From assembly GCA_964592525.1 (NCBI GenBank), contig CAZQFB010000001.1, forward strand, positions 1,212 to 65,211: DNA of 64,000 bases, read 5' to 3'. The stretch is from an uncultured Candidatus Saccharibacteria bacterium (GTDB lineage Bacteria; Patescibacteriota; WWE3; CAZQFB01). The position numbers and the translations under genes were made by a program. The stretch's first letter is position 1; the number at the start of each line of letters is the position of its first letter. The notes beneath the pieces were generated by a model. That model was given only the letters and a program-made list of their open reading frames with translations. It searched no databases and had not been told where the DNA came from. This document shows positions 1 to 64,000 of the stretch, in pieces.

Positions 1-145
1 TGGCGGCGCATTTCGCAAAGCGAAATACGAAATTCGGCGGCGGCGAAAGCGAGGGCGGGGCGGGCATTCATTTCCCCCCAACCCCCTTTTCTGCCCGCCC
101 CGCCCGAGCGTTCTGTTTTGGTTTCTGCCGCGCTTTGCGCGGCAA
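1..145. repeat. GC-rich cluster of hairpin-forming palindromes at the window edge. Examples: ATTTCGC-AAA-GCGAAAT, GGGCGGGGCGGGCA-N25-TGCCCGCCCCGCCC, GCCGCGC-TTT-GCGCGGC.
   Basis: Palindromes read directly from the sequence. The composition is much GC-richer than the bulk of the window. Confidence 0.4.
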
Positions 146-193
146 TCAATCGGGATTTTGTTCAAAAAAGGTTCGCGCTTCGTTCAGTAATTG

Positions 194-351
194 CGACCAA
201 TCTAAACATTGCGAATTTTGCGGGCAGTTTGTTGGCTCGCTCGCCCCGCCTGCGGCGGGGCTTCGCTCGCATTTTTCCATATATTTCGGCACAAAATCAA
301 ACGGACGGACAAAATCAAAAATCAGTTTTCTGTCCAGTAGGCGGCGGTTCG
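194..351. repeat. Left copy of a perfect 158-bp inverted repeat (IR-L).
   Basis: The reverse complement of 1903..2060 is identical to 194..351 over 158 bp. The match breaks at 193/2061 and at 352/1902. The outer end of the repeat is CGACCA. Confidence 0.9.
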
Positions 352-533
352 GGGCGGCAAAGCCGCCAGAGCAAAAACACACCTTTAAGAAATTTATTGA
401 AATGTTTTTGCTTTCCAATTTTTTCCGCGTGCCGCAAAGCGGCACTACGAAGCCAGTTTTTAAATCCCGCGCTTTTTCCGCCGAAGGCGGAATGGCCAAA
501 GGCGACTTTATTAACATTAAGAAGTAAAAACCT

Positions 534-2066
534 ATGAAGACAAAATATTTTCTCTACGCCCGCAAATCAACCGAAGATGAAGAAAGACAAGTGATGAGTA
601 TTGAAGCACAACTTGCGGAGTTGGCGGACTTTGCTAAAAGAGAAAGCCTTGATATTGCCGAGCAATTTATTGAAAGCAAAAGCGCAAAGAAGCCGGGCCG
701 AGAAATTTTTAACGAGATGATACAGAAAATCTACGAGAGTAAAGAGCTAGTAGGAATTTTGGCGTGGCACCCTGACAGATTGGCGAGAAACAGCGTTGAC
801 GGTGGGCAAGTGATTTACTTGATAGACATCGGCAAGATCGCTTCTTTGCGCTTTCCGACATTTTGGTTTGAGCCAACTCCGCAAGGGCTTTTTATGCTTC
901 AAGTCGCCTTTGGCCAATCAAAATATTATTCCGACAATTTGTCGGAAAATGTTAAGCGCGGGATTCGCCAAAAACTCAGGCGCGGCGAATGGCCCGGCCT
1001 TGCGCCGTTTGGTTATGTGAATAATCCGAAAACGCGAACGATTGAGCCAGACCAAATGAAAGCAAGGGTTATCAAAAAAGCGTTTGAGGAATACGCGCAA
1101 GGCCGCCACACCTTGCTTTCACTCGGCGAACGCCTGAGTTTTTGGGGCGTGGTGAGCGGGACCGGAAAACCGCTTTGCAAAGCAACCCTGCAACGAATGC
1201 TGACAAATAAAGTTTATCTCGGCTTAATCGTCCATAATGGTGAAACTTACGAGGGCGGTTTTCCGGCAATTGTTTCCAGAGCGACTTTTGAGAAAGTACA
1301 GGAAGTTTTGAAAAACCGAGCCAAGCCGCGCCATTCCAAAAAGCGACATTATTTTCCATTCACCGGACTTTTAACTTGCGGCGAATGCGGCGCGGCTATT
1401 ACCGCCCAATGGACGCACGGCAACGGCGGGACTTACCGCTATTATCGTTGTACCAAGCGGCTTGGCTCGTGTTCGCAAAGATATTTGAGAGAGGATTTGC
1501 TGGTTGAGCAGTTGAAAGACAAAATCTCAAAAGTCGCTCTTTGCGAAGACTGGAAAGAAAAAATGCTGGCAAAAGTGGAAATGTGGGAAAAGGAAAATAT
1601 CCAGTCTTCGCAATCTTTCGCCCAAAATCTGGAAAAGGAAATCAAGGAAACCGAGCAAAAATTAGACAAGCTCGTTAACGCCTTTTTGGACGGAAGTATT
1701 GAAAAAGAAACTTACCTTGCCAAAAAGGACGAACTCATTAAAACAAAAACAGACCTTAACAAAAGAAAGGCTGATTTTGGGCGAAAGGGAAACAATTGGA
1801 TTGAACCATTGAAAGATTGGATTTTATCCGCTCACCACGCCGAAAAACTGGCTTCGTCAAACGATTTTGATGAAATCAAATCGTTTGCGGAAAAAATTGG
1901 AACGAACCGCCGCCTACTGGACAGAAAACTGATTTTTGATTTTGTCCGTCCGTTTGATTTTGTGCCGAAATATATGGAAAAATGCGAGCGAAGCCCCGCC
2001 GCAGGCGGGGCGAGCGAGCCAACAAACTGCCCGCAAAATTCGCAATGTTTAGATTGGTCGGGGTGA
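534..2066 (+). CDS. Large serine recombinase (resolvase/invertase N-terminal domain plus recombinase domain plus zinc ribbon).
   Basis: The N-terminus reads MKTKYFLYARKSTEDEE..SIEAQ, the resolvase catalytic-Ser motif. The C-terminal half has a Cys-rich zinc ribbon (CGECGAAITAQ...YYRCTKR...CSQ) and a coiled-coil. The last 53 codons lie inside IR-R. Confidence 0.8.
   Translation: MKTKYFLYARKSTEDEERQVMSIEAQLAELADFAKRESLDIAEQFIESKSAKKPGREIFNEMIQKIYESKELVGILAWHPDRLARNSVDGGQVIYLIDIGKIASLRFPTFWFEPTPQGLFMLQVAFGQSKYYSDNLSENVKRGIRQKLRRGEWPGLAPFGYVNNPKTRTIEPDQMKARVIKKAFEEYAQGRHTLLSLGERLSFWGVVSGTGKPLCKATLQRMLTNKVYLGLIVHNGETYEGGFPAIVSRATFEKVQEVLKNRAKPRHSKKRHYFPFTGLLTCGECGAAITAQWTHGNGGTYRYYRCTKRLGSCSQRYLREDLLVEQLKDKISKVALCEDWKEKMLAKVEMWEKENIQSSQSFAQNLEKEIKETEQKLDKLVNAFLDGSIEKETYLAKKDELIKTKTDLNKRKADFGRKGNNWIEPLKDWILSAHHAEKLASSNDFDEIKSFAEKIGTNRRLLDRKLIFDFVRPFDFVPKYMEKCERSPAAGGASEPTNCPQNSQCLDWSG
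1903..2060. repeat. Right copy of the perfect 158-bp inverted repeat (IR-R). It overlaps the recombinase 3' end and the first 6 nt (CCA end) of tRNA-Pro.
   Basis: See IR-L. 2055..2060 (tggtcg) is the complement of the tRNA 3' end CGACCA. Confidence 0.9.
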
Positions 2067-2130
2067 CAGGATTCGAACCTGCGACCTCACGCACCCCATG
2101 CGCGCGCGCTGCCAACTGCGCCACACCCCG
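2055..2130 (-). tRNA. tRNA-Pro (anticodon GGG).
   Basis: Manual cloverleaf. Acceptor CGGGGTG/CACCCCG. D-arm GCGC-AGTTGGCA-GCGC. Anticodon stem CGCGC/GCGTG with loop ATGGGGT (GGG anticodon, G37). T-arm GCAGG-TTCGAAT-CCTGT. Discriminator A and an encoded CCA. Very similar to E. coli proL. Confidence 0.85.
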
Positions 2131-2318
2131 TCTGTTAACTCCTTTAGACTGCCTTTTCGGGTAAGCCCCATACCACAAGATAAGTAGTAAAGGAGAGCGA
2201 CCAACCGCTAAAACCGTACCTTCAATTGTTTCCTTTGAGGTTAATATTGAAGGGTCACACCCCAAAATTCCTTTAGATTTTAATGTTTTTATAGTGCTGT
2301 AGCAAGTGTGATATAGAA

Positions 2319-4382
2319 TTATTCAGGACAGCAGATCCTCTCTCGGGCAATTTCTTCCCACTCCTCTCTATAATAGGCGATTCTTCCAAATTTAGTTGCG
2401 CGATATGTTCTGTAAGTGGGGTAGAGCACCTTACTACTGTCTTCACAGCTAATTCGAGCTTGCCTATAGACGCCACCCATGATTGGGTCAAACGGCAGTA
2501 CGGTGTAAGCACAAGTCGTTTCACAATCCGCGTTTTCTGTGCAAAGATCTGGAGCATCAAGGGTATCTGGTCTTATCTCACAAGTGTTGTCCGGTGTGCA
2601 ATACCTTTGGTAACAGTCCGCATCAAACTTGCAGTCATCGGCTTTATTTCCAGGAACATTCACACAGGTCATATCGACACAAGTTTTGTATTCTGTCAGT
2701 GGCGGTATATAACCTTCAGAATCAAAAGCGCCGGTATGCCTCTCATCATGCAGATGTTGAGGCCAGTCTAGGTATCCCATGGCTAATTCCAGTGAATAAG
2801 CATGTAAAGTCGATGTTTTTCTGTCTAGGTAAGATAAAAAGACTAAGTCGGTCAGACCATCTTGGTTTATATCAGCAATAGCAGCGTGATGCACGATGGT
2901 TTCATTTGCGTCGGTTTGTTTCAGAGTAGGTATTGGTGGATAGACATCTTCTCTAATTGTTTTACCCTCTACTCTGTAGAAATGATAGGCCGGTTCGTTA
3001 TCTGAATTACCATACTTAATAAACTCTTTGTAACCATCACTGTCTATATCTCCTATTACAGTATCCGCAATCCCAGTTTCATAGAATAAGTTGCCTGTTA
3101 TATTAGCAGGATTATTAGGTAGAATAGATATCTCAACTTCTGCACTAGGAGCTCTTCTAAAAGAATTATTCCCACTGGCAACTATAGTGCCCTGTGCATC
3201 GATAATTCTTAGGTTGTTTTCACTATCAATTAAAATTTCTGCTTGACCATCATTATTGAAGTCTGCTACCGACAAATAGACTCTTTTACTTGTGCCTGTA
3301 GCGTAATCTGTGATTTTTGTTCCATCTACTTTATATGCTTGCACATAAACTTCGGAGGAGGTGGTTTCTCTGGTGTCAGTGATAATTTCAAGATTAGAGT
3401 CATCATCAATATTTGCCAGGAGAACATTACCCTTTGTGTGGTTAGTTATTATCTTTGGCCATCCGGGCAAGTAGCCAGAGCCACTTTTGTAGACATAGAT
3501 TGCTCCATACATACCTCCTGTTCCTAGCCGAGTGCCTCGGTTTGCTGGCCAACCGTTGGAAATTACTACCTCTTTATCCACGCCTCCATCTAAGTCTCCT
3601 GCCAGAATATTCGGTGTTTCAGGAAGCGTGTTGTCGATTGATTGGTACATGAGTGAAACGTCATCGTCTGTAACAGTGTTTAGTTTATTGGTTAGTATCT
3701 CGAAGCTGGGGTAGCCTCTGCTTCGACCCCAATCCCACAAGGAGTTGAAAATTATACATTCGTATTCGTTGTTACCATCTAAATCTTCAACCACTAGATT
3801 TTGATTTAATCTAGCAGCACCGAGTGAGCGTTGGTACTGGTTCTCATAGCCTTGGTTATAAAGATGTATCTTTCCCCAATCACTATAGTTAGAGTATTCA
3901 CCATATGCTATATATTTCTCACAATCCTGACAGGAAGCATTGGAGGGGGCTATGGCTGGTAATTCTATATTTTCAATTCTCGCAGCAGCGCCTTGGCTGG
4001 TTGCGCGCTCCCTTTCCAGCTCCTTTATCAAGTAACCCTCGTGGTTAACAACCTGAACGCGATTTGATGTAGCTACAACCACTTCAAGTTCGGGTGTGTT
4101 ATCCACATTACCTACTACAGGTACTAAAGGCTCAGCTTCCTCACTGTTCAGGGAGATGTTAAAGATGCTTTTGTAAGGTAAACCTGTCGGAGAAGCATCA
4201 TCGCTGATACTGCCAGAAGGTACCTCTGCTGCTCGGTTTACATATTGTTGTGTGGAGCGGAGGAACACTAAAGAGAAGGGTAGGGCAAAGAGCACGATAA
4301 AAAGAATTAGCAAACGGTTATAGTTTTTTAAAAAAGCTACAACCTTGGCAGGTGCGTTCATAACAAGCTTAATTATAAACAT
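2319..4382 (-). CDS. Secreted or membrane-anchored FG-GAP/DxDxDG-repeat beta-propeller-like protein with a Cys-rich C-terminal domain.
   Basis: N-terminal transmembrane segment (LLILFIVLFALPFSLVFL). Repeated DLDGNNE, GDLDGGVDKE, ADFNNDGQAE, GDIDSDGYKE and ADINQDGLTD motifs. C-terminus reads CVDMTCVNVPG..CKFDADCYQRYCTPDNTCE..CTENADCETTC. GGAGGAGG Shine-Dalgarno 8 nt upstream of the ATG at 4382. Confidence 0.6.
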   Translation of the reverse strand: MFIIKLVMNAPAKVVAFLKNYNRLLILFIVLFALPFSLVFLRSTQQYVNRAAEVPSGSISDDASPTGLPYKSIFNISLNSEEAEPLVPVVGNVDNTPELEVVVATSNRVQVVNHEGYLIKELERERATSQGAAARIENIELPAIAPSNASCQDCEKYIAYGEYSNYSDWGKIHLYNQGYENQYQRSLGAARLNQNLVVEDLDGNNEYECIIFNSLWDWGRSRGYPSFEILTNKLNTVTDDDVSLMYQSIDNTLPETPNILAGDLDGGVDKEVVISNGWPANRGTRLGTGGMYGAIYVYKSGSGYLPGWPKIITNHTKGNVLLANIDDDSNLEIITDTRETTSSEVYVQAYKVDGTKITDYATGTSKRVYLSVADFNNDGQAEILIDSENNLRIIDAQGTIVASGNNSFRRAPSAEVEISILPNNPANITGNLFYETGIADTVIGDIDSDGYKEFIKYGNSDNEPAYHFYRVEGKTIREDVYPPIPTLKQTDANETIVHHAAIADINQDGLTDLVFLSYLDRKTSTLHAYSLELAMGYLDWPQHLHDERHTGAFDSEGYIPPLTEYKTCVDMTCVNVPGNKADDCKFDADCYQRYCTPDNTCEIRPDTLDAPDLCTENADCETTCAYTVLPFDPIMGGVYRQARISCEDSSKVLYPTYRTYRATKFGRIAYYREEWEEIARERICCPE

Positions 4383-4568
4383 ATTATTCCTCCTCCCTCA
4401 ACATTACGTGATAGCGATGTTAAAAGGACGTTTTTTACTGGTCATTATTTTAAGAGGGGAGTGTAAATAATGGTTTTAATCTGCTACAATTCATACACTA
4501 ATACTGGTAACAAGCGCTGTAGTTTAGTGTATTACCACGTACCTACTTGCCCAAGAAAGGTTATAACC

Positions 4569-5597
4569 ATGCCTAAAAACGAACCGACAGATACCCAAGG
4601 TGATCGCAAAAAAGCTGTGGAAATGGCTTTGGATCAAATTGAAAAACAGTATGGTAAAGGTTCCATTATGCGGATGGGTCAGGATTATATTAGGGAGGGG
4701 ATCAGGGTAATTCCAACTGGCTCATTGGCGCTTGATTTAGCCTTAGGTGTGGGGGGAGTCCCTCGCGGTAGGGTGATTGAGATTTACGGACCCGAATCTT
4801 CTGGCAAGAGCACTTTGGCATTGCACGTGGTGGCGGAAGCTCAAAAGCAGGGAGGAATAGCAGCCTTTATTGATGCCGAACATGCTCTAGACCCCCTTTA
4901 TGCGGAAAGAATTGGGGTTAAGGTGGATGATTTGCTCGTTTCTCAACCGGATACTGGTGAGCAGGCTTTAGAAATTGCTGAAACCTTAGTCCGCTCGGGT
5001 GGGGTGGATGTGTTGGTGATTGATTCGGTGGCGGCGTTGGTGCCTCGAGCTGAAATTGAGGGGGAAATGGGCGATGCTCATATTGGACTGCAAGCTCGCT
5101 TAATGTCCCAAGCACTTCGTAAACTCACTGCGGTGATAGGTCGTTCAGGTGCAACGGTAATTTTTCTTAATCAACTCCGAATGAAGATAGGGGTTATGTT
5201 TGGTAATCCCGAAACTACGGCTGGTGGAATGGCGCTAAAATTTTATTCTTCCGTGCGTATGGATATTCGCGCCATCTCTAAAATCAAAGAAGGTGATGAG
5301 GAACTGGGTGGTCGGCGACGAGTAAAAGTGGTTAAGAACAAAGTAGCACCTCCTTTTCGTATTGCTGAATTTGATCTTATGTACAATGAGGGTATTTCCA
5401 AAGAAGGTGAGATTGTGGATCTGGGTGTAGAGTTTGAAGTTTTGCAGAAAAGTGGTTCTTGGTACCAACACGGCGAGCAGAAATTGGGTCAGGGTCGCGA
5501 AGCAGTAAAAGCTCTCTTGCGTGAGGATCATAAATTGGCTAAGGAACTAACTGAAAAAATAAAAGACAAGGTGCTTTCCCAACACGCGACTAATTAA
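4569..5597 (+). CDS. recA: Recombinase RecA.
   Basis: Walker [11 protein letters not shown]1/L2 regions and the typical RecA N-terminus MPKNEP...[18 protein letters not shown]. The ATG at 4569 is chosen over the longer track ORF. Confidence 0.9.
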
Positions 5598-5598
5598 C

Positions 5599-6213
5599 AT
5601 GCCCCAAATTACCGCCATCAAACCGCAGACAAAAGCCGGTTATTTTAATGTCTTTATTGCTGGTGAGTATGCTTTTTCTCTAGATGAAGTTGGTCTTTTA
5701 AGTTCAGGTATCAGTAAAGGAGATGAGTTGAGTGCTGCTGCCATAACTAAATTAAAGAAACTAGCTGCGCAGACTAAATTATTTAATTCCTTATTGCGCT
5801 ACGTGGGGTTAAGACCAAGAAGCCAGAAAGAAATAGAAGACTACCTTCAGTATCGTAAAAAAGTTAGTGCTACTACAACTAAAGCACTCGTAGCCAAATT
5901 AACTAAGCTTGGTTTAATTGATGACCGAGCTTTTACGAAGTGGTGGGTGGAACAACGAACCAACCAGAAAAAAGGAGAATATGTCATTATCAGGGAACTA
6001 GCTCTCAAAGGAATTAAGGAGAGGGATGTTCGGGAAATGTTTGGGGAGGTTGGCGGTGATGTGCTTACGGATATATCCTCATTAGTACGTAAGAAAAAGC
6101 AGCAGTTGCAGAGTTTACCCCGAAAAGAACAACATCAAAAATTAGCGGCTTTTCTGATGCGCAGAGGTTATCCCTGGGAGCAAATAAAGCAGGTTTTAGA
6201 GCAGGAGTTATAA
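5599..6213 (+). CDS. recX: Regulatory protein RecX.
   Basis: Immediately downstream of recA. The three-repeat helical RecX-like sequence includes GLIDDRAFTKWWVEQR and ELALKGI. Confidence 0.65.
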   Translation: MPQITAIKPQTKAGYFNVFIAGEYAFSLDEVGLLSSGISKGDELSAAAITKLKKLAAQTKLFNSLLRYVGLRPRSQKEIEDYLQYRKKVSATTTKALVAKLTKLGLIDDRAFTKWWVEQRTNQKKGEYVIIRELALKGIKERDVREMFGEVGGDVLTDISSLVRKKKQQLQSLPRKEQHQKLAAFLMRRGYPWEQIKQVLEQEL

Positions 6214-6256
6214 GCTATTATGGCTTTATTTACGCGGATCTGCCGCAAAGGGGTAA

Positions 6257-6286
6257 TTGACAAGAGAGTTATGTCGTGCTATAAAT
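6257..6286 (+). promoter_or_regulatory. Sigma70-like promoter (TTGACA, 17-nt spacer, TATAAA).
   Basis: ttgaca at 6257-6262, a 17-nt spacer, then tataaa at 6280-6285. Confidence 0.55.
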
Positions 6287-6336
6287 CATTGGTGTCAAAA
6301 TGACACCAAGCGAGACATAGTGCTTCAGCTTATGAG

Positions 6337-6366
6337 TCCCCTAATGAGGGGGTTTTATTTTTTATT
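6337..6366 (+). terminator. Rho-independent terminator-like hairpin (CCCCT-AATG-AGGGG then a T-run) inside the greA leader.
   Basis: A 5-bp stem followed by GTTTTATTTTTT, about 50 nt downstream of the promoter and about 18 nt upstream of the greA ATG. Confidence 0.5.
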
Positions 6367-6383
6367 AACACACCTTAAAGAAG

Positions 6384-6854
6384 ATGATAGATAAACAAGC
6401 ACGTATCCTTCTGACCAAGGAAGGTTACCAAAAGCTTAAAGATGAGTACCAAAATTTAGTTGGCGTGAAAAGATCAGAAGTAGCTGAAAAAATTCAGTCT
6501 GCTCGAGAAATGGGTGATTTATCAGAGAATGCAGCCTACCATACGGCAAAAGAAGAACATGCTTATATTGAAGGTCGCATAGCCGAACTTGAAGATATTT
6601 TTCGGAGTGCCGATGTCGTTTCGGGTAAATGTAAGAAAGGTGAAATTGGCATTGGCTCTAAGGTTCATGTTCATATTGAAGGCAGTGATGAAGTTTTTTG
6701 GATTGTGGGCGCACACGAAGCTGATCCGGCTAAGGGTAAAATTTCCCATGAATCACCTATTGGTCAATCTTTGATTGGTCGTAAAGTTGGTGACGAGATT
6801 GAAGTTGAGGCTCCGGTGGGTAAATTGATTTATAAAATCAATAAGGTTGAATAA
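6384..6854 (+). CDS. greA: Transcription elongation factor GreA.
   Basis: N-terminal coiled-coil (LTKEGYQKLKDEYQNL...GDLSENAAYH) and a C-terminal FKBP-like domain. 156 aa. Confidence 0.85.
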   Translation: MIDKQARILLTKEGYQKLKDEYQNLVGVKRSEVAEKIQSAREMGDLSENAAYHTAKEEHAYIEGRIAELEDIFRSADVVSGKCKKGEIGIGSKVHVHIEGSDEVFWIVGAHEADPAKGKISHESPIGQSLIGRKVGDEIEVEAPVGKLIYKINKVE

Positions 6855-6920
6855 GATAAAGTTACGCTCCTTGTACTTACTAACTGGTCGAGGTCTTATG
6901 TCTTCGTTATACTAAAGGCT

Positions 6921-8423
6921 ATGACCACGTTGGAAGAACTCCGTAAGGAAAGATTACAAAAATTAGCCCAGCTTCGTGAAAAAGGTATTGATCCCTATCC
7001 AGCGGAAGCAACGCGGACACATCCTTTAGCTGAAATATCCAGAAGTTATCAAGATTTGGAAAATAAAACGGTCACGGTGTGTGGTCGGATTACAGCCATC
7101 CGTACTCACGGTCAGTTATTGTTTATGGACCTTAAGGACGCGTCAGGCACCCTCCAGCTTTACCTTAAGGCTGATAATTTGGTACCACCTGATTATGCTC
7201 TATCCCAATTGGGATTTGCAGACCTTCATTTGTTAGATCGGGGGGATTTTGTTGAAAGTACCGGTTCAGTAACCCGGACCAAAACCGGAGAAATTTCGTT
7301 AGCAGTTACTAGTATTAAAATACTAACTAAGTCACTGCGACCCCTACCTAATAATTGGCACGGTTTGAAGGATACCGAAACAAGGCTCCGCCGTCGTTAT
7401 CTGGATCTGAACGTAAATGAGGATGTTTACCAGCGGTTTATTCGCCGGAGCCGGTTTTGGCAGGCGCACCGTCAGTTTTTTCAGGAGAGGGGGTTTTGGG
7501 AAATTAATATTCCCGTGTTAGAGCACATTCCTGGTGGGGCGGATGCTACTCCTTTTGTTACTCATATGGCGGCGCTTGACCAAGATTTCTATCTCCGTAT
7601 TTCACAAGAACTTTATTTGAAAAGATTAATTGGGGGTGGTTACGAAAAAGTATATGAGATTGGACCCCGTTTTCGTAATGAAGGTATTTCCGAAGAACAC
7701 CTCCCCGAGCATATAGCAATGGAATTTTATTCTGCTTATACTTCCATGACGGAAGGTATCCACATCATTAAAGATTTATTTCAGCAAATTATTGCGACCG
7801 TTTACGACGATCGTCGGCAGTTTACTATCCGTGGTGTTGCCGTTGATTTTGGCAAAGAGTGGGAAATGATTGACTATACGCAAAAAATGAAAGAAGTCTA
7901 TGGTATTGATATCTTAGATACCTCTTTAAAACAAGTCCACCCAGTGCTTGAGAAACAGGACATAAAGGTGGAGCAGCAGGAATCGTTGCCCCGTTGTATT
8001 GATAAATTGTTCAAAGAGTTGCGGAAGGAGATTGTGGGACCGGCTTTTGTGATTAATATCCCCAAGTTTTTAAGTCCTTTAGCAAAAGCATCTCCAGCCG
8101 ATGTTCGGTTAACGCAGCGATTTCAGCCAGTGATTGCTGGTTCTGAACTAGGAAATGGTTTTAGTGAGCTGAACGACCCTCTTGATCAGTTGGTGCGGTT
8201 TAAAGAGCAACAAAGTTTGCGTGATTCGGGGGATACAGAAGCCCAGTTTATGGATATTGATTTTGTAGAAATGCTAGAGTATGGCATGCCTCCCACTTTT
8301 GGTTATGGGCATAGCGAGAGGGTATTTTGGTTTCTGGAGGATATCCCAGCTCGTGAGGGGGTTCCTTTTCCCCAATTAAAAACTGATTTAGAAGAGGTGA
8401 CCAAAAGGATTTACGATTTATGA
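6921..8423 (+). CDS. lysS: Lysine--tRNA ligase (class II).
   Basis: OB-fold N-domain and class II motifs (FRNEG, GGYEKVYEIGPRFRNEG). 500 aa. Confidence 0.85.
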   Translation: MTTLEELRKERLQKLAQLREKGIDPYPAEATRTHPLAEISRSYQDLENKTVTVCGRITAIRTHGQLLFMDLKDASGTLQLYLKADNLVPPDYALSQLGFADLHLLDRGDFVESTGSVTRTKTGEISLAVTSIKILTKSLRPLPNNWHGLKDTETRLRRRYLDLNVNEDVYQRFIRRSRFWQAHRQFFQERGFWEINIPVLEHIPGGADATPFVTHMAALDQDFYLRISQELYLKRLIGGGYEKVYEIGPRFRNEGISEEHLPEHIAMEFYSAYTSMTEGIHIIKDLFQQIIATVYDDRRQFTIRGVAVDFGKEWEMIDYTQKMKEVYGIDILDTSLKQVHPVLEKQDIKVEQQESLPRCIDKLFKELRKEIVGPAFVINIPKFLSPLAKASPADVRLTQRFQPVIAGSELGNGFSELNDPLDQLVRFKEQQSLRDSGDTEAQFMDIDFVEMLEYGMPPTFGYGHSERVFWFLEDIPAREGVPFPQLKTDLEEVTKRIYDL

Positions 8424-9667
8424 TTGATCTTAAATGGTTGAAAGAACATCCGGCAGAAGTAAAACAGATGCTCGCTTTAAGAGGGGTAGTGGTGGATATT
8501 GAACGTTTAATTGCTTTGGACAATGAGCGTTTAAAAGTACTGCAAGAAATTGAGGCAATTCGGGCGCAACGCAACGTGCTAACGCAAAATGACCGTGCAC
8601 AGGGTGTGGCGTTAAGGGCACAATTAAAAGAGTTAGAGCCAAAACTTAAAGCCTTGTCCCAAGAAGTCCTGGCGTTGCACGAAAGCATTCCAAATTTGCT
8701 GCATCCAGATGTGCCCGAAGGTACGAGTGAGGCAGATAATACGTTGGTACGTAATTGGTTTCCTACTGGGGAAACACCCCAGACCTTGTCATTTAAAGCT
8801 AAGAGTCATGAAGAACTAATGACTAATCTGGGTTGGTTGGATTTAGAGCGCGGGGCCAAAGTCAGCGGGAGTGGTTTTTTTTACCTAACGAGAGAAGCGG
8901 TATGGTTAGAATTAGCGTTAATCCAGTATGTGCTTAAACTGTCGCAAGCAAAGGGGTTTATCCCAGTTATCACCCCCGAATTGGTCCGGCAAGATTATAT
9001 TGAAGGCACGGGTTATTTGCCCAAGAGAGAAGAACCGGATATTTATAAACTAGATAACGAAGATTTATACCTCATTGCCACGGCCGAGATACCTTTGGCC
9101 GCTATGCATGCGGGAGAATTACTTAGCCAGGAAGAGCTACCCCTAAAGTACATTGGCTTTTCTTCTTGCTTTCGCAAAGAATCGGGTACTTACGGGAAGT
9201 ATCGTCGTGGCATATTTCGGATGCATCAGTTTGATAAGTTGGAGATGTTTGTTTTTACCACTCCTGACCAATCAATGTTAGCCTTTAAAGAAATAATTGA
9301 GTTGGCTGAAGAGATTGTGCAAGGCTTAAAAATACCTTATCAGGTGGTTAATATTTGCGCGGGGGAAATGAATGGTCCCGGTCATCTAAAATATGATCTA
9401 AATTATTATTCACCGGTTGATAACACTTATCGCGAGTTGGGAAGTGGGACTAACACTACTGATTATCAAGCACGACGCCTAAATATTAAATATCGTACTG
9501 CTCCGGGAACAACTGAATACGTGCATACTCTTAATAACACGGCTGCGGCGATGTCTCGTTTACCCATTGCCATAATTGAGAATTACCAGCAAGCAGATGG
9601 TTCGGTATTAATACCAGAAGTGTTACAAGAGTATATTGGTTATGAGGTCATAACAGGAAAAAAGTGA
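8420..9667 (+). CDS. serS: Serine--tRNA ligase.
   Basis: N-terminal coiled-coil arm and class II core (FRKESGTYGKY, RMHQFDKLE, GSG). Overlaps the lysS stop. Confidence 0.85.
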   Translation: MIDLKWLKEHPAEVKQMLALRGVVVDIERLIALDNERLKVLQEIEAIRAQRNVLTQNDRAQGVALRAQLKELEPKLKALSQEVLALHESIPNLLHPDVPEGTSEADNTLVRNWFPTGETPQTLSFKAKSHEELMTNLGWLDLERGAKVSGSGFFYLTREAVWLELALIQYVLKLSQAKGFIPVITPELVRQDYIEGTGYLPKREEPDIYKLDNEDLYLIATAEIPLAAMHAGELLSQEELPLKYIGFSSCFRKESGTYGKYRRGIFRMHQFDKLEMFVFTTPDQSMLAFKEIIELAEEIVQGLKIPYQVVNICAGEMNGPGHLKYDLNYYSPVDNTYRELGSGTNTTDYQARRLNIKYRTAPGTTEYVHTLNNTAAAMSRLPIAIIENYQQADGSVLIPEVLQEYIGYEVITGKK

Positions 9668-10185
9668 AGATAAAACGGAAATTACCTTTAAAAGCTACCC
9701 CCAGTAAAAAATATTTATTGGTTTGGGTAGTGGCTATCTATACTGGTTCAGTGCTAGCTCAATTTGGCGGCTTTTCTGATCTATCTATGTTAGCAATCTG
9801 GGGTCTTTTATTTTCAACGGTAATTACTATCACCCATAGTTTAAAAAACCACCTTACCTCCAAAATGCAGTCTTATCATAACATACTGGTGCTTTGTATG
9901 GGTTTTACCTTTCTTTTTTCACTGCTGTATTTGGTCTTACCCCAAATGACGCAATTGTTACAGCCTTCTTTTGTTTATGCTTTATGGCATTTGGTCATGA
10001 CTATGGGGTATGCCACGATCGTCAAAATATTTAAGGATACGACGCTATTAATCTCATTATTAATTTCTTTGCTCACTCTTAGCTTATATCTGATTCCTCA
10101 ATTTATGGATCTATATCCTTTAATCTTTGGTCTTATACAAGCACCTTTGTTATTAGTGATAGGTTATATTTATTTGCATGACTGA
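9664..10185 (+). CDS. Polytopic membrane protein, function unknown.
   Basis: Multiple hydrophobic segments. Start overlaps the serS stop. Confidence 0.4.
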   Translation: MKIKRKLPLKATPSKKYLLVWVVAIYTGSVLAQFGGFSDLSMLAIWGLLFSTVITITHSLKNHLTSKMQSYHNILVLCMGFTFLFSLLYLVLPQMTQLLQPSFVYALWHLVMTMGYATIVKIFKDTTLLISLLISLLTLSLYLIPQFMDLYPLIFGLIQAPLLLVIGYIYLHD

Positions 10186-10606
10186 TTGGCTGATCTTTAT
10201 TGTGGCGGAGTATTTAATTTACTTAATTGTGTTAGCGTTACCAGTTGTTATTTGGCGTGGCGAATTGAAGTTAGCTTTACGGGGTTTTTATTCTTTAGCT
10301 TCGGCTTATTTTATTGGTTCAATAATCAAATATTTTTTTCCGGTGGCGCGACCGGTAGGTGGGGTTAGTATGCTGGAAGCTCCCGGTTCTTCTTTCCCGT
10401 CTTTACATGCAGCGATGGCTACAGCGGTAGCAGTTTCAATTTTTCTCCAACACCGAAAATATGGCACGGTTCTAATTTTATTAGCAGGGATGGTGAGTGT
10501 AGCTCGAGTATTAGCTAATGTTCATTACACGCTGGATGTTTTGGTGGGGGTTTTGATTGGGGTGGTGGCAGCGTGGTTCATCCACTTAGTGCAGTTATAT
10601 ATTTAA
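10178..10606 (+). CDS. PAP2-family phosphatase (undecaprenyl-PP or lipid phosphatase-like).
   Basis: PAP2 signature motifs KYFFPVARP (KX6RP), FPSLH (PSGH-like) and ARVLANVHYTLD (SRX5HX3D). Confidence 0.65.
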   Translation: MTDWLIFIVAEYLIYLIVLALPVVIWRGELKLALRGFYSLASAYFIGSIIKYFFPVARPVGGVSMLEAPGSSFPSLHAAMATAVAVSIFLQHRKYGTVLILLAGMVSVARVLANVHYTLDVLVGVLIGVVAAWFIHLVQLYI

Positions 10607-10609
10607 AAC

Positions 10610-11374
10610 ATGACCATCTTTCAGGCTATTATACTTGGTGTAATACAAGGGTTAACGGAGTTTTTACCGATTTCTTCTTCGGGGCATTTGATTTTGGTTT
10701 CTATTTTTTTGGGTTGGGAAGTTCAAAGTCTAGCTTTTGATGCAGCGCTTCATTTAGGGACCCTTGGTGCGTTGTTGCTTTATTTTTCTGCGCAGTTAAA
10801 GAACCAGTTACGCAACCCCCTTTTTTTACAGGTGATCTTAATTGGTACTTTACCAGCAGTGGGGTTGGGTTTGCTTTTGAATGATTATCTAGACACGGTG
10901 CTTCGCTCTCCTGTGGTGGTGGGAGTTAATCTAATTTTAATAGCTCTAGTTATGTGGTTTGTGCAGAAACGTGCGCAGTCAAATCGAGATCAGACAAAAC
11001 TTACCAAAATTGATGGTCTCGTCATTGGTCTTTATCAGGCGTTGGCTCTTGTGCCGGGGGTATCTCGCTCGGGTTCAACTATTATTGGTGGTTTACAGCG
11101 GGGCTTGACACTGCCCGAAGCTGCTTCTTTTGCTTTTTTGCTTGGTTTACCTGTAATTGCTGGGGCGGCTTTGTTTAAAGTGATTGCTTTATATTTGAGT
11201 GCTGGTTTGAGTAAGACTGACTTCGGCTTGATGGCGGTTGGTATTGCTAGTGCGGCGGTGGTTGGTTTGCTTACTATTAGATTGCTACTTAAGTATTTGG
11301 GTAGTCATTCTTTGAAAATCTTTATTGTCTACAGAATTATCTTGGGGATTATTGTGCTGTGGTTATTTAGCTAA
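10610..11374 (+). CDS. uppP: Undecaprenyl-diphosphatase (BacA/UppP).
   Basis: N-terminal GVIQGLTEFLPISSSGHL and the internal PGVSRSGSTI motif. Confidence 0.8.
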   Translation: MTIFQAIILGVIQGLTEFLPISSSGHLILVSIFLGWEVQSLAFDAALHLGTLGALLLYFSAQLKNQLRNPLFLQVILIGTLPAVGLGLLLNDYLDTVLRSPVVVGVNLILIALVMWFVQKRAQSNRDQTKLTKIDGLVIGLYQALALVPGVSRSGSTIIGGLQRGLTLPEAASFAFLLGLPVIAGAALFKVIALYLSAGLSKTDFGLMAVGIASAAVVGLLTIRLLLKYLGSHSLKIFIVYRIILGIIVLWLFS

Positions 11375-11419
11375 GGTGGTTACTATTAATGCTATAATCC
11401 GAACACTAATTGGACTTTA

Positions 11420-13969
11420 ATGGCTTCATTTTTAAATAAAATCATTGATCTTAATGAGCGAGAGTTAAAAAAACTCACCCCTCTGGTGGATCAAATTAAT
11501 GCTTTAGAAGCAGAAGTTGCATCTTGGTCAGAAGCGAAGTTTAAGCAGCAAACTACTTTGTTCAAAGAAGAAGTTGGTTCGGCTTCCGACTTGGCTAGCA
11601 GTTTAGATACGGTTTTACCTTTAGCTTATGCCATGGTGAGAGAAGCGGCGGGTCGCACCGTAGGCATGCGTCATTTTGATGTCCAAATTATGGCGGGGAT
11701 AGTTGGTCACCAAGGTAAAATCTTTGAGCAGAAAACTGGAGAGGGTAAGACGCTAACTTCAACTTCACCGCTGTACCTTAACTCCTTGTCTGGTAGATCG
11801 GTGCACTTGGTCACTGTTAACGATTTTTTAGCGCAACTTCATACAGGTTGGAATGGTCCAATTTATTCTTATTTAGGAGTAAGTGTGGCTGCTTTAGTGC
11901 ACGATGGTGCTGTACTATATGATCCCGATTATGTTAACGAGACAGCTAAAGATGCTAGGCTAGTACATTTAAAACCGATTACGCGGCGAGAGGCTTATGC
12001 AGCCGATATTCTTTATGGCACCAATAGCGAGTTTGGTTTTGATTACCTACGAGATAATATGGTTAAAGATTTAAGGCAGAGAGTACAGCGTGATTATTAT
12101 TTTGCTTTGATTGACGAGGTGGATTCAGTTTTGATTGACGAAGCCCGCACGCCTTTGATTATTTCCGCTCCGGCAGAGGAAGCGGTGGATAAGTATTACC
12201 AATTTGCGGAGTTAGCCTCAAAATTAACTGCTAAAACAGATTACGAAGTTGACGAGAAAAGGAAAGCTGCTAGTTTAACAGAGATAGGGGTGCGTAAGCT
12301 AGAAAGATGGTTGGGGGTAGATAATTTATACGAAAAAGATTTTGAAACCTTGCATCATATTGAAAATGCGTTAAGAGCTAATGCTGTTTTTGTTAAAGAT
12401 AAGGATTATGTTGTGCGGGAAGGGGAGCTCATCATTGTGGATGAATATACCGGTCGCTTAATGATCGGCAGGCGTTATAGTGAGGGGTTGCATCAGGCAT
12501 TGGAAGCTAAAGAAAAACTCTCCATCCAAAGGGAATCCCGGACCTTAGCCACCATTACTATCCAGAACTATTTCCGCATGTATGAAAAATTATCGGGTAT
12601 GACGGGTACAGCAAAGACAGAAGAAGAAGAATTTTTTAAGATTTACGGCTTAGAAGTAGTGGTTTTGCCAACTAATAAATCAGTTTGCCGAAAAGATTAT
12701 CATGATGTGGTTTATAAAACAGAAACTGCTAAATATCGTGCCATTGTAAATGAAATTGCGACTTGTTATGAAAAAGGACAACCAGTTTTAATTGGCACCA
12801 CCTCTATTGAGAAAAACGAACTGATGCATGGTTTGCTTAAGCGCAAAGGCGTACCCCATAAACTGCTTAATGCCAAAAACCACTTAGAAGAAGCGTCCAT
12901 TATTGCCGAAGCAGGGCGTTTGGGGGCGGTGACCGTGGCTACTAATATCGCTGGTCGTGGGGTGGATATAGAGTTAGGGGGAGCTGGTCCTAAGAAATAT
13001 GAAGGTGAGGAATGGTCCGCAGAACGCGTGGCGATGTGGCAGCAAGAACATGGTCAAGTGTTGGAACTGGGAGGTCTTCATGTCATTGGTACCGAAAGAC
13101 ATGAATCAAGACGGATTGACAATCAGCTTAGAGGTCGCAGTGGGCGACAGGGTGACCCTGGCTCAAGTCGTTTTTACGTGTCTTTGCAGGATGATTTAAT
13201 GCGTATTTTTGGCGGGGAAAAAATAGCTAGCATGATGAGTACTTTTAAAATTGACGAAAACACGCCGATTGAAGTTGGTTTGATTAGTAAAACTATTGAA
13301 TCATCGCAGAAAAAGGTAGAAGGCTTCCACTTTGATCAGCGCAAGTACTTAGTTGATTTTGATGATGTTAATAATATTCAACGGGAAATTATTTACGCCA
13401 TGAGGCAAAAAATACTTTTAGCTTTAGAAGAGACCGCTACCGTTGATGCTGCCGATTTAGATTTTAAGACTTGGATGCTAGCCAAGTTATCGGCTTACGC
13501 GCCAAATATTAACACGGTTTGGGAGGAAAAAGAAAAAGAGTTGGGGTCGGAATTGTTTTTAGCTATCGTCCAACAAATCACTCTGGATACAATAGATGTT
13601 TTGTGGATGGACACGATTGATGTGCTGTCTAACTTGCGTGAAGACGTTAGTTTGCAAGGTTATGCTCAAAGAGATCCAGTGGTTGAGTATAAAAAAGAAG
13701 CCCGCGCTTTGTTTGATCGATTAATCACTGATATTTTTACTACGGTAGCCGATCGGCTCACTAAATTAACGGCTAATGTTTCTCGGGTGGAAAGGACAGC
13801 AAAACCCTCTGGACTAACCTTTTTGCACCCTGCTAGCAATGCTAATAGTGGGGGGAAAGCTTCTCAAAAACCGGTGACGATTAGAAAAGAGGCTAAAGTA
13901 GGTCGTAATGATCCTTGTCCTTGTGGGAGTGGTAAGAAATATAAAAAATGTTGCGGTCAGAAAGATTAG
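11420..13969 (+). CDS. secA: Preprotein translocase ATPase SecA.
   Basis: 849 aa. DEAD-like motor motifs and a C-terminal zinc finger CPCGSGKKYKKCCG. Confidence 0.9.
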   Translation: MASFLNKIIDLNERELKKLTPLVDQINALEAEVASWSEAKFKQQTTLFKEEVGSASDLASSLDTVLPLAYAMVREAAGRTVGMRHFDVQIMAGIVGHQGKIFEQKTGEGKTLTSTSPLYLNSLSGRSVHLVTVNDFLAQLHTGWNGPIYSYLGVSVAALVHDGAVLYDPDYVNETAKDARLVHLKPITRREAYAADILYGTNSEFGFDYLRDNMVKDLRQRVQRDYYFALIDEVDSVLIDEARTPLIISAPAEEAVDKYYQFAELASKLTAKTDYEVDEKRKAASLTEIGVRKLERWLGVDNLYEKDFETLHHIENALRANAVFVKDKDYVVREGELIIVDEYTGRLMIGRRYSEGLHQALEAKEKLSIQRESRTLATITIQNYFRMYEKLSGMTGTAKTEEEEFFKIYGLEVVVLPTNKSVCRKDYHDVVYKTETAKYRAIVNEIATCYEKGQPVLIGTTSIEKNELMHGLLKRKGVPHKLLNAKNHLEEASIIAEAGRLGAVTVATNIAGRGVDIELGGAGPKKYEGEEWSAERVAMWQQEHGQVLELGGLHVIGTERHESRRIDNQLRGRSGRQGDPGSSRFYVSLQDDLMRIFGGEKIASMMSTFKIDENTPIEVGLISKTIESSQKKVEGFHFDQRKYLVDFDDVNNIQREIIYAMRQKILLALEETATVDAADLDFKTWMLAKLSAYAPNINTVWEEKEKELGSELFLAIVQQITLDTIDVLWMDTIDVLSNLREDVSLQGYAQRDPVVEYKKEARALFDRLITDIFTTVADRLTKLTANVSRVERTAKPSGLTFLHPASNANSGGKASQKPVTIRKEAKVGRNDPCPCGSGKKYKKCCGQKD

Positions 13970-14083
13970 CTTGGCGCTGTTTTTTAAAAGCCAAATGATA
14001 TTAGCTACCGAAGCTATAATTAATAGCACACCTAAATTTACTTTCCATCCTTTGCTAGTGCTTTTTTTGCTAGAATTGTATAT

Positions 14084-15502
14084 ATGCGCTTTAAACTGGG
14101 GTTTTTACTTTTAACTATAGTCTTTAGTAACTTAGCAGCACCTGCTTTTTCAGTTAAAGCCGCCAGCCTTTCCCCCACGGTTAGCACAACACTATTAAAA
14201 AAGAAAAGCTCTTCTTCTTACCACCCTTTAACTGCCCACATTACCCTACACTTAACAATAACCAACGGTAAAATGGATAAGACAGTATTAGTTAAAGATT
14301 ATCTAGCTTCTACCAGATTAAGTCATGATCAAGTAGCGTCCTATTACCCTTATGGTGGTGAGAGATTGAATAGTTCGGATCTTGAAACCGATAAATTATT
14401 TACTAACCACCGCAAGCTGTCTGGAATATCTACTTATCAAATTGGGGCTAGGTTTTATTCGTCTTCTTTGGGAATCTTTGTCCAGCCGGATACTGTACAA
14501 GGAGATAAGTATGTGTACGCAGCAAATAATCCCGTTACTAACTCTGATCCTACTGGTAATATCTGTGAGGGTGTTGATGGCAGTACTTGTCGCCAAGCTA
14601 TTGCTAACTGGTTAATGTGGAATGCAGGTTTGGCTTATGGTTATGCTAGTGAGAAACCTTTGGCTGCTAAGCTGGCTCAACATTTTCTGTATGGTCACGG
14701 TAACCCTATTGATATTTCCACAGAATATGAACAAGCTCTGTTTGAAATTTATACCAGTTCTACGGGTGATTATTCCTTGCTTACTGATCAACAAAGGATG
14801 GCACGGATTAACAGCCAATTAGCTGCTGCCTTTGCACCACAACTCTGGGAAATGACCCCGGATGGTCCTGTGCAAATAAGTTCCGTTGCGGATGCTCGTT
14901 ATGATGTTGAAGTACTATATCCTCCTACAGTGACTAACTTGGCTACAGAGCAATTAGCTAATTTTAGCGAATGCCAACAGGTTAATATATCAGTGGTGGC
15001 AAGCCATCCTTCCGAGGATTTGCACTATGCGCTTAACCGACATACCGTTTCTGTACACGGTTCTCTCTATCAGGTTGCTAACAAGCAAAGTAGCGGTTTA
15101 CCTGTGTGGCAGCTTAGCATCGCTGACCCGCAAGTCTCAATTTATGATAGCTATGATTGGCATGAAGATCGGAGTGATAGTCGGGTCAGCACTTCTTTAT
15201 CTGGCATATTTGCGAAGAGAGGTTTAAACCCACCCCCATGGTTTATGCTTCTTTTTGGTGGTATCTATAATTATGAATTGGGTATGAATCACCATCAAGT
15301 TGGTTTGCTGCTTTCTAATCCTGGTGTAGGCTTAGCTAATACTTTTGATGTCAACGGTAGAATTAACGTTGGTAATGACTTGACTATTATTTTGCCGCAA
15401 GAAGCTGTTCCCCCCAGACCAACAGCGCCAGAAACAGCGCCTGGTTTGGCCTTCCCCGGTAGTGCTAACCGTTCAAACAGACCCGCTGCGCTAATATACT
15501 GA
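14084..15502 (+). CDS. Secreted polymorphic-toxin-like protein: signal peptide, an RHS-repeat-associated core end motif, then an unknown ~330-aa C-terminal domain.
   Basis: Signal peptide MRFKLGFLLLTIVFSNLAAPAFSVKAA. YQIGARFYSSSLGIFVQPDTV...YVYAANNPVTNSDPTGN matches the conserved RHS core terminus (Y.Y..NNP....DP.G). The downstream domain has no recognisable motifs. Confidence 0.55.
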   Translation: MRFKLGFLLLTIVFSNLAAPAFSVKAASLSPTVSTTLLKKKSSSSYHPLTAHITLHLTITNGKMDKTVLVKDYLASTRLSHDQVASYYPYGGERLNSSDLETDKLFTNHRKLSGISTYQIGARFYSSSLGIFVQPDTVQGDKYVYAANNPVTNSDPTGNICEGVDGSTCRQAIANWLMWNAGLAYGYASEKPLAAKLAQHFLYGHGNPIDISTEYEQALFEIYTSSTGDYSLLTDQQRMARINSQLAAAFAPQLWEMTPDGPVQISSVADARYDVEVLYPPTVTNLATEQLANFSECQQVNISVVASHPSEDLHYALNRHTVSVHGSLYQVANKQSSGLPVWQLSIADPQVSIYDSYDWHEDRSDSRVSTSLSGIFAKRGLNPPPWFMLLFGGIYNYELGMNHHQVGLLLSNPGVGLANTFDVNGRINVGNDLTIILPQEAVPPRPTAPETAPGLAFPGSANRSNRPAALIY

Positions 15503-15581
15503 TAGAGTATATTTGGTTATGAGTAGCCAAATAAACCAAACGGGTTAACCAATGTGGTTGTTTTTCATTGTGGGCTACCCT

Positions 15582-17321
15582 TTAGTAAGGGATACAGGTG
15601 TACTGCTTGCCTTCTGACCAAGGTTCGCCGCGCTCGTTATAAATCTGATTTTGATAATCAAACCATTCTTGAGATTGGGGTTCAAAGCAGATATGGATAT
15701 ACTTTTCGCCATCTTCGGTTATGAGTAACCGATTAAGTTCTTTAGTGGCAAAATCTTCTCTTACTTCACCTTCGTCTATTAAGCTGTTTACATCAACCAG
15801 TCCGTTGAGTGAATCACAGGTTAATGGGTTGCCCCTCATTAGCGGACACTGGGCTTGAGGGGGCACTTCTCCCCAAGGGTATTTTTGGAAGGTAGTGTAG
15901 TACCTTTCCAAGGCATTGATGAGTAATGTGGCATCACTTAAAAGTTGCATATCTGTTGCTTGGTCTAATTGTTCAACTGGATCAAGGAGCATTGGCGTAG
16001 CTGCTTCTGCTTCCGCTAATTGGTCTAAATATTCATTGAAGGGTTTTATGATCTCTGCTAATGGTATGTTGCTAACATCTTGAGTGCTGGCAGGTTCTAC
16101 AATATGAATAGGTTGATTGTGCTCGGATAACGTTGTTTCCAGAGAAAAGACAACTCTATCAGGCACCAGTGCTTCTTCGGCTGATACATAATAATCAGGA
16201 TATGACTGAAGGTATCTGGCTCCCAACACATTAGTGTGGTTTGGTAAAAGATAAGCTTGACCGATAGCACTAAAATCAGCTATTTCATATTCGGCCTTGA
16301 TTTTGACTGGAAATTTGGTCTCGCGATCAATACCGTACTGCAAGTCAATGGTGCTACTGCCGGGAGAACCAAAGTAGCGAAAAAGCTCATCAATATTTTG
16401 TTCTACTTGCTGCTTCGTATAACTGGAACTATAAAAATCATCTTCGTCGGTCATTAAAGCTACTAAGAATGATTTGACGGCCTCTTTTTCTAGTTTAATT
16501 AAGGTTAGATAATCGCCTTGTTCCTTTTCTGTTGCTGCTTCTAACTCAATTGCTTTGGCGGATTGTAATAACTTAGAGAGTTCATTTTTAAGTGTGGTAT
16601 GGTTTTTGTTCAAATTAGTTACTTGTTCAGCAATATCTTGATCGGTCCACTGGTTATCCATACTCCACCAAATATTTGTTAGTAAGTCGAGATTAAATAA
16701 TTTAATTTTAGGTCCTCTTTCTAAGAGGAAGTAGGTTTTATTGTTCATCACGATGATTTCACCCCCAATTACAGCAGGCGAATTAGGCACGAGCCCTTCC
16801 CCCATGCCCGGATAGAATATATCCAGACCATCTTTCCAGATTTGCTCATCATAGACATACTCCATAAATACTTTCGCTTTTGCACTGAACTCGACGTCAC
16901 TATCAGTTTCCGTTGAGACTTTCACTGGGGATTGGATTTTAATAGTTAATGAACCTAGGTTAGTACCCTTAGGGTCTTCTATTTTTAAAGATACTTCGCT
17001 AACTTCGTTAAAAGTAGTTAGCCTTTCTGTTGCTTTTAGTGAAGCTACGATCATAGTTTGCGGGGTGCGGGTGAGAGCGTTGCTGTTTAAAAGGGTGAGC
17101 AGGGGGGTTGGTAGCGACATTATTTGCGCTGGGTTTTTGCTTACTTTAGCGATAACTGCAAAAGCGCCAAGTGTTAATACCAACAGCGCGCCAAGGAATA
17201 AAAATATTAGCAGCAGGTGTTTTTTTATGCCGGTAGGGTGGGACTCGTTTGGAGCTATTAAATCATTGTCATTTGAAAGCGTAACATTAGCGGCGGTTTT
17301 GTTTCCAGCTAGGGGCAGCAT
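15582..17321 (-). CDS. Large membrane-anchored extracytoplasmic protein, function unknown.
   Basis: 579 aa with an N-terminal transmembrane anchor (LLLIFLFLGALLVLTLGAFAVIA). It is in an operon arrangement directly downstream of the DUF45 gene. Confidence 0.4.
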   Translation of the reverse strand: MLPLAGNKTAANVTLSNDNDLIAPNESHPTGIKKHLLLIFLFLGALLVLTLGAFAVIAKVSKNPAQIMSLPTPLLTLLNSNALTRTPQTMIVASLKATERLTTFNEVSEVSLKIEDPKGTNLGSLTIKIQSPVKVSTETDSDVEFSAKAKVFMEYVYDEQIWKDGLDIFYPGMGEGLVPNSPAVIGGEIIVMNNKTYFLLERGPKIKLFNLDLLTNIWWSMDNQWTDQDIAEQVTNLNKNHTTLKNELSKLLQSAKAIELEAATEKEQGDYLTLIKLEKEAVKSFLVALMTDEDDFYSSSYTKQQVEQNIDELFRYFGSPGSSTIDLQYGIDRETKFPVKIKAEYEIADFSAIGQAYLLPNHTNVLGARYLQSYPDYYVSAEEALVPDRVVFSLETTLSEHNQPIHIVEPASTQDVSNIPLAEIIKPFNEYLDQLAEAEAATPMLLDPVEQLDQATDMQLLSDATLLINALERYYTTFQKYPWGEVPPQAQCPLMRGNPLTCDSLNGLVDVNSLIDEGEVREDFATKELNRLLITEDGEKYIHICFEPQSQEWFDYQNQIYNERGEPWSEGKQYTCIPY

Positions 17322-17344
17322 GTCTTAATTTTAACACCAAGTTT

Positions 17345-17836
17345 CTAATTTGAGCTACTTAGGCTATATTTAGCGTGAGCCTGTAAGTAACCCCGTGCCT
17401 TTTCTGTGTAAGGATATTGGTTGACCAACTGCCAAAATTGTTTTGAGTGGTTAGGTTCAAGCAGGTGGGCTAGCTCGTGGACAATAACATAATCTAAGAC
17501 CCAAGCAGGCATATGCAATAATTGGTAACTTAAACGTATGGTTCTTCGCTTGGGGGTACAGCTGCCGTAGCGTTTGTTTTGTCTAGCTGAAAACTTAATG
17601 GTGTTTAGCAATGCTTGTCCTTGAAAATACCTCTGATTGAGGTTTTCCGCTCTAGTTCTTAAGTGATTTATTTTAGCTTCCTCGGCGGCGCGAATTTTAT
17701 TTTCCAGTAATTTTGCTTGTTGCCGTAAAACCGGTTTCGTCAGGTACGCGGGTGAATTAATAGTTAACGTGATCCCATCGTAACAAGCCGTTAAAATCTT
17801 TTTCCGTTTACGGGATTTAATAATTTTAATTTTCAT
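17345..17836 (-). CDS. DUF45/YgjP-like (WLM/M48-like) HExxH metal-dependent hydrolase.
   Basis: HELAHLLEPNHSKQFW motif. Size and layout are typical of the YgjP family. Confidence 0.6.
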   Translation of the reverse strand: MKIKIIKSRKRKKILTACYDGITLTINSPAYLTKPVLRQQAKLLENKIRAAEEAKINHLRTRAENLNQRYFQGQALLNTIKFSARQNKRYGSCTPKRRTIRLSYQLLHMPAWVLDYVIVHELAHLLEPNHSKQFWQLVNQYPYTEKARGYLQAHAKYSLSSSN

Positions 17837-17981
17837 TACGCTTTAATTGTAGTCTAAGTTTACAGTTACTGGTTAACCTTGCTAATTATATAGTGCTCGT
17901 TAATAAATGGCGCTGGCAGCTCTTGTGATTATGCCTGAAATCATCACTAATCCTTCTCATCTAAACGACCTAGCAGAACAA

Positions 17982-17990
17982 TGGTAAAAT
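17982..17990 (+). promoter_or_regulatory. Extended -10 element (TGgTAAAAT) upstream of the Clp-like gene.
   Basis: tggtaaaat sits 18 nt upstream of the ATG at 18008. Confidence 0.35.
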
Positions 17991-18007
17991 AGCCGCAGGA
18001 ACTGCCC

Positions 18008-20635
18008 ATGCGATACTACCAACCGCCATTAATATACCGTTTGTTTTTAGGGTTAATTAACTTTCCTTATTGGTGGTATTTCAGTGGCTCTTTTTGGTTT
18101 TTTGCCTTTTTACTTAGGGTGACCATTGTCGTTGCTGATAAATGGGCTATCAGAACAACCGCACGATTACTTTTAAAGCCCCTTTACCGAGATTACACTG
18201 TAGTGGGGGTGGTGATTGGTCCGATTATTCGCTTTTTGAGGCTGGTGGTGAGTAGTTTGGCTTTGGCAGTGGTTTTATCTGGCTTAACCTTTATCTATTA
18301 TCTGTGGTTAGCCCAACCGTTATTAGCTCTGCTCGCTATAATGGCAGATAAACCCTTTCTTTTAGTTTTATCACTTGGAGTAATGTTAGGGGGGTTTATT
18401 TTCCAACTACATTATTATCTAAGACACCACTTTGAGCCAGTAAGCTCCCAACCTCATAATTTGTATGTTGCCTGTGTTTTACCTGTTCGGCAAATACTCA
18501 ACCGCAGTCAGACAGTCGGTGCGGTTTTTAAGCAATTACCTGGAAGTAGTACGGGTCGTAAGGTGTTAACACGTTTGTCCATAACAAGTGAGTTGCTTCA
18601 AGAGCTAGTGGAAAGTGAGATCGGTCAAAGGCAGTTTGATCCCTCAAAGATTAGCCCCCAACTACTGGAAATTAGTCGGGATTGGGAGAGTGAGTACATT
18701 GGGATTGCTGAATTATTAGCCGCTTTAGTGCTTCATGATGAAGCTTTAGGCGATTTTTTGCAGACCAAAGAGCTAGATTTAGCTTTGTTAAAGGAGGTTG
18801 CGCGCTGGCTGATTCAAGAAGAAAGTTATTTCCACCCCCCCTCTATTTTTAGCGGGAGGTATGAACTAAGGACTCGCGGTGGGGTGAATAAATCTTGGTG
18901 TGCGCGACCTACCCCAGTGCTTGATAAGTATAGTGAGGATTTAACGAAAAAAGTTGAGCTGGGGTATCACCCACCCATAATTGCTAAAGAAAAAGTGATC
19001 GGGGATATTGTTAAGGTTTTATCACGGGCGACTGATGCTAATGCTTTAGTTTTAGGTAACGCTGGGAGTGGTAAAAGCTCGGTGTTGCTTGGTTTAGCCG
19101 AGATGATTATTGACGGTGATCCCCCGCCCGAACTGTGGGATAAAAGGATTGTCGTTTTGAATTCAGCTTCTCTTAGTGCAGGAACCAGAAGTCGGGGGGA
19201 GGTAGAGGCGAGGGTGAAAACCGTGGTGTCAGAAATTAAGCAAGCGGGTAATGTGATTTTAGCTATTGAAGAAATTCATACCTTTTTAAGTACTGGTGAA
19301 CAGGCGGAATTATCCCCTGTCTTTTCGGTCTTGGAAGCTTACCTAGAAGATAAGAATTTGAGTATTATTGGTACTAGTTCTTATGTGCAATATCATAAAT
19401 ATATTGAAGCGAACAATGCATTTGCTCGGCACTTTCATTTAGTGGAGTTAGCAGATGCAACTGAAGAACAAACTGCCGAGTTATTAAAGTACAAGGCTTT
19501 ATTATTAGAAAAAGAATACCCGGTTCAGATTAGTTATCCTGCCTTAGAAGAAGCCATTACTCTTTCCGATCGCTATATCCATGAACGAGTTTTCCCGGAT
19601 AAAGCTATTGATTTGCTGGAGTCGGCAGTGGTTCAAGTAGAAAAAAGTAAACCCCACGTGCTTATTACCAAAGCCCAGCTCATGGAAGCTGCCGCCGAAA
19701 GAGCACATATCCCCTTAGGGGTTATCTCGGCTGATGAGTCGGCCACTTTGCTGTCGTTGGAAAAAGCTTTACACAAAAGGGTAGTGGATCAGCGAGAGGC
19801 TATTGCCAAAGTGGCTGATATCTTGCGTCGTGCTCGGGTCGGTATTGTTGACAGTAGTAGACCAATTGGGTCTTTGTTACTGGTGGGACCAACTGGGGTG
19901 GGTAAAACAGAAATTGCCCGTGCTTTAGCCCGTGAATACTATGGTAGTGAAGAGGTGATGATCCGTTTGGATATGTCTGAATATCAAGAGCCTAGTAGTG
20001 TTTATCGGTTGATTGGGGCGCCTTTGGGTAAGGGTGAAACGGAAGGATTTTTGACTGAAGCTATTAGGCGTCGCCCTCATTCTTTAGTCTTGCTTGATGA
20101 GCTTGAAAAAGCCGAGAGGCATGTGCTCGATATCTTTTTGCAGGTTTTAGAAGATGGTCGCTTGAGTAGCGGTTCGGGTGTGGTGGTTGATTTTACCAAC
20201 GCTTTGATTATTGCGACCTCTAATGTGGGTGCCGATTTAATTCTGCGGACGGTGCGGAGTGGTTTAAGCCTAGAGAGTATTAAGTTACGTTTAGAAAGTT
20301 TATTAAATCAAGCATTTAGACCAGAATTTCTGAATCGGTTTGACGGTATTGTCTATATGAAAGCATTATCCAATAGGGAAATGGAAGAAATTGCCATTAT
20401 GATGCTGACTAAATTAGCAGACAGACTCAAAGAAAAGTATGACATTCAGTTGCAGTATCAGCCAGAGTTTATTGTGGCGTTAGCTAAAAAAGGATATGCT
20501 CCGGAGTTGGGGGCACGACCTTTAAGGCGCTTGATCCAGGATAAAGTTGAAGCTTATCTGGCTAAAGTGTTATTAGCTAAAGAAGTTCAACCGGGTGGTG
20601 TTATTGTGTTGGGTGCAGAATTATTAGTTGATTAA
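18008..20635 (+). CDS. ClpA/ClpC-like double AAA+ ATPase with an N-terminal polytopic membrane domain.
   Basis: About 170 N-terminal residues with four or more hydrophobic helices. D1 Walker A GNAGSGKSS and D2 Walker A GPTGVGKTE. Clp-type sensor and arginine-finger regions. Apparently no long M-domain coiled-coil. Confidence 0.75.
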   Translation: MRYYQPPLIYRLFLGLINFPYWWYFSGSFWFFAFLLRVTIVVADKWAIRTTARLLLKPLYRDYTVVGVVIGPIIRFLRLVVSSLALAVVLSGLTFIYYLWLAQPLLALLAIMADKPFLLVLSLGVMLGGFIFQLHYYLRHHFEPVSSQPHNLYVACVLPVRQILNRSQTVGAVFKQLPGSSTGRKVLTRLSITSELLQELVESEIGQRQFDPSKISPQLLEISRDWESEYIGIAELLAALVLHDEALGDFLQTKELDLALLKEVARWLIQEESYFHPPSIFSGRYELRTRGGVNKSWCARPTPVLDKYSEDLTKKVELGYHPPIIAKEKVIGDIVKVLSRATDANALVLGNAGSGKSSVLLGLAEMIIDGDPPPELWDKRIVVLNSASLSAGTRSRGEVEARVKTVVSEIKQAGNVILAIEEIHTFLSTGEQAELSPVFSVLEAYLEDKNLSIIGTSSYVQYHKYIEANNAFARHFHLVELADATEEQTAELLKYKALLLEKEYPVQISYPALEEAITLSDRYIHERVFPDKAIDLLESAVVQVEKSKPHVLITKAQLMEAAAERAHIPLGVISADESATLLSLEKALHKRVVDQREAIAKVADILRRARVGIVDSSRPIGSLLLVGPTGVGKTEIARALAREYYGSEEVMIRLDMSEYQEPSSVYRLIGAPLGKGETEGFLTEAIRRRPHSLVLLDELEKAERHVLDIFLQVLEDGRLSSGSGVVVDFTNALIIATSNVGADLILRTVRSGLSLESIKLRLESLLNQAFRPEFLNRFDGIVYMKALSNREMEEIAIMMLTKLADRLKEKYDIQLQYQPEFIVALAKKGYAPELGARPLRRLIQDKVEAYLAKVLLAKEVQPGGVIVLGAELLVD

Positions 20636-20676
20636 AGCCTTTTGCATTAATCAGTTCTGGCTGATATAAACCTCGT

Positions 20677-21699
20677 ATGCTGGAGATAAAACAACGAGCG
20701 GAACGGTTGCTGAATAGTTTTGATATTGCCGCTCTGCTTAAGGAATTAAAATCCTTGGAGACAGAAGCCCTTAAACCAAATTTTTGGAATGATTGGGAAT
20801 ATGCCCAAAACACAATGAAACAGCTTGGGGCGATTAAGAATGATTTAGACGAAGCCGAATTACTATCATTACTTATAAGTGAAGAAGACTGGGTGGAGTT
20901 GGAGCGGGAATGTAAGCGTTTAGAGGGGCGGTTATTATTAGGCGGTCCTTACGATAGGGGTTCTGCGGTGCTTTCTATTCATGCGGGTCAAGGTGGAACA
21001 GAAGCGATGGATTGGGCGGAAATGTTAAAGAGAATGTATTGGCGGTATGCCGAAAAAATGGCTTGGCAAGTTGAGGTCTTAGAGGAGATTAAAGGCGAAG
21101 AAGCAGGTGTGAAATCAATCTCATTAAAGATTAAGGGTACTCCTGCTTATGGTTACCTTAAAGGGGAATCAGGTACCCACCGCTTAGTACGACAATCTCC
21201 CTTTAATGCTGATAAGTTAAGGCAGACCTCTTTTGCTGGGGTTGAAGTCATCCCGGAGCTGGAAGAAACCAGTAAAATAGTTGAGATTGCCGATGAAGAG
21301 ATTGAACTGGACACTTTTCGTTCGTCTGGTCCTGGTGGTCAGAATGTTAATAAAGTGGAAACGGCAGTACGACTTAAACATCTACCAACTGGTATTGTTG
21401 TCAGTTCGCAAAAAGAAAGAACCCAACAACGAAACCGTGCTCTAGCGATGGCTCTGTTAAAAGGTAAGTTATTTGCCTTACGAGAACTGGAATCTCGGGC
21501 GAAAGAAAAAGAACTTAAGGGTGAGTATAAAATTGCTGGTTGGGGTAACCAAATTCGCTCTTATGTGCTCCATCCTTATAAATTGGTCAAAGATTTGCGC
21601 ACGGGTTGTGAATCGTCCCAGCCGGAGGCGGTTTTAGCCGGAGATCTACAGATCTTTATTGATGCTTATCTGCGGTGGTTTAATCTAGAGATTGAGTGA
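20677..21699 (+). CDS. prfB: Peptide chain release factor 2.
   Basis: GGQ motif ([10 protein letters not shown]) and the RF2-specific SPF motif (RQSPFNA). Uninterrupted 340-aa ORF, no +1 frameshift site. Confidence 0.85.
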
Positions 21700-22189
21700 A
21701 AAACCTAGCTTAACCCGCTATAATATCTACGTGCCTGCTAACAAGACCCAACCAATTAGTCCTTTTAAAAACCTTTACTATCGTTTAGAAGCCTTGTCTA
21801 TGGGTCAGGTGCTGTTGCTTTTATTTATTATTGGTGTCCTTTTTTCTTTTTTGGGTTTGTCTGCGGGTCTCCTTTTTATTAATGACACGGCAGAACTTCT
21901 TCAAACAGAGGTTGCTGCGCCCAGGGTAGAAAAAGTGGCACTTACTAATGAACCAAGTGAGGTTGTGGGTGATTTGGTGCTTTCTGGTTTAGTTGAGAAA
22001 GTAGTGGGCAGTGCCGGCACTGCTTCTCATATTATTTTAGACGAAGCTGGGCAAACCCAGGCTTACTTGGTGGCTGATGATGCTAAACTGCAATTAATTG
22101 AGGGTACTAAAGTAGAGATTGTCGGTACCAGAGTTAATCAGGTGGAAGGACTGCCGTTGGTAAAAGTAGTAGAGGTGGTTTACCGATGA
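21692..22189 (+). CDS. Small bitopic membrane protein, unknown.
   Basis: One transmembrane segment ([24 protein letters not shown]). Overlapping-start operon with prfB and ftsE. Confidence 0.4.
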
Positions 22190-22611
22190 TGCCTGAACAG
22201 GATTCCGGTGGTCTTTTTTACAAACCGTTTATGATCTTGGCAGCTGTTGTGGCGGTAACAGCTTTAGTTGGTATCTTTTATTTACTGGGGGCAGTTATTT
22301 TTAACCGACTTGGGGCCGAGTCAAAGCAAGCCTCAAAAATGGGTGGGGAAGAAGAACTGGTGTGGGCAAGTAGAAGGTTATCCAAATGTAATGAAAGTTG
22401 GCACTCTAAAGGCACAACCTTTGATAAATATGTTAAAAGCTTGGGAGTAGAGGTTTTAGAAAAAAAAGTCGTGGCAGATGATTTGGCAAAAATAATTGAT
22501 TGTTCTGGTTGTGAATGTCCGAGTGGGGAAGTAGTATTTGTTAAAGTGTATAATTATGCGTTAGCTGATCTGGTTGGTTTTGTGAAAAGCGGACCACCTA
22601 AGGAAAAATGA
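22186..22611 (+). CDS. Small bitopic membrane protein with a C-terminal CxxCxC motif, unknown.
   Basis: One transmembrane segment, then a soluble domain containing CSGCECPSGE. Confidence 0.4.
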   Translation: MMPEQDSGGLFYKPFMILAAVVAVTALVGIFYLLGAVIFNRLGAESKQASKMGGEEELVWASRRLSKCNESWHSKGTTFDKYVKSLGVEVLEKKVVADDLAKIIDCSGCECPSGEVVFVKVYNYALADLVGFVKSGPPKEK

Positions 22612-23285
22612 TTACTTATTATAATATTAGCAAAGAGTATCCAGATGGAACAATTGCGCTTCAGGATATCAATTTAGAGATTGATGAGGGGGAGTTTGTT
22701 TTGATAGTTGGTCCTTCTGGTGCTGGCAAATCTACTTTGTTTAAGTTGTTGGTTCGGGAGGAATTGCCTACCGTGGGGGAGATTTATCTGGGGGATTTAG
22801 TGGTTACTGATCTTAAAGAAAGGCACTTACCGAAATTAAGGAGAGAGGTAGGTATGATTTTCCAGGATTTTAAGTTGTTACCTAGTTTAACGGTTTCGGA
22901 AAATATTGCCTTCCCCCTTCAGGTGATGGGTAAAGCTAAACCTGAAATTGAGGAAATTGTGCCCGAAGTGTTGGATCTGGTTGGTTTGATTGACCGGTCT
23001 CATGTTTTCCCCAAACATTTATCGGGAGGCGAAAAACAAAAACTTTCCATTGCGCGAGCGATTTCCACCGAACCGAGTATTTTGGTTGCGGATGAGCCCA
23101 CTGGCAATATAGATTATGATTCTACTTGGGCGGTAATTGAGCTACTGACAAAAATTAATGATTTGGGTACTACGGTGGTATTGACAACCCATGACCCAGA
23201 AATAGTTGAGAAGTTAAATAAAAGAGTGGTTTCCATAGATAAAGGACGGATCATTGCTGATCAGAAGGAAAAAAGTAAAAAATGA
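22608..23285 (+). CDS. ftsE: Cell-division ABC ATPase FtsE.
   Basis: Walker A GPSGAGKST, ABC signature LSGGEKQK, Walker B ILVADEPTG. Followed by ftsX. Confidence 0.85.
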   Translation: MITYYNISKEYPDGTIALQDINLEIDEGEFVLIVGPSGAGKSTLFKLLVREELPTVGEIYLGDLVVTDLKERHLPKLRREVGMIFQDFKLLPSLTVSENIAFPLQVMGKAKPEIEEIVPEVLDLVGLIDRSHVFPKHLSGGEKQKLSIARAISTEPSILVADEPTGNIDYDSTWAVIELLTKINDLGTTVVLTTHDPEIVEKLNKRVVSIDKGRIIADQKEKSKK

Positions 23286-24151
23286 TTTCTTTAAGAAGAG
23301 CGTTTCAATATATTTTACGCAATAAAGGTTTATCGTTCGTTGCCGTTGTGGTTATGGCTTCTGCTTTTTTTGTTACTTCTGTGTTTGCGGTTGCCTCTTA
23401 TGGTTCATATCGGTTGCTTGATTATTTTGAGTCTCAAGCCCAAGTGACCGGCTTTTTTAAGGATGAGGCGACAGAAGCGGATATTTTGAGTATCAAAAGT
23501 AGTATTGAAGCGACTGGCTTGGTGGAAACAGCAACTTACGTTTCAAAGGAAGAAGCTCTTAATATTTATGTCAACCGGTTTAATGAAGACCCTGCTTTAT
23601 TGGAATCAATCGCAGCTAATATTTTGCCAGCCAGCTTAGATATCCGGGCGAAGGATTCAGAGGATTTACCGCAAATTGCACAGCTGTTGAAAGCCGAGGT
23701 GTTGGTAGAGGATGTTTCCTTCCGTGAGGATATTTTGGAGAAACTCCTTAAGATCACCAAAGGTGCCCAGTTGATTCAGGTCATCTTAGTCATCTTGCAG
23801 CTCTTTTCCACCACTTTTATGGTATTGATAACTATTGCTTTGGTTATTCAGTACCGGCGTGATGAGATTGAAATTATGCGGTTAGTTGGTGCTACTCGTC
23901 GCCAAGTCGCTTTGCCCTTTATTTTGCAGGCCATTTTTTACGGTTTATTGGGGGCGTTGTTTTCGGCAGCGGTGATTGTGCCGGCTTTGCCACAAGTGAT
24001 GCCAACATTTGAAATTACTTTTTTGAGTGCGCCTCTGTTAGAGATAGTTACCCCCTACTTATTAGTGTGGGTTATGGTTGGCAATATCGTACTAGGGTTG
24101 AGTTTGGGTGCTTTGGGGGGGTTTCTAGCAACTTGGCGTTTTTTGAAGTAA
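23282..24151 (+). CDS. ftsX: Cell-division permease-like FtsX.
   Basis: FtsX topology: N-terminal transmembrane segment, a periplasmic domain, then three C-terminal transmembrane segments. Genomic context fits. Confidence 0.75.
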   Translation: MISLRRAFQYILRNKGLSFVAVVVMASAFFVTSVFAVASYGSYRLLDYFESQAQVTGFFKDEATEADILSIKSSIEATGLVETATYVSKEEALNIYVNRFNEDPALLESIAANILPASLDIRAKDSEDLPQIAQLLKAEVLVEDVSFREDILEKLLKITKGAQLIQVILVILQLFSTTFMVLITIALVIQYRRDEIEIMRLVGATRRQVALPFILQAIFYGLLGALFSAAVIVPALPQVMPTFEITFLSAPLLEIVTPYLLVWVMVGNIVLGLSLGALGGFLATWRFLK

Positions 24152-24160
24152 GCTATCACC

Positions 24161-25369
24161 ATGAGATTTAACAAACGGGTCTTTTTACCTTTATTTTTAA
24201 TTGGGGTGGTCTTGGTGGCCTTTTCTCCAAGTATTGCTACGGCAGCGTTTAGAGTGGGTGCTAGTGATGATCTTGAGGACTTGCAGGAAGATTTCCAAGG
24301 TTTAATTGAAGAAGAACAGCGTTTACGGCAGAAGTTGGAGGAAGTAGGGCAGGAGAAGGTCTCTTTAGAAAATCAGGTGGAGTATATTGATGGTTCTATC
24401 CAGCTAACTACGGTAGAGATTAATCGTCTTCAATACCAAATTGCTGAAAAAGAAAAAGAACTGGGTGCTTTGGAAACCGACATTGGTACTTTGGAAGAGA
24501 GAATTAACCGTTTGGGAGAGGCGTTAGATTATCAGACGGCTATATTTAAGAGTAGAGCCACTGCTAGCTATAAAGCTTTAAGGTTAACCCCGCTGGAGAT
24601 ATTCTTAACCTCGGGGACGCCAGGGGAGCTGTTATCTTACGCTAAGTACCTCCAGAGGTTTGAAACTCAAGACCGTTATCTCCTCTGGGAGATGCGGGAT
24701 ATTTCCAAGGTTTATAACAACCAAAAAGATTTACTGCAGGCTAAAAAACAGCAGGTGGAGGATGTTAAGGAAGATATTGAGCTAAGTAAAGGCTCCATGG
24801 TGCAGAAGAAAGATAGCCTATCTGGTCAGAAACAGGCTAAAAGTGATTTGCTGGAAGTTACCAAAAGTGACGAAGCTATTTATCAACGCCAGTTAGAAGC
24901 GATCTTAGCTGAACAACAGGCTATTGAGAGTGCTATTTCTCGGTTCACCTCATCGTTAATAAATAACGGTGTGCCAGATGGTTCCGAGGTGAAAAGAGGT
25001 GATGTTATTGCTGTTCAGGGTAGTACTGGTCAATCTACGGGAGATCATGTTCACTTTGCTGTTTATGTTCCTTGTGGCGATAATTGGTGTCATACTAATC
25101 CTCAATCTTATATTGACTCTGGCAGGCTAAAGTGGCCTTTAGCTAGTTTTGAAATTAGCCAAGAATATGGCGAAACTGAATTTGCTCGAACTTCGGGTTT
25201 TTACGCAAACAATTTTCATAATGGTATTGATATTTATGGTCCGATTGGCTGTTCGGTGCTAGCGCCAGCGGATGGTGTAGCGGTTTATAGCCAAGATAGT
25301 GTTGGTGGTAAGGGTGTTTTGGTATATCATGATGAAGCTTTAATGAGCCTTATGTGGCACATACGGTAA
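24161..25369 (+). CDS. Coiled-coil M23 (LytM-type) peptidase, EnvC-like partner of FtsEX.
   Basis: Long N-terminal coiled-coil. C-terminal M23 motifs (GDVIAVQGSTGQSTGDHVHFAVY; HNGIDIY). Confidence 0.75.
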   Translation: MRFNKRVFLPLFLIGVVLVAFSPSIATAAFRVGASDDLEDLQEDFQGLIEEEQRLRQKLEEVGQEKVSLENQVEYIDGSIQLTTVEINRLQYQIAEKEKELGALETDIGTLEERINRLGEALDYQTAIFKSRATASYKALRLTPLEIFLTSGTPGELLSYAKYLQRFETQDRYLLWEMRDISKVYNNQKDLLQAKKQQVEDVKEDIELSKGSMVQKKDSLSGQKQAKSDLLEVTKSDEAIYQRQLEAILAEQQAIESAISRFTSSLINNGVPDGSEVKRGDVIAVQGSTGQSTGDHVHFAVYVPCGDNWCHTNPQSYIDSGRLKWPLASFEISQEYGETEFARTSGFYANNFHNGIDIYGPIGCSVLAPADGVAVYSQDSVGGKGVLVYHDEALMSLMWHIR

Positions 25370-25441
25370 CAATAATAATGAACTAGGAATTAGGATTTAA
25401 GAGAGAGTAAAGCATTTATTTCCCTGTCCAAGAACAATAAA

Positions 25442-26767
25442 ATGAAAAGTTTGTTGATTGCTGTATTGCTGATTGCTTTACAAGTAAATCCTGTTTTAGC
25501 CCATCAATATTCTGTCAAATTTTCAGAAATTGCCTGGATGGGTACCAATGCTTCTTCCTCTGATGAGTGGCTTGAGCTTTATAATAGCTCCTCGGAAACA
25601 GTGTCTCTTGAAGGCTGGGGAATCTACGAGTCGGGTGGCGAGGTGTTGGTTGAAGATTTACATGGTGAGATTGGGGGTGGATCCTTTTACCTGGTGGAAA
25701 GAACGAACAACGATACAGTATCAGATATTTCTGCTAGTCAGGAACCTTCCGGTTGGGGTGGGGGTGGTTTGGCTAACGACGGCGAAGATTTGGTAATTAA
25801 AGATAACGAAGGCAACATAGTTGATCGGGTGGATGCGTCAGAGGGTTGGTTTGCCGGGAGCAATACTACTAAAACCTCTATGGAAAGGGTGGATTATTCC
25901 TCTGCAGAATCTTCTGCCTGGCAGGAGAGTAGCGGTACTGTGGGTAAGGATGCTGAAGGCAACCCCATTTATGGCACTCCTGGCAAAGCCAACTCCAGTG
26001 GCGTGGTTAATCAAGATGAGGGGGAAGAAGAAGAGATAGAGGCTGAATCTGAAGAAGATGACGAAGCAGACACAGAAGCTTCGTCTGAAACCCTTCGCCT
26101 TAACGAGCTTATGCCAAATCCTACAGGGGATGATTCAGCTGAATATATTGAGCTTTTTAACTACGGGAATGAGGTGGTTAAATTGGTTGGTTGGGCGATT
26201 GGGGATGAAAGTAGTACCAAACGCTTGGATGCTATAACTGCAGAACAGAAGTGTGCGGCGGGGGATTATCTTGTTCTTTATAGATCCCAAGGAAGTATAA
26301 GTCTTAATAACGATGGGGATAAGGTCTATCTATTTGGTCCTGGGGGAGAGGTGGTAGATGAGGTGAGCTATCAAGATGTCGCTGAAGGGCAAGCTTATGC
26401 TTATGATGGTTTTTCATGGTTAGTGTCCCTGGCACCTACCCCCGGTCAGGTAAATGAGATGGTGTTTGAGGAAGAAGAGGAAACCAACACTCTCAATGAA
26501 GAAAGTGAGAGGGAGGCAGCAAAAGATGAAGTGACAACGACCACTGTGGCTAAGCCCACAGTGAAGGCTAAAGTAGTCCAGCCGGCTTCTTGGGATAATA
26601 TTGAATTGTTAACTCACGATTTGGTCAAAGGAGCGCAAACCTACCAGATAGGTGACAAACCACCAACCAATGAAAAACTTTCAACGAAGAGAGTTATGAT
26701 ATTGACCGTGTTTTTGGTTGGTATTGTGGGGGCTTTGGGGTACCTTAAATGGCGGGAAAAGCGCTGA
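25442..26767 (+). CDS. Surface protein with two lamin-tail (LTD) domains, an acidic linker and a C-terminal membrane anchor.
   Basis: Signal peptide. Two LTD cores (IAWMGTNASSSDEWLELYN..VSLEGW and LNELMPNPTGDDSAEYIELFNYG..VKLVGW). Linker EGEEEEIEAESEEDDEADTEASSE. C-terminal transmembrane segment VMILTVFLVGIVGALGYL. Confidence 0.65.
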   Translation: MKSLLIAVLLIALQVNPVLAHQYSVKFSEIAWMGTNASSSDEWLELYNSSSETVSLEGWGIYESGGEVLVEDLHGEIGGGSFYLVERTNNDTVSDISASQEPSGWGGGGLANDGEDLVIKDNEGNIVDRVDASEGWFAGSNTTKTSMERVDYSSAESSAWQESSGTVGKDAEGNPIYGTPGKANSSGVVNQDEGEEEEIEAESEEDDEADTEASSETLRLNELMPNPTGDDSAEYIELFNYGNEVVKLVGWAIGDESSTKRLDAITAEQKCAAGDYLVLYRSQGSISLNNDGDKVYLFGPGGEVVDEVSYQDVAEGQAYAYDGFSWLVSLAPTPGQVNEMVFEEEEETNTLNEESEREAAKDEVTTTTVAKPTVKAKVVQPASWDNIELLTHDLVKGAQTYQIGDKPPTNEKLSTKRVMILTVFLVGIVGALGYLKWREKR

Positions 26768-27704
26768 TATAGCTATATTGCAGTAGGATTAACACGCTAT
26801 AAAACATAACCAAAATAAAACCCTCGCTGGCGGTTAGCTTGTACTGGCTTCTTAAAAATAAACTGAACACAATCAGTACTAGGGTCCAAGTAATGGAAAT
26901 AAAAGCAATATACCCCGGATTGGTGGGGGTGATGGGGCTAATTAACGCTACCATTCCGAGTACTAGGCAGGAATTAGTGACCACACTGCCTAAAATATTA
27001 CCTAGCGCTAGGCCACTTTCTCTTTTTCTCACGGCGTAAAGTTCAAACGTTAGTTCAGGTAAGGTGGTACCAAAAGCCACAATGGCTGCGCCAATTACAA
27101 CGATTGGTATTTGTAACAGCTCCGCCATATTTGAGGCGGCTAGGACTAAGTAATGGGCGCTAAAAACCAGGACCACCATTTCCAGACCGAATTTAATAAG
27201 ATAGTAGCCGAGTGAATGAATGTTTTCTTCGTGGTTGAATTTTTTGGAAAAGCTTTCCCTTTGTGACATTAAGCGATAGAGATAAAGAAGGAAGAGTATT
27301 AATAAGGCGATGCCGTCGGAGCGGGAAAGTGTAGCATCAGCTAGTAGAATAATAGGCATCATGCTTAGGATAATGGTATAGAAAAGATCACGATTGCGTA
27401 TTTTACTTTCAATTCTCAAGCCATTGGCGAGTAGTGCGGGCAGCCCAATAACTAAAGTTAAGTTAATAATATTGGCCCCCAGAACCATTCCCAAAGCCAG
27501 GTTGGGTTTATTTTCTAAGGCTGAATTAATTCCCACGGTGAGTTCCGGTAGGGAGGTGGCTATAGCCATTAAGATGAAAGCGGCAGTAAATTCCGAAAGC
27601 TTAAAAAATACAGCTAGCTTGGTTAAGGTTTGGATAGCGGAAGTCGCACTTTTGATCAAGATGACTAACACCGTAATAAACAAACCTAGTTGCAGCCCAA
27701 GCAT
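26745..27704 (-). CDS. CaCA-family cation/Ca2+ exchanger (YrbG-like).
   Basis: Two alpha-repeat regions (GNS..ELTVGINSAL and TTLPELTFELYAV..GNILGS). About 10 transmembrane segments. Confidence 0.7.
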   Translation of the reverse strand: MLGLQLGLFITVLVILIKSATSAIQTLTKLAVFFKLSEFTAAFILMAIATSLPELTVGINSALENKPNLALGMVLGANIINLTLVIGLPALLANGLRIESKIRNRDLFYTIILSMMPIILLADATLSRSDGIALLILFLLYLYRLMSQRESFSKKFNHEENIHSLGYYLIKFGLEMVVLVFSAHYLVLAASNMAELLQIPIVVIGAAIVAFGTTLPELTFELYAVRKRESGLALGNILGSVVTNSCLVLGMVALISPITPTNPGYIAFISITWTLVLIVFSLFLRSQYKLTASEGFILVMFYSVLILLQYSYISAFPAI

Positions 27705-27757
27705 AGCATAATTATCAAGTATCTTATGATGCTTAGCAAACCCCCAAGCTTGTTATA

Positions 27758-28141
27758 ATGCAAAGTATGCGTTTAATGTTGTTATATTACTTACCGTTGC
27801 TTGGCTGGTTAGGCGTGATTTATTACCTTTCTAGCTTACCTGGATTAGCGGTTAGTACGGGCTGGACTGATTTTATGCTGCGTAAAGGGGCTCATTTTGT
27901 TGAATATCTCGTACTGTGTCTGCTTATTTATCGGCTATTAGCTAGACACGCGTTGTTTTCTAGATATCGGTTATGGGTGGCTTTGTTTTTAACAGCTATT
28001 TACGCCGCGAGTGATGAGTATCACCAGTCGTTAGTGCCTACCCGCTCTGGTAACCTGACTGATTGGTGGCTGGATACTACGGGGGCTTTAGCGGGAGCGG
28101 GAGTTATCAAATATGGACAAGTGGATTCATTTATCAAGTGA
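27758..28141 (+). CDS. VanZ-like family membrane protein.
   Basis: Four transmembrane helices and a VanZ-like core (YAASDEYHQSLVPTRSGNLTDWWLDTTGA). Confidence 0.55.
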   Translation: MQSMRLMLLYYLPLLGWLGVIYYLSSLPGLAVSTGWTDFMLRKGAHFVEYLVLCLLIYRLLARHALFSRYRLWVALFLTAIYAASDEYHQSLVPTRSGNLTDWWLDTTGALAGAGVIKYGQVDSFIK

Positions 28142-28550
28142 AGAAGATACTAAAAATTTAGCCCAAGAGATAGCTAATAACCTCCAGGGTGGTGAGGTTA
28201 TTGCTCTTAGTGGAGAATTGGGTACGGGTAAAACTACTTTTACTAGGTATTTGGTGGCGTGTTTGGGAGGTACGGCTAGAGTGATGAGCCCAACGTTTGT
28301 GCTTCATCGGATATACCCCGTGCACAGTGGTTCTATTGTAAAAGTCCATCATTTGGATGCTTATCGGTTAGGAGCCAATCAGGATTTTGAGGAAGGCATT
28401 AATATAGAAGAACTGGTAGATCAGAAATCTGTTTTGGTAGTTGAATGGGCAGACAAGGTGTTGGCTTGGTTGCCCCAGGATAGCTTGATCAAAATTGAGT
28501 TTGAATACCTGGAAAAGGGTGGAAGAAAGTTAAAAATAAAGGGCGTTTAA
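28113..28550 (+). CDS. tsaE: tRNA t6A biosynthesis ATPase TsaE (YjeE).
   Basis: Walker A GELGTGKTT. Size and layout of YjeE. Adjacent to a tsaB-like gene. Confidence 0.8.
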   Translation: MDKWIHLSSEEDTKNLAQEIANNLQGGEVIALSGELGTGKTTFTRYLVACLGGTARVMSPTFVLHRIYPVHSGSIVKVHHLDAYRLGANQDFEEGINIEELVDQKSVLVVEWADKVLAWLPQDSLIKIEFEYLEKGGRKLKIKGV

Positions 28551-28635
28551 CTTAAAATTCAAAAGCTAAAAGCAATATCTAAAGGTTAGTAAGTTATACT
28601 TATTGCTTATTGGCAATTATTTTTTAGATAAGATT

Positions 28636-28932
28636 ATGAAGTTATTTATTGATACATCAGATAGGGATAACAAGGTAATAAAAATTGGCGACCACCAACG
28701 TGGTTTTGATGGTGACTTGCTCCTGGAGATTGATTCTCTTTTAAACGAAATAGGTAAAGACGTGCACGACATTACCGAAATTGAGGTTAACAAAGGACCA
28801 GGATCGTTCACTTCGTTAAGGATCGGTGTGGCTGTGACCAATGCCCTTAATTATGCCCTTGGGCTAAAAGAGGAAACGATTACGCCAGTGTACGGTTCCC
28901 CTCCCAATATCACCACGACACACAATAAATAG
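28636..28932 (+). CDS. tsaB: TsaB-like (YeaZ) N-terminal domain, either a short form or a truncated fragment.
   Basis: MKLFIDTSDRD...GPGSFTSLRIGVAVTNALNYALGL matches the TsaB N-terminal ASKHA subdomain. Only about 98 aa, ending right where the GC-rich island begins. Confidence 0.5.
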   Translation: MKLFIDTSDRDNKVIKIGDHQRGFDGDLLLEIDSLLNEIGKDVHDITEIEVNKGPGSFTSLRIGVAVTNALNYALGLKEETITPVYGSPPNITTTHNK

Positions 28933-29045
28933 CACCATCCAGTCCTTTCCCTAGCAAGCAAACATGGTTACTTCAGCTTTTCCTCGCTACATGTTTTAGT
29001 TATTTGCTGTTAAGTCTGGAGTGATAAATAACGGGAAAATGAAGC

Positions 29046-29081
29046 AACCCCGCCTTTGGCATAGTGCCGAAAGGCGGGGTT
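29046..29081 (-). terminator. Strong GC-rich hairpin (AACCCCGCCTTTGGC / GCCGAAAGGCGGGGTT) downstream of the island minus-strand gene. Possibly bidirectional.
   Basis: A 15-16 bp stem with one bulge, followed on the minus strand by TTCATTTTCCC. Confidence 0.5.
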
Positions 29082-29093
29082 GTGCGTTGCTAG

Positions 29094-29600
29094 CTATACC
29101 TCTTCCCGCTGTTCCTCATTTAGCGGGTACGCGTACTTCGTTCCGTTGAGTATGTCGGAGACGATCCCCGACGCTACCACCCAGGGTATGGGTTGATGGA
29201 CCTGGACTACCCAGGTCAGAACCCTCTCGGTGGTTCCCCGAGGCGTCTGGAGACGAATTTGCATGTACGTATAGGGGAGGGTGTTTCCTTCCTTATCCCC
29301 AATCCGCACAGCATACTCGTCTTGTTTTAGCAGGGCCTCCAGACCAACAATTCTGGAGACCTCAAAATCCAAGGTGACGCCAAGAGTCAGCGCCACCTCT
29401 TGGTTGTATGGGTCTATGACTTCAAGCCACCGCTTGATTGGATCATAGCTGAAATCTTCCCGCCACTCCGGCGGGATATCATCCAGACTGGCTGCCTGGA
29501 GGTAGGGGCGACCGAATTCATCATATCTCACGTCCCCCCCTCTGCCCGATGACTTCCTATACTTTACTCCCGCTTCTGTCAACAACACCCGTACGGACAT
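29094..29600 (-). CDS. Hypothetical protein (island gene A), GC-rich, unknown function.
   Basis: High-GC ORF. ATG at 29600 (MSVRVLL) is preceded by AAAGGAAAA 6-7 nt upstream. The longer track ORF would overlap the divergent promoter. Confidence 0.45.
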   Translation of the reverse strand: MSVRVLLTEAGVKYRKSSGRGGDVRYDEFGRPYLQAASLDDIPPEWREDFSYDPIKRWLEVIDPYNQEVALTLGVTLDFEVSRIVGLEALLKQDEYAVRIGDKEGNTLPYTYMQIRLQTPRGTTERVLTWVVQVHQPIPWVVASGIVSDILNGTKYAYPLNEEQREEV

Positions 29601-29716
29601 TTGCGTTTTCCTTTCTCTCTCCTTCGGGGGGTCTGCCCCGTAAGGATGGAATTGATGGCGGTGGTCCGTATCCAACCGCCTTAGGCTAGAAGACACCATA
29701 TCATAGACCCATAGTG

Positions 29717-29745
29717 TTGTCAAAGGGGTTGCGGTGTGTTATAGT
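29717..29745 (+). promoter_or_regulatory. Sigma70-like promoter (TTGTCA, 17 nt, TATAGT) driving island genes B and C.
   Basis: ttgtca at 29717-22, a 17-nt spacer, tatagt at 29740-45. AAGGAG Shine-Dalgarno at 29782-87 with a GTG start at 29794. Confidence 0.5.
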
Positions 29746-29793
29746 CTTGATCAATTCAGCGTTCGGCTGAAAAGCCTTGATAAGGAGTATTCC

Positions 29794-30285
29794 GTGGCAA
29801 GCTTGTTTCTCACTAAGGACGTGGCGGAAGAGGCGTTGGATCTTTTCGCGGCTTTCTGGGAGTCCTTTGTGGCTTCTGGTAGGCCGAAGCGCTCGGATCT
29901 GCATGTGGTCATTCTGGATCCGACCATTAAGCCAAGCGCTCACACCTTTGATGAGGCTGTCCTCTGTGAGCGCTCCTTTGGGGATAGGGTGCTTTGGGAG
30001 CATCCCTATCGGATGATCGCTCGCGAGAAGGCAGAAGCTACTTGGCGTGAGGGAATGCCCAATGGTCGGATGTTGGCGGAGGCAGCCCCCTTGATCCAAG
30101 TAGGTGATACCCGCTGGGGGAGTGCCTACCACGGCATCCCCATTGTCGGTTGCAGTGGCGTACAGCCCTGGTTTGACGAGATGTGTGGGGCTTTGGTGTC
30201 TCATTTGTGCCGTGGTTTGGCCCAAGATGAGCGCCAAAAGTGCGAGGCAACTCTAGAGGGTAATTTCTACCACTCTGTGCTCTGA
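29794..30285 (+). CDS. Hypothetical protein (island gene B), possibly a GlcG/HbpS-like (DUF336) fold.
   Basis: From-memory resemblance to the DUF336 pattern (LHVVILDP..., IAREKAEATW, ...GIPIVGCSGVQPWFDEMCGALV). GC-rich. Strong Shine-Dalgarno. Confidence 0.35.
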   Translation: MASLFLTKDVAEEALDLFAAFWESFVASGRPKRSDLHVVILDPTIKPSAHTFDEAVLCERSFGDRVLWEHPYRMIAREKAEATWREGMPNGRMLAEAAPLIQVGDTRWGSAYHGIPIVGCSGVQPWFDEMCGALVSHLCRGLAQDERQKCEATLEGNFYHSVL

Positions 30286-30309
30286 TACCTAGCCAAAGGA
30301 GAAGAAGCA

Positions 30310-30690
30310 ATGCCCGTCGCCTATGTTTATGGTGTTATGGTTGATGGTCTGACTGATCTCTCCCAGGGGGTGTTGGCAGACTTCATTCGTCGCACGGCGG
30401 CGCCGGAGCTAGGACACTGTGCAGAAGATATGGAGGTTAGCTTCCTTGCCACCCCAGTCTTCTCACTTGGAGCGATGCCGCTGAATGTGATAGTGCTCTG
30501 GTCTACACCATGGCCTCGGAGTCAGGATGATTGGGACCAGATCGCCCGAAGGAGAGACTCCTGTTTAAGGGCCCTACGGGTGCTATTCAAAGCACCCGAA
30601 TTGTTGGAATATATGGGAGAAGCCACAGGACGAGTCTTGGTTGAAGCGTGGCCAAGACCGGGCTGTAACTTCCAGCTCTTTCCTCTGTAG
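30310..30690 (+). CDS. Hypothetical protein (island gene C), 126 aa, starting Met-Pro. A tautomerase-superfamily-like fold is possible.
   Basis: The MPVAYVYGV N-terminus (Pro-1) and ~126-aa size recall CHMI or tautomerase family members. Speculative. Confidence 0.3.
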   Translation: MPVAYVYGVMVDGLTDLSQGVLADFIRRTAAPELGHCAEDMEVSFLATPVFSLGAMPLNVIVLWSTPWPRSQDDWDQIARRRDSCLRALRVLFKAPELLEYMGEATGRVLVEAWPRPGCNFQLFPL

Positions 30691-30696
30691 TTTCAG

Positions 30697-30733
30697 GCCC
30701 GATTGGCACAAGCCAGTCGGGCCTTTGTTCCTC
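30697..30733 (+). terminator. Hairpin (GCCCGATTGG-cacaagc-CAGTCGGGC) followed by a T-rich tract, terminating the island + strand operon.
   Basis: A 9-10 bp stem followed by CTTTGTTCCTC. Confidence 0.45.
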
Positions 30734-30780
30734 AAACCCCATAGTAGTAATCATCCTTTTTATATGGTATATTCACCTTT

Positions 30781-31353
30781 GCAGGAAGATGCACGGTCGC
30801 TGTTTTTTGTCATTAGGTTTTAGTGGTTAGGTTCTAGTAGGATTTCCTAAATTAAGGGACCTGCCATGTGAAGCCTTTCACCCTCCTTAGTTTTTGCGAA
30901 GAAGGGGTGGCGAAGGATGGAGGAAAGTCCAGACAGCATAGAGCAAGGGGTCGGGCCGTAAGTCCCGATGCGTAAGCACTGGTGTCTCTTTTCCGAAAGG
31001 AAAAGAGGATAGAGAGGGCATCAACCCTTTCTAAGACCCACAGAGACAATACGAGACCTAAGGCATTAGCTATGGTCAAAAGGTGAAAAGCCATGAACCA
31101 CATCAGGTTCTAGTTAAGGGAATCCCACCCGCTGCAATCCACGACCCTGCCGATGAAAGGCTGCTCGTCATGGGATCGCTTTTGTGATCAATCGGTAGAA
31201 AGTTGGAGCATTAGATAGATGACCGTTACCCAGCTCTTGGTAGCTGACACCCCACTTCGTTCGCCTTTGGCGAACTTTGAAGAGGTTAAGCACCGCTAAG
31301 AACGCCTTGCGTTCAAGAGTTGCTAAACAGAATCTGGCTTACTCTTCCCGCTC
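30781..31353 (+). ncRNA. rnpB: RNase P RNA (bacterial type A). The confident core is about 30905..31353; the 5' end is uncertain.
   Basis: Universally conserved AGGAAAGUCC (30921-30930) and 3' ACAGAAUCUGGCUUA (31327-31341). The P4 pseudoknot covaries with E. coli (GUCCAGA/UCUGGC versus GUCCGGG/CCCGGC). GGUGAAAAG (31084-31092) is an L13/L14-like GNRA-type loop motif. The extended -10 at 30765-30773 and a candidate P1 (GCAGGAAGA/UCUUCCCGC) suggest a long 5' region. Confidence 0.75.
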
Positions 31354-31359
31354 AATGAA

Positions 31360-31398
31360 GACCAGGCTCCCCGCCGAATTGGCGGGGAGCCTCTGGTC
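31360..31398 (+). terminator. GC-rich hairpin (GACCAGGCTCCCCGCC-gaatt-GGCGGGGAGCCTCTGGTC) immediately after rnpB.
   Basis: A 16-bp stem with a 2-nt bulge. No U-tract, so possibly a processing or termination hairpin. Confidence 0.4.
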
Positions 31399-31495
31399 AA
31401 ATTAGTGCGCTGACCCTTTGTCCCCGGTATTAAAAATTTTCAGGAAAAAGTTATTTAGCTTGTTTTAGAGGGGATGTTTTCTTAGGCAGCTGATA

Positions 31496-32518
31496 CTACC
31501 TAACTTGGTTGGCTTTTTTAGCTCTTGGTTTTAAACCAAACATTTCTCCATATAGTTCCGTAAAAACTAAATAGGCAATTAGAGCAGAAGGCACGGCTAG
31601 GATAACGCCAATTATCCCAAATAACGCACCCCCAACAAGTAGCAGGATTAAAGTTACTAAAGGGTTCAGACCGACTGTTTTTTTCATCACTGTGGGTACT
31701 AAAATATTATTTTCGGTTTGCTGGATAATGGTGTATAACAAAGCCACTCCCAAGACGGTCCAGGGACCACTGGAAAGCGCCACAATTAAAGCGGGAATTG
31801 CAGACAGAATTGGTCCGATGACCGGTACTATTTCTAGTACCCCAGCAACCAAAGCTAAGGATAAGGCATATTCCACCTTTAACATGACCAGACCAAGATA
31901 AGTTAAGACGCCGATAATCATGCCTAATAATAACTGACCTCTAATATAAGCACCTAAAATGTTTTCAATGGAACCGACTAAATTTTCCGCTAACACCTTT
32001 TTACTCATAGGAAACAGACTAATAAAAAGCTTCTTGACCGCATCAAATTCAACTAAAAGGTAAAAAGTAAAAACAAAGATCGAAAGCACAAACAGAAAAT
32101 TAGAAAATATTCCCAAAGTGGCACTGATCACATTGTTGGAATTGGCGTTTAGCTGACCACTAAAAAAATCTTGGAGTTGTCCTTGGAAGGGATCTTCTTT
32201 TACACCTAACTGTTCTTCAATAAAGATGGGGAGATAATCCAAAAGCTTATTCATTTGCGAGGTAATCGGTTTAATACCCGCGACTCCAACCGATCCCAGA
32301 AAAGAGAGTATGACTAGATAAAGTATGGCTGTGCTCATGCCTCGTGGGATTTTTCTCTCCTGCGCCCAATCAATAATTGGCGTGAGCATTAAGGTTAGCA
32401 GCAAAGAGACAAACAGCGCGAAAATAACCGGGAAAACTTGAATGGTTACCCACACCCCCAAAACTATCAAAAGCAATGCAACTAATGTCTGACCGGTAAC
32501 TACTATTTGTTTGTCCAT
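31496..32518 (-). CDS. AI-2E family transporter (PerM/YhhT-like).
   Basis: 340 aa. 7-8 transmembrane segments with the AI-2E signature region. Confidence 0.65.
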   Translation of the reverse strand: MDKQIVVTGQTLVALLLIVLGVWVTIQVFPVIFALFVSLLLTLMLTPIIDWAQERKIPRGMSTAILYLVILSFLGSVGVAGIKPITSQMNKLLDYLPIFIEEQLGVKEDPFQGQLQDFFSGQLNANSNNVISATLGIFSNFLFVLSIFVFTFYLLVEFDAVKKLFISLFPMSKKVLAENLVGSIENILGAYIRGQLLLGMIIGVLTYLGLVMLKVEYALSLALVAGVLEIVPVIGPILSAIPALIVALSSGPWTVLGVALLYTIIQQTENNILVPTVMKKTVGLNPLVTLILLLVGGALFGIIGVILAVPSALIAYLVFTELYGEMFGLKPRAKKANQVR

Positions 32519-33477
32519 GGTTTTTTAAATTCTCCTAAATATGATTCTACCAGTACCTTGATTTTTTGACCAAACTCTTTTGGGTTATCTTCTTGGTCCG
32601 CGATATCAAACCACTTGATGCGTGTATCTCTTTTAAACCAAGTCATTTGTCTTTTGGCATACTGGTGTTCGGCGATGTTTTTATTCTCCACAGCTTCCTC
32701 TAAGGCTTGTTCCCCAAGAATATGTGGGATAAATTGCCTATAACCAATGGCATCAAGAGCAGGCGCTTCCGGGCCGTACTTAAGTAATAATAATCGTACT
32801 TCGTCCAACAAACCCTCTTCCAACATATAATCTGTTCGTTCATCTATTAGTTTGTCTAAGGTTTCTTTGTCTGATGATAGTCCTATCATGAGCGGTTTGG
32901 TGTTTAATCCCTCCGGCGCGGTAGGTATACCCACCTTTTTTTTATATTCGGCTCTTTCAATTGCCCGTACTAACCTTCTCTTGTTTTTTTGGTCAATGGT
33001 TTTATAAGACTTGATGTCAATATTTTTTAGAATCTGCCCCAGCTTTTCCAGTGAGAGTAACTCTAAACCTTCTCTTAAATTGGGGTTGGGTGGTATTTGT
33101 TCGATCATTTTATCTTCCAAAACAGCACTAATATAGAATCCGGTGCCGCCAACTAGTAAAGGTAGTTTGTTTCTTGCCCAAACCTGATTAATGATCTGGA
33201 TAGCCATATCTCGGTACTTAATAACCGTGATTTGTTCACTTGGTTTCAGGATATTGTAGAGGTGAATGGGGATGCCTTCCTCAAGCCAGATGCTACCTTC
33301 TATAACCACATTACTTTTATTGATGGCACCTCTACCAGAACCGATATCTAGCTCTGTGTAGATTTGTCTGCTGTCGGCGGAAATAATTTCACCGTTGAAT
33401 TGCTGCGCTAGTTTAATCGCTGTGGTTGTTTTACCGGTAGCCGTTGGTCCACAGATAACCACTAAAGGTTTCATCAT
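32503..33477 (-). CDS. miaA: tRNA dimethylallyltransferase MiaA.
   Basis: P-loop VVICGPTATGKTTTAIKLA followed by ISADSRQIYTELDIGSG. Confidence 0.85.
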   Translation of the reverse strand: MMKPLVVICGPTATGKTTTAIKLAQQFNGEIISADSRQIYTELDIGSGRGAINKSNVVIEGSIWLEEGIPIHLYNILKPSEQITVIKYRDMAIQIINQVWARNKLPLLVGGTGFYISAVLEDKMIEQIPPNPNLREGLELLSLEKLGQILKNIDIKSYKTIDQKNKRRLVRAIERAEYKKKVGIPTAPEGLNTKPLMIGLSSDKETLDKLIDERTDYMLEEGLLDEVRLLLLKYGPEAPALDAIGYRQFIPHILGEQALEEAVENKNIAEHQYAKRQMTWFKRDTRIKWFDIADQEDNPKEFGQKIKVLVESYLGEFKKPWTNK

Positions 33478-33486
33478 TAAAAATAT

Positions 33487-34638
33487 TTATAGCCTATATT
33501 GTTTAATTATGTCACTTAGCATAGCATGCCGTTGTTTTTTAATCTTTAAAGGGATATTGTCTTTCTCAAATTTGTAAGCATTTGTACCTATTCTGGGTGA
33601 GTACATGGAAATATAAGCTAAGGTGAAATGAACTTTTTTGCATAGTGCCACTGTATTTTGGAAAGCCCTTTCATCTTCTCCCGGAAAACCAACAATAATA
33701 TCCGTACTAATTTGGATATCTGGTACTTCGCGCTTGATATTTTCAACGAGCGTTAAAAAATCCTGTTTAGTGTGCCGACGATTCATTTTTTTTAAAATTG
33801 TGTTATCACCTGATTGCACGGCTAGATGAAGTTGGCGATCAATTTTGGGCCAGGCCAACGTGCGGACTAAATCCATCGTGAAATCAAAAGGATTGCTGGA
33901 AAGGAAACTAATCTTGTTAAGTTTTTCAAGCTGGTGAAGCTCTCGCAATAACGCAGCAAAAGGTAGGCTCTCGTTTGAATTAGCCCTAATCGCGAGTTTT
34001 TGCTTTAAGTCTTTAATACCCCACGAATTAACATTTTGACCCAGTAAGGTTAGATGGCTATAACCCTCTTTCGTTAACTGGGTAGCTTTTTTAAGAATGG
34101 CGGTTTGACTCCTTGATATTTCTGGACCGCGCGCGTATGGAACCACACAATAGGTACAAAAATTATCACAACCATTAGAAATGGGCAGATAGGCATGCTC
34201 ATCCATATCCCGCTTCGGTCTAAAGGAGTGTTGCATAACCAAAGCTGGCAATTTCAAAATCCCCTTCTGACCTAATTGATTAATAAAACAGGCAAAATCA
34301 TTAGTTTCTACCAGATAATCAACCCAAGGTATTTTTTTTAGCAGAGCCTTTTCTGACCATCTTCGTCTTTCTCCTCTAACACTACCAACTAAACAGCCAG
34401 TGAGTACTACTACCGCTTGGGGGTTGTTGTTCTTTAATAGTTTTATTTTAGGAGCTAAACCATAGACCTTATCTTCAGCAGCTTGCCGGACAGAACAAGT
34501 ATTGATAAGCAAGAGGTCACACTCTAGCAGATGAGTAGTTCTCGACATACCCACACCTTCAAGTATCCCCGCCATATTTTCACTGTCGGCGATATTCATT
34601 TGGCAACCATAAGTGAGAAGATGATATTTTTTAAGCAT
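33487..34638 (-). CDS. miaB: MiaB-family radical-SAM methylthiotransferase.
   Basis: N-terminal MTTase domain (YGCQMNIADSE...) and a radical SAM CxxxCxxC (CDNFCTYC). Adjacent to miaA. 383 aa, so the TRAM domain is short or absent. Confidence 0.65.
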   Translation of the reverse strand: MLKKYHLLTYGCQMNIADSENMAGILEGVGMSRTTHLLECDLLLINTCSVRQAAEDKVYGLAPKIKLLKNNNPQAVVVLTGCLVGSVRGERRRWSEKALLKKIPWVDYLVETNDFACFINQLGQKGILKLPALVMQHSFRPKRDMDEHAYLPISNGCDNFCTYCVVPYARGPEISRSQTAILKKATQLTKEGYSHLTLLGQNVNSWGIKDLKQKLAIRANSNESLPFAALLRELHQLEKLNKISFLSSNPFDFTMDLVRTLAWPKIDRQLHLAVQSGDNTILKKMNRRHTKQDFLTLVENIKREVPDIQISTDIIVGFPGEDERAFQNTVALCKKVHFTLAYISMYSPRIGTNAYKFEKDNIPLKIKKQRHAMLSDIIKQYRL

Positions 34639-34704
34639 ACTCTGATCTTAACTTGGGGATTATAGCTTTAAATCAGCTAAAGATGAAATTACTAGAAGTA
34701 GTGT

Positions 34705-35928
34705 ATGATGGGATTGATGGAGTTTAAATCAATTTTAACGGAGAAGGTAACCGCGAAAAAAGTGCTTTACCGAGCTCCCTTTGATATCGCTGTTCATGAA
34801 GAAAAAGGGGAGTACCAATTAAATGACTTATCACGGATAGAGGCTTGTTTACCAACGCTAAGATTTTTGCTGTCCCAAAAATGCCAAGTGGTTATTTTAA
34901 CCTATGTGGGGCGACCAGAAGGTAAAGTGGTGGCTAGTTTAAGAACTAATCCACACGCGCTAGCTCTGGAAAAAATGTTGGCAGTTAAGGTGACTAAGTT
35001 AGACGATTGTGTGGGAGATACCGTAACCGCATATCTTAAACAGCAGGGGGAAAAGGAAGTGGTGATGTTAGAAAACACTCGTTTCCATCCTGAAGAGATG
35101 GTTGATGATGATAATTTTGCCAAAGAACTAGCTAAAAATGGGGAGCTGGTGGTGTTTGATGCTTTTCCCCAAGCGCATCGAGCCCATGCTTCAGTGACCG
35201 GTATAATGCGCCACTTACCTAGTTTGGCTGGTTATTACTTTCTGCGGGAAGTTAAGGCTTTGTCTTCTTTATTTGAGGTGGTGGCTCATCCATTGGTGAT
35301 CGTGATTGGTGGCGTGAAATTATCGGAAAAAATTGGGGTGATTGAAAATTTGCACACCCAAGTAGATTATTTTCTGCTGGGTGGCGGGGTAGCCAATATA
35401 TTTCTGCAGGCTAAAGGGATAGAAGTGGCGGACTCAATTAGGGAAGAAAAGAATGTGACTACGGTGGGGAGTGTTGATTGGCTAAGGAAAGCGCAGGAAT
35501 TGCTCTCTACTGAAGCTAAGATTGTCCTGCCTACTGATGTAGTGGTAAAAACAGCCACCCACCAGCAGCAGCTATTGCCAACAGATAGGAATATACCAGC
35601 AGGTGGCAAAATTGTAGACATTGGTGCAGAAACAGTTAAGAACTACCAACAGCTATTAAAAGGTGCAGCGACAATATTTTGGAATGGTCCTTTGGGTTTG
35701 ATTGAAGAACCGCCTTTTGATCAGGGTTCAAGACAAATAGCGCAAATAATTGAGCAAGTAGCTGGCACCACGATAGTCGCTGGTGGCGATACTATTGGGT
35801 TGGTCAATAAAGAGAAAGTGTCTCATGTCAGCTTGGCTGGGGGAGCAACCTTAGAGTTTTTATCGGGTAAAAAATTACCGGCTGTGGAAATGTTAAAGCT
35901 TAATCATTCATCGTACCCAAAAGAGTAA
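34705..35928 (+). CDS. pgk: Phosphoglycerate kinase.
   Basis: PGK N-domain (ILTYVGRPEGK) and the C-domain nucleotide-binding region (GGGVAN, GGDT). Confidence 0.8.
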   Translation: MMGLMEFKSILTEKVTAKKVLYRAPFDIAVHEEKGEYQLNDLSRIEACLPTLRFLLSQKCQVVILTYVGRPEGKVVASLRTNPHALALEKMLAVKVTKLDDCVGDTVTAYLKQQGEKEVVMLENTRFHPEEMVDDDNFAKELAKNGELVVFDAFPQAHRAHASVTGIMRHLPSLAGYYFLREVKALSSLFEVVAHPLVIVIGGVKLSEKIGVIENLHTQVDYFLLGGGVANIFLQAKGIEVADSIREEKNVTTVGSVDWLRKAQELLSTEAKIVLPTDVVVKTATHQQQLLPTDRNIPAGGKIVDIGAETVKNYQQLLKGAATIFWNGPLGLIEEPPFDQGSRQIAQIIEQVAGTTIVAGGDTIGLVNKEKVSHVSLAGGATLEFLSGKKLPAVEMLKLNHSSYPKE

Positions 35929-36332
35929 CGGTGACTAGGGTTAGAAGATTCTTGGTCAGGTGCAGCATCTATTTCTGGTAAGGTGGTGTCTGGTTCTTCT
36001 GTGGTTTTGCTGGTTAAGGAATTAAGTAATTGTTTAAAAATGCTACCATCTTTTTTTAGTGTTTGAGACACTCTCACCACTGTAGTGGTGCTCACTTCAG
36101 CTTCTCCCGCGACACTTCGTACATCCATACCCGAATGTAATAACCGAGCAATATACCATCTTTTTTTAATCATCCTTATTTCCGAGGGGGTGAGCAGTTC
36201 TGCCAGGAACTTTTTGCCGTCTTGAGAATCTTGACAGATCTTAGCTAGTTGATCAAAAAAGACGAAGGTTTCTTTAATGTATCTTTCGTGGTTGAGATCT
36301 TCTTGTGGTTTGGACATTGTATGTATTAACAC
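35904..36332 (-). CDS. TrpR-like / YerC-YecD family small DNA-binding protein.
   Basis: About 140 aa with a C-terminal HTH (MDVRSVAGEAEVSTTTVVRVSQTLKK). Confidence 0.4.
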   Translation of the reverse strand: MLIHTMSKPQEDLNHERYIKETFVFFDQLAKICQDSQDGKKFLAELLTPSEIRMIKKRWYIARLLHSGMDVRSVAGEAEVSTTTVVRVSQTLKKDGSIFKQLLNSLTSKTTEEPDTTLPEIDAAPDQESSNPSHRYSFGYDE

Positions 36333-36368
36333 ACACCAGGTGTTCCGGTGTCAAGGCTTTTTAACACA

Positions 36369-36392
36369 AAACCCCGCCAAGAGGCGGGGTTT
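36369..36392 (-). terminator. Rho-independent terminator for hup (AAACCCCGCC-aaga-GGCGGGGTTT).
   Basis: A 10-bp GC-rich stem, followed on the minus strand by TTTGTGTT. Confidence 0.6.
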
Positions 36393-36412
36393 GTGCTTTA
36401 CAAATCAAGGTT

Positions 36413-36685
36413 TTAACGGACAGTGTCCTTAAGACCTTTACCTGCTTTGAAGTGGGGCACTTTAGTTGCAGGAATGTGAATTGGTTCTCCCGTCTGGGGG
36501 TTGCGACCCATACGTGCCTGGCGACTGCGGACTTCAAAAGTACCGAAACCAGTGATGGTTACTTTGTCACCTTTGGCTAAAGCAGCACCAATGGCATCCA
36601 GCATTGATTCTAGGGCACGTCCAGCATCAGCCTTGGTCAAACCAACTTGGCTGGCTACGCGATCAACTAAATCGACTTTTGTCAT
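36413..36685 (-). CDS. hup: DNA-binding protein HU.
   Basis: 90 aa with canonical HU motifs (GFGTFEVRSR...RNPQTGE). Confidence 0.9.
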   Translation of the reverse strand: MTKVDLVDRVASQVGLTKADAGRALESMLDAIGAALAKGDKVTITGFGTFEVRSRQARMGRNPQTGEPIHIPATKVPHFKAGKGLKDTVR

Positions 36686-36730
36686 TTAGATTCACCCCCT
36701 TTCATAAGTTCTTTTAGCACAAGACTCAAT

Positions 36731-37522
36731 TTACTTTATAACACGATCAACCCGTTCAATGGCAACGGTTTTTCCGTTTTTGTCATCAATCTTTAACAAA
36801 ACACTATTAAACACTACTGGGCTGCCCTCTTCCACCCAAGTGAATTTGGTTGGAAACGGCAAGGTTAAAGCCTTAAGAGTGCAATAAGGATCAACCCCCA
36901 AAACCGAATGTTGGGTTCCAACCATACCGACATCAGTCACGTACCCCGTACCTTGCGGCATTATCCAGCAATCAGCGGTGGGTACATGGGTGTGGGTGCC
37001 AAAAACAGCAGAAACCCGACCGTCTACGTACCACCCCAGGGCGACTTTTTCGGAAGTGACTTCGGCGTGAAAATCAACTAGCGTGATAGCCACGTCAGAG
37101 GATTGTTCTTCTTGGAGGATGGTTTCAATTGCTTTGTAAGGACAATCAACAGGTTGATTTATTAAAGTGCGTCCGAGTAGATTAATGATTAATATCTTTA
37201 GGCCATTCGGTGTCTCTAACACACTAAAACCTCTCCCCGGGACAGGGTGAGAATAATTGGCAGGACGAATAATGGGCAGTGTTGGATCATCGAGAAGGTG
37301 ATGCTGACCATGCCAAATATGGTTACCCGAAGTAAAGAAATCAACCCCACTTGCGAGTAACTCTTTTAGGATAGTGCTATTGGTGCCACGACCACCTGCA
37401 GAATTCTCAATGTTCGCTAGAACAAAATCAATACTAGCAACTTCCCTTATTTTTGGCAATATTTCAGTAACGGCAGCAACGCCTGGTTTGGCTACTATGT
37501 CACCAATAAAAAGAATGTTCAT
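36731..37522 (-). CDS. ymdB: YmdB-like metallophosphoesterase (2',3'-cNMP phosphodiesterase family).
   Basis: MNILFIGDIVAKPG N-terminus and calcineurin-like metal motifs. Directly downstream of rny, the conserved rny-ymdB pair. Confidence 0.75.
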   Translation of the reverse strand: MNILFIGDIVAKPGVAAVTEILPKIREVASIDFVLANIENSAGGRGTNSTILKELLASGVDFFTSGNHIWHGQHHLLDDPTLPIIRPANYSHPVPGRGFSVLETPNGLKILIINLLGRTLINQPVDCPYKAIETILQEEQSSDVAITLVDFHAEVTSEKVALGWYVDGRVSAVFGTHTHVPTADCWIMPQGTGYVTDVGMVGTQHSVLGVDPYCTLKALTLPFPTKFTWVEEGSPVVFNSVLLKIDDKNGKTVAIERVDRVIK

Positions 37523-39031
37523 TTATCTTGCTGTTTCTTCGGCTCGTACTTCTCGTACGACAGTAACTTTCACTTGACCGGGATACACCAACTCTCGTTC
37601 AATTTTGGTGGCGATGTCTTGGGCTAATTTATAAGCACTAAGATCATCTATTTCTTCAGGAGTGACTACGACGCGGATTTCTCGCCCGGCGGAAATAGCA
37701 TAGGCGTGATCAACCCCAGTAAAGGATAAAGCTATTTTTTCTAAGTCCTCCATGCGTTTGATGTAAGCATCATAATCTTCATGTCGAGCGCCGGGGCGGG
37801 AGGCGGAAATAGCGTCAGCGATATAGACAATCAATGCTTCCACGGAGGAAAGCGGTTCATCTTCGTGATGCTGCGCGACGCAGGCAATTACTTCCGCAGG
37901 TAATTCGTGTTTTTTAAGTATTTCTACGCCAGCTTGGACATGGGTTTTTTCGTTGTCGTCTATGACTTTGCCAATATCATGGAGCAGACAAGCTAAGCGA
38001 ACAATATCAGCATCAGCGCCTAATTCTTTGGCCAACTTAATTCCTATCTGGGTTTCCTCCAGAGTGTGTTGAATCATGTTTTGACCATAAGAATAGCGAT
38101 ATTTGAAGCGTCCAAGTAAAGCAACTAATTCTTTAGGAAGATTGTAAACGTTGACTTGGTGACAAAGTTCTTCACCCGCTTTAAACATCATCTGTTCAAT
38201 TTCCCGAGTAGTTTTTTGGACTACTTCTTCGATTCGGGCGGGTTGAATGCGACCGTCTTTAATCAGTTGCTCTAAGGCTATTTTGGCGATTTCTCTTCTT
38301 ACTGGATCAAAGCAAGATAGTCTTATTTCACCAGGTGTTTCATCAAGTTCCACATTTACCCCGGTAGCTCTCTCAAAGGCTTTGATGTTTCTACCTTCCT
38401 TACCAATGATGCGCCCTTTGAGTTCTGGGTCTTTCATGGCAATAACGGAGGTGGTGTATTCAGGTACATATTCGGTAGCGCCGTATTTCATGATGTCTGC
38501 TAGAATTTCCCGCGCTCGGATGTCACTGACTTCTTTAATTTTTTCCTCGGCCTCTTTGATTTTTTTACCAATTTCTTGCGAGAGATTATCTTCAACGCGT
38601 TTCATGATTAGTTGTTCGGCTTCTTTTTTACTAAGCGTTGCTACCTTCTCTAACCTTTCAAGCTGTCTGTTTTTAAGATCAGCTACTTCTGCCATTTCTG
38701 TTTGTATTTTTTCCAGTTTGACCTTGATAGAATTTTCTTGTTGGCGAAGCTCTTCCAGGTTTTTTTCTAACCGCTCTTCTTTCTGGTGTAAGCGTTCTTC
38801 AATTTTTAAGCTCGTGACACGAATTATTTCGGCTTCTTCTTTGGCCTCTTCCTTAATCTTTAAAGCTTGATCTTTGGCGTTGATTAGTATTTCCTTAGCC
38901 GAAGACTCCGTTTCGTCTGTGTTTAGGGTAGGTGGCTGTGGAGGTCTTTTTTTGTTTTGGGTATGGAGATATGCGGCATAGCCCATGGCCAGCACCGCAA
39001 CGAGTGCGCTTGCAAGAGTGTATTCTGACAT
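37523..39031 (-). CDS. rny: Ribonuclease Y.
   Basis: N-terminal transmembrane segment, a long coiled-coil, a KH domain (GKEGRNIK) and an HD domain (LLHDIGK). Confidence 0.85.
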   Translation of the reverse strand: MSEYTLASALVAVLAMGYAAYLHTQNKKRPPQPPTLNTDETESSAKEILINAKDQALKIKEEAKEEAEIIRVTSLKIEERLHQKEERLEKNLEELRQQENSIKVKLEKIQTEMAEVADLKNRQLERLEKVATLSKKEAEQLIMKRVEDNLSQEIGKKIKEAEEKIKEVSDIRAREILADIMKYGATEYVPEYTTSVIAMKDPELKGRIIGKEGRNIKAFERATGVNVELDETPGEIRLSCFDPVRREIAKIALEQLIKDGRIQPARIEEVVQKTTREIEQMMFKAGEELCHQVNVYNLPKELVALLGRFKYRYSYGQNMIQHTLEETQIGIKLAKELGADADIVRLACLLHDIGKVIDDNEKTHVQAGVEILKKHELPAEVIACVAQHHEDEPLSSVEALIVYIADAISASRPGARHEDYDAYIKRMEDLEKIALSFTGVDHAYAISAGREIRVVVTPEEIDDLSAYKLAQDIATKIERELVYPGQVKVTVVREVRAEETAR

Positions 39032-39204
39032 GGTTGGTAATTTATCCTCATTGTATTAGTAAGTAAAATAAACAAAGATCCTGCATAGCAGGACCTCAAA
39101 CATTCTATCATTGAAAGGGTTAATGTCAATTAAAGCTGCTGGGGAGGATTTATTTTTACTTGCCTCTTTGATAATTATTAATTATGTTTGTGTACCAGTG
39201 CTTT

Positions 39205-39235
39205 TTGGAAACACTAGCTCTTGCATGAGTATAAT
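39205..39235 (+). promoter_or_regulatory. Candidate promoter (TTGGAA, 19-nt spacer, TATAAT) for a short leader transcript.
   Basis: ttggaa at 39205-10 and a perfect tataat at 39230-35. Confidence 0.4.
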
Positions 39236-39287
39236 AGACGATACTGGAGATAGTGGCTATGAGAGAAAGGAAAGGAGGTGTTGGAGA

Positions 39288-39324
39288 CCTCAAGCTATCA
39301 TTTAGCTTGAGGCCTTTGTTTTAT
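39288..39324 (+). terminator. Rho-independent terminator-like hairpin (CCTCAAGCT-atcattt-AGCTTGAGG then a T-tract) upstream of the comM-like gene.
   Basis: A perfect 9-bp stem followed by CCTTTGTTTTAT. Immediately followed by an extended -10 (TGgTATAAA, 39324-32) and an AGGAGG Shine-Dalgarno for the ATG at 39361. Confidence 0.5.
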
Positions 39325-39360
39325 GGTATAAATTCAGCACATGCATAATAGGAGGTAGTG

Positions 39361-40887
39361 ATGCTTTCCAGAGTGATGTCGGGAGCTGTGGTTGGGTTGG
39401 AGGCAGTACCAGTTGAGGTTGAGGTAGATATTGCCTCACAAGGCTTTCCGGCCTTTTCCATTGTTGGTTTGCCAGATAAGGCAATTGAAGAAGCTAAAGA
39501 TCGAGTTAGATCAGCTTTAACTAACAGTAGCGCACCTTTCCCGAATCGAAGAATTACCGTTAACTTATCGCCAGCAGATTTGCCAAAGAGTGGTCCGGCT
39601 TACGATTTTCCTATTTCGCTGGGTATCCTTTTGGCTTATAAACAACTACCTTCAGTTGATATAACGGACTCTCTTTTTTTGGGGGAAGTTTCTTTGGATG
39701 GTACTTTGCGTACTACGCCTGGAGTAATTTCTTTAGTTGGGATGGCGAAGGAGCAAGGCTTCAGAAAAGTATTTTTACCGTCAGTTAATGCTTCCGAAGC
39801 GTCTCTGGTTGAAGGTATTGCTGTTTATCCGGTTCACTCTATTGCCGAAATAATTGATCATTTTCAAGGTACTAAAGTTTTGGAATCTTTGCGGCGCAAA
39901 AACGAATGGCGACAGACAGGGCAAGAATATCCAGTTGATTTTGCTGATATTGTTGGGCAAGATCAGGCTAAAAGGGCGATGATTATTGCTGCTGCGGGTG
40001 GGCATAATATTTCCTTAACTGGACCTGCTGGTTCCGGTAAAACACTGCTAGCTAGAGCACTGCCTTCTATTTTACCGCCTTTATCAGTAGCAGAGGCTTT
40101 AGAAGTGACTAAAATCGCATCAATTACCGGTAATTTGCCCCGAGATACGGCTTTAATTACCCTTAGACCTTTTCGTTCTCCTCATCATACTGTGTCTCGC
40201 GCGGGTTTAATTGGTGGTGGTACCCATCCTCTTCCAGGTGAGATTAGTATGGCTCATCGTGGGGTCTTATTTTTAGATGAGTTTCCTGAATATCCCCGCC
40301 ATGTTTTAGAAGCGCTGCGACAACCGCTTGAAGATGGTGTGGTTACTGTGAGTCGGGCACGCATGGCACTGACTTTCCCAGCCAATTTTATGTTAGTGAC
40401 TGCCCAAAACCCCTGCCCATGTGGGAATTATGGTCACGCCCAAAAAGATTGTACTTGTAGTCCTCAACAGATTCTTAATTACCAGCGGAAGATTTCCGGT
40501 CCGATGCAGGATCGCATTGACCTACATGTTTATGTGCCTGCGGTAGAAGTAGCTAAACTTTCTTCTTCCGCTTTAGTTCAGTCTCGTGAAACTTCAGTTA
40601 CTCTTCGGGCTCAAGTAATTCGGGCTCGGGAAAGACAACAACACCGCTATCAACAGCTGGCTTATTTTTGTAATGCCGATATTACGGCTAAAATCATTAG
40701 TAACATCTGTTCTTTCTCGACTGACGCCACTGTGATCTTAAATAAAGCTATCAGTCAATTTGCTCTGTCGGCACGGTCTTACCATAAGGTGATTAAAATA
40801 GCCTTGACCATTGCTGATCTTGATGAGGAGGATGAGATTTCGGCGTGTCATGTTTCTGAAGCTCTGCAATATCGCGCTAAAGATTAA
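39361..40887 (+). CDS. YifB/ComM-family Mg-chelatase-like AAA+ ATPase.
   Basis: N-terminal Lon-like domain, Walker A GPAGSGKTL, and a C-terminal ComM region. Confidence 0.75.
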   Translation: MLSRVMSGAVVGLEAVPVEVEVDIASQGFPAFSIVGLPDKAIEEAKDRVRSALTNSSAPFPNRRITVNLSPADLPKSGPAYDFPISLGILLAYKQLPSVDITDSLFLGEVSLDGTLRTTPGVISLVGMAKEQGFRKVFLPSVNASEASLVEGIAVYPVHSIAEIIDHFQGTKVLESLRRKNEWRQTGQEYPVDFADIVGQDQAKRAMIIAAAGGHNISLTGPAGSGKTLLARALPSILPPLSVAEALEVTKIASITGNLPRDTALITLRPFRSPHHTVSRAGLIGGGTHPLPGEISMAHRGVLFLDEFPEYPRHVLEALRQPLEDGVVTVSRARMALTFPANFMLVTAQNPCPCGNYGHAQKDCTCSPQQILNYQRKISGPMQDRIDLHVYVPAVEVAKLSSSALVQSRETSVTLRAQVIRARERQQHRYQQLAYFCNADITAKIISNICSFSTDATVILNKAISQFALSARSYHKVIKIALTIADLDEEDEISACHVSEALQYRAKD

Positions 40888-41165
40888 TTCGTTAAGTATT
40901 GTACCCATTGGTTTTGTGTGCTGGCTAAGGCGATTAAAATAGCGATGACTAAAACCGTCACGATAAGGGTTTTTTGCAGATCATGTTTTAAATACTTTTT
41001 AAAGGTTTCGTTTTGTGGCGAAGGGCGGTTGTTAGTAAGGGTGACCACTTCTTTAGTACCTGGTTTAATAGGCTTAGTGCACGGTTGGACAACTTTATTT
41101 AAACGCCTTGCTTGGCTTTTAATTTTTTGTTTTTTAGTTTTTCTTTTAGACATCGTGTCTCCCAT
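40884..41165 (-). CDS. Small basic, C-terminally membrane-anchored protein (hypothetical).
   Basis: A Lys/Arg-rich N-terminus and a single C-terminal transmembrane segment. No clear Shine-Dalgarno. The + strand ORF 40918..41175 is an alternative. Confidence 0.25.
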   Translation of the reverse strand: MGDTMSKRKTKKQKIKSQARRLNKVVQPCTKPIKPGTKEVVTLTNNRPSPQNETFKKYLKHDLQKTLIVTVLVIAILIALASTQNQWVQYLTN

Positions 41166-41222
41166 ATTAAGTTAATGCGTGCCTCTCCTCAACCTGCTTT
41201 TAGTAGTGTACTATTTTATAAT

Positions 41223-41627
41223 ATGGAAATGGAGATGAAGCTGTTATTTATTTTGTTAGCTGGTTTGTTTTTGTATTCTTTAATTCTTTCGTTATTAATT
41301 CTTCGTTTGGCTAAAAGAGTCAAAAAGAACGAAGCTTTGTCACTTAAACAGCTGGCATCATCAGAGTATGGGGCATTACTAAAAATGAGTGAAAAGTATG
41401 TTCAGAAGGTTGGCATTGTTCGCTATAATCCGTATAATGATACAGGTGGAGATCAGAGCTTTGCTGTGGCTTTATTAGACGGTAAAGGTGATGGCATTGT
41501 TCTTTCCTCGCTTCACGGTCGGGATACTACAAGAATATTTGCTAAGCCTGTCAAAGATCGTAAAGAGGACTCGCACCCGTTGTCAGAGGAAGAAAAAGAA
41601 GCAATACAAAAAGCATTTAAGGAGTAA
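41223..41627 (+). CDS. DUF4446-like membrane protein.
   Basis: N-terminal transmembrane segment, then SEKYVQKVGIVRYNPYNDTGGDQSFAVALLDGKGDGIVLSSLHGRD, typical of the DUF4446 family. Start codon uncertain (41223, 41229 or 41235). Confidence 0.5.
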   Translation: MEMEMKLLFILLAGLFLYSLILSLLILRLAKRVKKNEALSLKQLASSEYGALLKMSEKYVQKVGIVRYNPYNDTGGDQSFAVALLDGKGDGIVLSSLHGRDTTRIFAKPVKDRKEDSHPLSEEEKEAIQKAFKE

Positions 41628-41632
41628 AAAAA

Positions 41633-42907
41633 ATGGCTTATTTAAAAAAAATAGCTCAAGAAAAAGATAACGCTGGACCATCGTTTAATGAGATTAACCA
41701 AGGTCGGGTAGAAGAATCCACAATTGAAGCGGGGATGGGTGTGAGCGAGAAAAAGAAAAAAATTCTTATAGGCTCGGTGGTTATCGCAATTTTAGTGGTT
41801 TTGGGGGTTAGCCTTTATTCTTTTTGGTCTTGGAACCGGGGTGGGGTTGAGTTAGCACCAGAAGCGGCGGAAGAGGGTACTGCTAATAAAATTGATCAAG
41901 CTAAAGCCAACGAAATTATTGCTAAGGAATTAGACCCAACCATTAATGCTGGCGAAAAAACGGAAGCTAGCCCAATTAACGGTGTGTTGTACACCAAGGA
42001 CAGAGCGGATTTTTGGAAAAAAAGAAGACCTATGGCGGTGGTGATTGAAAACCATATCGCCTCTAGACCACCTTATGGTTTAGCTGATGCAGAGATTGTT
42101 TTTGAAGCAGTTGCCGAGGGAGGGATTACCAGATTTGTAGCTGTATTTTTAGCTAATCAAACCGCGAGATTAGAGCCTATTCGGAGTGCCCGAGAGTATT
42201 TTTTGCATTGGTCAAGTGAGTTTGATGCTCTGTTTGTGCATCATGGTGGCGCTAGCTCTGATGATGCTAGTACTGATGCCTTAGGTAATATTGAAAAATA
42301 TGGTATTGATAACCTGGACTGCATTACGGGAGATAATCTTTGCACTAGAGACGAAAGCAGAGAAGCCCCGCACAACTCCATGAGCAATACTCCCTATTTA
42401 TGGGAAAGAGCTAGTGAGAAAGGCATTAATGATTCGGTTAGCTTTGCGTCTTGGAAATTTAAAGAGGATTTGGTTGAAACCGAAAGACCGCTTAGTCAAA
42501 ATATCTCCTACAATTTTTGGGATTATCCGGATTATCTTGTACGTTGGGAATATGATCCCCAAACAAACCTATATAAAAGAACAAATGGTGGTTTGATCAC
42601 TGATATTCATCTTGATGCGAACTATAATCAGCAACTAGCTGCTAAGAATATAATTGTCCAGAAGATGGGTCAGAAAGTAGTGGATGATGGTACTCCTCAT
42701 CCCCACTTAGTATTTGATACTATCGGTACGGGTGACGCGGTAATCTTTTTGGATGGTAAAAAAATTGAGGCGACTTGGGAAAAGACCGACCGTACTTCTC
42801 GGACAATGTATTATGACGCTATAACTGGGGAGGAACTTGAGTTTAATCGTGGTCAGATCTGGGTGTCAGTGGTACCAGTGGAAAACTTAATACAAGTGAC
42901 AAATTAA
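41633..42907 (+). CDS. DUF3048 (YerB-like) secreted or lipoprotein-like protein.
   Basis: Transmembrane or signal segment followed by RPMAVVIENHIASRPPYGLADAEIVFEAVAEGGITRFVAVF, the DUF3048 core. Confidence 0.55.
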   Translation: MAYLKKIAQEKDNAGPSFNEINQGRVEESTIEAGMGVSEKKKKILIGSVVIAILVVLGVSLYSFWSWNRGGVELAPEAAEEGTANKIDQAKANEIIAKELDPTINAGEKTEASPINGVLYTKDRADFWKKRRPMAVVIENHIASRPPYGLADAEIVFEAVAEGGITRFVAVFLANQTARLEPIRSAREYFLHWSSEFDALFVHHGGASSDDASTDALGNIEKYGIDNLDCITGDNLCTRDESREAPHNSMSNTPYLWERASEKGINDSVSFASWKFKEDLVETERPLSQNISYNFWDYPDYLVRWEYDPQTNLYKRTNGGLITDIHLDANYNQQLAAKNIIVQKMGQKVVDDGTPHPHLVFDTIGTGDAVIFLDGKKIEATWEKTDRTSRTMYYDAITGEELEFNRGQIWVSVVPVENLIQVTN

Positions 42908-42938
42908 CAAGCGTCTATTTCTGCCCTGTGAAAGTAGT

Positions 42939-43577
42939 TTGAGGAGACAGGCTTCAGCGTTGAGGCGTTGGTCTGTTGAATCCATAATGCTAAAAGAATT
43001 ATTTATTTCTGAAGTCAGGGTTAACATGCTCAAGCTTTTTTTGCTCTCAGGCGTTGACCAAGAACGCGGCTTGCATGTCCGTGAAATTACGAGGAAGGTT
43101 GGGACCGAAATTAATGCGGTTCGGCGTGAATTATCCCGCTTAACAAAACTTAAAATGCTCAAACGAGAGGATCGTGGTAATCGAGTTTATTATCGGTTAC
43201 GGGAAGACTTTCCGCTTAAAACAGAGCTAACGGCGATGCTTATTAAAGAGGAGGGTTTGGGAGCGAGGATTATTGGTGAAAACCGGCGTTTCGGGCGCAT
43301 AAGTTATGCGGTGATGAACCTGGAATTTGCTTTTGGCCGAATACCCAAACCCAATGAGGTAGATATTTTGTTTGTGGGCACTATTTCTGTTGAAAATGTA
43401 CAGCAGTTTATTAAACAGGAAGAAGCCAAACTAGGTCGTGACATTCATTTTTCTATTATGGGTGATGATGAATTTGAGTTTAGAAAACAAAAAAGGGATT
43501 CTTTTGTGCTAGATATTTTAATGCAGCCAACTGTACTCTTGATAGGTGATCCGGTCAAATTTGCCAAACTCTCTTAA
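42939..43577 (+). CDS. Winged-helix (ArsR/MarR-like) transcription regulator with an unknown C-terminal domain.
   Basis: HTH region VREITRKVGTEINAVRRELSRLTKLKMLKRE. Confidence 0.4.
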   Translation: MRRQASALRRWSVESIMLKELFISEVRVNMLKLFLLSGVDQERGLHVREITRKVGTEINAVRRELSRLTKLKMLKREDRGNRVYYRLREDFPLKTELTAMLIKEEGLGARIIGENRRFGRISYAVMNLEFAFGRIPKPNEVDILFVGTISVENVQQFIKQEEAKLGRDIHFSIMGDDEFEFRKQKRDSFVLDILMQPTVLLIGDPVKFAKLS

Positions 43578-44174
43578 TCATTTTTGTAGGTTGGTGCGCG
43601 GTTATTTTTGTGATAGTGCTAATGAACACTCCAACTTAAGGGGGAATTAACTGTGTGTTGAGCTGTGATATTTGCTTTGAAGGTGACGAACGACTTGTTA
43701 AATTAACAGTGGGGCGTTTCTGTGCTACACCGGAAGTTGCTGACCACATGTGTAGAAGATCAGGAAGACCCTAGGGTTGTTCTGCTGCCCTACAACTGTG
43801 ACAACGGTGGGATATACCAAGAGCTGGTAGCAGTTTTGTTGCACACCTCGTTTCAAACTTCCCTGTTTGGGGGGACCTCCAGGATGAGGCAATATTTTTG
43901 GGGTGCTTGGCAAAATAGATTACTAACTACTTTGCTTAAGTAGCACAGCCAAAATAAAGGTTCTAGTCGTTTGCGCTTGACGTTGGGGGAACAAGCTAAG
44001 CTGGCGGTAGCTTTTCCTGACTTATCCTTTACGTACCGGAAACACCCCTCGTCTTGTATGAGCAGACGCAGACACTCTTCGGGGTCATTAAGGATCTGTG
44101 CACGTAAACGTGAAGCCTTGGTTATTAAATATTTGTAGAACCAAGACTTGTTTTTTTGTGTGGGGGCTTGGGGT

Positions 44175-44204
44175 GTTGACATTCTCCCATTCTGTTTGCT
44201 AGAA
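44175..44204 (+). promoter_or_regulatory. groESL promoter (TTGACA, 18 nt, TAGAAT).
   Basis: ttgaca at 44175-80 and tagaat at 44199-204. About 55 nt upstream of groES, with GGAG before the ATG. Confidence 0.55.
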
Positions 44205-44257
44205 TGCCCTCGCTTTGCTACACAACTGAACATATACATATTACAAGGAGATAAAAC

Positions 44258-44542
44258 ATGAATCTAAAAATGCTCAACGACAATATTTTAGTAGAACCTT
44301 TGGATACTGAAACTACTACCGCTTCGGGTATAGTGATTCCTGATACAGCTAAAGAAAAGCCCCAGAAAGGTAAAGTACTAAGTGTTGGTCCTGGGCGTTT
44401 CGCTGATGGACAGAGAGTTGAAATGCAGGTTAAAAAAGGGGATGTCGTTATTTACCGAAAATGGGGAGGCAACGAAGTTAAAGTCCAGAACAAGGAAATG
44501 ATGGTAGTTAAAGAGGAAGATATCCTCGCTATTGTTGAATAA
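44258..44542 (+). CDS. groES: Co-chaperonin GroES.
   Basis: 94 aa with a canonical mobile loop and beta-barrel. Confidence 0.9.
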   Translation: MNLKMLNDNILVEPLDTETTTASGIVIPDTAKEKPQKGKVLSVGPGRFADGQRVEMQVKKGDVVIYRKWGGNEVKVQNKEMMVVKEEDILAIVE

Positions 44543-46177
<1,635 letters not shown>

Positions 46178-46239
46178 CCATAAAGGTTTATTTGTAGGAT
46201 AAAACCAGCGCTAAAAAAAGAATAATCACTTGGAGCAAA

Positions 46240-46272
46240 GGACCCGTGACGACGGGTTCTTTTGCTGTTTGT
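46240..46272 (+). terminator. Rho-independent terminator after groEL.
   Basis: GGACCCGT-gacg-ACGGGTTC stem followed by TTTTGCTGTTTG. Confidence 0.6.
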
Positions 46273-46286
46273 TAGTTAAATAAATA

Positions 46287-46661
46287 TTATTTAAGTAGTA
46301 GGTACGACTGATACACAACCAGAAAAGCACTTAAAATAATTAATAAGACAAATATAATTTGGCAAGTATTAAATATTCCTGTCCGTTCCCTTCTAATGTT
46401 TTGTGAAGTCTGTTTTTCTTCTTGGAAATATCTTTTAAAAATCTGACTTGCCGCTTCGTGGCTGAAACTTTTTAACATAAGCCTTATGGTAACTAACCAG
46501 GATAGACACATAAGTACTATATAATCTAGTTTTACGGTTGGTGCTCTTAATAAAACGTAATATGTAAAAGTTACTGCCAAAAAAAGTAACAAGATTAGAT
46601 AATATCTTGGGGCTTGCTGAAGCACTTTATGGGGAAATAGCCTTTTTAGATAATTAGTCAT
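46287..46661 (-). CDS. Small polytopic membrane protein, unknown.
   Basis: Three hydrophobic helices. Confidence 0.35.
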   Translation of the reverse strand: MTNYLKRLFPHKVLQQAPRYYLILLLFLAVTFTYYVLLRAPTVKLDYIVLMCLSWLVTIRLMLKSFSHEAASQIFKRYFQEEKQTSQNIRRERTGIFNTCQIIFVLLIILSAFLVVYQSYLLLK

Positions 46662-46669
46662 ATGTTTAT

Positions 46670-47287
46670 TTAATTATTAGGGTTACGCTTGAGAAGCTTT
46701 GCAGCATTATTATTTGGAGTAGCCTTTCCCACGCGACAACTAATGAGCGCCTCGTTGTAAGGTTGACAGAGGTCGTGAACTACTTTTAACGACGTTTGTG
46801 GGTTAAGGTAAAGCGACTCATCGCTGGGTTTAAGAATAATGGGCATTCGGTTATGGATTGGCTTGACGGTATCGTTAGCAGCGCAAGTTAGAATACTAAA
46901 TTCATTTTGTTCATAAATACCGGCAAAGGAACAAGGTTTGTTTTGTGGCAGACTAATATAATAAGGCTGCTTACCGTGGGTTGTTTTCTGCCACTCATAA
47001 AAACCATTGTTTGGGACTAGACATCTGTTGTGAGCAAACAATTTATTAAAGTGTTCTTTTTCTAAAACTGTTTCACTTCTAATGTTTATTAATAAAGTGC
47101 GCTGGTTTCCCCAGGATACCGCTAAGCCCCATTTTTTGAAATTAACTTTGTGATCAATAGTATTGGTGATTATGGGCATGAGCATTGTTGGGGTGACATT
47201 ATAATTTTTTTCAAGTGGCGGGAGTTTTTTTAAATTAAAACGCATCGCAAAATCATCGTTGGGAATAAATACATAGCGACCACACAT
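46670..47287 (-). CDS. SOS-response-associated peptidase (SRAP/YedK, DUF159).
   Basis: Starts MCGRY (catalytic Cys2). The ATG overlaps the upstream stop (TAATG). Confidence 0.7.
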   Translation of the reverse strand: MCGRYVFIPNDDFAMRFNLKKLPPLEKNYNVTPTMLMPIITNTIDHKVNFKKWGLAVSWGNQRTLLINIRSETVLEKEHFNKLFAHNRCLVPNNGFYEWQKTTHGKQPYYISLPQNKPCSFAGIYEQNEFSILTCAANDTVKPIHNRMPIILKPSDESLYLNPQTSLKVVHDLCQPYNEALISCRVGKATPNNNAAKLLKRNPNN

Positions 47288-48480
47288 TAAAACTCTTCCT
47301 CCAACAGATTCCATAATTCATCTTGATCGCCATCGTAGCCTAAGGCCCAGATACCTATGCCCCCTAATCCCCAGTCTTTAGCGAGATGGTATTTGCTTTG
47401 AAGCGATTTTACATCTTCGTAATGACATTGACGGTAGATTTCTTTTTCCTCATCGTAAAACACAAACCAAGGAGATTGAGCATCTTCATCCCACCTTTTT
47501 GCCTCGCCCTTGTTTTCTGGATGATAAGCGCAACCTTTGTAGTACTGAATATTGGAATAACCTATTGCTTCGTTACCAGGGACTCGGAAGCTTCCAAGCG
47601 TGTCATTTTCAGTGATCCAGTAATGACCGTAGTAAGCGACTCCCAGAATTAATTTATTCTTGTCGATAAATCTAGCGTAATCATTGAGCATGGTAATTAA
47701 ATCGTAGCGAAATTTATCTGGTGCTCCCCCAATTGGCGCTAGCGGACCAGTTTGCTCTTCGCTTAGCTGATGAAAGTCATAGGACATAATAAAGAGTTTA
47801 TCCACTACACTGGAGAGTTCGGCGATATTGTGAAGGCGGTTTCTTTGAGCAGAATTAGCGTGAGCATCTACGGTGACGATACCTCGGGGGTAAACATTGT
47901 GCACTTGATGGGTAAAAAGGGTTACAAACTCGGTAAAATTACTTCTGACCAAGTTGGGTGTAATACCGCTCCATTCAAAATCAAGGTTGAGGTTAGCGAC
48001 TTTCTTTTCCGCCATTTCGTTTAAAGTGTTTCGGATAAGAGTATTCCAACAGGTTGGGCAGTTTAAGAAAGATTCAATGGTGTTGTTATCTTGCATCACG
48101 ACCGCTAGCGATACCCTGACCTCATGTCTTTTTGCGTTGCTGATTACTCTTTCTAGATTAGTGCTTTTTTTCCAGTTCAACCAGCCCAGTTCACTAGTCC
48201 CGTCTTCCTGGAGCTTAATAAATTCTCCTGTTTCATCTATGTGCAGACCAAAATAGACAATTTCATCTACTGCTTGATATCTAATAAATTCAGAGTTAGC
48301 TAACATCCAATAGGGTAGAAAACCAATTACCTCTTGTGTTAGAGCCTCACCTTTTTCTAGTGTTTCAGCTTCAGGGGATAATATTTCTTGGGAGCGCTGC
48401 TCATTATTTTGAGCTGCTAATTCTAACCCCACGCCGATAGTAAATATCACTGTGGCTGTGAGGAAGATAATTTTTTTCAT
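47287..48480 (-). CDS. Secreted GH18-like (chitinase/YaaH-like) domain protein.
   Basis: Signal peptide. (beta/alpha)8-like layout. A partial GH18 catalytic motif, NLNLDFEW, in place of DGxDxDWE. Confidence 0.4.
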   Translation of the reverse strand: MKKIIFLTATVIFTIGVGLELAAQNNEQRSQEILSPEAETLEKGEALTQEVIGFLPYWMLANSEFIRYQAVDEIVYFGLHIDETGEFIKLQEDGTSELGWLNWKKSTNLERVISNAKRHEVRVSLAVVMQDNNTIESFLNCPTCWNTLIRNTLNEMAEKKVANLNLDFEWSGITPNLVRSNFTEFVTLFTHQVHNVYPRGIVTVDAHANSAQRNRLHNIAELSSVVDKLFIMSYDFHQLSEEQTGPLAPIGGAPDKFRYDLITMLNDYARFIDKNKLILGVAYYGHYWITENDTLGSFRVPGNEAIGYSNIQYYKGCAYHPENKGEAKRWDEDAQSPWFVFYDEEKEIYRQCHYEDVKSLQSKYHLAKDWGLGGIGIWALGYDGDQDELWNLLEEEF

Positions 48481-48551
48481 CTCAAGGATTAATTATAAAC
48501 AAGAAAGCCCGAAAAATACGGGCTTTCTTTTCTTTGCGCCTAAAACTTTAG

Positions 48552-48971
48552 TTATTTATTTCTACTCTTGACTTCAATGCGCTTTGGTTTCTCTTCTTCT
48601 GCTTTAGGGATAATTACCTTAACCACTCCATTTTCCACTTCGGCAGTAGCCTGGTCCGACCTTACGCTGCGAGGTAAGGTAGTTGAGTAGTGGAAAGAGC
48701 GTTGTTCCATTTTTTTGTAGTACTGCTTGCCTTTTTCTTTTTGCTCATCTTTTTCAGTGACTTCCCCTCGGATAGTAATTACTCCTCCCTCAACATTAAT
48801 TTCAATGTCTTCCTCCTTAATTCCTGGAACGTTTGCCTCAACGACAATATCATTATCCGTTTCGTAGAGATTTAATGCCTCGTTGGTTCCCCCCCACCAT
48901 TCGGCGTCGTCCCAGAGCGGAAAGCGCTGCCAGGGTCTTAAAGATAAAGGCTCCCATCGAACAAGTGCCAT
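48552..48971 (-). CDS. Hsp20 / alpha-crystallin small heat-shock protein.
   Basis: 139 aa with an alpha-crystallin domain (...NVPGIKEEDIEINVEGGVITIRGE...). Confidence 0.8.
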   Translation of the reverse strand: MALVRWEPLSLRPWQRFPLWDDAEWWGGTNEALNLYETDNDIVVEANVPGIKEEDIEINVEGGVITIRGEVTEKDEQKEKGKQYYKKMEQRSFHYSTTLPRSVRSDQATAEVENGVVKVIIPKAEEEKPKRIEVKSRNK

Positions 48972-49204
48972 GTGACACCTCCTTTCTCAATAAACATAAC
49001 TTCCTTAAAAGGCTTAACTTCTTAGGCTATTCCGTTTTCATTGGGGCAGCCAAGAAATTAGCCTATTAGCAATATATTAGTAAGAGTGACAGTTGTCAAG
49101 GGTGTTAAGGAAGTTAATACCGAAAAGAATTTTACATTTTATTATGGTTGATTTATTCTAGGAACAAAGCAATAGGTTACTACCAACTAAAGGGGTGGGT
49201 CGAG

Positions 49205-50347
49205 ATGCGTTCTTTAACAATCGAGCAAGAACTCAAGTTGTACCTGCTAGCGTGTGGGGTCAAAATTGACCCTAAAGCAGAGAAAGAATGGCTTAGAAGA
49301 TATGGCGGTCCCTTGAGTTTGAGTGAGTATGCTTCCACCAGCGGTATTTGTCTACTAATGGCTTCGGGTGATTACATCAACGCTCCTTTTATTGAGTTCT
49401 TCACACAGGCTACCAAAGCCCTTCTTTCCTATGAGGAAGAGTTCTTTATTCTCATGGGTGCTGTGCGTTTTCCTGTCACTGTTATTCCTGTTCCTGGGTA
49501 CCACCAACAAACTTATGCGGATGGGGGTAGGGTTTATTCCTACACTAACTTAGGAGTTACTCATACTGATCGTTGTAGGGTATCTCCAGTTGAGGGATGC
49601 TCTTGGGTTTGTACCTTTTGTGATATGCCTTACAACTATAGATACAGATTGAAGCCAGAAAGAGAATTGTTAAGGGTTATTGAATTGGCTAAGGACGATC
49701 CTTTTTCACCTGCAAGACATGTTCTTGTGAGTGGGGGTACCCCCAAACCAGAAGATTATAAATGGTGGGATTCTGTGGTTGAATATCTCGCACAGAATTC
49801 ACCCCTACCAGTAGATGTGATGATGGCTGCTCGAACGGATATGGGAGAACCGCGTTGGTTGCGTTCTGTGGGTGTGAACATGCTTTCAGTAAACTTGGAA
49901 GTATGGGATACTGCACGGAGCTTAAAGATCACTCATAATAAGGCGCGAATATTAGGTAGAAGGTGCTACCTTGATTTTATTGAAAGAGCGGTAGAGTCTT
50001 TCGGTGTTGGTTTTGTCCAATCTCTTTTGGTTTTTGGTGAGGCTGTGGAGCCCATAGAAAGTACTCTAGAGGGTGTTAGGGCTTTAGTAGACAGAGGATG
50101 TATTCCCGTGCTTAGCCCATTCAGACCTAACCAGTCTACACCGATGGGTAAGGAATCTCCTGCCAGTATAGAGGAGATGAAAGAGGTATACATAGAGGCT
50201 ACTCAATTGTGTGAAAAGAGCGGATTAGGTATTAGACCTGGACCTCGTTGTATCCCCTGCCAACATAATGTAGTTGCTTTTTGCGAAGACTTGGGTTTTT
50301 ACGTTCCTATGGAGGAGAGCCTAACCGACAGAGAATGGCAGCATTGA
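49205..50347 (+). CDS. Radical SAM protein, function unknown.
   Basis: CxxxCxxC motif (GCSWVCTFCDMPY). The start is chosen at MRSLTIEQ, with AGGGGTGG upstream. The track ORF begins at 49148. Confidence 0.55.
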   Translation: MRSLTIEQELKLYLLACGVKIDPKAEKEWLRRYGGPLSLSEYASTSGICLLMASGDYINAPFIEFFTQATKALLSYEEEFFILMGAVRFPVTVIPVPGYHQQTYADGGRVYSYTNLGVTHTDRCRVSPVEGCSWVCTFCDMPYNYRYRLKPERELLRVIELAKDDPFSPARHVLVSGGTPKPEDYKWWDSVVEYLAQNSPLPVDVMMAARTDMGEPRWLRSVGVNMLSVNLEVWDTARSLKITHNKARILGRRCYLDFIERAVESFGVGFVQSLLVFGEAVEPIESTLEGVRALVDRGCIPVLSPFRPNQSTPMGKESPASIEEMKEVYIEATQLCEKSGLGIRPGPRCIPCQHNVVAFCEDLGFYVPMEESLTDREWQH

Positions 50348-51282
50348 AAACAAGCAAGATTATCAGTATTAACGATATAAATAGAGTTGAGATAGAGCAA
50401 CTCATTGATCGTGCAAATCAATTGCGGGAGGAGCGCTTCAGGCGCTACCTCCCGCCTTTCATTATGGGTTTGTTTTTCTTTCAGGAGTCTACTCGTACGC
50501 AAATTGGTTTTCAGGCAGCTGCTTATAGATTGGGGGGTCAAGTTTTTACATTTAAAAACACGAAATATCAATCAAACATGTCGTCAGCCGAAAGTCTTGC
50601 GGATTCTATCAAGGTATTAGAATCATATGCAGATGTGCTCTGCATAAGGCATTTTGATGACAGTATATTTTCTGATCTGTTTAGATCGATTAGTAAGCCT
50701 GTTGTAAACTGTGGTAATGGTTTTGATGAGCATCCTACCCAAACCCTGACCGATCTATACATGATTAAGGATACACTAGGCAATATAGATAATCTGACTA
50801 TTGCTCTTGTTGGAGATCTTCGGCATATGCGCACTTCTCATTCCTTGTTGCTTGGTCTATCGAAATTTAATCGGATTTCGGTGATATGTGTGTCTCCTAA
50901 AGAGCTTAGAATGCCTGATCGCTATAAAAATGTGTACGGAAAAACACCAAATAATCTCAAGGAGATAAATGACTTGAATCTTCAGGGTGTTGATGTAGTG
51001 TATATGGCAGGATTTGCCCCCAAGACACCTATAGGAGACTATGATGCTGATATTAGAGAAAAATATAGTTTAAGAGGAAAGTCTTTTTTATCACTAGTTA
51101 AACCCCCAATTATTATGTGTCCTCTTCCTCGTGTAGATGAAATTGATCCCACCTTAGACCAAACACCTTATTCAAAATATTTTAAGCAGAGTGCGTTGGG
51201 CTTATACACCAGAATGGCTTTACTTGAATTTATTTTAGCTCCAAAAGGAGAGAATATTTACAATGTTGGGGGGTTGAATTGA
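50335..51282 (+). CDS. Aspartate/ornithine carbamoyltransferase-fold protein with variant active-site motifs.
   Basis: STRTQ (canonical STRTR), HPTQ, GDLRHMRTSHSL (ATCase-like) and CPLPR (canonical HPLPR). About 315 aa from MAALK. Confidence 0.6.
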   Translation: MAALKTSKIISINDINRVEIEQLIDRANQLREERFRRYLPPFIMGLFFFQESTRTQIGFQAAAYRLGGQVFTFKNTKYQSNMSSAESLADSIKVLESYADVLCIRHFDDSIFSDLFRSISKPVVNCGNGFDEHPTQTLTDLYMIKDTLGNIDNLTIALVGDLRHMRTSHSLLLGLSKFNRISVICVSPKELRMPDRYKNVYGKTPNNLKEINDLNLQGVDVVYMAGFAPKTPIGDYDADIREKYSLRGKSFLSLVKPPIIMCPLPRVDEIDPTLDQTPYSKYFKQSALGLYTRMALLEFILAPKGENIYNVGGLN

Positions 51283-52119
51283 ACTATTTATTACAGACAA
51301 GTCTGCTTATACCGGTGGAAGCAGGTTCTTGTTAGAAAATTAATAACACTAAGAGTCCCGTTTCAATATTAGAAGAGTGGCTTTTTGATGTTAGATTATT
51401 ATCTAAAATTGTTCTGGGAAAAGTTGTGAGGGGACTATCGGGAGATATTTATTATAAGGTGCTTTAGTCCTTAGTCTGTGGTGCAATGGGTAATAAAGCA
51501 TTGCTGTGAACATTGAATTTGAGCAAAAGGGGAAATAATATTTAGTTTAGAAGTAGTTTTGTATAACTACGAGTTATTAGGTGTTAGCTTTTGTATAGAA
51601 TAAATTTATTAGATTAACCTTTTAACATATCTAAGATCTGCCACCTTGGGGATGGGTACATTTTCAGTCTCGATTGGTGATTATATATTGTTTCAGGTGG
51701 TGGGTATCAAAATGTCCGCGGTGTTAAAAATATCTAATAAAAAAACAGCGTATTAAGTATGTTTACAGAAGTTTTCATCAGAGGGTCTTTTTTACTGTGG
51801 TTAGATTATAGAAATCGGGATCATAAGGTTTCTGATAATCTTTAACCCATCTCCTTAGCTGGTAATTTGTGTCTCGGGATGCTTTAGATTGTTGGATATA
51901 TGCCTTTGGATTTAAGCCGCATCAGCCCGAACCTCTCTATCGAGTATTATTGAAAGTGATCGTGATTAGAATAAATAATTAAACTACAGTCGCGTAATTT
52001 ACACGAGCTGACCATATAAAATCAAAAGTAGAATAAATATCTATAAATTTAGAGTAATTTCAAGAAAGTCTAGTCGCGAAGAGTAGTTAAAGAATCTTAT
52101 TTTTTCCAAGAAGCATTAA

Positions 52120-53454
52120 TCAACTCAAAATACTTGATGAAATATTATCTGCTTCTACTAAGACTTTTCTATTCAAATCCTCTTGCGCACTCCCTACTTC
52201 CACCACAGCCCCAATATATCCGTCAATGAATATTGAGCCTTTTGTTGGGTATGTTGATAGATATTTACCTTTTCCAGGATTAAATATCTTTTGCACATTT
52301 CCTTTAGCTAATTCCTTAATTATTATTTGACCAGGTTCGTAAGGTTTTATTTTTACGTGTGCCCAGGAAGAAGGATATTGGATTTTTGCATAATCTAGGT
52401 CTTGTTCTATTTTATTATCAGTAACGCATGCGAGTTCTATATCCGTCAGGTTAACTCCTAAAGCGCTTAATGCTAGAGCATTACATTCATAACCTCCTTG
52501 TCGACGTGGGTTTAAATCCACTATTACTAACCTCCCCTTTTTATCTATCAAAAAATCACAACCAAAAAGACCCCTGTAACCCATCTTAGATAGGTAGTTA
52601 CCGATTTTATTAGTTATTTCCAAGATCTGGTTGTGATGATTGTTAGAAATTTTTGTAGGATAATAATTTCCAAGGTATTTGTTGCCTCTCATAATCTGAT
52701 CCGAAACTACTAATGGATATGTTTTATTCAATCCTGTTACCACTGCATTAACATTAGGCATTGCTCTAACATGGTTCATAATTGTAGCTACAACAAAACC
52801 TTTTTCTTGATTAACATTTCTCAATTTGGATAAGAAAGTGTTTAGCATCTCCTTGCTATATATTAAACCACTTTCTGCTCCTCCAGAGGTATAGGATGCC
52901 GTTATATAACCCGGATACACGTTATTTTTAGATAGTAATTCATTGGAGTCTTTATATATTTTCGCTTTGTTGAATGGGAGTTTTAATTTTCGAAACAACT
53001 TATAATGTTCGATTTTATTATCAAGAAAGGTAGCGATTTTATTGTTAGGACCTAACGTTAACCAGTAAGGTTCTTTCAGGTCTAAGAAAGAGGTGGTAAA
53101 AGGATAGACAGGAATAATACCTTGCTTTTTACTTAATTTTGATGCTATTTCATTAATAATTGGTTCGTGTAAAAATTCCTTATTGAGGTCTTCGTATTCC
53201 TGCACATACACAACAGGATTTTTCAATGACCTTTCAACCTCACTTGCTCCGCGGTTAATTACAATGTAGCTATCTGAAGAAAACCACTTGTTTGGAGTAA
53301 ACGAATATATATTTATAGGTTTAAATGGGACATTATAGAGAGAGGAAAGAGACGTAGCCATCATTTCATTCATAGCATCAAATCTTGGTCCCAATAATGA
53401 AAAGAAATAATGGTACTTATTTGTGAATAAATCTTTATCTAATTTCATTAACAT
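52120..53454 (-). CDS. ATP-grasp domain protein (RimK/ligase-like), function unknown.
   Basis: C-terminal ATP-grasp core (GYRGLFGCDFLIDKKGRLVIVDLNPRRQG). Visibly AT-rich coding sequence. Confidence 0.55.
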   Translation of the reverse strand: MLMKLDKDLFTNKYHYFFSLLGPRFDAMNEMMATSLSSLYNVPFKPINIYSFTPNKWFSSDSYIVINRGASEVERSLKNPVVYVQEYEDLNKEFLHEPIINEIASKLSKKQGIIPVYPFTTSFLDLKEPYWLTLGPNNKIATFLDNKIEHYKLFRKLKLPFNKAKIYKDSNELLSKNNVYPGYITASYTSGGAESGLIYSKEMLNTFLSKLRNVNQEKGFVVATIMNHVRAMPNVNAVVTGLNKTYPLVVSDQIMRGNKYLGNYYPTKISNNHHNQILEITNKIGNYLSKMGYRGLFGCDFLIDKKGRLVIVDLNPRRQGGYECNALALSALGVNLTDIELACVTDNKIEQDLDYAKIQYPSSWAHVKIKPYEPGQIIIKELAKGNVQKIFNPGKGKYLSTYPTKGSIFIDGYIGAVVEVGSAQEDLNRKVLVEADNISSSILS

Positions 53455-53567
53455 ACCACTACGTACCTTAATACCTTCCTGGCGTCAGTCAGTTTTTATA
53501 CCCTAAAGATTATCATAACTGTAATATTACCAGCAGGCGAATTCCGTAAGGGGGTATATTATTGATG

Positions 53568-53639
53568 AGGCGCGGACGGGAATTGAACCCGTGAAAAACG
53601 GTTTTGCAGACCGTTGCATTACCATTCTGCCACCGCGCC
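53568..53639 (-). tRNA. tRNA-Cys (anticodon GCA).
   Basis: Manual fold. Acceptor GGCGCGG/CCGCGCC. A 3-bp D-stem, typical of tRNA-Cys. Anticodon stem ACGGT/ACCGT with loop CTGCAAA. T-arm ACGGG-TTCAATT-CCCGT. Discriminator U. CCA not encoded. Confidence 0.8.
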
Positions 53640-53845
53640 CCGCTCCTTCTTTATTATTTTGATGTTTTGTTATCTGTAATACCCCTCTACTTATAGTTGA
53701 GCATTTACCCTGCTCGTGCTAGAAAGAGCGGGGTAATCTCCTTAAATACCGGTTCGGGTTTTGTATACACATCACCAGTCCATAAAACATCAAAAAACCG
53801 CGAGATCAGTGGTTATACTAGCAGAAATGTGGTAGTTTTTAAACC

Positions 53846-54961
53846 ATGCGTAGAATAATTTTTGTTTTGCTTAGCCTAGTGCTTCTGCTTTCAGGAGCAT
53901 ATCTTATCTATAACAACCTTTATGTTAAGAAAAATCAGAAAGATTACGCTTCTTTATCAGTTAACACCCCGTATGCTGATGCTGGTGTCTTTTTTGGTGA
54001 AGAGTATTTAGGTCCAACGCCCTTTTATAGAGATGATTTGGCTGCTGGTAATGTTGAGTTAAGAGTAGGTGATTGGGCGGGCACCATCAATTTGCCACCA
54101 AACACATTAACTGTGGTCAATCAAGATTTGGGTCCCGCTTTATATACAGGTGGAGATATTATTTGGCCTGAAAAGACACCCGGAGAGATCTCGGTGGCTT
54201 TTATTTCCGAACCAGATGGTGCTTTTGTCAAAATAGATGGGGAAGATAAAGGCGAAACACCCTTGAGGGTGTCTGATATTTCACTTGGGGAGCATAAGGT
54301 TGAAATTACTAAAAAAGGGTATGTGGACAGGGAAGTCCGCATTCGTTTACAAGAGGATTGTAAACTTAATGTTAGTTCTAACCTAATGAAGAGCCCTCTT
54401 CCGGAGGAGATTAAGTTAATGGAAACAGCCGTAGAAAACCTGACTTGGTATGATTTTAGAACCGAAGAGCAAAGATTATACGGTGCCATGGAAGAATGGT
54501 TAAAGGGTTTAGCCTTCTTTTTCAAAAGTTACGGTTTTAATTCTGAACATAAACCCGATTATTTTGTGTCTACTTCTGGAAATGTTTATTCTCTTACAGG
54601 TGAGCTGCTATCTTTAGAAAACTATGCTGGTAAGCATACCTTACCATTAGTAATCGGGTATTTGGGTGAAAGTGGGCAAGAGGAGATAAGCCCAGAAGCG
54701 CTGACAGCCGTTACGGCAATGTTAAGCAAAGAAGGTAGCACCCCACCCGTTGTAGCTATTTCTAGTAAGGTTAAAATTTTACCAACTGGCATGGGTTGGC
54801 TTCGGGTTAGAAGTGGTCCTGGTTTAGGTTATGAGGAGGTTCAAAAGGTTAATGAAGGAGAAGAATATTCTCTTTTAGAAGAACAATCTGGTTGGGTTAA
54901 GATCAAAGTAGCTGAAGATGTTGAAGGCTGGGTCTCAAGTCAATTTACCGAAAAAATATAG
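53846..54961 (+). CDS. PEGA-domain and SH3b-like domain membrane-anchored protein.
   Basis: N-terminal transmembrane segment. PEGA core (SEPDGAFVKIDGEDKGETPL). C-terminal SH3-like region (GWLRVRSGPGLGYEEVQKVNEGEEYSLLEEQSGWVKI). Confidence 0.55.
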   Translation: MRRIIFVLLSLVLLLSGAYLIYNNLYVKKNQKDYASLSVNTPYADAGVFFGEEYLGPTPFYRDDLAAGNVELRVGDWAGTINLPPNTLTVVNQDLGPALYTGGDIIWPEKTPGEISVAFISEPDGAFVKIDGEDKGETPLRVSDISLGEHKVEITKKGYVDREVRIRLQEDCKLNVSSNLMKSPLPEEIKLMETAVENLTWYDFRTEEQRLYGAMEEWLKGLAFFFKSYGFNSEHKPDYFVSTSGNVYSLTGELLSLENYAGKHTLPLVIGYLGESGQEEISPEALTAVTAMLSKEGSTPPVVAISSKVKILPTGMGWLRVRSGPGLGYEEVQKVNEGEEYSLLEEQSGWVKIKVAEDVEGWVSSQFTEKI

Positions 54962-54992
54962 AAACCATACCCTACTAAAAATAAATATTAAT

Positions 54993-56789
54993 TCAATTAC
55001 CACCTGAATTAGTAATTAAATACCTGATTTTGGACGCTTCTGGGTGATCCGGTTTGAGGTTTAGTACTGTCTGCCAGGCATTTATTGCTTCGTTGGTTCT
55101 ACCTATTTGGTTTAAAAAATTAGCTTTAAGTAGCCACAAACTGCTATCTGTGGGGATTAAAGTGAGTGCTTGCTCTATAAGAGCAAGGTTGGCTGTTTCA
55201 TAACTGGGCTCTAGCTGGCTCAAGTTACCTAAAGTGATAATCGCAGTACGGTATGTTTTTGAATTTTGCGGGGCTTTATTTAAGGCCTGATAAACATTGT
55301 ATGCAGCTTCTTGGGTCTTTTGTTGTTTTGCCTTAGGGTTTTCTAAATTAGCAGCGACGAGGCTTTGTGTAAAAGCTAAATCCCGATAATAATCAGGTAC
55401 TAGTTGTATTAAGTGAATGGCTTTTTTCATTTTGTACTCGGCTAAATAGGCTTGATTTTGGTTGAGTAAGGAGCGCCCTTGTTGGTAATAAATATCAGCC
55501 ACAAAGAATCTAGCGATAAGGCTTAGACCGCTTAAGCAGATAAGTAAGGGGCCAAACAGTTTTATTCTAGATAACTTTGAGACCAAATCTAGTATTGGTT
55601 GCTTTTCAACTAAACTATAACTTAATAAGGGCAGGGAGAAAAATAGTAGTTGGTTATAGCTGACCCAAAAACCAAAAAAAGAGGTTATTAGCAGTGTGGA
55701 CCATCCCGCAAAAATACCTGTTAGTAAAGAAGCTGTGGGTTGGCTTGTTTCTTTGTGTTTAATAAACCATTTGCAATAATAAACGATGAATAAAGCATAA
55801 GCTGTTAGACCTAAGATTCCTGTGTTGATCAAGATATCCAAGAATTGGTTGTGGGCGCGACTAAAGAGAAGATCCCATTCAGGGGTGTTATTAAGGGCAA
55901 GTGGTCGTTGTGGAAGGAAAGCATAGACAAAATGGTCTGGTCCATACCCAATTATTTTTTGTAGTGGTGAGGCTTGAAGATAAGTGTGATAAGCACCTTT
56001 CCAGAGTAATATTCTAATTTGCGCGGTAGTTGTTGTTCTTTCCAGTAGAGAGTGTTGAAAATGAAAGGTGCCTGCCAAGAGAGCGAGCATGATTATGAGC
56101 ACTAGCCTTTTATTTTTCTGTCTGCCTAAGAAAAAATTAAGGAGTATGCCACAGGCTAAACCAAAAATTCCTGTTACTGACTTAGTTAATAGGATTACGA
56201 TGGCACAAGCCAGTGCTATTAAAGTAAGACCTTGGCGATAGTACTGATTACTTACTACTTCACGGTAACCAATTATGACCGGGGTTATCGTGGCTAAGTA
56301 GGCTGCCAGCCAATTAGGTTGACCCAGGGTTGAAAATACTCTCTCTTTAACTGGTAGTGTCCAAAGATGTGGGTCAAGACCGCTAAATTGAAATAAAGCA
56401 TACACACAAGATATAAGGGCAGCGATAAAAATAGCCCCTAATAGTGCATATATTTGTTTTTGCTTTAGGAATATGAGTGAATTAGCTATGATTATTACGG
56501 CTATTAATGGTAGTAGTCCACCAAAGAATCTAGGGTAATAGCCAAAAAAAGCAGTGCTTTTATTTGGGGCACCTAGGGCTGAAAAGAAAGTGACTATTAC
56601 AATGATGAGTAGGCAGAAGAAAAATGGATTTTTAATTTTCGGAAGTTGGTACAAAGGTAACAGGGCAATAATCATCAAGGCAGAGCAGTATAAAAATAAC
56701 AATTTTGGTAATTCAAATACTTCGGAACTAGCCGGGGATAACAGTAGCGGGGTGAGGCTGAAGGCGGTGATAATAATGGTAAACCACAC
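54993..56789 (-). CDS. O-antigen-ligase-like (Wzy_C) polytopic membrane protein with a C-terminal TPR region.
   Basis: More than 10 transmembrane segments, with C-terminal TPR-like repeats. Confidence 0.5.
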   Translation of the reverse strand: MWFTIIITAFSLTPLLLSPASSEVFELPKLLFLYCSALMIIALLPLYQLPKIKNPFFFCLLIIVIVTFFSALGAPNKSTAFFGYYPRFFGGLLPLIAVIIIANSLIFLKQKQIYALLGAIFIAALISCVYALFQFSGLDPHLWTLPVKERVFSTLGQPNWLAAYLATITPVIIGYREVVSNQYYRQGLTLIALACAIVILLTKSVTGIFGLACGILLNFFLGRQKNKRLVLIIMLALLAGTFHFQHSLLERTTTTAQIRILLWKGAYHTYLQASPLQKIIGYGPDHFVYAFLPQRPLALNNTPEWDLLFSRAHNQFLDILINTGILGLTAYALFIVYYCKWFIKHKETSQPTASLLTGIFAGWSTLLITSFFGFWVSYNQLLFFSLPLLSYSLVEKQPILDLVSKLSRIKLFGPLLICLSGLSLIARFFVADIYYQQGRSLLNQNQAYLAEYKMKKAIHLIQLVPDYYRDLAFTQSLVAANLENPKAKQQKTQEAAYNVYQALNKAPQNSKTYRTAIITLGNLSQLEPSYETANLALIEQALTLIPTDSSLWLLKANFLNQIGRTNEAINAWQTVLNLKPDHPEASKIRYLITNSGGN

Positions 56790-56793
56790 TTAG

Positions 56794-57720
56794 TTAACCT
56801 CCTAATCCGTATAGGATTGTGATCGTAGCCATAAACCAGAGTAAAATGGTAGTCAGTAATGGTTGGTCAGAAACCATTACTCGGGCTGGGCTTTCTCCTT
56901 CTTTTTTTTCGTAAATTACATATAGGTATCTGGCAACCCCATAAAGAACTAATGGTATCGTTAGCATCATCCATTTAGGTTTTAGTAGGGTGGTGGGTAA
57001 AAAACCAGAAAAAGTTAAAAATGATTCAGTAGGTGAGATTTGAAAAGTGAATAAAACATAAGACAAAATAGTCATTGACGCGGAAACCGAAATCATTACG
57101 TCTAATAGTGCGTTAGGATAATGTTCAAGAGTTTGTCTGGTTTGAGTTTTTAATTTGTGTTTATGCAGCAGTGTACTTTCGCATCTTCTTTTTCCAAAAG
57201 CCAGTAGTAGGGCCAAACCAATAGTGGCAACTATTAACCATGAGGAAATAGGAGCATCGACAATCACCGCTCCGGCATAAACTCGAAAAATGAACCCAAT
57301 GGCTACTGCTAAGGCATCTAGAATAATGACTTGTCTTAGCACCAGGGAATATGCAAATTGCAAGCTGATATAAGCTAGGCTAAGTAAGAAAAAAAATTTA
57401 TCAAGGTACAAGGCTGTGGGTAATAAAATGGTAATGAGTAAAAACGCCGTTATTAAAGCAGCATCAGTACTTAAATCCCCAGCGGGAATCGGCCTTTTTC
57501 TTTTTAAGGGGTGTTCTTTATCTTTGGGGGCATCAATAGAATCATTGATTAGGTAAGTAGCCGAGGATAATCCGCAGAATACTAAAAAAGCCTTACTTAC
57601 CGTGAGTAATATTTTTTGATCAAAAAAAGACCCTGCAAATATTATGGCAGCAAAAAGGCTTAAATTTTTTAGCCACTGTATCGGTCTGGTGGTTATTAAG
57701 ATTGCTTTTAAGGTGTTCAT
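56794..57720 (-). CDS. UbiA-family prenyltransferase (decaprenyl-phosphate phosphoribosyltransferase-like).
   Basis: NDSIDAPKD motif and about 8 transmembrane segments. Confidence 0.6.
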   Translation of the reverse strand: MNTLKAILITTRPIQWLKNLSLFAAIIFAGSFFDQKILLTVSKAFLVFCGLSSATYLINDSIDAPKDKEHPLKRKRPIPAGDLSTDAALITAFLLITILLPTALYLDKFFFLLSLAYISLQFAYSLVLRQVIILDALAVAIGFIFRVYAGAVIVDAPISSWLIVATIGLALLLAFGKRRCESTLLHKHKLKTQTRQTLEHYPNALLDVMISVSASMTILSYVLFTFQISPTESFLTFSGFLPTTLLKPKWMMLTIPLVLYGVARYLYVIYEKKEGESPARVMVSDQPLLTTILLWFMATITILYGLGG

Positions 57721-59165
57721 GTTGATAAGGGCGATTTTTTTAATTGTCCTTTTAAAATTACCAGTAGAAAAGCCAAAATACCAACGGCAGCAATAATGGA
57801 TAGCAATTTATACTTACCCGAAGCGTAGAGGGCTAAAATACCAAAAATAGCTGTGGTACTAATATAAAATAAAGCTACTCTTTGGTGTGACCAGCCTAGC
57901 TTTAATAGGCGATGGTGTAAATGATTTTTGTCTCCCCAGACGGGTGATTTTTTTTGTTTTATTCTTCGCAAGATGGTAAAGACAGCGTCAAAGGTAGGTA
58001 CAATCAGCACTAGTAAAGCTGTAGCAACCTTGGCCCCCGAAAGCACAGCGATGCTGGCTAATACCAGCCCAACCATGGTGTTACCAAAACCGTAAAATAT
58101 TTTGGCGGGATGCCAATTGAAGGGCAGTGTGCCTAGTACTCCTCCGGCAATAATGGCAGCTAAAATAACCAGCTCAAGTTGGTTGGGGTCGTAAGGAACA
58201 AGTCTTAGGGATAGCAGACCGATAATGATTGCCGCTATAGATACAATGCCTGGAAACTGACCATCCACACCATTAGACCAATTGATCATATTCATTACCC
58301 AAATTATCCATAGCCAGGCAAAAAGATCAGCCCATAAGGTGATTGAAAACAAACCACCTATTGAGAAAGTGTACTGGTTTAACCAGACTAATCCCCCGAA
58401 AGGGTTAGTTAGATACATAACGGCAGCTCCGCTTCCGACAACTATTAAGGCAGCTAGTACTTGTGTGAACAATCTAAGGTAAGGATTAAGATCATACTTA
58501 TCGTCTAATAGCCCGATGATTACAGTGATTGTGGCGCCAATATAAATTCCGATAATTTTAGTACTTAAGTTTAAAAAAACCAACCCGACGAGTAAGAGAG
58601 CAAGATAAATGGATACTGCTCCGGCTCGTGGGATGGGTTTGGTATGTAAAATGGCTGGATGCGTGAATTTCCTGATCTCTGGATCATCAATTATTTTCCA
58701 TTTTGTGGCTAAATTTATCACTAAAGGGGTTGCTAAAAAACCCACCACATATGCCAGAGTAAAAGCTAACAGAGTTTTAAGAATGTAGCCCGGAATAATA
58801 ATTTGAGAAGGAGTGCTAGTCAGGATTATTCTCACAATTGCTAACTGGATAAAAACCTCCGTACCTAAGGAAAAAATAGCACTGGCAACAGCTAGTAACT
58901 CTTCTTGTCTAACTAAAAATTTTTCCACCAGAACTAAATTAAGAATTAATATTAGCAAGCTAATGATAGGTAGTAGAAATAAATTGAGTGGCGTGTCTAG
59001 GCGATCACTTAAAAAGAATTGAGCGTACCAGATTGGTATTTTGGGGGTCAGTAACTTGAAATTGGTTAATAAAAAATAAGTACCTAAACCTATTACTTCT
59101 AGGGATAAAAGAGTAATAAGTAAAGTGGGGGGATGTTTTAGAAAAGCAATCTTGTTATCGGTCAT
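57717..59165 (-). CDS. MraY/WecA-family polyprenyl-phosphate sugar-1-phosphate transferase with an extended N-terminus.
   Basis: Conserved NMINWSNGVDG and HLHHRLLKLG motifs. Extra N-terminal transmembrane helices. Confidence 0.6.
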   Translation of the reverse strand: MTDNKIAFLKHPPTLLITLLSLEVIGLGTYFLLTNFKLLTPKIPIWYAQFFLSDRLDTPLNLFLLPIISLLILILNLVLVEKFLVRQEELLAVASAIFSLGTEVFIQLAIVRIILTSTPSQIIIPGYILKTLLAFTLAYVVGFLATPLVINLATKWKIIDDPEIRKFTHPAILHTKPIPRAGAVSIYLALLLVGLVFLNLSTKIIGIYIGATITVIIGLLDDKYDLNPYLRLFTQVLAALIVVGSGAAVMYLTNPFGGLVWLNQYTFSIGGLFSITLWADLFAWLWIIWVMNMINWSNGVDGQFPGIVSIAAIIIGLLSLRLVPYDPNQLELVILAAIIAGGVLGTLPFNWHPAKIFYGFGNTMVGLVLASIAVLSGAKVATALLVLIVPTFDAVFTILRRIKQKKSPVWGDKNHLHHRLLKLGWSHQRVALFYISTTAIFGILALYASGKYKLLSIIAAVGILAFLLVILKGQLKKSPLST

Positions 59166-60667
59166 ACTTTTTCTGCGACTTTATATTCCATGTACTTACC
59201 AAACATCAAACGTGTTTGTGAATGAAGCCCAGGTAACGCAGCCATAAATAAGGTTGCAATTGGCAAAAGAAACCATTGTAAATAGACAAGGGGTTTTTGC
59301 CAAAGAGGTTTTTTAGTAACGTTGGGTGGTCTAAGTTGTGTATCAATAAAGATGGTGATTAATAAGGTGAATAAGCTAAAGGTCAAAATATGCCCAGCAA
59401 ATCTAGGTAGGTTTTGACCCAGTACTGTTTGTTCGAAGGCGGGGTTAATTAAAGGTGGTATGGTTGCTGCTAAAGTAACAAAAAACCAGCTAGTTGACCA
59501 AAGCAACTGTGATTCAATTACTTTAAAAACACGCAAGCTTCTAATGCCCAAGTTAATTTCAGGATGCTTAAAAAATTGAATGATCACATAAGGCACCAGG
59601 GTAACCCCCCAAGCATGTCTGGTGCATTGTTCGTAACGATTCACTAAAGAACCTAAATAAGTTTTAGCTTCGGCAGCATCAATAGTAGTGGGTAAATAAA
59701 TTGGCTCAACCTCAACCTCACCGTTCACACTAAAAAAAGATTTTAGGAAAATATGCCAATCTTCCGGTATGATGTCAGGATCCCAATAATCGATTTCCTC
59801 TAGTAATTTAAGGCTGGTAGAATATGTGGAATAGTTTATGGCTAGCTTTCTAGGTTCTTGGGCATCAAAAAGATGAAAAGAACCGCCTAAGATGCTGACG
59901 ACTCTAACTAAAGCTGGTACTCTTTCAATATTGTTGTGTTCGAGGATGATTGGTTGCCAAAAACGACGGTACCTATTCGGATTGGCTAAAAACTTTACCG
60001 TTAAGGCACTAAAATATTTGGGGTGGAATCTAGCGTCGGCGTCACAAGTGGAGAGAGTTATTTTTTTAATGTCCAGACCTTGGTTATCTACCAACTTCTC
60101 CTTGACTTTGATTGCTGCCCACCTCTCATTAGCGGCTTTGCCCTTGACTTCACCGACAATGTTGTCGGGATGATACTCCGCCCACATCTTCTTAAAATGA
60201 TGTTGATATTCTTTAATTAGTAGTTCGGCTTTTTCTCGACTGTCTTGAGCTCTTTCTTCCATAGCTAAAACTACATATAGTTGCCTTCGAGCTATTTCTT
60301 GAGCTGCTAAAGCCGAAAGAGATCTTCTTAAGACATTGGCTGATTCATTATAATTTGGAATTAAGACCACGTGCGTAATTTCCTCCCATTGGTAGGGAAC
60401 TTGTTTCTGGATTAACTGATAATATTTTTGCCAGTTAGTGTTTTTATATTCTTTAATTTTTAAAAAACCTTGAATGGAATAAATACCTAAAGTTAAGGAG
60501 CGGTAAGCCCAAAATCCCATGAAGATTAATACGGTATAGGCTACTAATGTAGGCCAGAAAAGCGATGCCCAAAAGGGAAATAAAATGATCATCCAGACCG
60601 TAAAACCGGGGAATATTTCTAGAAGTCTCTGTATTTTAGGTTCGTTACGTTCAACAAAATCTTTCAT
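59162..60667 (-). CDS. Membrane glycosyltransferase, family 2-like.
   Basis: N-terminal transmembrane segments. GT-A motifs (VLIPNYNES; CDADA). QCTRHAW, which is QxxRW-like. C-terminal transmembrane segments. Confidence 0.5.
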   Translation of the reverse strand: MKDFVERNEPKIQRLLEIFPGFTVWMIILFPFWASLFWPTLVAYTVLIFMGFWAYRSLTLGIYSIQGFLKIKEYKNTNWQKYYQLIQKQVPYQWEEITHVVLIPNYNESANVLRRSLSALAAQEIARRQLYVVLAMEERAQDSREKAELLIKEYQHHFKKMWAEYHPDNIVGEVKGKAANERWAAIKVKEKLVDNQGLDIKKITLSTCDADARFHPKYFSALTVKFLANPNRYRRFWQPIILEHNNIERVPALVRVVSILGGSFHLFDAQEPRKLAINYSTYSTSLKLLEEIDYWDPDIIPEDWHIFLKSFFSVNGEVEVEPIYLPTTIDAAEAKTYLGSLVNRYEQCTRHAWGVTLVPYVIIQFFKHPEINLGIRSLRVFKVIESQLLWSTSWFFVTLAATIPPLINPAFEQTVLGQNLPRFAGHILTFSLFTLLITIFIDTQLRPPNVTKKPLWQKPLVYLQWFLLPIATLFMAALPGLHSQTRLMFGKYMEYKVAEKV

Positions 60668-61443
60668 AAGGAAAATAACTTTTGGGCAGTCATTGTTGTA
60701 TTTTTCGCTACTGTGCCAATTTCTTGTTTACGAAGCTGGGCTATTTTGCCAGCTATCTTGATTAAATTGGCTGGTGTATTAGGCAATTTCCTTTCTGGTG
60801 CAGGTGGTAAAAACGGGCAGTCGGTTTCAAGCATATAACTATCATCCGGAATCCTTTCCACAACGTCAAGTAGCGCTTCCGTATTGTTATAGGTTACTAT
60901 TGCTGTGAAGGAGATTATTATACCTATTTTTAGGTAACTTTGCGCAAGTTGCCAGTCACCACTGAAACAATGGATTACTCCTTTCAATTTGGTACCTTTA
61001 TACCTTTGCAGTTCAGTTAAAATATCTTCATGGGCATTACGACTGTGGATGATGACTGGTAAATTTAGATCTACGGCTAGCCCCAATTGCCTTCGGAAGA
61101 GCTCTTTTTGTTTAACGGGATAATTTTGTTTTGAACATTGAGTTGAATAATCAAGTCCGGTTTCTCCGATGGCTATCACTTTATTTTTTTCAGCTAGCGA
61201 ATTAAGCAATTGGTATTGACTTTCGTTAGTGCGACAAGCTTCCGTTGGATGTATGCCTACCGCACAAAATATTGAGGGGTGTTCTTGCGCCAGCTTAAGT
61301 GCTTGTTGTGAATCTGCTATAGAGGTACCAACGCTAATCAGTTTTTCTACCCCCACCTTTTTTGCCTGCTTAAGGTGTTCTGGTGGGTTTTGATTCAAAG
61401 GGTAATGTGATAGGTGAGTGTGGGTATCAATAAGGACTATCAC
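60664..61443 (-). CDS. tatD: TatD-family hydrolase.
   Basis: IDTHTHL N-terminus and TIM-barrel metal motifs. Confidence 0.8.
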   Translation of the reverse strand: MIVLIDTHTHLSHYPLNQNPPEHLKQAKKVGVEKLISVGTSIADSQQALKLAQEHPSIFCAVGIHPTEACRTNESQYQLLNSLAEKNKVIAIGETGLDYSTQCSKQNYPVKQKELFRRQLGLAVDLNLPVIIHSRNAHEDILTELQRYKGTKLKGVIHCFSGDWQLAQSYLKIGIIISFTAIVTYNNTEALLDVVERIPDDSYMLETDCPFLPPAPERKLPNTPANLIKIAGKIAQLRKQEIGTVAKNTTMTAQKLFSL

Positions 61444-62867
61444 AACATTTTTGGATAGAGTGGTTTAAGGGCAGTAATTTTCTGTTGCGAAAAATGGTTT
61501 AAAATAGTGTTTGCTGTCGCGGGTAATAACGGTTGTAGTAAAATACCAATACAGAGTAATTCTTTAATTATCGCTTTTAGGGTTAGGGTCAATTCAACAT
61601 CGTCTTGTTCCCAAATTTTATTCTCACTTATTTCTTTATCTAACAAAGAGATTTTATTCCAAATATATTCTAAGGCTTTTTGAAAATTTAAAGAGTCCAT
61701 GTATGTTTGATATTCAGGTGTTTGCCTTTCTTTTAAGGAAGGCGGTGTTAGGTTATAGTCAGCGTTAGTTCTTTCAGCCAATTTAGCTACCCGGGCACAT
61801 AAATTACCAAGACCATGGGCAAGTTTAGCATTATATCTTTCTTTAAGTTGGGAGAGCGAAAAATCACCATCAGCACCAAAAGGTATTTCTGAAAAAAGAT
61901 AATAACGAATGGCATCAAAAGTAAATTGATTTTTTAAAGCAAGGGGATTTATGGTGTTGCCTAGAGTTTTGCTCATTTTCTCACCATTTAAGGTAAAGAA
62001 GCCGTGCACAAATATTTGTTTGGGTAGCTCTAACTTGGCTGACATTAACATAGCTGGCCACAAAGCACAGTGGAATTTAGTGATATCGCGACCAACTAAA
62101 TGTACATTAGCAGGCCAGTAATGTTTAAAGTGTTTTTCATCGTGACCAAAACCAATACCAGTCAAGTAATTGATTAAAGCATCAAACCAAACATAGATTG
62201 TGTGTGTTGGGTCTAAAGGTAGTTTGATACCCCAGCTTAAACCTTGTCTTGAGATGCTGATATCTTCCATATAATCCTGCACATAATTCAGTACTTCTTT
62301 GCGGCGACCGCTTGGTTGAATAAAGTGAGGATTGTTTTGGTAGTGTTGTAGCAGTTGTTCTTTGTATTTCGTCAGTCTGAAAAAGTAATTTTCCTCTTCA
62401 ATTGCTTGGCACTTTATTTTATGGATCGGACAGTAATCATCCGCATCTAGGTCTCTTTTTGTTTTGAATTCTTCACAGCGCGAACAGTAAAGACCTTTAT
62501 AGTGACCCTTATAAATATCCCCCTGCGCATATACTCGGGAGAAGAATTCTAAAACACCCTGTTTATGTTGTGGCGACGAAGTACGGATAAAAGCAGAATT
62601 ACTGATGTCTAGTTCTTGCCAGGTTTTCTGCCAATTGTTAGACATTTTACGCACATACTCTTGCACCTCTTCTCCCTTTTCTGTGGCTGTTTCCAGGGAG
62701 CTTTTAGCGTGTTCATCGGTGCCTGTTAAGAAAAAGGAATCTTGTTTTAACAGAGTGTGATATCTATTTAAGATATCAGCAGCTATGGTAGTGTAGGCAT
62801 GTCCGATATGTGGTAGATCGTTCACATAATAAATTGGAGTTGTAACATAATAGGTATCTTTGCTCAT
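61440..62867 (-). CDS. metG: Methionine--tRNA ligase.
   Basis: HIGH (HIGHAYT), KMSKS (KMSKTLGN) and a CxxC zinc knuckle. Confidence 0.85.
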   Translation of the reverse strand: MSKDTYYVTTPIYYVNDLPHIGHAYTTIAADILNRYHTLLKQDSFFLTGTDEHAKSSLETATEKGEEVQEYVRKMSNNWQKTWQELDISNSAFIRTSSPQHKQGVLEFFSRVYAQGDIYKGHYKGLYCSRCEEFKTKRDLDADDYCPIHKIKCQAIEEENYFFRLTKYKEQLLQHYQNNPHFIQPSGRRKEVLNYVQDYMEDISISRQGLSWGIKLPLDPTHTIYVWFDALINYLTGIGFGHDEKHFKHYWPANVHLVGRDITKFHCALWPAMLMSAKLELPKQIFVHGFFTLNGEKMSKTLGNTINPLALKNQFTFDAIRYYLFSEIPFGADGDFSLSQLKERYNAKLAHGLGNLCARVAKLAERTNADYNLTPPSLKERQTPEYQTYMDSLNFQKALEYIWNKISLLDKEISENKIWEQDDVELTLTLKAIIKELLCIGILLQPLLPATANTILNHFSQQKITALKPLYPKML

Positions 62868-62894
62868 AACCCCGCTATTTTAGCATATCAACCT

Positions 62895-63269
62895 TTAATG
62901 ATAGCGCTTAAAATAAACTTCTAAACAGATTAAGATAGTAATTAATAACAAGATAGTAGCTTCGTTAATGAGCTGAGTAACCTTAAAAAAGGCGATGAGG
63001 CTGACACCACTACTAAATAAGGTGCTACGGCGAAAACTTTCTGTGAAAATTAGGTTTTGGTTGGTGTGGTAATTTAATTTTCTTAAAGTACGTTGGTATA
63101 AAATGATGGTCAAGCTTGAGCTAAGCGCGAAAAAAAATAATACTAAAAATAATCCTATCTCTTGCCAGGAAGCTGGAGAGACGTAAAAAATCATTAATGT
63201 AGCTAGGGTTGAAGTCAGCAAGGCTAGAAAGGCAGTCGCTAAAACAGGCGGTTTCATTAGCCAAATCAT
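62895..63269 (-). CDS. Small membrane protein, unknown.
   Basis: Four hydrophobic helices. Confidence 0.35.
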   Translation of the reverse strand: MIWLMKPPVLATAFLALLTSTLATLMIFYVSPASWQEIGLFLVLFFFALSSSLTIILYQRTLRKLNYHTNQNLIFTESFRRSTLFSSGVSLIAFFKVTQLINEATILLLITILICLEVYFKRYH

Positions 63270-63576
63270 ACACTGCCTCTGCTTGAGATGCTAATAATCA
63301 AGATTAAGTTAGCCTTTAGGCTGGAAATTTCGCTACGGTGTGCTCTTGAAAGCAGACACTTTAAGCTGATACCTAAACAGGGTTCTTCATATAGTAGCTA
63401 TCTATTAAGTTTTGCTTTGGTGCAGATGAAATTGTGACAAGGAGTACTGTTTTTAGATATCAGTGGCAGTGAGGAAAAGGTAATTTTTTTTTGCCAGTCG
63501 TGATTAGTATTTTTGCTTTATTTTTCTATGGGGACGGAACTTGATACCTTGAGGGGATATCGGTACACTGAAAGAA

Positions 63577-64000
63577 ATGTCCAAGCCCTTGTTTTCTTTT
63601 CATTCTTCTTCCTTAACTTATCGTTTTTTAGTTGGGGGATCATTGCTTTTATTGGTCATGGGTTTGCTTGGGAGTGCTTTTCTGTTCTTTTACTTAAGTA
63701 GTAGTAGAGAAGAGCAAGAACTTAGACCAGTGAATATTCCCGAGGTTGTGAAGAGAGCGCCTAAATATGAGGAGATTTCTAATGTGTGTTCTGGTACAAA
63801 GGTATTCACTTCTTTGAGTGAAGCTCTGGCTGAACCCTTGGAAGTGTGTGACCTACGATTATCATCTTCTTTTATTAGCGAGCTGCCGGATGACTTTGCG
63901 CTGTTAACGCAGGTTAGAGTTCTGTATCTTAATGATAATGAACTGACTGAAATACCGGTAGAGTTGTTAGCTCTGACTAGATTGGAAGAACTACATATTA
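63577..64000 (+). CDS. Leucine-rich-repeat protein with an N-terminal membrane anchor. Partial; it continues past the window end.
   Basis: Manual translation gives MSKPLF...GSLLLLVMGLLGSAFLFFYL (transmembrane) then LTQVRVLYLNDNELTEIPVELLALTRLEEL (LRR consensus LxxLxLxxNxLxxIP). Confidence 0.55.
   Translation, partial: MSKPLFSFHSSSLTYRFLVGGSLLLLVMGLLGSAFLFFYLSSSREEQELRPVNIPEVVKRAPKYEEISNVCSGTKVFTSLSEALAEPLEVCDLRLSSSFISELPDDFALLTQVRVLYLNDNELTEIPVELLALTRLEELHI

Follow-up and report, generated by a model that had tools for sequence, protein, structure and literature searches.

The first part of the 64,000-nt stretch of DNA analysed here (the window), from position 137 to 2130, appears to be the recombinase end of an integrated two-module mobile island seated at a tRNA-Pro(GGG) gene. 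We put the probability of this reading, which is drawn from the letters of the window and of its relatives, at about 80%. The island would belong to a widespread and uncharacterised family.

A large serine recombinase gene within a perfect inverted repeat

Self-comparison of the window returned a 158-nt inverted repeat (194-351 versus 1903-2060; 100% complementary; 1551-nt spacer), a length far exceeding chance expectation for a perfect inverted repeat and confirming the pair described in an earlier note on this DNA. Inward of the two arms the pairing continues in broken form, 413-428 with 1887-1902 (16/16) and 447-461 with 1843-1857 (15/15), and the left copy of this extension carries a 61-nt insertion (352-412), one hairpin having been swapped for another. 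The stretch separating the left arm from the gene is conserved in three related loci (L081, L082 and L083).

As had been claimed, the repeats enclose a single intact large serine recombinase (LSR) gene. Its product matches three Pfam domains, Resolvase (PF00239; residues 6-153; E = 6.9e-20), Recombinase (PF07508; residues 176-262) and Zn_ribbon_recom (PF13408; residues 275-331), and shows the features of an LSR: an N-terminal catalytic domain of the resolvase type, which contains the nucleophilic serine, followed by the Recombinase and zinc-ribbon domains. The catalytic motifs are legible in the translation (YARKS with R10 and S12, and DRLAR). The closest solved structures are those of the SPbeta and A118 integrases; the SPbeta alignment spans residues 6-412, and at the level of sequence alignment the heptad-like, Lys/Glu-rich residues ~340-420 fall on the SPbeta coiled-coil region. 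The reading frame runs through the core (TGG TCG = W-S) to a TGA stop (2064-2066) inside the tRNA gene. The final 53 codons do lie within the right arm, and the LSR frame is preserved in either orientation. Column conservation of the arm-encoded peptide is 0.55 in its inner part (NRRLL..P.D...Y) versus 0.38 in its outer part. A minus-strand ORF (146..517), which holds the duplicated C-terminal 53 residues, was considered as a small regulator and discarded on account of non-triplet indels among close relatives.

Among 8000 candidates scored, 6723 LSR homologues were found at E<=1e-10, and at least 525 and at least 561 loci were confirmed in two collections. Searches of phage, plasmid and viral-contig sequences gave no close LSR relative, the phage and plasmid homologues being only 25-30% identical. 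Neither this LSR nor the FG-GAP protein next to it had an identical entry when looked up by exact sequence.

The terminator scan of the arms gave sites at 255-270 (+) and 1999-1984 (-), while the terminator count for the region was not above shuffle expectation; the arm hairpins may act as terminators and are called terminator-like here. GC content is 0.459 for 194-2060 versus 0.414 elsewhere in the window, where stretches of the same size have a standard deviation of 0.029 and a maximum of 0.531. The earlier impression that the segment is visibly GC-richer is therefore weak for 194-2060, and only positions 1-193 (0.575) stand out.

Table 1. Features at the start of the window (positions in nt of the window)
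Feature	Position	Strand	Remarks
armA', distal part	1..136	.	Probable proximal arm of the repeat pair around the cargo; truncated by window start
X	137..193	+	Conserved element sequence; putative P-type LSR half-site by motif spacing
armB, left arm	194..351	.	Non-coding inverted copy of LSR 3' end; architecture kept in 90 complete modules
Core of internal junction S1	194..199	.	CGACCA; S1 = X-core-armB tip
Terminator-like site	245..275	+	GC hairpin CCCCGCC-TGC-GGCGGGG, then T-run; points inward
LSR upstream region	352..533	+	Degenerate remnants (413-428, 447-461) of a formerly longer repeat; conserved GC hairpins
LSR gene	534..2066	+	510 aa; domain matches in text
armB', right arm	1903..2060	.	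Encodes last 53 LSR residues
Mirror of the 245..275 hairpin	1979-2009	-	Directly downstream of tRNA
Core of predicted attR, crossover region	2055..2060	.	TGGTCG on + = CGACCA of tRNA
armB' tip			Element-side half of predicted attR; provides final nucleotides of tRNA
tRNA-Pro(GGG), integration target	2055-2130	-	ARAGORN; Rfam 59.4 bits
Putative B-type LSR half-site	2061..2079	-	tRNA acceptor + T-arm; assigned by motif spacing

Relatives carry a two-module element

Across 163 related loci from many phyla one arrangement recurs, [armA-cargo-armA'][armB-LSR-armB'], with insertion at a core of 4-7 nt within a tRNA 3' end. Complete repeat-flanked LSR modules numbered 90, from independent assemblies, with a median arm of 150 nt and arm identity of at least 98% in 59/90. 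Complete two-module elements numbered 21 (3.1-10.7 kb), and an armA partner was found later in 5 others. To its right the LSR module invariably borders on a tRNA 3' end, and to its left, in essentially every locus, on the conserved sequence X (consensus aAAAaaggTTcG.gCt.cgTtcAg.Aa.tg). Longer loci show X to be the tip of a further pair of repeats, which surrounds cargo; what lies to the left of X in L081, L083, L146 and others is an arm of this 130-435-nt inverted repeat. The cargo is diverse, consists mostly of defence genes, and lies on the strand opposite to the LSR in 18/21 two-module elements; no replication genes were seen in the cargo examined. No armA partner was found in 13 loci whose upstream sequence extends for only 3.6-5.7 kb, so that the cargo module may not be universal.

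An nhmmer profile of X matched the window at 137-199 (55.8 bits), the sole copy in its 64 kb. Since X belongs to the element, the window would start inside armA', and both the cargo module and attL of its island probably lie beyond the window start, as judged from the relatives. Positions 1-136 are 78-84% identical to the corresponding arm in L146 and L003 and unrelated to that in L081; this GC-rich armA' stretch has hairpins at 7-29, 45-113 and 128-144, and many contigs break at armA'. Modules are 86-92% nucleotide-identical between loci, with no similarity in the 3 kb of host flank, and the neighbouring host genes are different in every locus, the pattern of independent insertions. Tandem arrays or remnants occur in L088, L094 and L083.

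The earlier note had proposed a compact integrative element; integration at a tRNA 3' end was borne out, whereas the compact 1.9-kb extent was not, the left arm being internal. An autonomous transposon-like element of ~1.9 kb (194-2060), inserted at the tRNA and ending in 158-bp terminal inverted repeats, would agree with the many LSR contigs of only 1.8-2.4 kb, with the symmetric ends of each module, and with a locus (L096) having the LSR module without a cargo module. However, the termini of an insertion sequence or transposon abut host DNA on both sides, whereas the left arm here abuts X, which is conserved and forms the tip of a further pair of repeats. Moreover, the direct repeats of the core and the tRNA-restoring host DNA bound the two-module unit and not the LSR module, L096 retains 21 nt of Xrc and is therefore a deletion derivative, the ~2-kb contigs are explained by assembler breaks at arms longer than the k-mer, and conservative recombination between inverted sites cannot excise the segment. 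Altogether we consider such an element very unlikely.

An assembly artefact, with a chimeric or fold-back contig end simulating an inverted repeat, had been raised earlier, and the repeat does lie less than 200 nt from the window start, with related genes at contig ends. Yet the same architecture recurs at 90 or more loci, sequenced in different projects and put together by different assemblers (the 90 complete modules come from independent assemblies), some copies occupy internal positions of 84 kb and 482 kb contigs, the arms often have a few mismatches, and arm sequences co-vary with element lineage, so that we give this explanation practically no weight.

Attachment sites at the tRNA 3' end

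The tRNA was the sole match in the Rfam search of the window. It shares 6 nt (CGACCA) with the right arm, and ARAGORN and Rfam agree with the earlier claim that the tip of the right repeat is the 3' end of this minus-strand gene, which is intact because the arm tip restores that end. In 112 loci the LSR gene is followed by a minus-strand tRNA gene, most often one for tRNA-Pro (83/112).

The motif GGTTCG occurs in X at 170-175, 24 nt from the arm start, and in the tRNA T-loop at 2079-2074 (-), 19 nt from the arm; the same distances were found in 55/78 loci for X and in 59/74 loci for the tRNA. The attB and attP sites of LSRs are known to share an outer zinc-ribbon motif that lies 5 bp closer to the centre in attB (PMC3783163), and this 5-bp shift is present here for one half-site per att site only, the outer motif being carried by X in attP and by the T-arm in attB. 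Judged by this spacing, X would be the P-type half-site and the T-arm the B-type. For the GGTTCG at the inner arm boundary, reading by eye gave no convincing core-like sequence at the right spacing.

The two-module loci share a common 4-7 nt core at S0, S1 and S2. In 11 of them S1 is exactly the reverse complement of the S2 left half, the core and the S0 right half taken together, and the host flank plus core restores the tRNA end and is followed by T-rich DNA. These loci thus show core direct repeats and a restored target, of which the window shows the attR side only. By this comparison the armB' tip and the tRNA T-arm are seen to form the predicted attR and to regenerate the tRNA, and the predicted attL to consist of host DNA, core and reverse-complemented X at the far, off-window end. 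The junction X-core-armB at 137-225 is likewise seen to match, intact and in inverted orientation, the attP expected from excision, and the 158-nt repeat is, on the same evidence, the LSR-side half of the duplicated putative attP region. As the junction of a hypothetical excised circle would be the reverse complement of S1, contigs cannot tell the two forms apart. Contigs with X on both sides (L144) were rejected as circular forms, since a mis-phased normal element could give the same contig; L094 was also rejected, its flanks beyond X being different, and a tandem array whose inner LSR module it shows is the better reading.

Arm homogenisation and orientation of the recombinase module

The two arms of the LSR module evolve in concert. 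Between elements armB/armB' show a median of 45 differences, within elements usually 0 (10/17), and L010 has 51 substitutions that are shared by both arms. The earlier note had taken perfect identity to mean recent formation or gene conversion; the family-wide concerted evolution speaks for homogenisation and against recent formation. Gene conversion would keep the two copies of each arm identical. The arms measure 90-435 nt, where ~25 bp per half-site would be expected to suffice.

An invertible switch, in which the LSR (S1 x S2) or RecA (at the arms) flips the LSR segment and thereby controls expression of the recombinase or of a neighbour, fits the geometry of the locus, with P-like and B-like sites in inverted orientation and a reading frame that survives either way. 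In addition, 13 loci show the opposite arrangement and 4 a mixed one, and gene conversion of the arms implies some recombination. However, among the 45 loci whose arms, being imperfect or <110 nt, allow reliable phasing, 40 had the same orientation, 3 were mixed and 2 unclassified; with 40/40 classifiable loci in one orientation, frequent flipping is unsupported, though inversion at low frequency may occur. In the opposite-orientation contigs the arms are without exception long and perfect, so that de Bruijn assemblers are unable to phase them, and neither L118 nor the others were accepted as proof of flipping, the outer ~135 nt being identical, so that a mis-phased normal element gives the same contig. 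The strand bias of the cargo relative to the LSR and the lack of conserved host neighbours also argue against a switch, as does the promoter scan, in which promoter counts were no higher than in shuffles and neither arm held a promoter-like site, outward-facing ones, as suggested earlier, included. A phase switch acting on the FG-GAP gene, as the earlier note had envisaged, likewise has no support: neighbours vary by locus, the junctions would be identical after inversion, and the arms have no promoter-like site. We therefore regard inversion-based control as improbable.

Discussion

If the window does hold the recombinase end of a two-module island, the LSR would integrate a hypothetical circular form by attP x attB recombination, reading a GGTTCG(A) motif whose distance from the crossover is 5 bp greater in X than in the tRNA T-loop. 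A resident attR could in turn be the target for newcomers, giving rise to tandem arrays. The arm hairpin downstream of the tRNA is a probable substitute for the tRNA's displaced terminator, and it probably also shields the LSR gene from read-through.

We work on the view that the internal inverted attP remains live for the LSR, serving the rearrangement or accretion of modules rather than the switching of host genes. A bolder proposal, to which we attach rather little probability, is that this site and the long homogenised arms together form a working device and not a relic, giving LSR mobility that is free of a recombination directionality factor, a gene for which was not recognisable in the element family. 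As the outer motif lies in one half-site only, the crossover would swap only weak halves, leaving attL attP-like and attR attB-like, and the LSR could thus integrate, excise and invert modules without such a factor. In that event the excised form would be a circle resembling the 2-micron plasmid, with two inverted attP regions; alternatively, element ssDNA could fold on its arms, rebuilding a duplex attP after uptake.

Neither the literature nor phage, plasmid and viral records yielded a description or match of the two-module repeat architecture, and a two-module tRNA-inserted mobile island with an inverted spare attachment site is apparently an undescribed kind of element. Large serine integrases are major tools of genome engineering, and their site choice and one-way directionality are under active study. 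The present family forms a very large natural clade in which tRNA 3' ends are targeted systematically. Comparison between loci makes its att sites directly legible, and shows a clean P/B offset of 5 bp around a motif universal in tRNAs. An intact inverted attP with co-evolving arms is neither predicted nor explained by current models of LSR elements. The family apparently plays a significant part in carrying restriction-modification and other defence genes in Patescibacteria, Omnitrophota and other uncultured lineages, and is a recurrent source of contig breaks in their metagenome assemblies. Were the arms and inverted attP to prove a working device, this would be a new organisation of serine-recombinase mobility and of cargo exchange in reduced-genome bacteria.

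Several known systems share parts of this organisation. In the IS607, TnpX and TndX elements, as proposed here, a serine recombinase moves DNA. IS607 encodes a small, site-promiscuous serine recombinase with an N-terminal DNA-binding domain, and the Tn4451 (TnpX) and Tn5397 (TndX) elements excise as circles and have no long inverted repeats; the present family differs from all three in its tRNA-end site-specificity and two-module repeat architecture. In the P1 C segment (Cin), the Mu G segment (Gin) and Salmonella Hin, a segment is bounded by inverted repeats with crossover sites at their outer ends, and in Hin the recombinase gene lies inside the invertible segment. The likeness to the window consists in a serine recombinase with a repeat-bounded segment. 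However, Cin, Gin and Hin are small enzymes (~190 aa) with a C-terminal HTH that depend on an enhancer and on Fis, and their segments occur in both orientations side by side, whereas the enzyme here is a 510-aa protein with LSR domains, the att sites at the tRNA are hybrid, and reliably phased loci show one orientation and not both. In the yeast 2-micron plasmid, an autonomous replicon, the FRT sites of the tyrosine recombinase FLP lie in 599-bp inverted repeats, and inversion serves to amplify the copy number. An excised element would likewise be a circle in which two unique segments are split by two identical inverted repeats (armA + armB, ~490 bp in L081), with a target site in each repeat and the recombinase encoded in one segment; here, by contrast, the enzyme is a serine recombinase, the cargo examined is devoid of replication genes, and the circle is hypothetical.

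Like the present elements, P4-like islands and tycheposons are small, bring along cargo for defence or adaptation, sit at tRNA 3' ends while restoring the tRNA, and line up in tandem at one and the same tRNA. They use tyrosine recombinases (910/937 tycheposons) instead of a large serine enzyme, their direct repeats are tens of nt of tRNA sequence rather than 4-7 nt, and the long inverted repeats around each module are a feature of the present family. The phage-type large serine integrases (phiC31, Bxb1, A118/LI and SPbeta SprA) have in common with the window LSR the three-domain organisation, in which the window LSR has a putative coiled-coil region, together with a short core common to the att sites and an outer motif whose place in the element half-site is 5 bp more distal than in the host half-site. 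Identity to them is 25-30%, and the LSR family of the window is absent from viral contigs. The target here is a tRNA 3' end, a choice of site described in 2020 as not previously reported for LSRs (PMC7192596), and the outer motif occurs in only one half-site per att site. An intact inverted attP is kept inside the element, with homogenised arms of 90-435 nt, and the earlier remark that the arrangement is atypical for phiC31-type integrases, as for IS607, is supported.

The window's large serine recombinase (LSR) and its arms

In the window, an inverted repeat (armB and armB', see table) encloses an LSR gene beside a tRNA-Pro gene. The perfect 158-nt repeat and the single enclosed gene described in the earlier note were both confirmed, and a domain search divided the product into the Resolvase, Recombinase and Zn_ribbon_recom domains, with the catalytic motifs YARKS and DRLAR legible in the translation; the protein is a bona fide LSR. 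The placement of the right repeat tip on a tRNA 3' end was equally borne out by ARAGORN and Rfam: the outer tip, CGACCA, represents the final six nucleotides of tRNA-Pro(GGG), and the LSR frame runs through it (TGG TCG, Trp-Ser) to a stop inside the tRNA gene. The reported GC enrichment of the segment is weakly true (0.459 vs 0.414, about 1.5 sd of same-size windows).

The repeat extends inward in degenerate form, 413-428 pairing with 1887-1902 and 447-461 with 1843-1857, as perfect 15-16-nt survivors within the LSR upstream region. A 61-nt insertion (352-412) bearing a GC hairpin parts these blocks from armB in the left copy, where the hairpin between them (GTGCCGCAAAGCGGCAC) also stands in place of a different one in the coding copy (1853-1892). 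Since the blocks (413-461) are conserved in the related loci L081-L083 and L090, they may be regulatory. A terminator scan found in each armB copy an inward-facing GC hairpin followed by a T-run; that of armB', about 50-80 nt downstream of the tRNA, plausibly substitutes for the terminator displaced by the insertion and shields the convergent LSR gene. Positions 1-193 are very GC-rich (0.575) and hold many small hairpins with GCAAAGC-type loops (7-29, 45-113 and 128-144). Similar hairpins are found again at 353-367, 427-445 and 479-491, and together they have the appearance of a family of short palindromic units.

Features of the window's element, of the related two-module locus L081, and of the small HTH gene in five related loci
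Locus	Feature	Position	Strand	Remarks
Window	Truncated armA'	1-136		Cut by the left window edge
Window	X	137-193	+	Conserved element sequence upstream of armB
Window	S1	137-225		Internal junction
Window	GGTTCG of X	170-175	+	
Window	armB / armB'	194-351 / 1903-2060		158 nt, 100% complementary, 1551 nt between
Window	LSR ORF	534..2066	+	510 aa; only ORF enclosed by the repeat pair
Window	attR	2035-2085		tRNA-side junction
Window	tRNA-Pro(GGG)	2055-2130	-	Intact; ARAGORN and Rfam agree
Window	GGTTCG of tRNA T-loop	2079-2074	-	
L081	Host flank			Ends ...aaaaaataaa
L081	armA	2991-3323		Starts TGGTCG-CAATTACTG...
L081	Cargo			DUF6119, DEAD/ResIII helicase, N6_N4 methyltransferase, HTH
L081	armA'	9335-9667		
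L081	armB	9662-9819		
L081	LSR			Between the B arms
L081	armB'	11370-11527		
L081	tRNA-Pro(TGG)	11522-11598	-	
L027	XRE-type HTH gene	2933-3154		
L083	XRE-type HTH gene	9163-9381		
L118	XRE-type HTH gene	2391-2606		
L146	XRE-type HTH gene	9103-9318		
L081	XRE-type HTH gene	8951-9160		

A family of repeat-flanked recombinases

At least 6723 LSR homologues were found at E<=1e-10 among 8000 candidates scored, the closest among the matches listed being 96% identical, and the named ones belonging to Patescibacteria, Omnitrophota, Elusimicrobia, Acidobacteria and Marinimicrobia; many are carried by contigs of only about 2 kb. Confirmed relatives in the two collections numbered at least 525 and at least 561, and 163 loci were fetched (80 from species-representative genomes, 80 from JGI metagenomes, taken with flanks of 10 kb, and 3 by exact protein). 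A search for related repeats and recombinases, as the earlier note had proposed, established the repeat-flanked LSR as a family trait: 90 of these loci hold a complete module, with a median arm of 150 nt (range 63-228) and an arm identity of 100% (n = 36), 98 to <100% (n = 23), 95-98% (n = 14) or lower (n = 17). A contig end is usually 200-500 bp away from the gene, as expected where the arms exceed the assembler k-mer, and some contigs start exactly inside an arm.

With arm tips read outward in the same sense, the right flank of the module is always a tRNA T-arm and acceptor end. A minus-strand tRNA gene lies directly downstream in 112 loci: tRNA-Pro (GGG, TGG, CGG) in 83, Ala in 11, Trp in 4, Gln in 3, and others. 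To the left, in place of host DNA, stands a conserved sequence of about 45-57 nt, X (consensus aAAAaaggTTcG.gCt.cgTtcAg.Aa.tg), found directly upstream of armB in nearly every locus. A profile search places it once in the 64-kb window, with neither a further X nor a related recombinase elsewhere in it; the window's second tRNA gene is tRNA-Cys(GCA), 53567-53639 (-).

The complete element has two modules

In contigs reaching far enough, X proved to be the tip of a second inverted-repeat pair lying upstream, armA/armA' (130-435 nt), with cargo between its arms; armA' and armB overlap by 4-7 nt. We delimited 21 complete two-module elements of 3.1-10.7 kb and found the armA partner for five more; the clearest case is L081, whose LSR is 96% identical to the window's and whose arm tips are identical. 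Base-by-base reading of 11 loci gave the far-end junction S0 as host, core and reverse-complemented X (Xrc), the tRNA-side junction S2 as arm tip, core and tRNA (tip and tRNA both reverse-complemented), and the internal junction S1, in 11 of 11, as the exact reverse complement of S2 left half, core and S0 right half. Direct core repeats therefore flank the whole two-module unit, and core plus host flank restores a tRNA 3' end followed by T-rich DNA. We infer that host flank and core constitute attB; read at the sequence level, S1 reproduces, intact but inverted, the attP expected from S0 x S2 excision. Of the compact integrative element first proposed at this tRNA, the integrative character is upheld by the core repeats and tRNA restoration, and the compactness is not, the left flank X leading into armA'. 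The window's armA' is of the type seen in loci L146 and L003 (78-84% identity) and unrelated to that of L081; judging from relatives, the cargo module and attL should lie beyond the left window edge.

The cargo includes restriction-modification systems of type II (HinfI or TdeIII plus N6_N4 methyltransferase) and type I (HsdRMS plus an SMC-like ATPase), as well as helicase-methyltransferase sets, an AAA_15/TOPRIM nuclease of the OLD family, Fic together with DUF3800, an ECF sigma factor, a radical-SAM protein and a sodium:solute symporter; no replication genes or recognisable directionality factor were seen in the cargo examined. Whatever the cargo type, a small (~70-aa) XRE-type HTH gene often adjoins armA'. 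Its copies there resemble one another by eye, and it may be a backbone gene (a regulator, possibly a directionality factor) rather than a restriction-modification controller.

Attachment-site anatomy

On the tRNA side, the universal T-loop sequence GGTTCG begins 19 nt from the arm (59 of 74 loci); within X it begins 24 nt from the arm (55 of 78 loci). The motif bound by the LSR zinc-ribbon domain occupies bp 16-24 of an attP half-site and bp 11-19, 5 bp nearer the centre, in attB (Rutherford et al., PMC3783163). By this rule, the motif common to both sides, at 24 vs 19 nt, suggests that X behaves as a P-type and the tRNA T-arm as a B-type half-site. The tip of the arm (consensus CgaCcAa...aaActTt) has the proximal RAAC in common with Xrc but no outer motif, and attB is arbitrary in sequence on its host side; each att site would thus combine one strong and one weak half-site, and crossover would swap only the weak halves. 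Such a design predicts an attL like attP and an attR like attB, which, if true, could allow both excision without a directionality factor and module inversion.

The inner arm boundary ends ...GGCGGTTCG in about 57 of 90 modules (window 343-351 and 1903-1911). Its hexamer is again GGTTCG, which in the coding copy encodes T-N-R-R of the conserved KIGTNRRLL; it may be there through coding constraint, as an accessory binding site for the LSR or as a scar left by an ancient pseudo-site event.

Co-evolution of the arms

For the 158-nt arm class, 17 elements were compared: left arms differ between elements at a median of 45 positions (range 5-82), and the two arms within an element differ at none in 10 of 17; substitutions relative to the window carried by both arms number 51 in locus L010 and 5 in L081. 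By this comparison, the two arms of one element co-evolve. Between elements, armB identity is 67-97% vs 75-91% for the inner gene, and armB is decoupled from both inner gene and armA' type; this makes the family a mosaic whose breakpoints fall at the core and the inner arm boundary. Column conservation of the arm-encoded peptide is moderate in its inner part (0.55) and variable in its outer part (0.38). The window also holds, at 4470-6213 (+), a recA-like ORF of 375 aa directly followed, where recX usually lies, by one of 204 aa, so the host, on translations judged by eye, probably has the machinery for gene conversion between arms.

Mobility, arrays and derivatives

LSR modules 86-92% identical in nucleotide sequence adjoin different tRNA-Pro genes and different neighbouring genes, and their host flanks, compared over 3 kb, show no detectable similarity. 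Locus L088 is a tandem array: first comes an element whose LSR is 92% identical, then an h1rc-core-Xrc (attP) junction and a complete two-module element abutting tRNA-Pro(TGG), with an X-like half-site of its own (GGTTCTAACTTTTTCGTAAATCT|CGACCA). This array suggests that a resident attR can serve as target for a newcomer. The second LSR (region 3687-5408) is only 46% identical to the window's, and the architecture must therefore be much older and broader than the sampled clade.

Locus L083 retains a decayed X and an arm-tip remnant left of attL, and L094 has two different X-tipped arms on either side of its LSR module. In L041 (940-2937), tRNA-Pro(GGG)(+) stands on one side of the module and tRNA-Pro(CGG)(-) on the other; the arm tips are of two types (L037-like and L038-like) and the inner arm parts 97% identical. 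Such a product is expected of S1 x a second tRNA-Pro site or of homologous recombination between two elements, and it may be the footprint of a chromosomal inversion, mediated by the internal attP or by that homologous recombination. Two loci are natural deletion derivatives: L090 (5554-10000) is without S1 and armB, and L096 (9650-9720) without the whole cargo module, 21 nt of Xrc being joined to the armB tip at a TGCGA microhomology.

Orientation of the LSR segment

The flanks were N-type (X-armB-LSR>-armB'-tRNA(-)) in 136 cases, the opposite F-type in 13, mixed in 4 and uninformative in 11. Perfect arms longer than the k-mer leave a de Bruijn assembler unable to phase the segment between them; F-type contigs (e.g. 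L118) were rejected as flipped, since a mis-phased normal element gives exactly such contigs. In the 45 reliably phased loci (arms imperfect or <110 nt), 40 were N-type, 3 mixed and 2 unclassified, and none was cleanly flipped. Cargo genes lie on the strand opposite to the LSR in 18 of 21 complete elements.

Directly beyond the window's tRNA, 2319-4382 (-) encodes a protein of 687 aa with FG-GAP repeats and a Cys-rich C-terminal region, a neighbour seen in no other locus examined. The outward-facing promoters suggested for the repeats did not materialise, a promoter scan finding no promoter-like site in either arm, and S1 x S2 inversion would recreate identical junctions. Together with the phased orientations and unconserved host neighbours, this leaves frequent or equilibrium flipping, and the proposed phase switch acting on neighbours including the FG-GAP gene, unsupported; rare inversion of the LSR segment is compatible with the data.

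Comparison with known systems

The window's LSR reaches a best identity of 25-30% among 50,697 phage and 72,556 plasmid records, and 2.9 million viral contigs yielded no close relative. Among solved structures, the SPbeta and A118 integrases come nearest to it. Serine integrases have been stated not to be known to target tRNA genes, with only 14 of 297 candidate cases, for which experimental proof was called for (Mageeney et al., PMC7192596). Full-text literature searches returned no account of an LSR island with two modules, double inverted repeats and an inverted attP inside. The window's element is an LSR integrative element whose target class is unusual and whose strongly conserved internal architecture is puzzling: almost every member retains the inverted attP with homogenised arms of 90-435 nt, where about 25 bp per half-site should suffice.

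Tycheposons are overwhelmingly tyrosine-recombinase elements, whereas the present family uses an LSR. The hypothetical excised circle would resemble the yeast 2-micron plasmid in geometry, with two inverted repeats, each carrying a recombinase site, that part an LSR segment from a cargo segment.

Follow-up and report, generated by a model that had tools for sequence, protein, structure and literature searches.

On the prevailing view of RHS toxins, the toxin has to be contained by a cocoon and the plug protease is active only inside it; RHS core ends are, as far as we know, attached to toxin tips. In the canonical members (P. protegens RhsA, TcC and WapA), hypervariable tips follow a conserved N-terminal module whose core domain carries a PxxxxDPxG motif and two dyad aspartates; the aspartyl autoprotease dyad and the RhsA consensus PxxxxDPxG(W/L/F) have been defined experimentally (PMC8765631). 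Orphan rhs cassettes consist of a core end and a tip without a shell. The 64-kb stretch of DNA analysed here (hereafter the window) encodes a protein that shares the core domain, the motif, both aspartates and the variable tips of its relatives with the canonical toxins. However, it has about 60 residues where they have a YD cocoon of about 1,000 or more, a Sec signal peptide as its only delivery feature (no PAAR, VgrG or T6SS/T7SS-associated domain), Asn in place of W/L/F at the cleavage position and no adjoining immunity gene. It differs from the orphan cassettes in having its own start codon and signal peptide, with no main rhs gene upstream in the window.

Colicin M is, to our knowledge, the sole colicin that attacks peptidoglycan synthesis, and nearly all descriptions of its relatives concern TonB-dependent bacteriocins from gamma- and beta-proteobacteria, which carry an N-terminal TonB box and receptor-binding domain for import across the outer membrane. 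The class (ColM, PaeM or pyocin M, syringacin M and the pectocins; PF14859) provides the best structural matches to the C-terminal tip of our protein. All characterised ColM-fold enzymes are bacteriocins. ColM enzymes work from the outer side of the membrane; Sec export makes them toxic, and the lipid II of Gram-positive bacteria is among their substrates. Their reaction depends on Mg2+/Ca2+ and splits lipid II into undecaprenol and 1-PP-MurNAc(peptide)-GlcNAc. The signature DxYDx5HR is needed for this hydrolysis, although known ColM-type proteins show degeneracy in its x5HR half. In colicin M itself D226, Y228 and D229 are each essential for activity, as is R236 (PMC8469651).

Two further systems bear comparison. 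TelC, the LXG/T7SS lipid II phosphatase of Streptococcus intermedius, is a functional analogue of the predicted tip: according to the abstracts of the source papers, it is the tip of a polymorphic toxin and strikes lipid II of monoderm bacteria from the outer side of their membrane (PMC5555719, PMC6193138). However, TelC, a member of the Lipocone assemblage (PMC12419801), is unrelated to the tip in fold and family, is delivered by a T7SS and has a known immunity protein, TipC. Burroughs et al. 2025, in the part of their text used here, unified a novel toxin domain with the Colicin M fold (PMC12419801); like our tip it is divergent and forms the tip of proteins in polymorphic-toxin-like systems, and it is accompanied by membrane-anchored immunity proteins. 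Compared by description only, it differs in its fusion to cystatin-like lipoprotein or 'broken-hairpin' N-termini and in its BamE-like immunity, and the same part of that paper contains no mention of RHS-core or Tat-signal forms.

A core end without a shell

The mini-RHS gene (14084..15502, forward strand, as are all features of the protein given below) encodes an exported protein of 472 aa. The first-pass annotation had placed the ORF exactly, and both peptide strings that it quoted are present. Its claim of a signal peptide also held on inspection: residues 1-26 (14084..14161), MRFKLGFLLLTIVFSNLAAPAFSVKA, have the n/h/c layout of a Sec signal (MRFK, a hydrophobic core, then AFS-VKA) without a lipobox Cys, and an equivalent N-terminal signal occurs in all mini-RHS relatives. 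The pre-core segment that follows (aa 27-86, 14162..14341) aligns with the relatives P0002, P0003 and P0004; it contains a DHLGS-like motif, DYLASTRL, and the residues L69, D72, L74 and S76 are invariant. By its sequence it appears to be a remnant of the last shell strands. The same gene is intact and 100% identical on two Logan contigs from sister samples. An apparent absence of the gene after secA in the sister-sample contig L039 was rejected as a contig-end artefact, the contig being 100% identical to window positions 8924-14168.

The RHS repeat-associated core domain (aa 87-158, 14342..14557) matches the NCBIfam model TIGR03696 (Rhs_assc_core) over model positions 1-75 of 76. With 47.9 bits against a curated cutoff of 32.5 (E 1.4e-12) the resemblance is far beyond chance, and the core end that the first-pass annotation had recognised by eye is genuine. 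The core ends in P150-VTNS-D155-P-T-G158, an instance of PxxxxDPxG, and D136 and D155 form a putative aspartyl-autoprotease dyad; both aspartates and the motif are invariant among mini-RHS relatives. The residue after G158 is Asn, where the RHS consensus has W, L or F, and the variant DPxGN is common to P0002-P0004 and to a further mini-RHS gene, at locus L024. By position in the RhsA consensus, autocleavage is predicted after N159, at the junction N159/I160 (14558..14563). The absence of a YD-repeat shell, also claimed earlier, was borne out, with no RHS/YD repeat found by Pfam (PF05593, PF25023) in the 472-aa protein and no YD-like motif in a six-frame scan of the whole window.

A whole-protein search of a word-indexed database of 5.8 billion proteins gave three relatives, and a profile search gave two matches. 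P0002, P0003 and P0004 align with our protein over aa ~22-165 only (P0002 with 48% identity from aa 22 on) and their C-termini are unrelated. Since the N-terminal module is common and the C-termini are not, these proteins fit the pattern of polymorphic toxins, here without a shell ('mini-RHS'). The nearest mini-RHS locus of named source, in a Microgenomates (CPR) MAG (L002), contains three back-to-back tandem mini-RHS genes, all of which keep the signal peptide and core and all of which carry different tips, one of them a Trypsin_2 protease. These genes directly follow large ORFs with RHS repeats (PF05593, E 5.8e-15) that stop without a core end of their own, and their mature N-termini start where the shell ends; the shell ORFs look fragmented and may represent a decayed gene. 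In contrast, the mini-RHS genes at L003, L024 and L040 have no adjoining shell, and the one at L024 is a second mini-RHS with the same tip as ours. Chloroflexia loci (L007, L009-L012) hold orphan core-plus-tip fragments without a start codon. As judged from the sequences, interchangeable tips on one module are the pattern of a conflict system and not of housekeeping, which agrees with the earlier proposal of a candidate polymorphic toxin.

The tip family and its likeness to colicin M

Beyond the cleavage motif the protein continues for 313 aa rather than the ~330 aa first estimated, and this region is not free of motifs as had been thought, since HFLYGxG and DxYDW are conserved across about 26 family clusters. 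Exhaustive phmmer searches recovered 27 representatives among 1.84 billion, so the family is rare and patchy, and a metagenome scan for further loci gave a single one. The tip domain is thus not an orphan: it is unannotated in Pfam and NCBIfam, yet has a family of its own. Most members are stand-alone proteins with putative Tat signals, for which the pattern sought was [ST]RRxFLK plus a mildly hydrophobic stretch, unlike the Sec-type signal of the mini-RHS protein. Tat-type RRxFL signals occur in 20 of 25 stand-alone members and Sec anchors in two, and the RR motif is also present in the member at L038. TIGR01409 matches eight members (best E 0.0027), and the Pfam TAT_signal matches (E 2.5e-4 to 0.012) all fall below the gathering cutoff. 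The use of several export routes by one domain is typical of toxin domains. A 1061-aa repeat protein (P0009) was not accepted into the family, since it matched the Pro-rich C-terminal tail (aa 441-472, 15404..15499) through low complexity; this tail is predicted to be disordered, with pLDDT below 50 over its last 18 residues in AlphaFold model 1.

Searches of PDB sequences, whether with the protein itself or with the profile of its family, gave nothing relevant. Two independent AlphaFold (AF2) models were compared by Foldseek with 350,542 PDB chains. ColM-class bacteriocins lead the matches of both models. Syringacin M and colicin M are among the top four for model 1 (pLDDT 72), and ranks 1-3 for model 2 (pLDDT 91.8, pTM 0.87) are syringacin M (prob 0.97), PaeM (0.95) and colicin M. 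TM-scores were at most 0.35. As modelled, the domain (aa 165-440, 14576..15403) has a ColM-type fold, with a helical N-terminal part, a variable insert and a beta-rich catalytic part; the same order of helical and beta-rich catalytic parts is seen in the class.

Profile comparison is in keeping with this. A ColM-class profile built from divergent plasmid-borne genes aligned with the tip family in hhalign at 57.8% probability (P 1e-4), each half of the domain taken alone matched ColM motifs in collinear order (P 2.4e-4 for the N-terminal and 3.4e-4 for the C-terminal half), and none of 150 column shuffles reached any observed score. An earlier ColM profile, which was shallow and included frameshifted sequences, gave only 8.6%. 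Three blocks of the class are represented: HxLxGxG...D/N-I, LxxxT[VL]xxxG and the catalytic DxYD[WF]. Motif 1, QHFLYGHGNPIDIS (14678..14719, with H200, G204, G206 and D210), aligns with ColM 133-147, LAHYLWGNGAERSVN, when the N-terminal part is used alone (P 2.4e-4, 0/150 shuffles), and its histidine is present in 24 of 25 members. Motif 2, ALNRHTVSVHG (15029..15061), was identified by hhalign and column conservation and aligns with YLGNITLKTEG of ColM (195-205). Motif 3, IYDSYDW (15140..15160), with the predicted catalytic D355-x-Y357-D358, falls on D226-K-Y228-D229-F in register in every hhalign run. Within the family D355 and Y357 are found in 26/26 members, D358 in 25/26 and the Trp in 24/26, and one member reads DKYDF, as ColM does. 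Our protein deviates from the family IxDxDG motif at H403 and Q405.

There are also differences from the ColM class. Neither PF14859 nor any NCBIfam ColM model matched the mini-RHS protein or the 26 family members at E<=1, whereas the curated HMMs recovered true ColM-class proteins used as positive controls at 3e-154, 3e-38 and 1.8e-25. The x5-H-R half of the ColM signature has no conserved counterpart in the tip family. Our protein carries an insert of ~55 residues between motifs 1 and 2, and has a Sec signal and RHS core instead of a TonB box or receptor-binding domain; the family lies outside the gamma- and beta-proteobacteria in which ColM has been described. From the similarity in predicted fold and motifs, the tip appears to be a very divergent relative of colicin M. 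The earlier suggestion of a novel effector domain is right in part: the tip was previously unannotated, but it appears to be distantly related to colicin M. As ColM does, the tip would act on the outer side of the cytoplasmic membrane, and the site of action of ColM enzymes is consistent with an enzyme exported by Sec or Tat.

Genome context and competing readings

As the first-pass annotation noted, no same-strand immunity gene follows, the downstream gene being convergent (15582..17321, reverse strand) with a 79-bp spacer. Its 579-aa product has a single N-terminal transmembrane helix at about aa 30-62 in a hydropathy scan, no Pfam or NCBIfam family, and no homologue in any fetched family or mini-RHS locus; it is a candidate immunity or partner protein by position only. 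The geometry of the pair mimics cma-cmi, since the downstream gene at ColM loci is also convergent and membrane-anchored. No cognate immunity gene was found directly downstream of the toxin gene, nor an obvious partner at other mini-RHS genes (the gene downstream at L040 is ATPase-like), and small ORFs adjoining tip-family genes were uninformative when checked for an immunity role. The gene directly follows PAP2, BacA/UppP and SecA amid core housekeeping genes, with no compositional anomaly, and promoter and terminator scans around it gave background levels.

On balance we favour, with moderate confidence, a Sec-exported, shell-less polymorphic effector that probably releases itself through its RHS core end and carries a ColM-like tip predicted to target lipid II. 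Once exported by its signal peptide, the protein would be cut after N159 by its own core end, acting as an aspartyl-protease release module, and a ColM-like tip of ~310 aa would be freed. If the tip works as ColM, PaeM and syringacin M do, it may be a phosphoesterase that depends on metal ions and, at the outer face of the target membrane, cuts lipid II or a related precursor linked to undecaprenyl pyrophosphate, which would block wall synthesis in the target. Because the protein has no TonB box, receptor domain or shell, the expected targets are hosts or neighbouring cells in which no outer membrane bars the way to lipid II. Self-cleavage, the hydrolysis of lipid II, the range of targets and the role as a toxin are thus all predictions. 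A minimal secreted toxin was among the three options offered by the first-pass annotation and fits best, while an orphan or displaced tip is a poor match, given that a start codon and a signal peptide are present in this gene and in all close relatives.

The genomic setting would also suit a ColM-like tip that serves the envelope of the producer, for example by processing or recycling its own polyprenyl-pyrophosphate-linked glycan intermediates, with the core end as a leftover linker. The lack of an immunity gene and the unremarkable housekeeping surroundings agree with this, as do the stand-alone relatives, one lying between a GT2 glycosyltransferase and a polytopic membrane protein of 1110 aa, whose gene overlaps it, another following an SGNH/AlgX-like gene. 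However, the same N-terminal module bears unrelated tips in relatives, a protease included, the tip family is rare and patchy, and both the known associations of RHS core ends and the characterised ColM-fold enzymes point to toxins, so that we regard an own-envelope function as unlikely. Much the same low probability is given to a coincidental resemblance, or a mere common scaffold, in which case the tip would be a new effector domain with another target, for example a protein, a glycan or a different lipid head group. The failure of curated ColM HMMs, the low TM-scores, the unconserved His and Arg of the signature and the poor result with the shallow profile all speak for it. Against it, both models place ColM-class structures among the top matches of the whole PDB set, three motif blocks are collinear and include the exact catalytic DxYD (DKYDF in one member), and the shuffled controls came nowhere near the observed scores.

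Two other explanations concern the missing shell. The protein could be the separately exported plug and toxin half of a split RHS system, docking in trans onto a shell encoded elsewhere that would serve several tips. The arrangement of shell ORFs and core-plus-tip genes in the Microgenomates locus hints at such docking, and in Tc toxins TcB and TcC do combine into a single cocoon (PMC8765631). With no YD-repeat gene or motif in the window, other mini-RHS genes devoid of adjoining shells and the L002 shell ORFs perhaps decayed, this is very unlikely. We know of no demonstrated case in which a plug-toxin half assembles onto a separate RHS shell. A silent cassette, maintained as in the classical rhs orphan arrays so that it can recombine with a full-length rhs gene, would explain why the core end was retained, as a recombination handle, and has a parallel in the start-less Chloroflexia fragments. 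It is nevertheless highly improbable, given an ATG and signal peptide of its own that are conserved in relatives such as P0002, an intact ORF that is identical in two samples, and an isolated position among housekeeping genes, in a window that contains no main rhs gene.

Implications for RHS proteins and lipid II-degrading enzymes

RHS proteins that have a signal peptide and are reduced to the core end pose a question for the cocoon-dependent model of the plug protease, and would offer a small and tractable system in which RHS autoprotease function can be studied alone or in trans. A more far-reaching proposal, which we consider doubtful at present, is that in the mini-RHS proteins ultra-small or monoderm bacteria possess a separate system for secretion and release, with a cocoon-free or trans-docking plug as universal adaptor and the ColM-like tip as a new lipid II-cleaving clade outside the Proteobacteria. 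If this were true, one self-cleaving adaptor would serve interchangeable Sec-exported effectors, and the ColM-like clade would be widely exported via Sec, Tat and RHS-core forms. An episymbiont might then kill its host or harvest the cell-wall precursors of the host, and an immunity protein would be unneeded.

ColM-type enzymes cleave the lipid II of Gram-positive bacteria once they reach it, which makes lipid II-degrading enzymes attractive as antibacterial leads. A very divergent ColM-like family with Sec or Tat signals and a fusion to an RHS core would widen the range, the delivery modes and the sequence space of these enzymes.

Signal peptide and RHS core end of the protein

The gene at 14084-15502 (+ strand), exactly where the first-pass annotation had placed it, encodes a 472-aa protein (the query) whose N-terminus (MRFKLGFLLLTIVFSNLAAPAFSVKA) has by inspection the Sec signal peptide layout claimed for it, without a lipobox cysteine. 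The RHS core end reported there was confirmed by HMM search, with TIGR03696 (the NCBIfam RHS repeat-associated core domain) matching aa 87-158 over nearly its full length (47.9 bits against a cutoff of 32.5 bits, E 1.4e-12). Weak PDB sequence matches to this core segment came from mosquito SGS proteins, aligned over ...ARLYDPDIGRF...NSPVSxxDPDG. Only ~60 residues separate signal peptide and core. The YD-repeat shell is indeed absent, as a Pfam search of the protein returned zero matches, RHS/YD repeats included, and the 64-kb window, read in all frames, contains no YD-like motif.

In RhsA of P. protegens, the autoprotease dyad is D1324/D1346 and the cut falls after the residue succeeding PxxxxDPxG, this residue being W, L or F (PMC8765631). 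The query reads P150-VTNS-D155-P-T-G158-N159, with D136 upstream. Since D136, D155, P156, G158 and N159 are invariant across the alignment of query and relatives and the RhsA-type motif is present, the RHS catalytic apparatus looks intact at the sequence level. However, the query has Asn at the cleavage position in place of the W, L or F of RhsA and the cocoon is absent, so that we only infer its autocleavage.

A whole-protein search found three relatives only (P0002, P0003 and P0004), which are 36-50% identical to the query over aa ~22-165 only and diverge completely beyond. When genomes were scanned with an alignment of the N-terminal part, 21 loci came up, and the length of protein ahead of each core end divides them into four classes. 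The first has a signal peptide and core end within 138-171 aa (mini-RHS) and comprises the window gene, three tandem genes of locus L002 (Microgenomates OLB23), and loci L003 and L024. The second has a signal peptide and a few YD repeats (two genes of locus L005, and P0004), the third consists of start-less orphan tips in Chloroflexia loci, and the fourth of full-length RHS proteins of 1,689-2,842 aa, with Magasanikbacteria and Patescibacteria MAGs among them. The mini-RHS tips are dissimilar, one being a Trypsin_2 peptidase and the others without annotation. Read from these sequences, the mini-RHS genes follow the polymorphic-toxin pattern while lacking the shell, and the common N-terminal module with differing tips in relatives supports the original proposal of a candidate polymorphic toxin.

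The C-terminal domain and its link to colicin M

The region C-terminal to the core measures 313 aa, not the ~330 first estimated, and contains conserved motifs where none had been recognised. An exhaustive phmmer search with aa 160-472 against 1.84 billion representatives returned 27 proteins (best E 1e-14), one of which, P0009, was dropped as a spurious low-complexity match. The remaining family proteins are 320-414 aa long and share the domain as their C-terminal ~260 residues. An N-terminal [ST]RRxFL twin-arginine motif is present in 20 of 25 family proteins and in the additional metagenomic member L038, with sub-threshold matches of Tat-signal models to the twin-arginine members, and two members have a Sec-type membrane anchor. 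With its start corrected, P0012 (on L024) proves to be another mini-RHS, made up of signal peptide, DYLSSTRL, core end DPSGN (TIGR03696, 2e-16) and the same domain. Judged by these N-termini, one domain would be exported by three routes: the RHS-core mini-RHS form with signal peptide, the Tat-type form and the Sec anchor. The domain itself opens in the query with a Cys pair (C161...C169, window 14564-14590); RHS-fused and membrane-anchored members (query, L024, P0013/P0028) start with such a pair (C-x7-C, C-x6-C, C-x10-C), and Tat-type members have an EGNxxQR helix in its place.

The label "unknown" given to this domain holds in that it falls outside every Pfam and NCBIfam family; by fold and profile comparison it resembles colicin M (ColM). 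For an AlphaFold model of the query domain (pLDDT 72), syringacin M and colicin M were within the four best PDB matches, though their statistics were weak. Another family member, P0008, was modelled independently and with high confidence (pLDDT 91.8, pTM 0.87); this model, compared with 350,542 PDB chains, ranked syringacin M first (E 5.7e-3, probability 0.97), pyocin M (PaeM) second (E 9.4e-3, probability 0.95) and colicin M third (E 0.31, probability 0.14), all later matches having a probability <=0.08. TM-scores were only 0.24-0.35. With a ColM-class profile made from cma and divergent genes from Serratia, Pantoea, Rahnella, Klebsiella and ETEC plasmids, hhalign gave the family profile 57.8% probability (P 1e-4), pairing ALNRHTVSVHG...IYDSYDW with ColM YLGNITLKTEG...DDKYDFN. 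The N-terminal part alone (AQHFLYGHGNPIDIS against ColM LAHYLWGNGAERSVN) reached P 2.4e-4 and the C-terminal part alone, collinear with it, P 3.4e-4. Column-shuffled family profiles gave 12 +/- 2.2 (maximum ~20) against observed values of 28.5, 32.3 and 38.2, with 0/150 shuffles as high in each.

D355 and Y357 are invariant in the family, and D358 occurs in all but one of the 26 members. Their ColM counterparts in the alignment are D226, Y228 and D229, and replacing any of these by alanine costs >98% of activity (PMC8469651). In syringacin M and PaeM, the first Asp of this motif coordinates the catalytic Ca2+/Mg2+ (PMC8469651; PMC5821083). The L038 motif, DKYDF, is identical to that of ColM. 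Separately, aa 118-163 of colicin M (L030), which hold HYLWGNG, match the CW_7 module of Cpl-7 lysozyme in sequence (PDB 5i8l, 4cvd; E 2.9e-4); CW_7 is a cell-wall-binding module, and by this match motif 1, common to ColM and the new family, might serve in binding muropeptides.

PF14859, the Pfam colicin M family, and the NCBIfam bacteriocin models gave no match at E<=1 to the 26 family members, against 1e-25 to 1e-154 for ColM-class positive controls. The H-R half of DxYDx5HR has no conserved counterpart in the family, and known ColM-type proteins are likewise degenerate there (PMC5821083). In addition, the acidic IxDxDG pair of the family is replaced in the query by H403/Q405 (MNHHQVGLL, aa 401-409, window 15284-15310), an 'HHQ' variant shared with P0016 and P0017, which from its sequence might form a different metal-binding pair or reflect a changed activity. 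Given the silence of PF14859, the missing H-R, the low TM-scores and H403/Q405, the tip is placed outside PF14859 and regarded as a new family distantly related to the ColM fold.

Proposed mechanism, immunity and other readings

In the mechanism we infer, Sec would carry the protein out, the core end may cut after N159, and the ColM-like tip would hydrolyse lipid II, or another C55-PP-linked precursor like it, at the outer face of the target's membrane. This fits ColM enzymes, which are active from outside the membrane only, kill if routed through Sec and can cleave the lipid II of Gram-positive bacteria in vitro. Unlike ColM, the query has neither TonB box nor receptor domain, suggesting targets without an outer-membrane barrier.

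As first described, the next gene (15582-17321) is convergent, across a 79-bp spacer, and no same-strand immunity gene follows. Its 579-aa product has one N-terminal transmembrane helix. The immunity genes of ColM loci tend to be small and convergent, lie just downstream and encode membrane-anchored products, and five ColM-class plasmid loci (L030, L032, L034, L035, L036) mostly have a small convergent gene next downstream (cmi, YebF-family or hypothetical). The query locus shares this geometry but with 579 aa in place of a small product, and since this protein has no Pfam/NCBIfam family and no relatives near other ColM-like family genes, it is only a positional candidate for an immunity protein or partner. 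The other mini-RHS genes examined have no evident immunity partner either, a pattern that would suit effectors directed at other species and would suit a non-toxin role just as well.

A housekeeping enzyme role for the ColM-like domain is kept alive by L038 (Ga0075800_1076, 1434-6769), whose Tat-type member is flanked by genes for a GT2 glycosyltransferase and for a polytopic membrane protein of 1110 aa, the ORF of the latter overlapping the 3' end of the member gene; this suggests an envelope-glycan setting for at least some stand-alone members. The view of the query gene as a silent orphan cassette is disfavoured because every close relative has a start codon and signal peptide. A split system, with RHS shell and plug-toxin encoded by separate genes, is a possibility raised by gene order in L002 (Microgenomates bacterium OLB23, LMZU01000016.1, 1469-10479), where RHS-repeat ORFs of 979, 516 and 216 aa (perhaps pieces of a single gene) carry genuine repeats (E 5.8e-15) and no core end of their own. 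Directly 3' follow the three mini-RHS genes, tandem and back-to-back with no immunity genes between them, each with its own signal peptide, core end and different tip (one trypsin-like). There is no shell gene within the present window.

The query's flanking genes are housekeeping, with RecA, RecX, two aminoacyl-tRNA synthetases, PAP2, BacA/UppP and SecA on one side and a YgjP-like protein, a ClpB-like ATPase, a release factor and FtsEX with an M23 peptidase on the other, and base composition is ordinary. The PAP2-type phosphatase (~10178-10606) and BacA/UppP (10610-11374), just upstream of secA and the query gene, are of undecaprenyl-pyrophosphate-phosphatase type and belong to the same lipid-carrier pathway as the predicted lipid II target, which may be coincidence. 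Elsewhere, positions 29000-31400 have a GC of 0.47-0.485 against ~0.42 and overlapping ORFs of 126-209 aa of odd composition on both strands; tandem repeats and Rfam families were sought there and not found, and the segment may be a small acquired island. Window proteins looked up (e.g. 11420-13966, 18008-20632, 44561-46174) are each singleton clusters at 90% identity, and the lineage is poorly sampled.

Place among known toxins

The query gene is a real feature, the first reading of it is supported and sharpened, and its reduced-genome framing is plausible. The nearest mini-RHS locus of a named taxon is L002, a Microgenomates MAG, and a search of a literature library found no paper joining RHS toxins and CPR bacteria. 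The 2012 polymorphic-toxin survey mentions neither colicin M nor lipid II, and reviews describe the ColM family from gamma- and beta-proteobacteria and its import as TonB-dependent (PMC5821083; PMC8469651). Divergent ColM tips have a precedent in the novel ColM-fold toxin domain noted in passing by Burroughs et al. 2025 on cystatin-like and 'broken-hairpin' carriers (PMC12419801); its passages on the domain name neither RHS-core nor Tat-signal forms. The query is a candidate RHS toxin without a shell, bearing a ColM-like tip beyond the known ColM family.

Follow-up and report, generated by a model that had tools for sequence, protein, structure and literature searches.

A probable horizontally acquired three-gene cassette between tsaB and rnpB of a Patescibacteria chromosome, with one protein predicted to adopt a DUF336-like fold

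The glcG gene, in the glc operon, is one of the DUF336 genes found together with catabolic enzymes. Characterised proteins of this family are small-molecule sensors or binders, with haem, cobalamin and formaldehyde known as ligands for HbpS, PduO and EfgA (PMC8153426). EfgA arrests growth upon ligand binding, and it is portable between hosts and devoid of a conserved gene context (PMC8153426). In the sal operon, nahX is listed directly after nahJ, the 4-oxalocrotonate isomerase gene (PMC5336314). Genomic islands are common in Patescibacteria, with hundreds of events in 125 genomes and up to 13% of genome length, and the individual gene transfers of this group occur mostly between Patescibacteria (Gios et al. 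2025, PMC12455944).

We studied a window of 64,000 nucleotides (the whole stretch of DNA analysed) from the chromosome of an ultra-small Patescibacteria bacterium (CPR, WWE3-like), in which three genes, referred to as A, B and C, are placed between tsaB and rnpB. In our reading, held with a probability of about 0.7, horizontal transfer brought in the region spanning approximately positions 29044-30724 as a genuine accessory cassette; taken separately, it is highly probable that this cassette is real and foreign. A GC-richer three-gene region between tsaB and rnpB had been perceived by eye in the initial annotation, and the computed values bear this out: the GC content was 53.6% in positions 28933-30733 vs 41.2% in the remainder of the window (z = 5.4 against non-overlapping 1.8-kb windows, the highest of which reached 0.471), and the tetranucleotide L1 distance of the same positions also gave a z value of 5.4. 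A maximal-segment scan delimited a GC-rich core of 54.6% GC at positions 29044-30723, with scores of 94-129, more than threefold higher than the null maximum (30.5). The limits of this core coincide with terminator hairpins, running from one to the other, and the GC step is abrupt at both ends. With regard to codon positions, host genes showed mean GC1/2/3 values of 0.508/0.366/0.371, with a standard deviation of 0.04 and a maximum of 0.483 for GC3. The corresponding values were 0.615/0.385/0.621 for gene A, 0.610/0.457/0.616 for gene B, and 0.622/0.457/0.543 for gene C, that is, a GC3 of 0.54-0.62 in the islet vs 0.37 ± 0.04 in the host. Horizontal acquisition from a GC-richer donor, one of the two origins first proposed for this region, is the best reading.

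The description of the islet as a self-contained, compositionally foreign unit with divergent promoters and a terminator at each end also held on closer analysis. The promoter previously read as TTGTCA-17-TATAGT, here P_BC, is present on the plus strand (29717-29745) with a TG before the -10 hexamer, and it is accompanied by an overlapping mirror promoter on the minus strand, P_A (29723-29695; TTGACA-17-TATGGT). Both are sigma-70-like, agree with the consensus at 10 of 12 positions and are arranged back to back, with overlapping -35 hexamers (29695-29745). Four promoter-like sites were found vs 3.2 expected in shuffled sequences, and P_A and P_BC stand as consensus matches alone. P_A would drive the ORFan gene A and P_BC a bicistronic B-C operon, and with their -35 boxes overlapping, there is probably competition for RNA polymerase between A and B-C transcription. 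The AAGGAG Shine-Dalgarno motif expected from the initial annotation was located upstream of all three islet genes, vs AGGAG or GGAGG upstream of 5 of 40 host ORFs; strong Shine-Dalgarno sites are unusual in this host. Hairpin terminators were recovered at both ends as well. The left boundary hairpin (29045-29082, minus strand) has a 13-bp perfect stem, folds at -30.7 kcal/mol (z = -5.84) and precedes CUUCAUUUUCC on that strand. It serves gene A as intrinsic terminator, and probably halts read-through from tsaB as well. The right boundary hairpin (30695-30724, plus strand), with a 13-pair stem followed by TTTGTTCC (-27 kcal/mol, z = -5.88), is the intrinsic terminator of the B-C operon. The cassette would have come from a higher-GC donor together with its own promoters, Shine-Dalgarno sites and terminators.

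Both flanks were confirmed as tsaB and rnpB. On the left, tsaB (28636-28932, plus strand) is intact and encodes a short form of 98 aa (PF00814, E = 1.2e-9). Truncation of tsaB by the insertion was considered and rejected, because the TsaB of the window aligns end to end with the forms of 105-127 aa that are standard in Patescibacteria relatives. On the right, rnpB (30895-31356, plus strand) encodes an atypical RNase P RNA, whose match to RF00010 (41.5 bits, with a gathering score of 100; E = 7.5e-11) spans the full model with large insertions; the P4 signature sequences GAGGAAAGTCC and ACAGAATCTGGCTTA are present in the gene. The neighbours of the islet encode VanZ, TsaE, TsaB, the RNase P RNA, an AI-2E transporter, a 324-aa ORF and a radical-SAM/UPF0004 protein; the 324-aa ORF was tentatively assigned to miaA on the basis of its sequence and some weak matches. 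Relatives were gathered through TsaE scans of GTDB representative genomes, a set that excludes the window's own genome, and of JGI metagenomes, with a best TsaE identity of 46%. Synteny with these relatives (ftsE-like, w23282, M23, tsaE, tsaB) stops exactly at tsaB. The tsaB-rnpB junction is lineage-specific and absent from the relatives, because these keep rnpB upstream of the syntenic block, on the opposite strand. No homologs of A, B or C were found in about 160 loci of relatives (37-46% TsaE identity) or elsewhere in the window.

The proximity to rnpB had led to the suggestion that the islet occupies an insertion hot spot at a stable RNA gene, and this suggestion was not sustained by the data. 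Only A, B and C are encoded inside the islet, with no integrase or recombinase in it or adjoining it, and the sole recombinase of the window (534-2066) lies 27 kb away. No att-like flanking repeats were detected, repeats of 10-15 nt being at chance level only, as in the case of an exact 11-mer present at 29100 and 31342 for which about one occurrence is expected by chance. In addition, the islet is located 5' of rnpB rather than at its 3' end. Comparison of the islet by blastn with PLSDB plasmids and INPHARED phages gave no match. The lack of a mobility gene or att repeat, together with a lineage-specific junction where conserved synteny ends, suggests entry through illegitimate recombination or capture during a rearrangement, and not through integrase-mediated insertion. 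Elsewhere in the window, positions 1-2200, which contain a serine recombinase gene beside tRNA-Pro, showed a tetranucleotide deviation equal to that of the islet, which is not the sole compositional outlier.

Regarding coding status, independent gene calls agree on the three ORFs, and the annotated frame was the best of six for each of them in cross-trained codon models, that of gene A under models trained both on B plus C and on host genes. ORFs of at least 168 aa arise in 12% of dinucleotide shuffles, and ORF length alone is weak evidence of coding. It is likely that all three ORFs are coding. Pairwise comparison of A, B and C, including both halves of C, revealed neither paralogy nor an internal repeat. 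Gene A (29094-29600, minus strand) encodes an acidic, soluble protein of 168 aa that behaves as a strict ORFan: it matched itself alone in 5.8 billion proteins, an exhaustive phmmer search of 1.84 billion representatives returned no relative, and no match was obtained in Pfam, NCBIfam, PHROG, PADLOC (E ≤ 1) or PDB, where the sequence search was at chance level only.

Gene B (29794-30285, plus strand) encodes a protein of 163 aa from a GTG start located 6 nt after AAGGAG. It belongs to an extremely rare family, with three distant homologs (34-41% identity) among 5.8 billion proteins, making four clusters in total. The homologs were found in unrelated contexts on contigs of 48%, 64.5% and 72.5% GC, and no A- or C-like gene was detected by tblastn around any of the three. 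The AF2 model of B (pLDDT 82.6, pTM 0.80) was compared with PDB using Foldseek, and the top eight matches were all DUF336 proteins (HbpS, EfgA, DESPIG_02683, NahX and ORFY), with probabilities of 0.97-1.0 and modest TM values of 0.46-0.61. According to this model, B quite likely has a DUF336-like fold, and the GlcG/DUF336-like assignment guessed for one of the three proteins in the initial annotation holds for B at the fold level. This predicted placement in DUF336 is by fold, and no sequence method puts B in PF03928: the protein had no match in Pfam (E ≤ 1), NCBIfam, PHROG or PADLOC and chance-level matches only in a PDB sequence search, all four family members lacked a Pfam match at E ≤ 10, and the family profile recovered no DUF336 chain from PDB sequences at E ≤ 10. 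Alignment of the B family with four PDB DUF336 sequences by hhalign gave a local match of 30 columns, of non-significant value (E = 0.07, probability 0.8%), over a C-terminal G...SG...D pattern. In this alignment, S121 and D128 of B correspond to the DUF336 G-V-S-G...D motif; their Ser-x6-Asp spacing is invariant in the B family, as is a K-A helix motif. The remaining DUF336 motifs (VVD..G, KA.TA and GG.P) were mapped onto B by eye.

Gene C (30310-30690, plus strand) starts 24 nt past the stop of B, with AAGGAG 8 nt upstream of its start, and encodes a small, predicted alpha+beta protein of 126 aa. Its N-terminus, MPVAYVY, contains Pro-2, a residue that is necessary and far from sufficient for a tautomerase, and C had been regarded as a possible Pro-1 tautomerase-like protein on first inspection. 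This identity proved not demonstrable. The protein matched itself alone in a word-index search of 5.8 billion proteins, and had no match in Pfam, NCBIfam, PHROG or PADLOC at E ≤ 1. Matches to PDB sequences were at chance level and included no tautomerase at E ≤ 10, though at least 44 such sequences are present in that database, and BLASTP against 4-OT (identical to 1bjp_A) gave nothing meaningful. The single-sequence AF2 model of C was of low confidence (pLDDT 59.8, pTM 0.52), too low to speak against a beta-alpha-beta tautomerase fold, and showed a beta-alpha-beta-beta-alpha order of secondary structure elements. No tautomerase appeared among the top 50 Foldseek matches of this model, the best of which corresponded to generic dimeric ferredoxin-like, NIPSNAP and Dabb-type proteins (TM 0.44-0.50 for the ferredoxin-like ones).

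As to function, we tentatively propose, by analogy, that the islet might encode a cytoplasmic module for sensing or handling a small molecule, although this proposal is more doubtful than the foreign origin of the genes. Following the examples of GlcG in the glc operon and of NahX and nahJ, B would bind a ligand and C would serve as a cofactor-less enzyme or as a partner. A further, improbable extension is that the islet represents an undescribed three-component system captured from a GC-rich organism, possibly the CPR bacterium's own host cell, in which B as a new DUF336-like ligand sensor, together with its operon partner C and the divergent ORFan A, would form a switch-like module, with the families of A and probably C unseen elsewhere in about 15 billion sequenced proteins. 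If true, a small molecule derived from the host could, for example, be the signal on which this module halts or reprogrammes growth, in the manner of EfgA.

Among the alternatives to an accessory small-molecule cassette, we considered it improbable that the islet, though foreign, is a conflict or selfish element of the toxin-antitoxin, abortive-infection, anti-phage or addiction type, switched by divergent promoters that exclude each other. The small size and self-contained nature of the islet, its overlapping divergent promoters and its ORFan content are compatible with such a module, since fast-evolving conflict genes are typically ORFans; one B homolog adjoins a weak HicA-toxin-like gene, and EfgA, a DUF336 protein, stops growth on binding its ligand (PMC8153426). 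However, none of A, B and C has a PADLOC or PHROG match at E ≤ 1, and effector-type domains such as nucleases or NTPases are absent. Viral relatives were found neither by sequence, with A, C and the B-family alignment as queries against IMG/VR, nor by fold, in a BFVD search with B, and the lack of A- or C-like partners beside the three B homologs means that no system architecture is conserved.

An equally improbable alternative is that of an inert relic, a captured foreign fragment neither expressed nor functional, with A and C as chance or decaying ORFs. The absence of homologs of A in 1.84 billion representatives and of C in the indexed search of 5.8 billion proteins would fit this possibility, as would the weak significance of ORF length, and neutral insertions can persist briefly in streamlined genomes. 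On the other hand, the segment is tiled by three intact ORFs whose own frame scores best in codon models; they show a gene-typical pattern of GC by codon position and are each provided with a Shine-Dalgarno site, promoter and terminator, and B is well folded in its model and belongs to a family conserved at 34-41% identity.

It is less probable still that the region is native and untransferred, its high GC reflecting local constraint beside rnpB in the form of structured RNA or an odd amino-acid composition. This possibility finds some support in rnpB itself, which is GC-rich (0.46-0.51) and with which the maximal GC segment fuses at two lower scan thresholds. Nevertheless, the excess is largest at third codon positions (0.54-0.62 vs 0.37), a pattern beyond what amino-acid composition can account for. 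In addition, the islet genes are absent from all relatives examined, and RNase P was the only Rfam match at E ≤ 1 in positions 28400-31600, by which a structured RNA was also rejected as the identity of the islet.

The linkage of the islet to the host chromosome was independently verified in Logan assemblies, each made from one SRA run with a different assembler. Three of these single-run assemblies, whose consecutive accessions may represent one population, cover the junctions at 100% identity and with no gaps: contig L001 from SRR11845623 (window 27002-30744) spans the left junction, L002 from SRR11845624 (28755-31251) both junctions, and L003 from SRR11845625 (29660-31572) the right one. 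An assembly chimera, raised at first as the other option, or contamination would mean that 1.7 kb of GC-rich DNA of another organism was merged computationally with the CPR contig. This origin is very unlikely, indeed the least probable of all, because these three independent single-run assemblies carry both junctions at 100% identity. In its favour, the sequence comes from a metagenome-assembled genome, GC changes abruptly at either end and L001 stops at 30744, 20 nt beyond the right hairpin. Against it, the remaining Logan contigs end at unrelated positions, the segment limits match terminators that are functional, and the genes on both sides are intact.

Read as a horizontally acquired cassette, the islet provides a clean, verified case in which a streamlined Patescibacteria genome has recently captured genes, and fits the published evidence of horizontal transfer in this group. 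It adds a very rare protein family with a predicted DUF336-like structure (B) and two proteins for which no relatives were found, in an exhaustive search for A and by word index only for C. These would be worthwhile targets of structural or functional genomics, should experiments on the organism, or on an episymbiosis that involves it, become feasible. At the same time, this is an ordinary ORFan islet of a kind known in Patescibacteria, opening no long-standing question, and its practical value lies in three negatives: it is no assembly chimera, it was not mediated by an integrase, and C is no demonstrable tautomerase.

Comparison with the tautomerase superfamily (4-OT, fused 4-OT, MIF and CHMI) shows that C also has a Pro after the initiator Met, a comparable predicted order of secondary structure elements and, with 126 aa, nearly the length of the fused 4-OTs (123-129 aa), and that it is encoded beside a gene for a predicted DUF336-type protein, as nahJ adjoins nahX. 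In contrast, C has no sequence similarity to tautomerases according to Pfam (E ≤ 1), PDB phmmer (E ≤ 10) and 4-OT BLASTP. B resembles the DUF336 family (PF03928, which includes GlcG, HbpS, EfgA, NahX and the PduO C-terminal domain) in its predicted fold, its size (about 140-165 aa) and its nature as a stand-alone cytoplasmic protein. According to a mapping done partly by eye, its motifs are ordered as in that family (strand-Asp, K-A helix, Gly loop, x-S-G and an Asp 7 residues past the Ser), and its Ser...Asp pair would correspond to S114 and D121 of EfgA, implicated in formaldehyde binding. As with EfgA, the B homologs show no conserved gene neighbourhood. B differs from DUF336 in the spacing of N-terminal motifs, by about 12-15 residues, in a long C-terminal helix (125-162) and in the family-specific invariant residues H37, W68, Y72, W84, R85 and W108.

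With respect to genome context, the islet shares with integrase islands at tRNA and tmRNA genes an adjacent stable RNA gene and an atypical composition, whereas it differs from them in the lack of an integrase within 27 kb and of a direct repeat duplicating part of rnpB, in its position 5' of rnpB, and in that the relatives have rnpB placed elsewhere. Individual gene transfers in Patescibacteria are reported to take place mostly within the group (PMC12455944), whereas two of the three islet genes have no relatives found. Compared with the genomic islands described in these bacteria (PMC12455944), the islet is very small (1.7 kb, three genes) and has no mobility gene, recognisable function or identifiable donor, but it is like them in being a compositionally deviant accessory block in a streamlined CPR genome.

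The GC content of the segment located between tsaB and rnpB (28933-30733) was 53.6%, in comparison with 41.2% in the remaining window, confirming the initial annotation that it is visibly GC-richer than its surroundings. This value lies 5.4 sd above those of non-overlapping 1.8-kb windows, whose maximum was 47.1%, and the tetranucleotide distance of the island from the remaining window was also 5.4 sd out. The GC profile rises from 0.33-0.44 to 0.52-0.58 between ca. 28.95 and 30.75 kb. Maximal-scoring-segment analysis revealed a GC-rich core of 54.6% GC at 29044-30723, with a score of 94-129 (block-shuffled nulls reached 30.5 at most), and the limits of this core correspond to the positions of two strong hairpins. 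The GC excess was greatest at third codon positions, with GC3 values of 0.62, 0.62, and 0.54 for island genes A, B, and C, respectively, vs a mean of 0.37 (sd 0.04, maximum 0.48) for 33 host ORFs. These statistics indicate that the compositional difference is genuine, with strong statistical backing.

The island is not the sole outlier in the window. Positions 1-2200, with short GC-rich segments inside, showed an equal tetranucleotide deviation (L1 0.53). An ORF at 534-2066 (+) in this region encodes a large serine recombinase (Resolvase, Recombinase, and Zn_ribbon_recom domains) and abuts a tRNA-Pro gene (2055-2130, -), and the region probably represents one end of an integrated element, mobile or prophage, that reaches past the window. 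Moderately deviant tetranucleotide usage was also observed at 50400-52200, a low-GC region (33.5-35%) overlapping an aspartate/ornithine carbamoyltransferase-like ORF and the space ahead of an ATP-grasp ORF.

An assembly chimera had been considered as an alternative to horizontal acquisition. Three Logan contigs, located by exact-protein look-up and each assembled from one SRA run, were 100% identical over their full length to window positions 27002-30744 (SRR11845623), 28755-31251 (SRR11845625), and 29660-31572 (SRR11845624). Independently of the original assembly, the first of these contigs reproduces the left junction, the second spans both, and the third covers the right one, which makes chimerism very unlikely. 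We read the island as a real, compact ORFan islet that was probably gained by this CPR genome through horizontal transfer. Both genomic islands and transfers of single genes have ample documentation in Patescibacteria (PMC12455944), so that the phenomenon itself is expected.

The core starts at a left hairpin (29045-29082; 13-bp perfect stem, -30.7 kcal/mol, z -5.8). On the minus strand, a U-rich tract comes after it. Gene A (29094-29600, -; 168 aa) is separated by a 193-bp control region from gene B (29794-30285, +; 163 aa), which has a GTG start 6 nt past an AAGGAG motif. Gene C (30310-30690, +; 126 aa) begins 24 nt after B, with AAGGAG 8 nt 5′ of its start, and a right terminator (-27 kcal/mol, z -5.9) is located at 30695-30724. 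Two divergent promoters, each recognized by consensus match only, are predicted in the control region: a plus-strand TTGTCA-17-TGTTATAGT (29717-29745) and a minus-strand TTGACA-17-TATGGT (29723-29695). Their -35 hexamers fall within one 7-bp stretch, each on its own strand. The promoter scan yielded 4 sites vs 3.2 in shuffled sequence, which is about equal. AAGGAG was found upstream of all three island genes, whereas AGGAG or GGAGG preceded 5 of 40 host ORFs, an approximate figure given that host starts are uncurated. Longer start alternatives (183 aa for B, 201/209 aa for A) begin 5′ of the predicted transcription starts, and gene calls made independently on the Logan contigs gave 168, 163, and 126 aa for A, B, and C, respectively.

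Further structures were observed within the island. The predicted 88-nt leader of A (29598-29690, -) is more stably folded than its shuffled versions (-30.5 kcal/mol, z -2.8); in the predicted fold the distal AAGGAG is buried in a hairpin, and the proximal AAAGGA stays accessible. A 20-nt inverted repeat with 90% complementarity (29616-35/30538-57; estimated chance expectation ca. 0.015) has its arms in the A leader, where it takes in the distal AAGGAG, and within the C coding sequence. The arms of a second, perfect 13-mer inverted repeat (29407-19/29701-13; chance expectation ca. 0.07) lie inside A and overlapping the spacer of the A promoter. Both repeats could be operator sites or duplication relics.

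Length by itself is weak evidence that the three ORFs are coding, since a run of 168 or more codons without a stop arises in 12% of dinucleotide shuffles. The annotated frame of A, B, and C ranked top of six both with a codon model derived from the other two genes and with the host codon model, and A showed the codon-position pattern of real genes (GC1 > GC2 < GC3). The three products are acidic (pI 4.8-5.3), and no membrane segment was found in them. We regard A, B, and C as coding, with greater certainty for B, for which homologs and a confident predicted fold are available, than for A and C.

Analysis of the neighbourhood placed the nearest relatives of the window TsaE (37-46% identity, among GTDB representative genomes and JGI metagenomes) in Patescibacteria, WWE3, and 'Saccharibacteria' metagenome-assembled genomes. 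These relatives share a block containing an ftsE-like gene (w22608), w23282, an M23 peptidase gene, sometimes VanZ, tsaE, and a short tsaB that directly follows or overlaps tsaE. Across ca. 25 loci of this clade TsaB is conserved in a short version (about 100-127 aa). The 98-aa window TsaB (28636-28932) aligns end to end with the 105-127-aa proteins of these relatives; truncation of tsaB by the island was therefore rejected. Synteny with every relative ends exactly at the tsaB stop codon. Downstream of it the window carries rnpB paired with an AI-2E transporter gene, whereas in two WWE3-type relatives rnpB was found upstream of the conserved block on the opposite strand (loci L095, 308-632, -, and L007, 3-336, -), adjoined in L095 by an AI-2E transporter fragment as in the window; in L016 the equivalent position gave only a weaker match to an rnpB-like motif. 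These gene orders indicate that the tsaB-rnpB adjacency is specific to the lineage of the window, with the island at a rearrangement junction, so that no empty tsaB-rnpB junction is possible in the relatives at hand. The closest recombinase is 27 kb off, with no integrase near the island, and flanking repeats were at chance level only; the proposed insertion at a stable-RNA hot spot is thus unsupported.

Regarding the flanking genes, the 462-nt rnpB (30895-31356, +), with insertions of ca. 62 and 79 nt, scored 41.5 bits against RF00010 and was missed at the gathering score of 100, and the L007 rnpB scored best against the archaeal RNase P model. Genes for a lamin-tail-domain (LTD) secreted/anchored protein and a Na+/Ca2+ exchanger (25442-27704) separate the M23 peptidase gene from VanZ/tsaE; in relatives the M23 gene is far nearer tsaE (ca. 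0.85-1.35 kb), with no match to either gene, and this segment looks like a second lineage-specific insertion, though its GC is host-like. A LOOT RNA (RF03000, 78.6 bits) was found in one Patescibacteria relative, L091, at 10168-10291 (-), ca. 3.5 kb downstream of tsaB.

None of the three proteins matched Pfam, NCBIfam, PHROGs, or PADLOC at E ≤ 1. Comparison with IMG/VR at the protein level likewise yielded no relatives, and the island showed no DNA-level similarity to plasmids or phages. Protein A retrieved only itself from a 5.8-billion-protein index and from an exhaustive phmmer search over 1.84 billion cluster representatives, and on these searches is a strict ORFan; C likewise gave only its self-match in the indexed search. 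The initial annotation of C as Pro-1 tautomerase-like found no support. Phmmer against the PDB, which includes at least 44 tautomerase-superfamily sequences, among them fused 123-129-aa forms, returned no tautomerase at E ≤ 10, and BLASTP against 4-OT gave nothing. The single-sequence AF2 model of C was poor (pLDDT 59.8, pTM 0.52), and Foldseek matched this low-confidence model to generic proteins of the dimeric ferredoxin-like, NIPSNAP, and Dabb types (TM 0.44-0.50); tautomerases were absent from the top 50. The likeness of C to tautomerases is limited to Pro-1, from its Met-Pro N-terminus, and a compatible beta-alpha-beta-beta-alpha order in the poor model.

Protein B has three distant relatives (34-41% identity) on contigs of 48%, 64.5%, and 72.5% GC with unrelated neighbourhoods, and no A- or C-like gene was found near them. 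The GC-richer genomes of these relatives are the sole hint at the donor. One homolog (P0003; contig L166, 346-889; 64% GC) has as neighbours a DUF2795 gene and a gene with weak HicA-toxin likeness, a hint that this copy belongs to an accessory or mobile setting. An AF2 model of B from a four-sequence alignment (pLDDT 82.6, pTM 0.80) had as its eight top PDB matches DUF336 structures exclusively (HbpS, EfgA, DESPIG_02683, NahX, and ORFY; probability 0.97-1.0, TM 0.46-0.61); MglB and roadblock-type proteins came next and were clearly worse, and no match to the fold was found in BFVD. The B family had no Pfam match at E ≤ 10, and hhalign against four PDB DUF336 sequences aligned only the C-terminal G...S-G...D region (E 0.07). 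This region contains S121 and D128, a Ser-x6-Asp pair that does not vary within the B family and has the spacing of S114/D121 of EfgA, residues implicated in formaldehyde binding (PMC8153426). The predicted structure bears out the initial annotation of a GlcG/DUF336-like protein at the level of fold, and B is probably a remote homolog, although sequence methods do not allow it to be demonstrated as a member of the DUF336 family.

As to function, we tentatively propose, with a probability of about one in four, that B and C would form a cytoplasmic pair sensing or handling a small molecule, and that the overlapping divergent promoters would render the expression of A and B-C mutually antagonistic. 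That the cassette is instead a conflict or addiction module seems improbable to us, and to the same degree that it is an inert relic. The proposal of a small-molecule pair draws on characterized DUF336 proteins, which sense or bind small molecules: the ligands are haem for HbpS, haem and cobalamin for PduO, and formaldehyde for EfgA, which causes growth arrest. EfgA remains functional after transfer between hosts that are distant from each other, and its gene neighbourhood is not conserved (PMC8153426). Furthermore, DUF336 genes accompany catabolic operons, as in the sal operon, in whose gene list nahX immediately follows nahJ, the 4-oxalocrotonate isomerase gene (PMC5336314).
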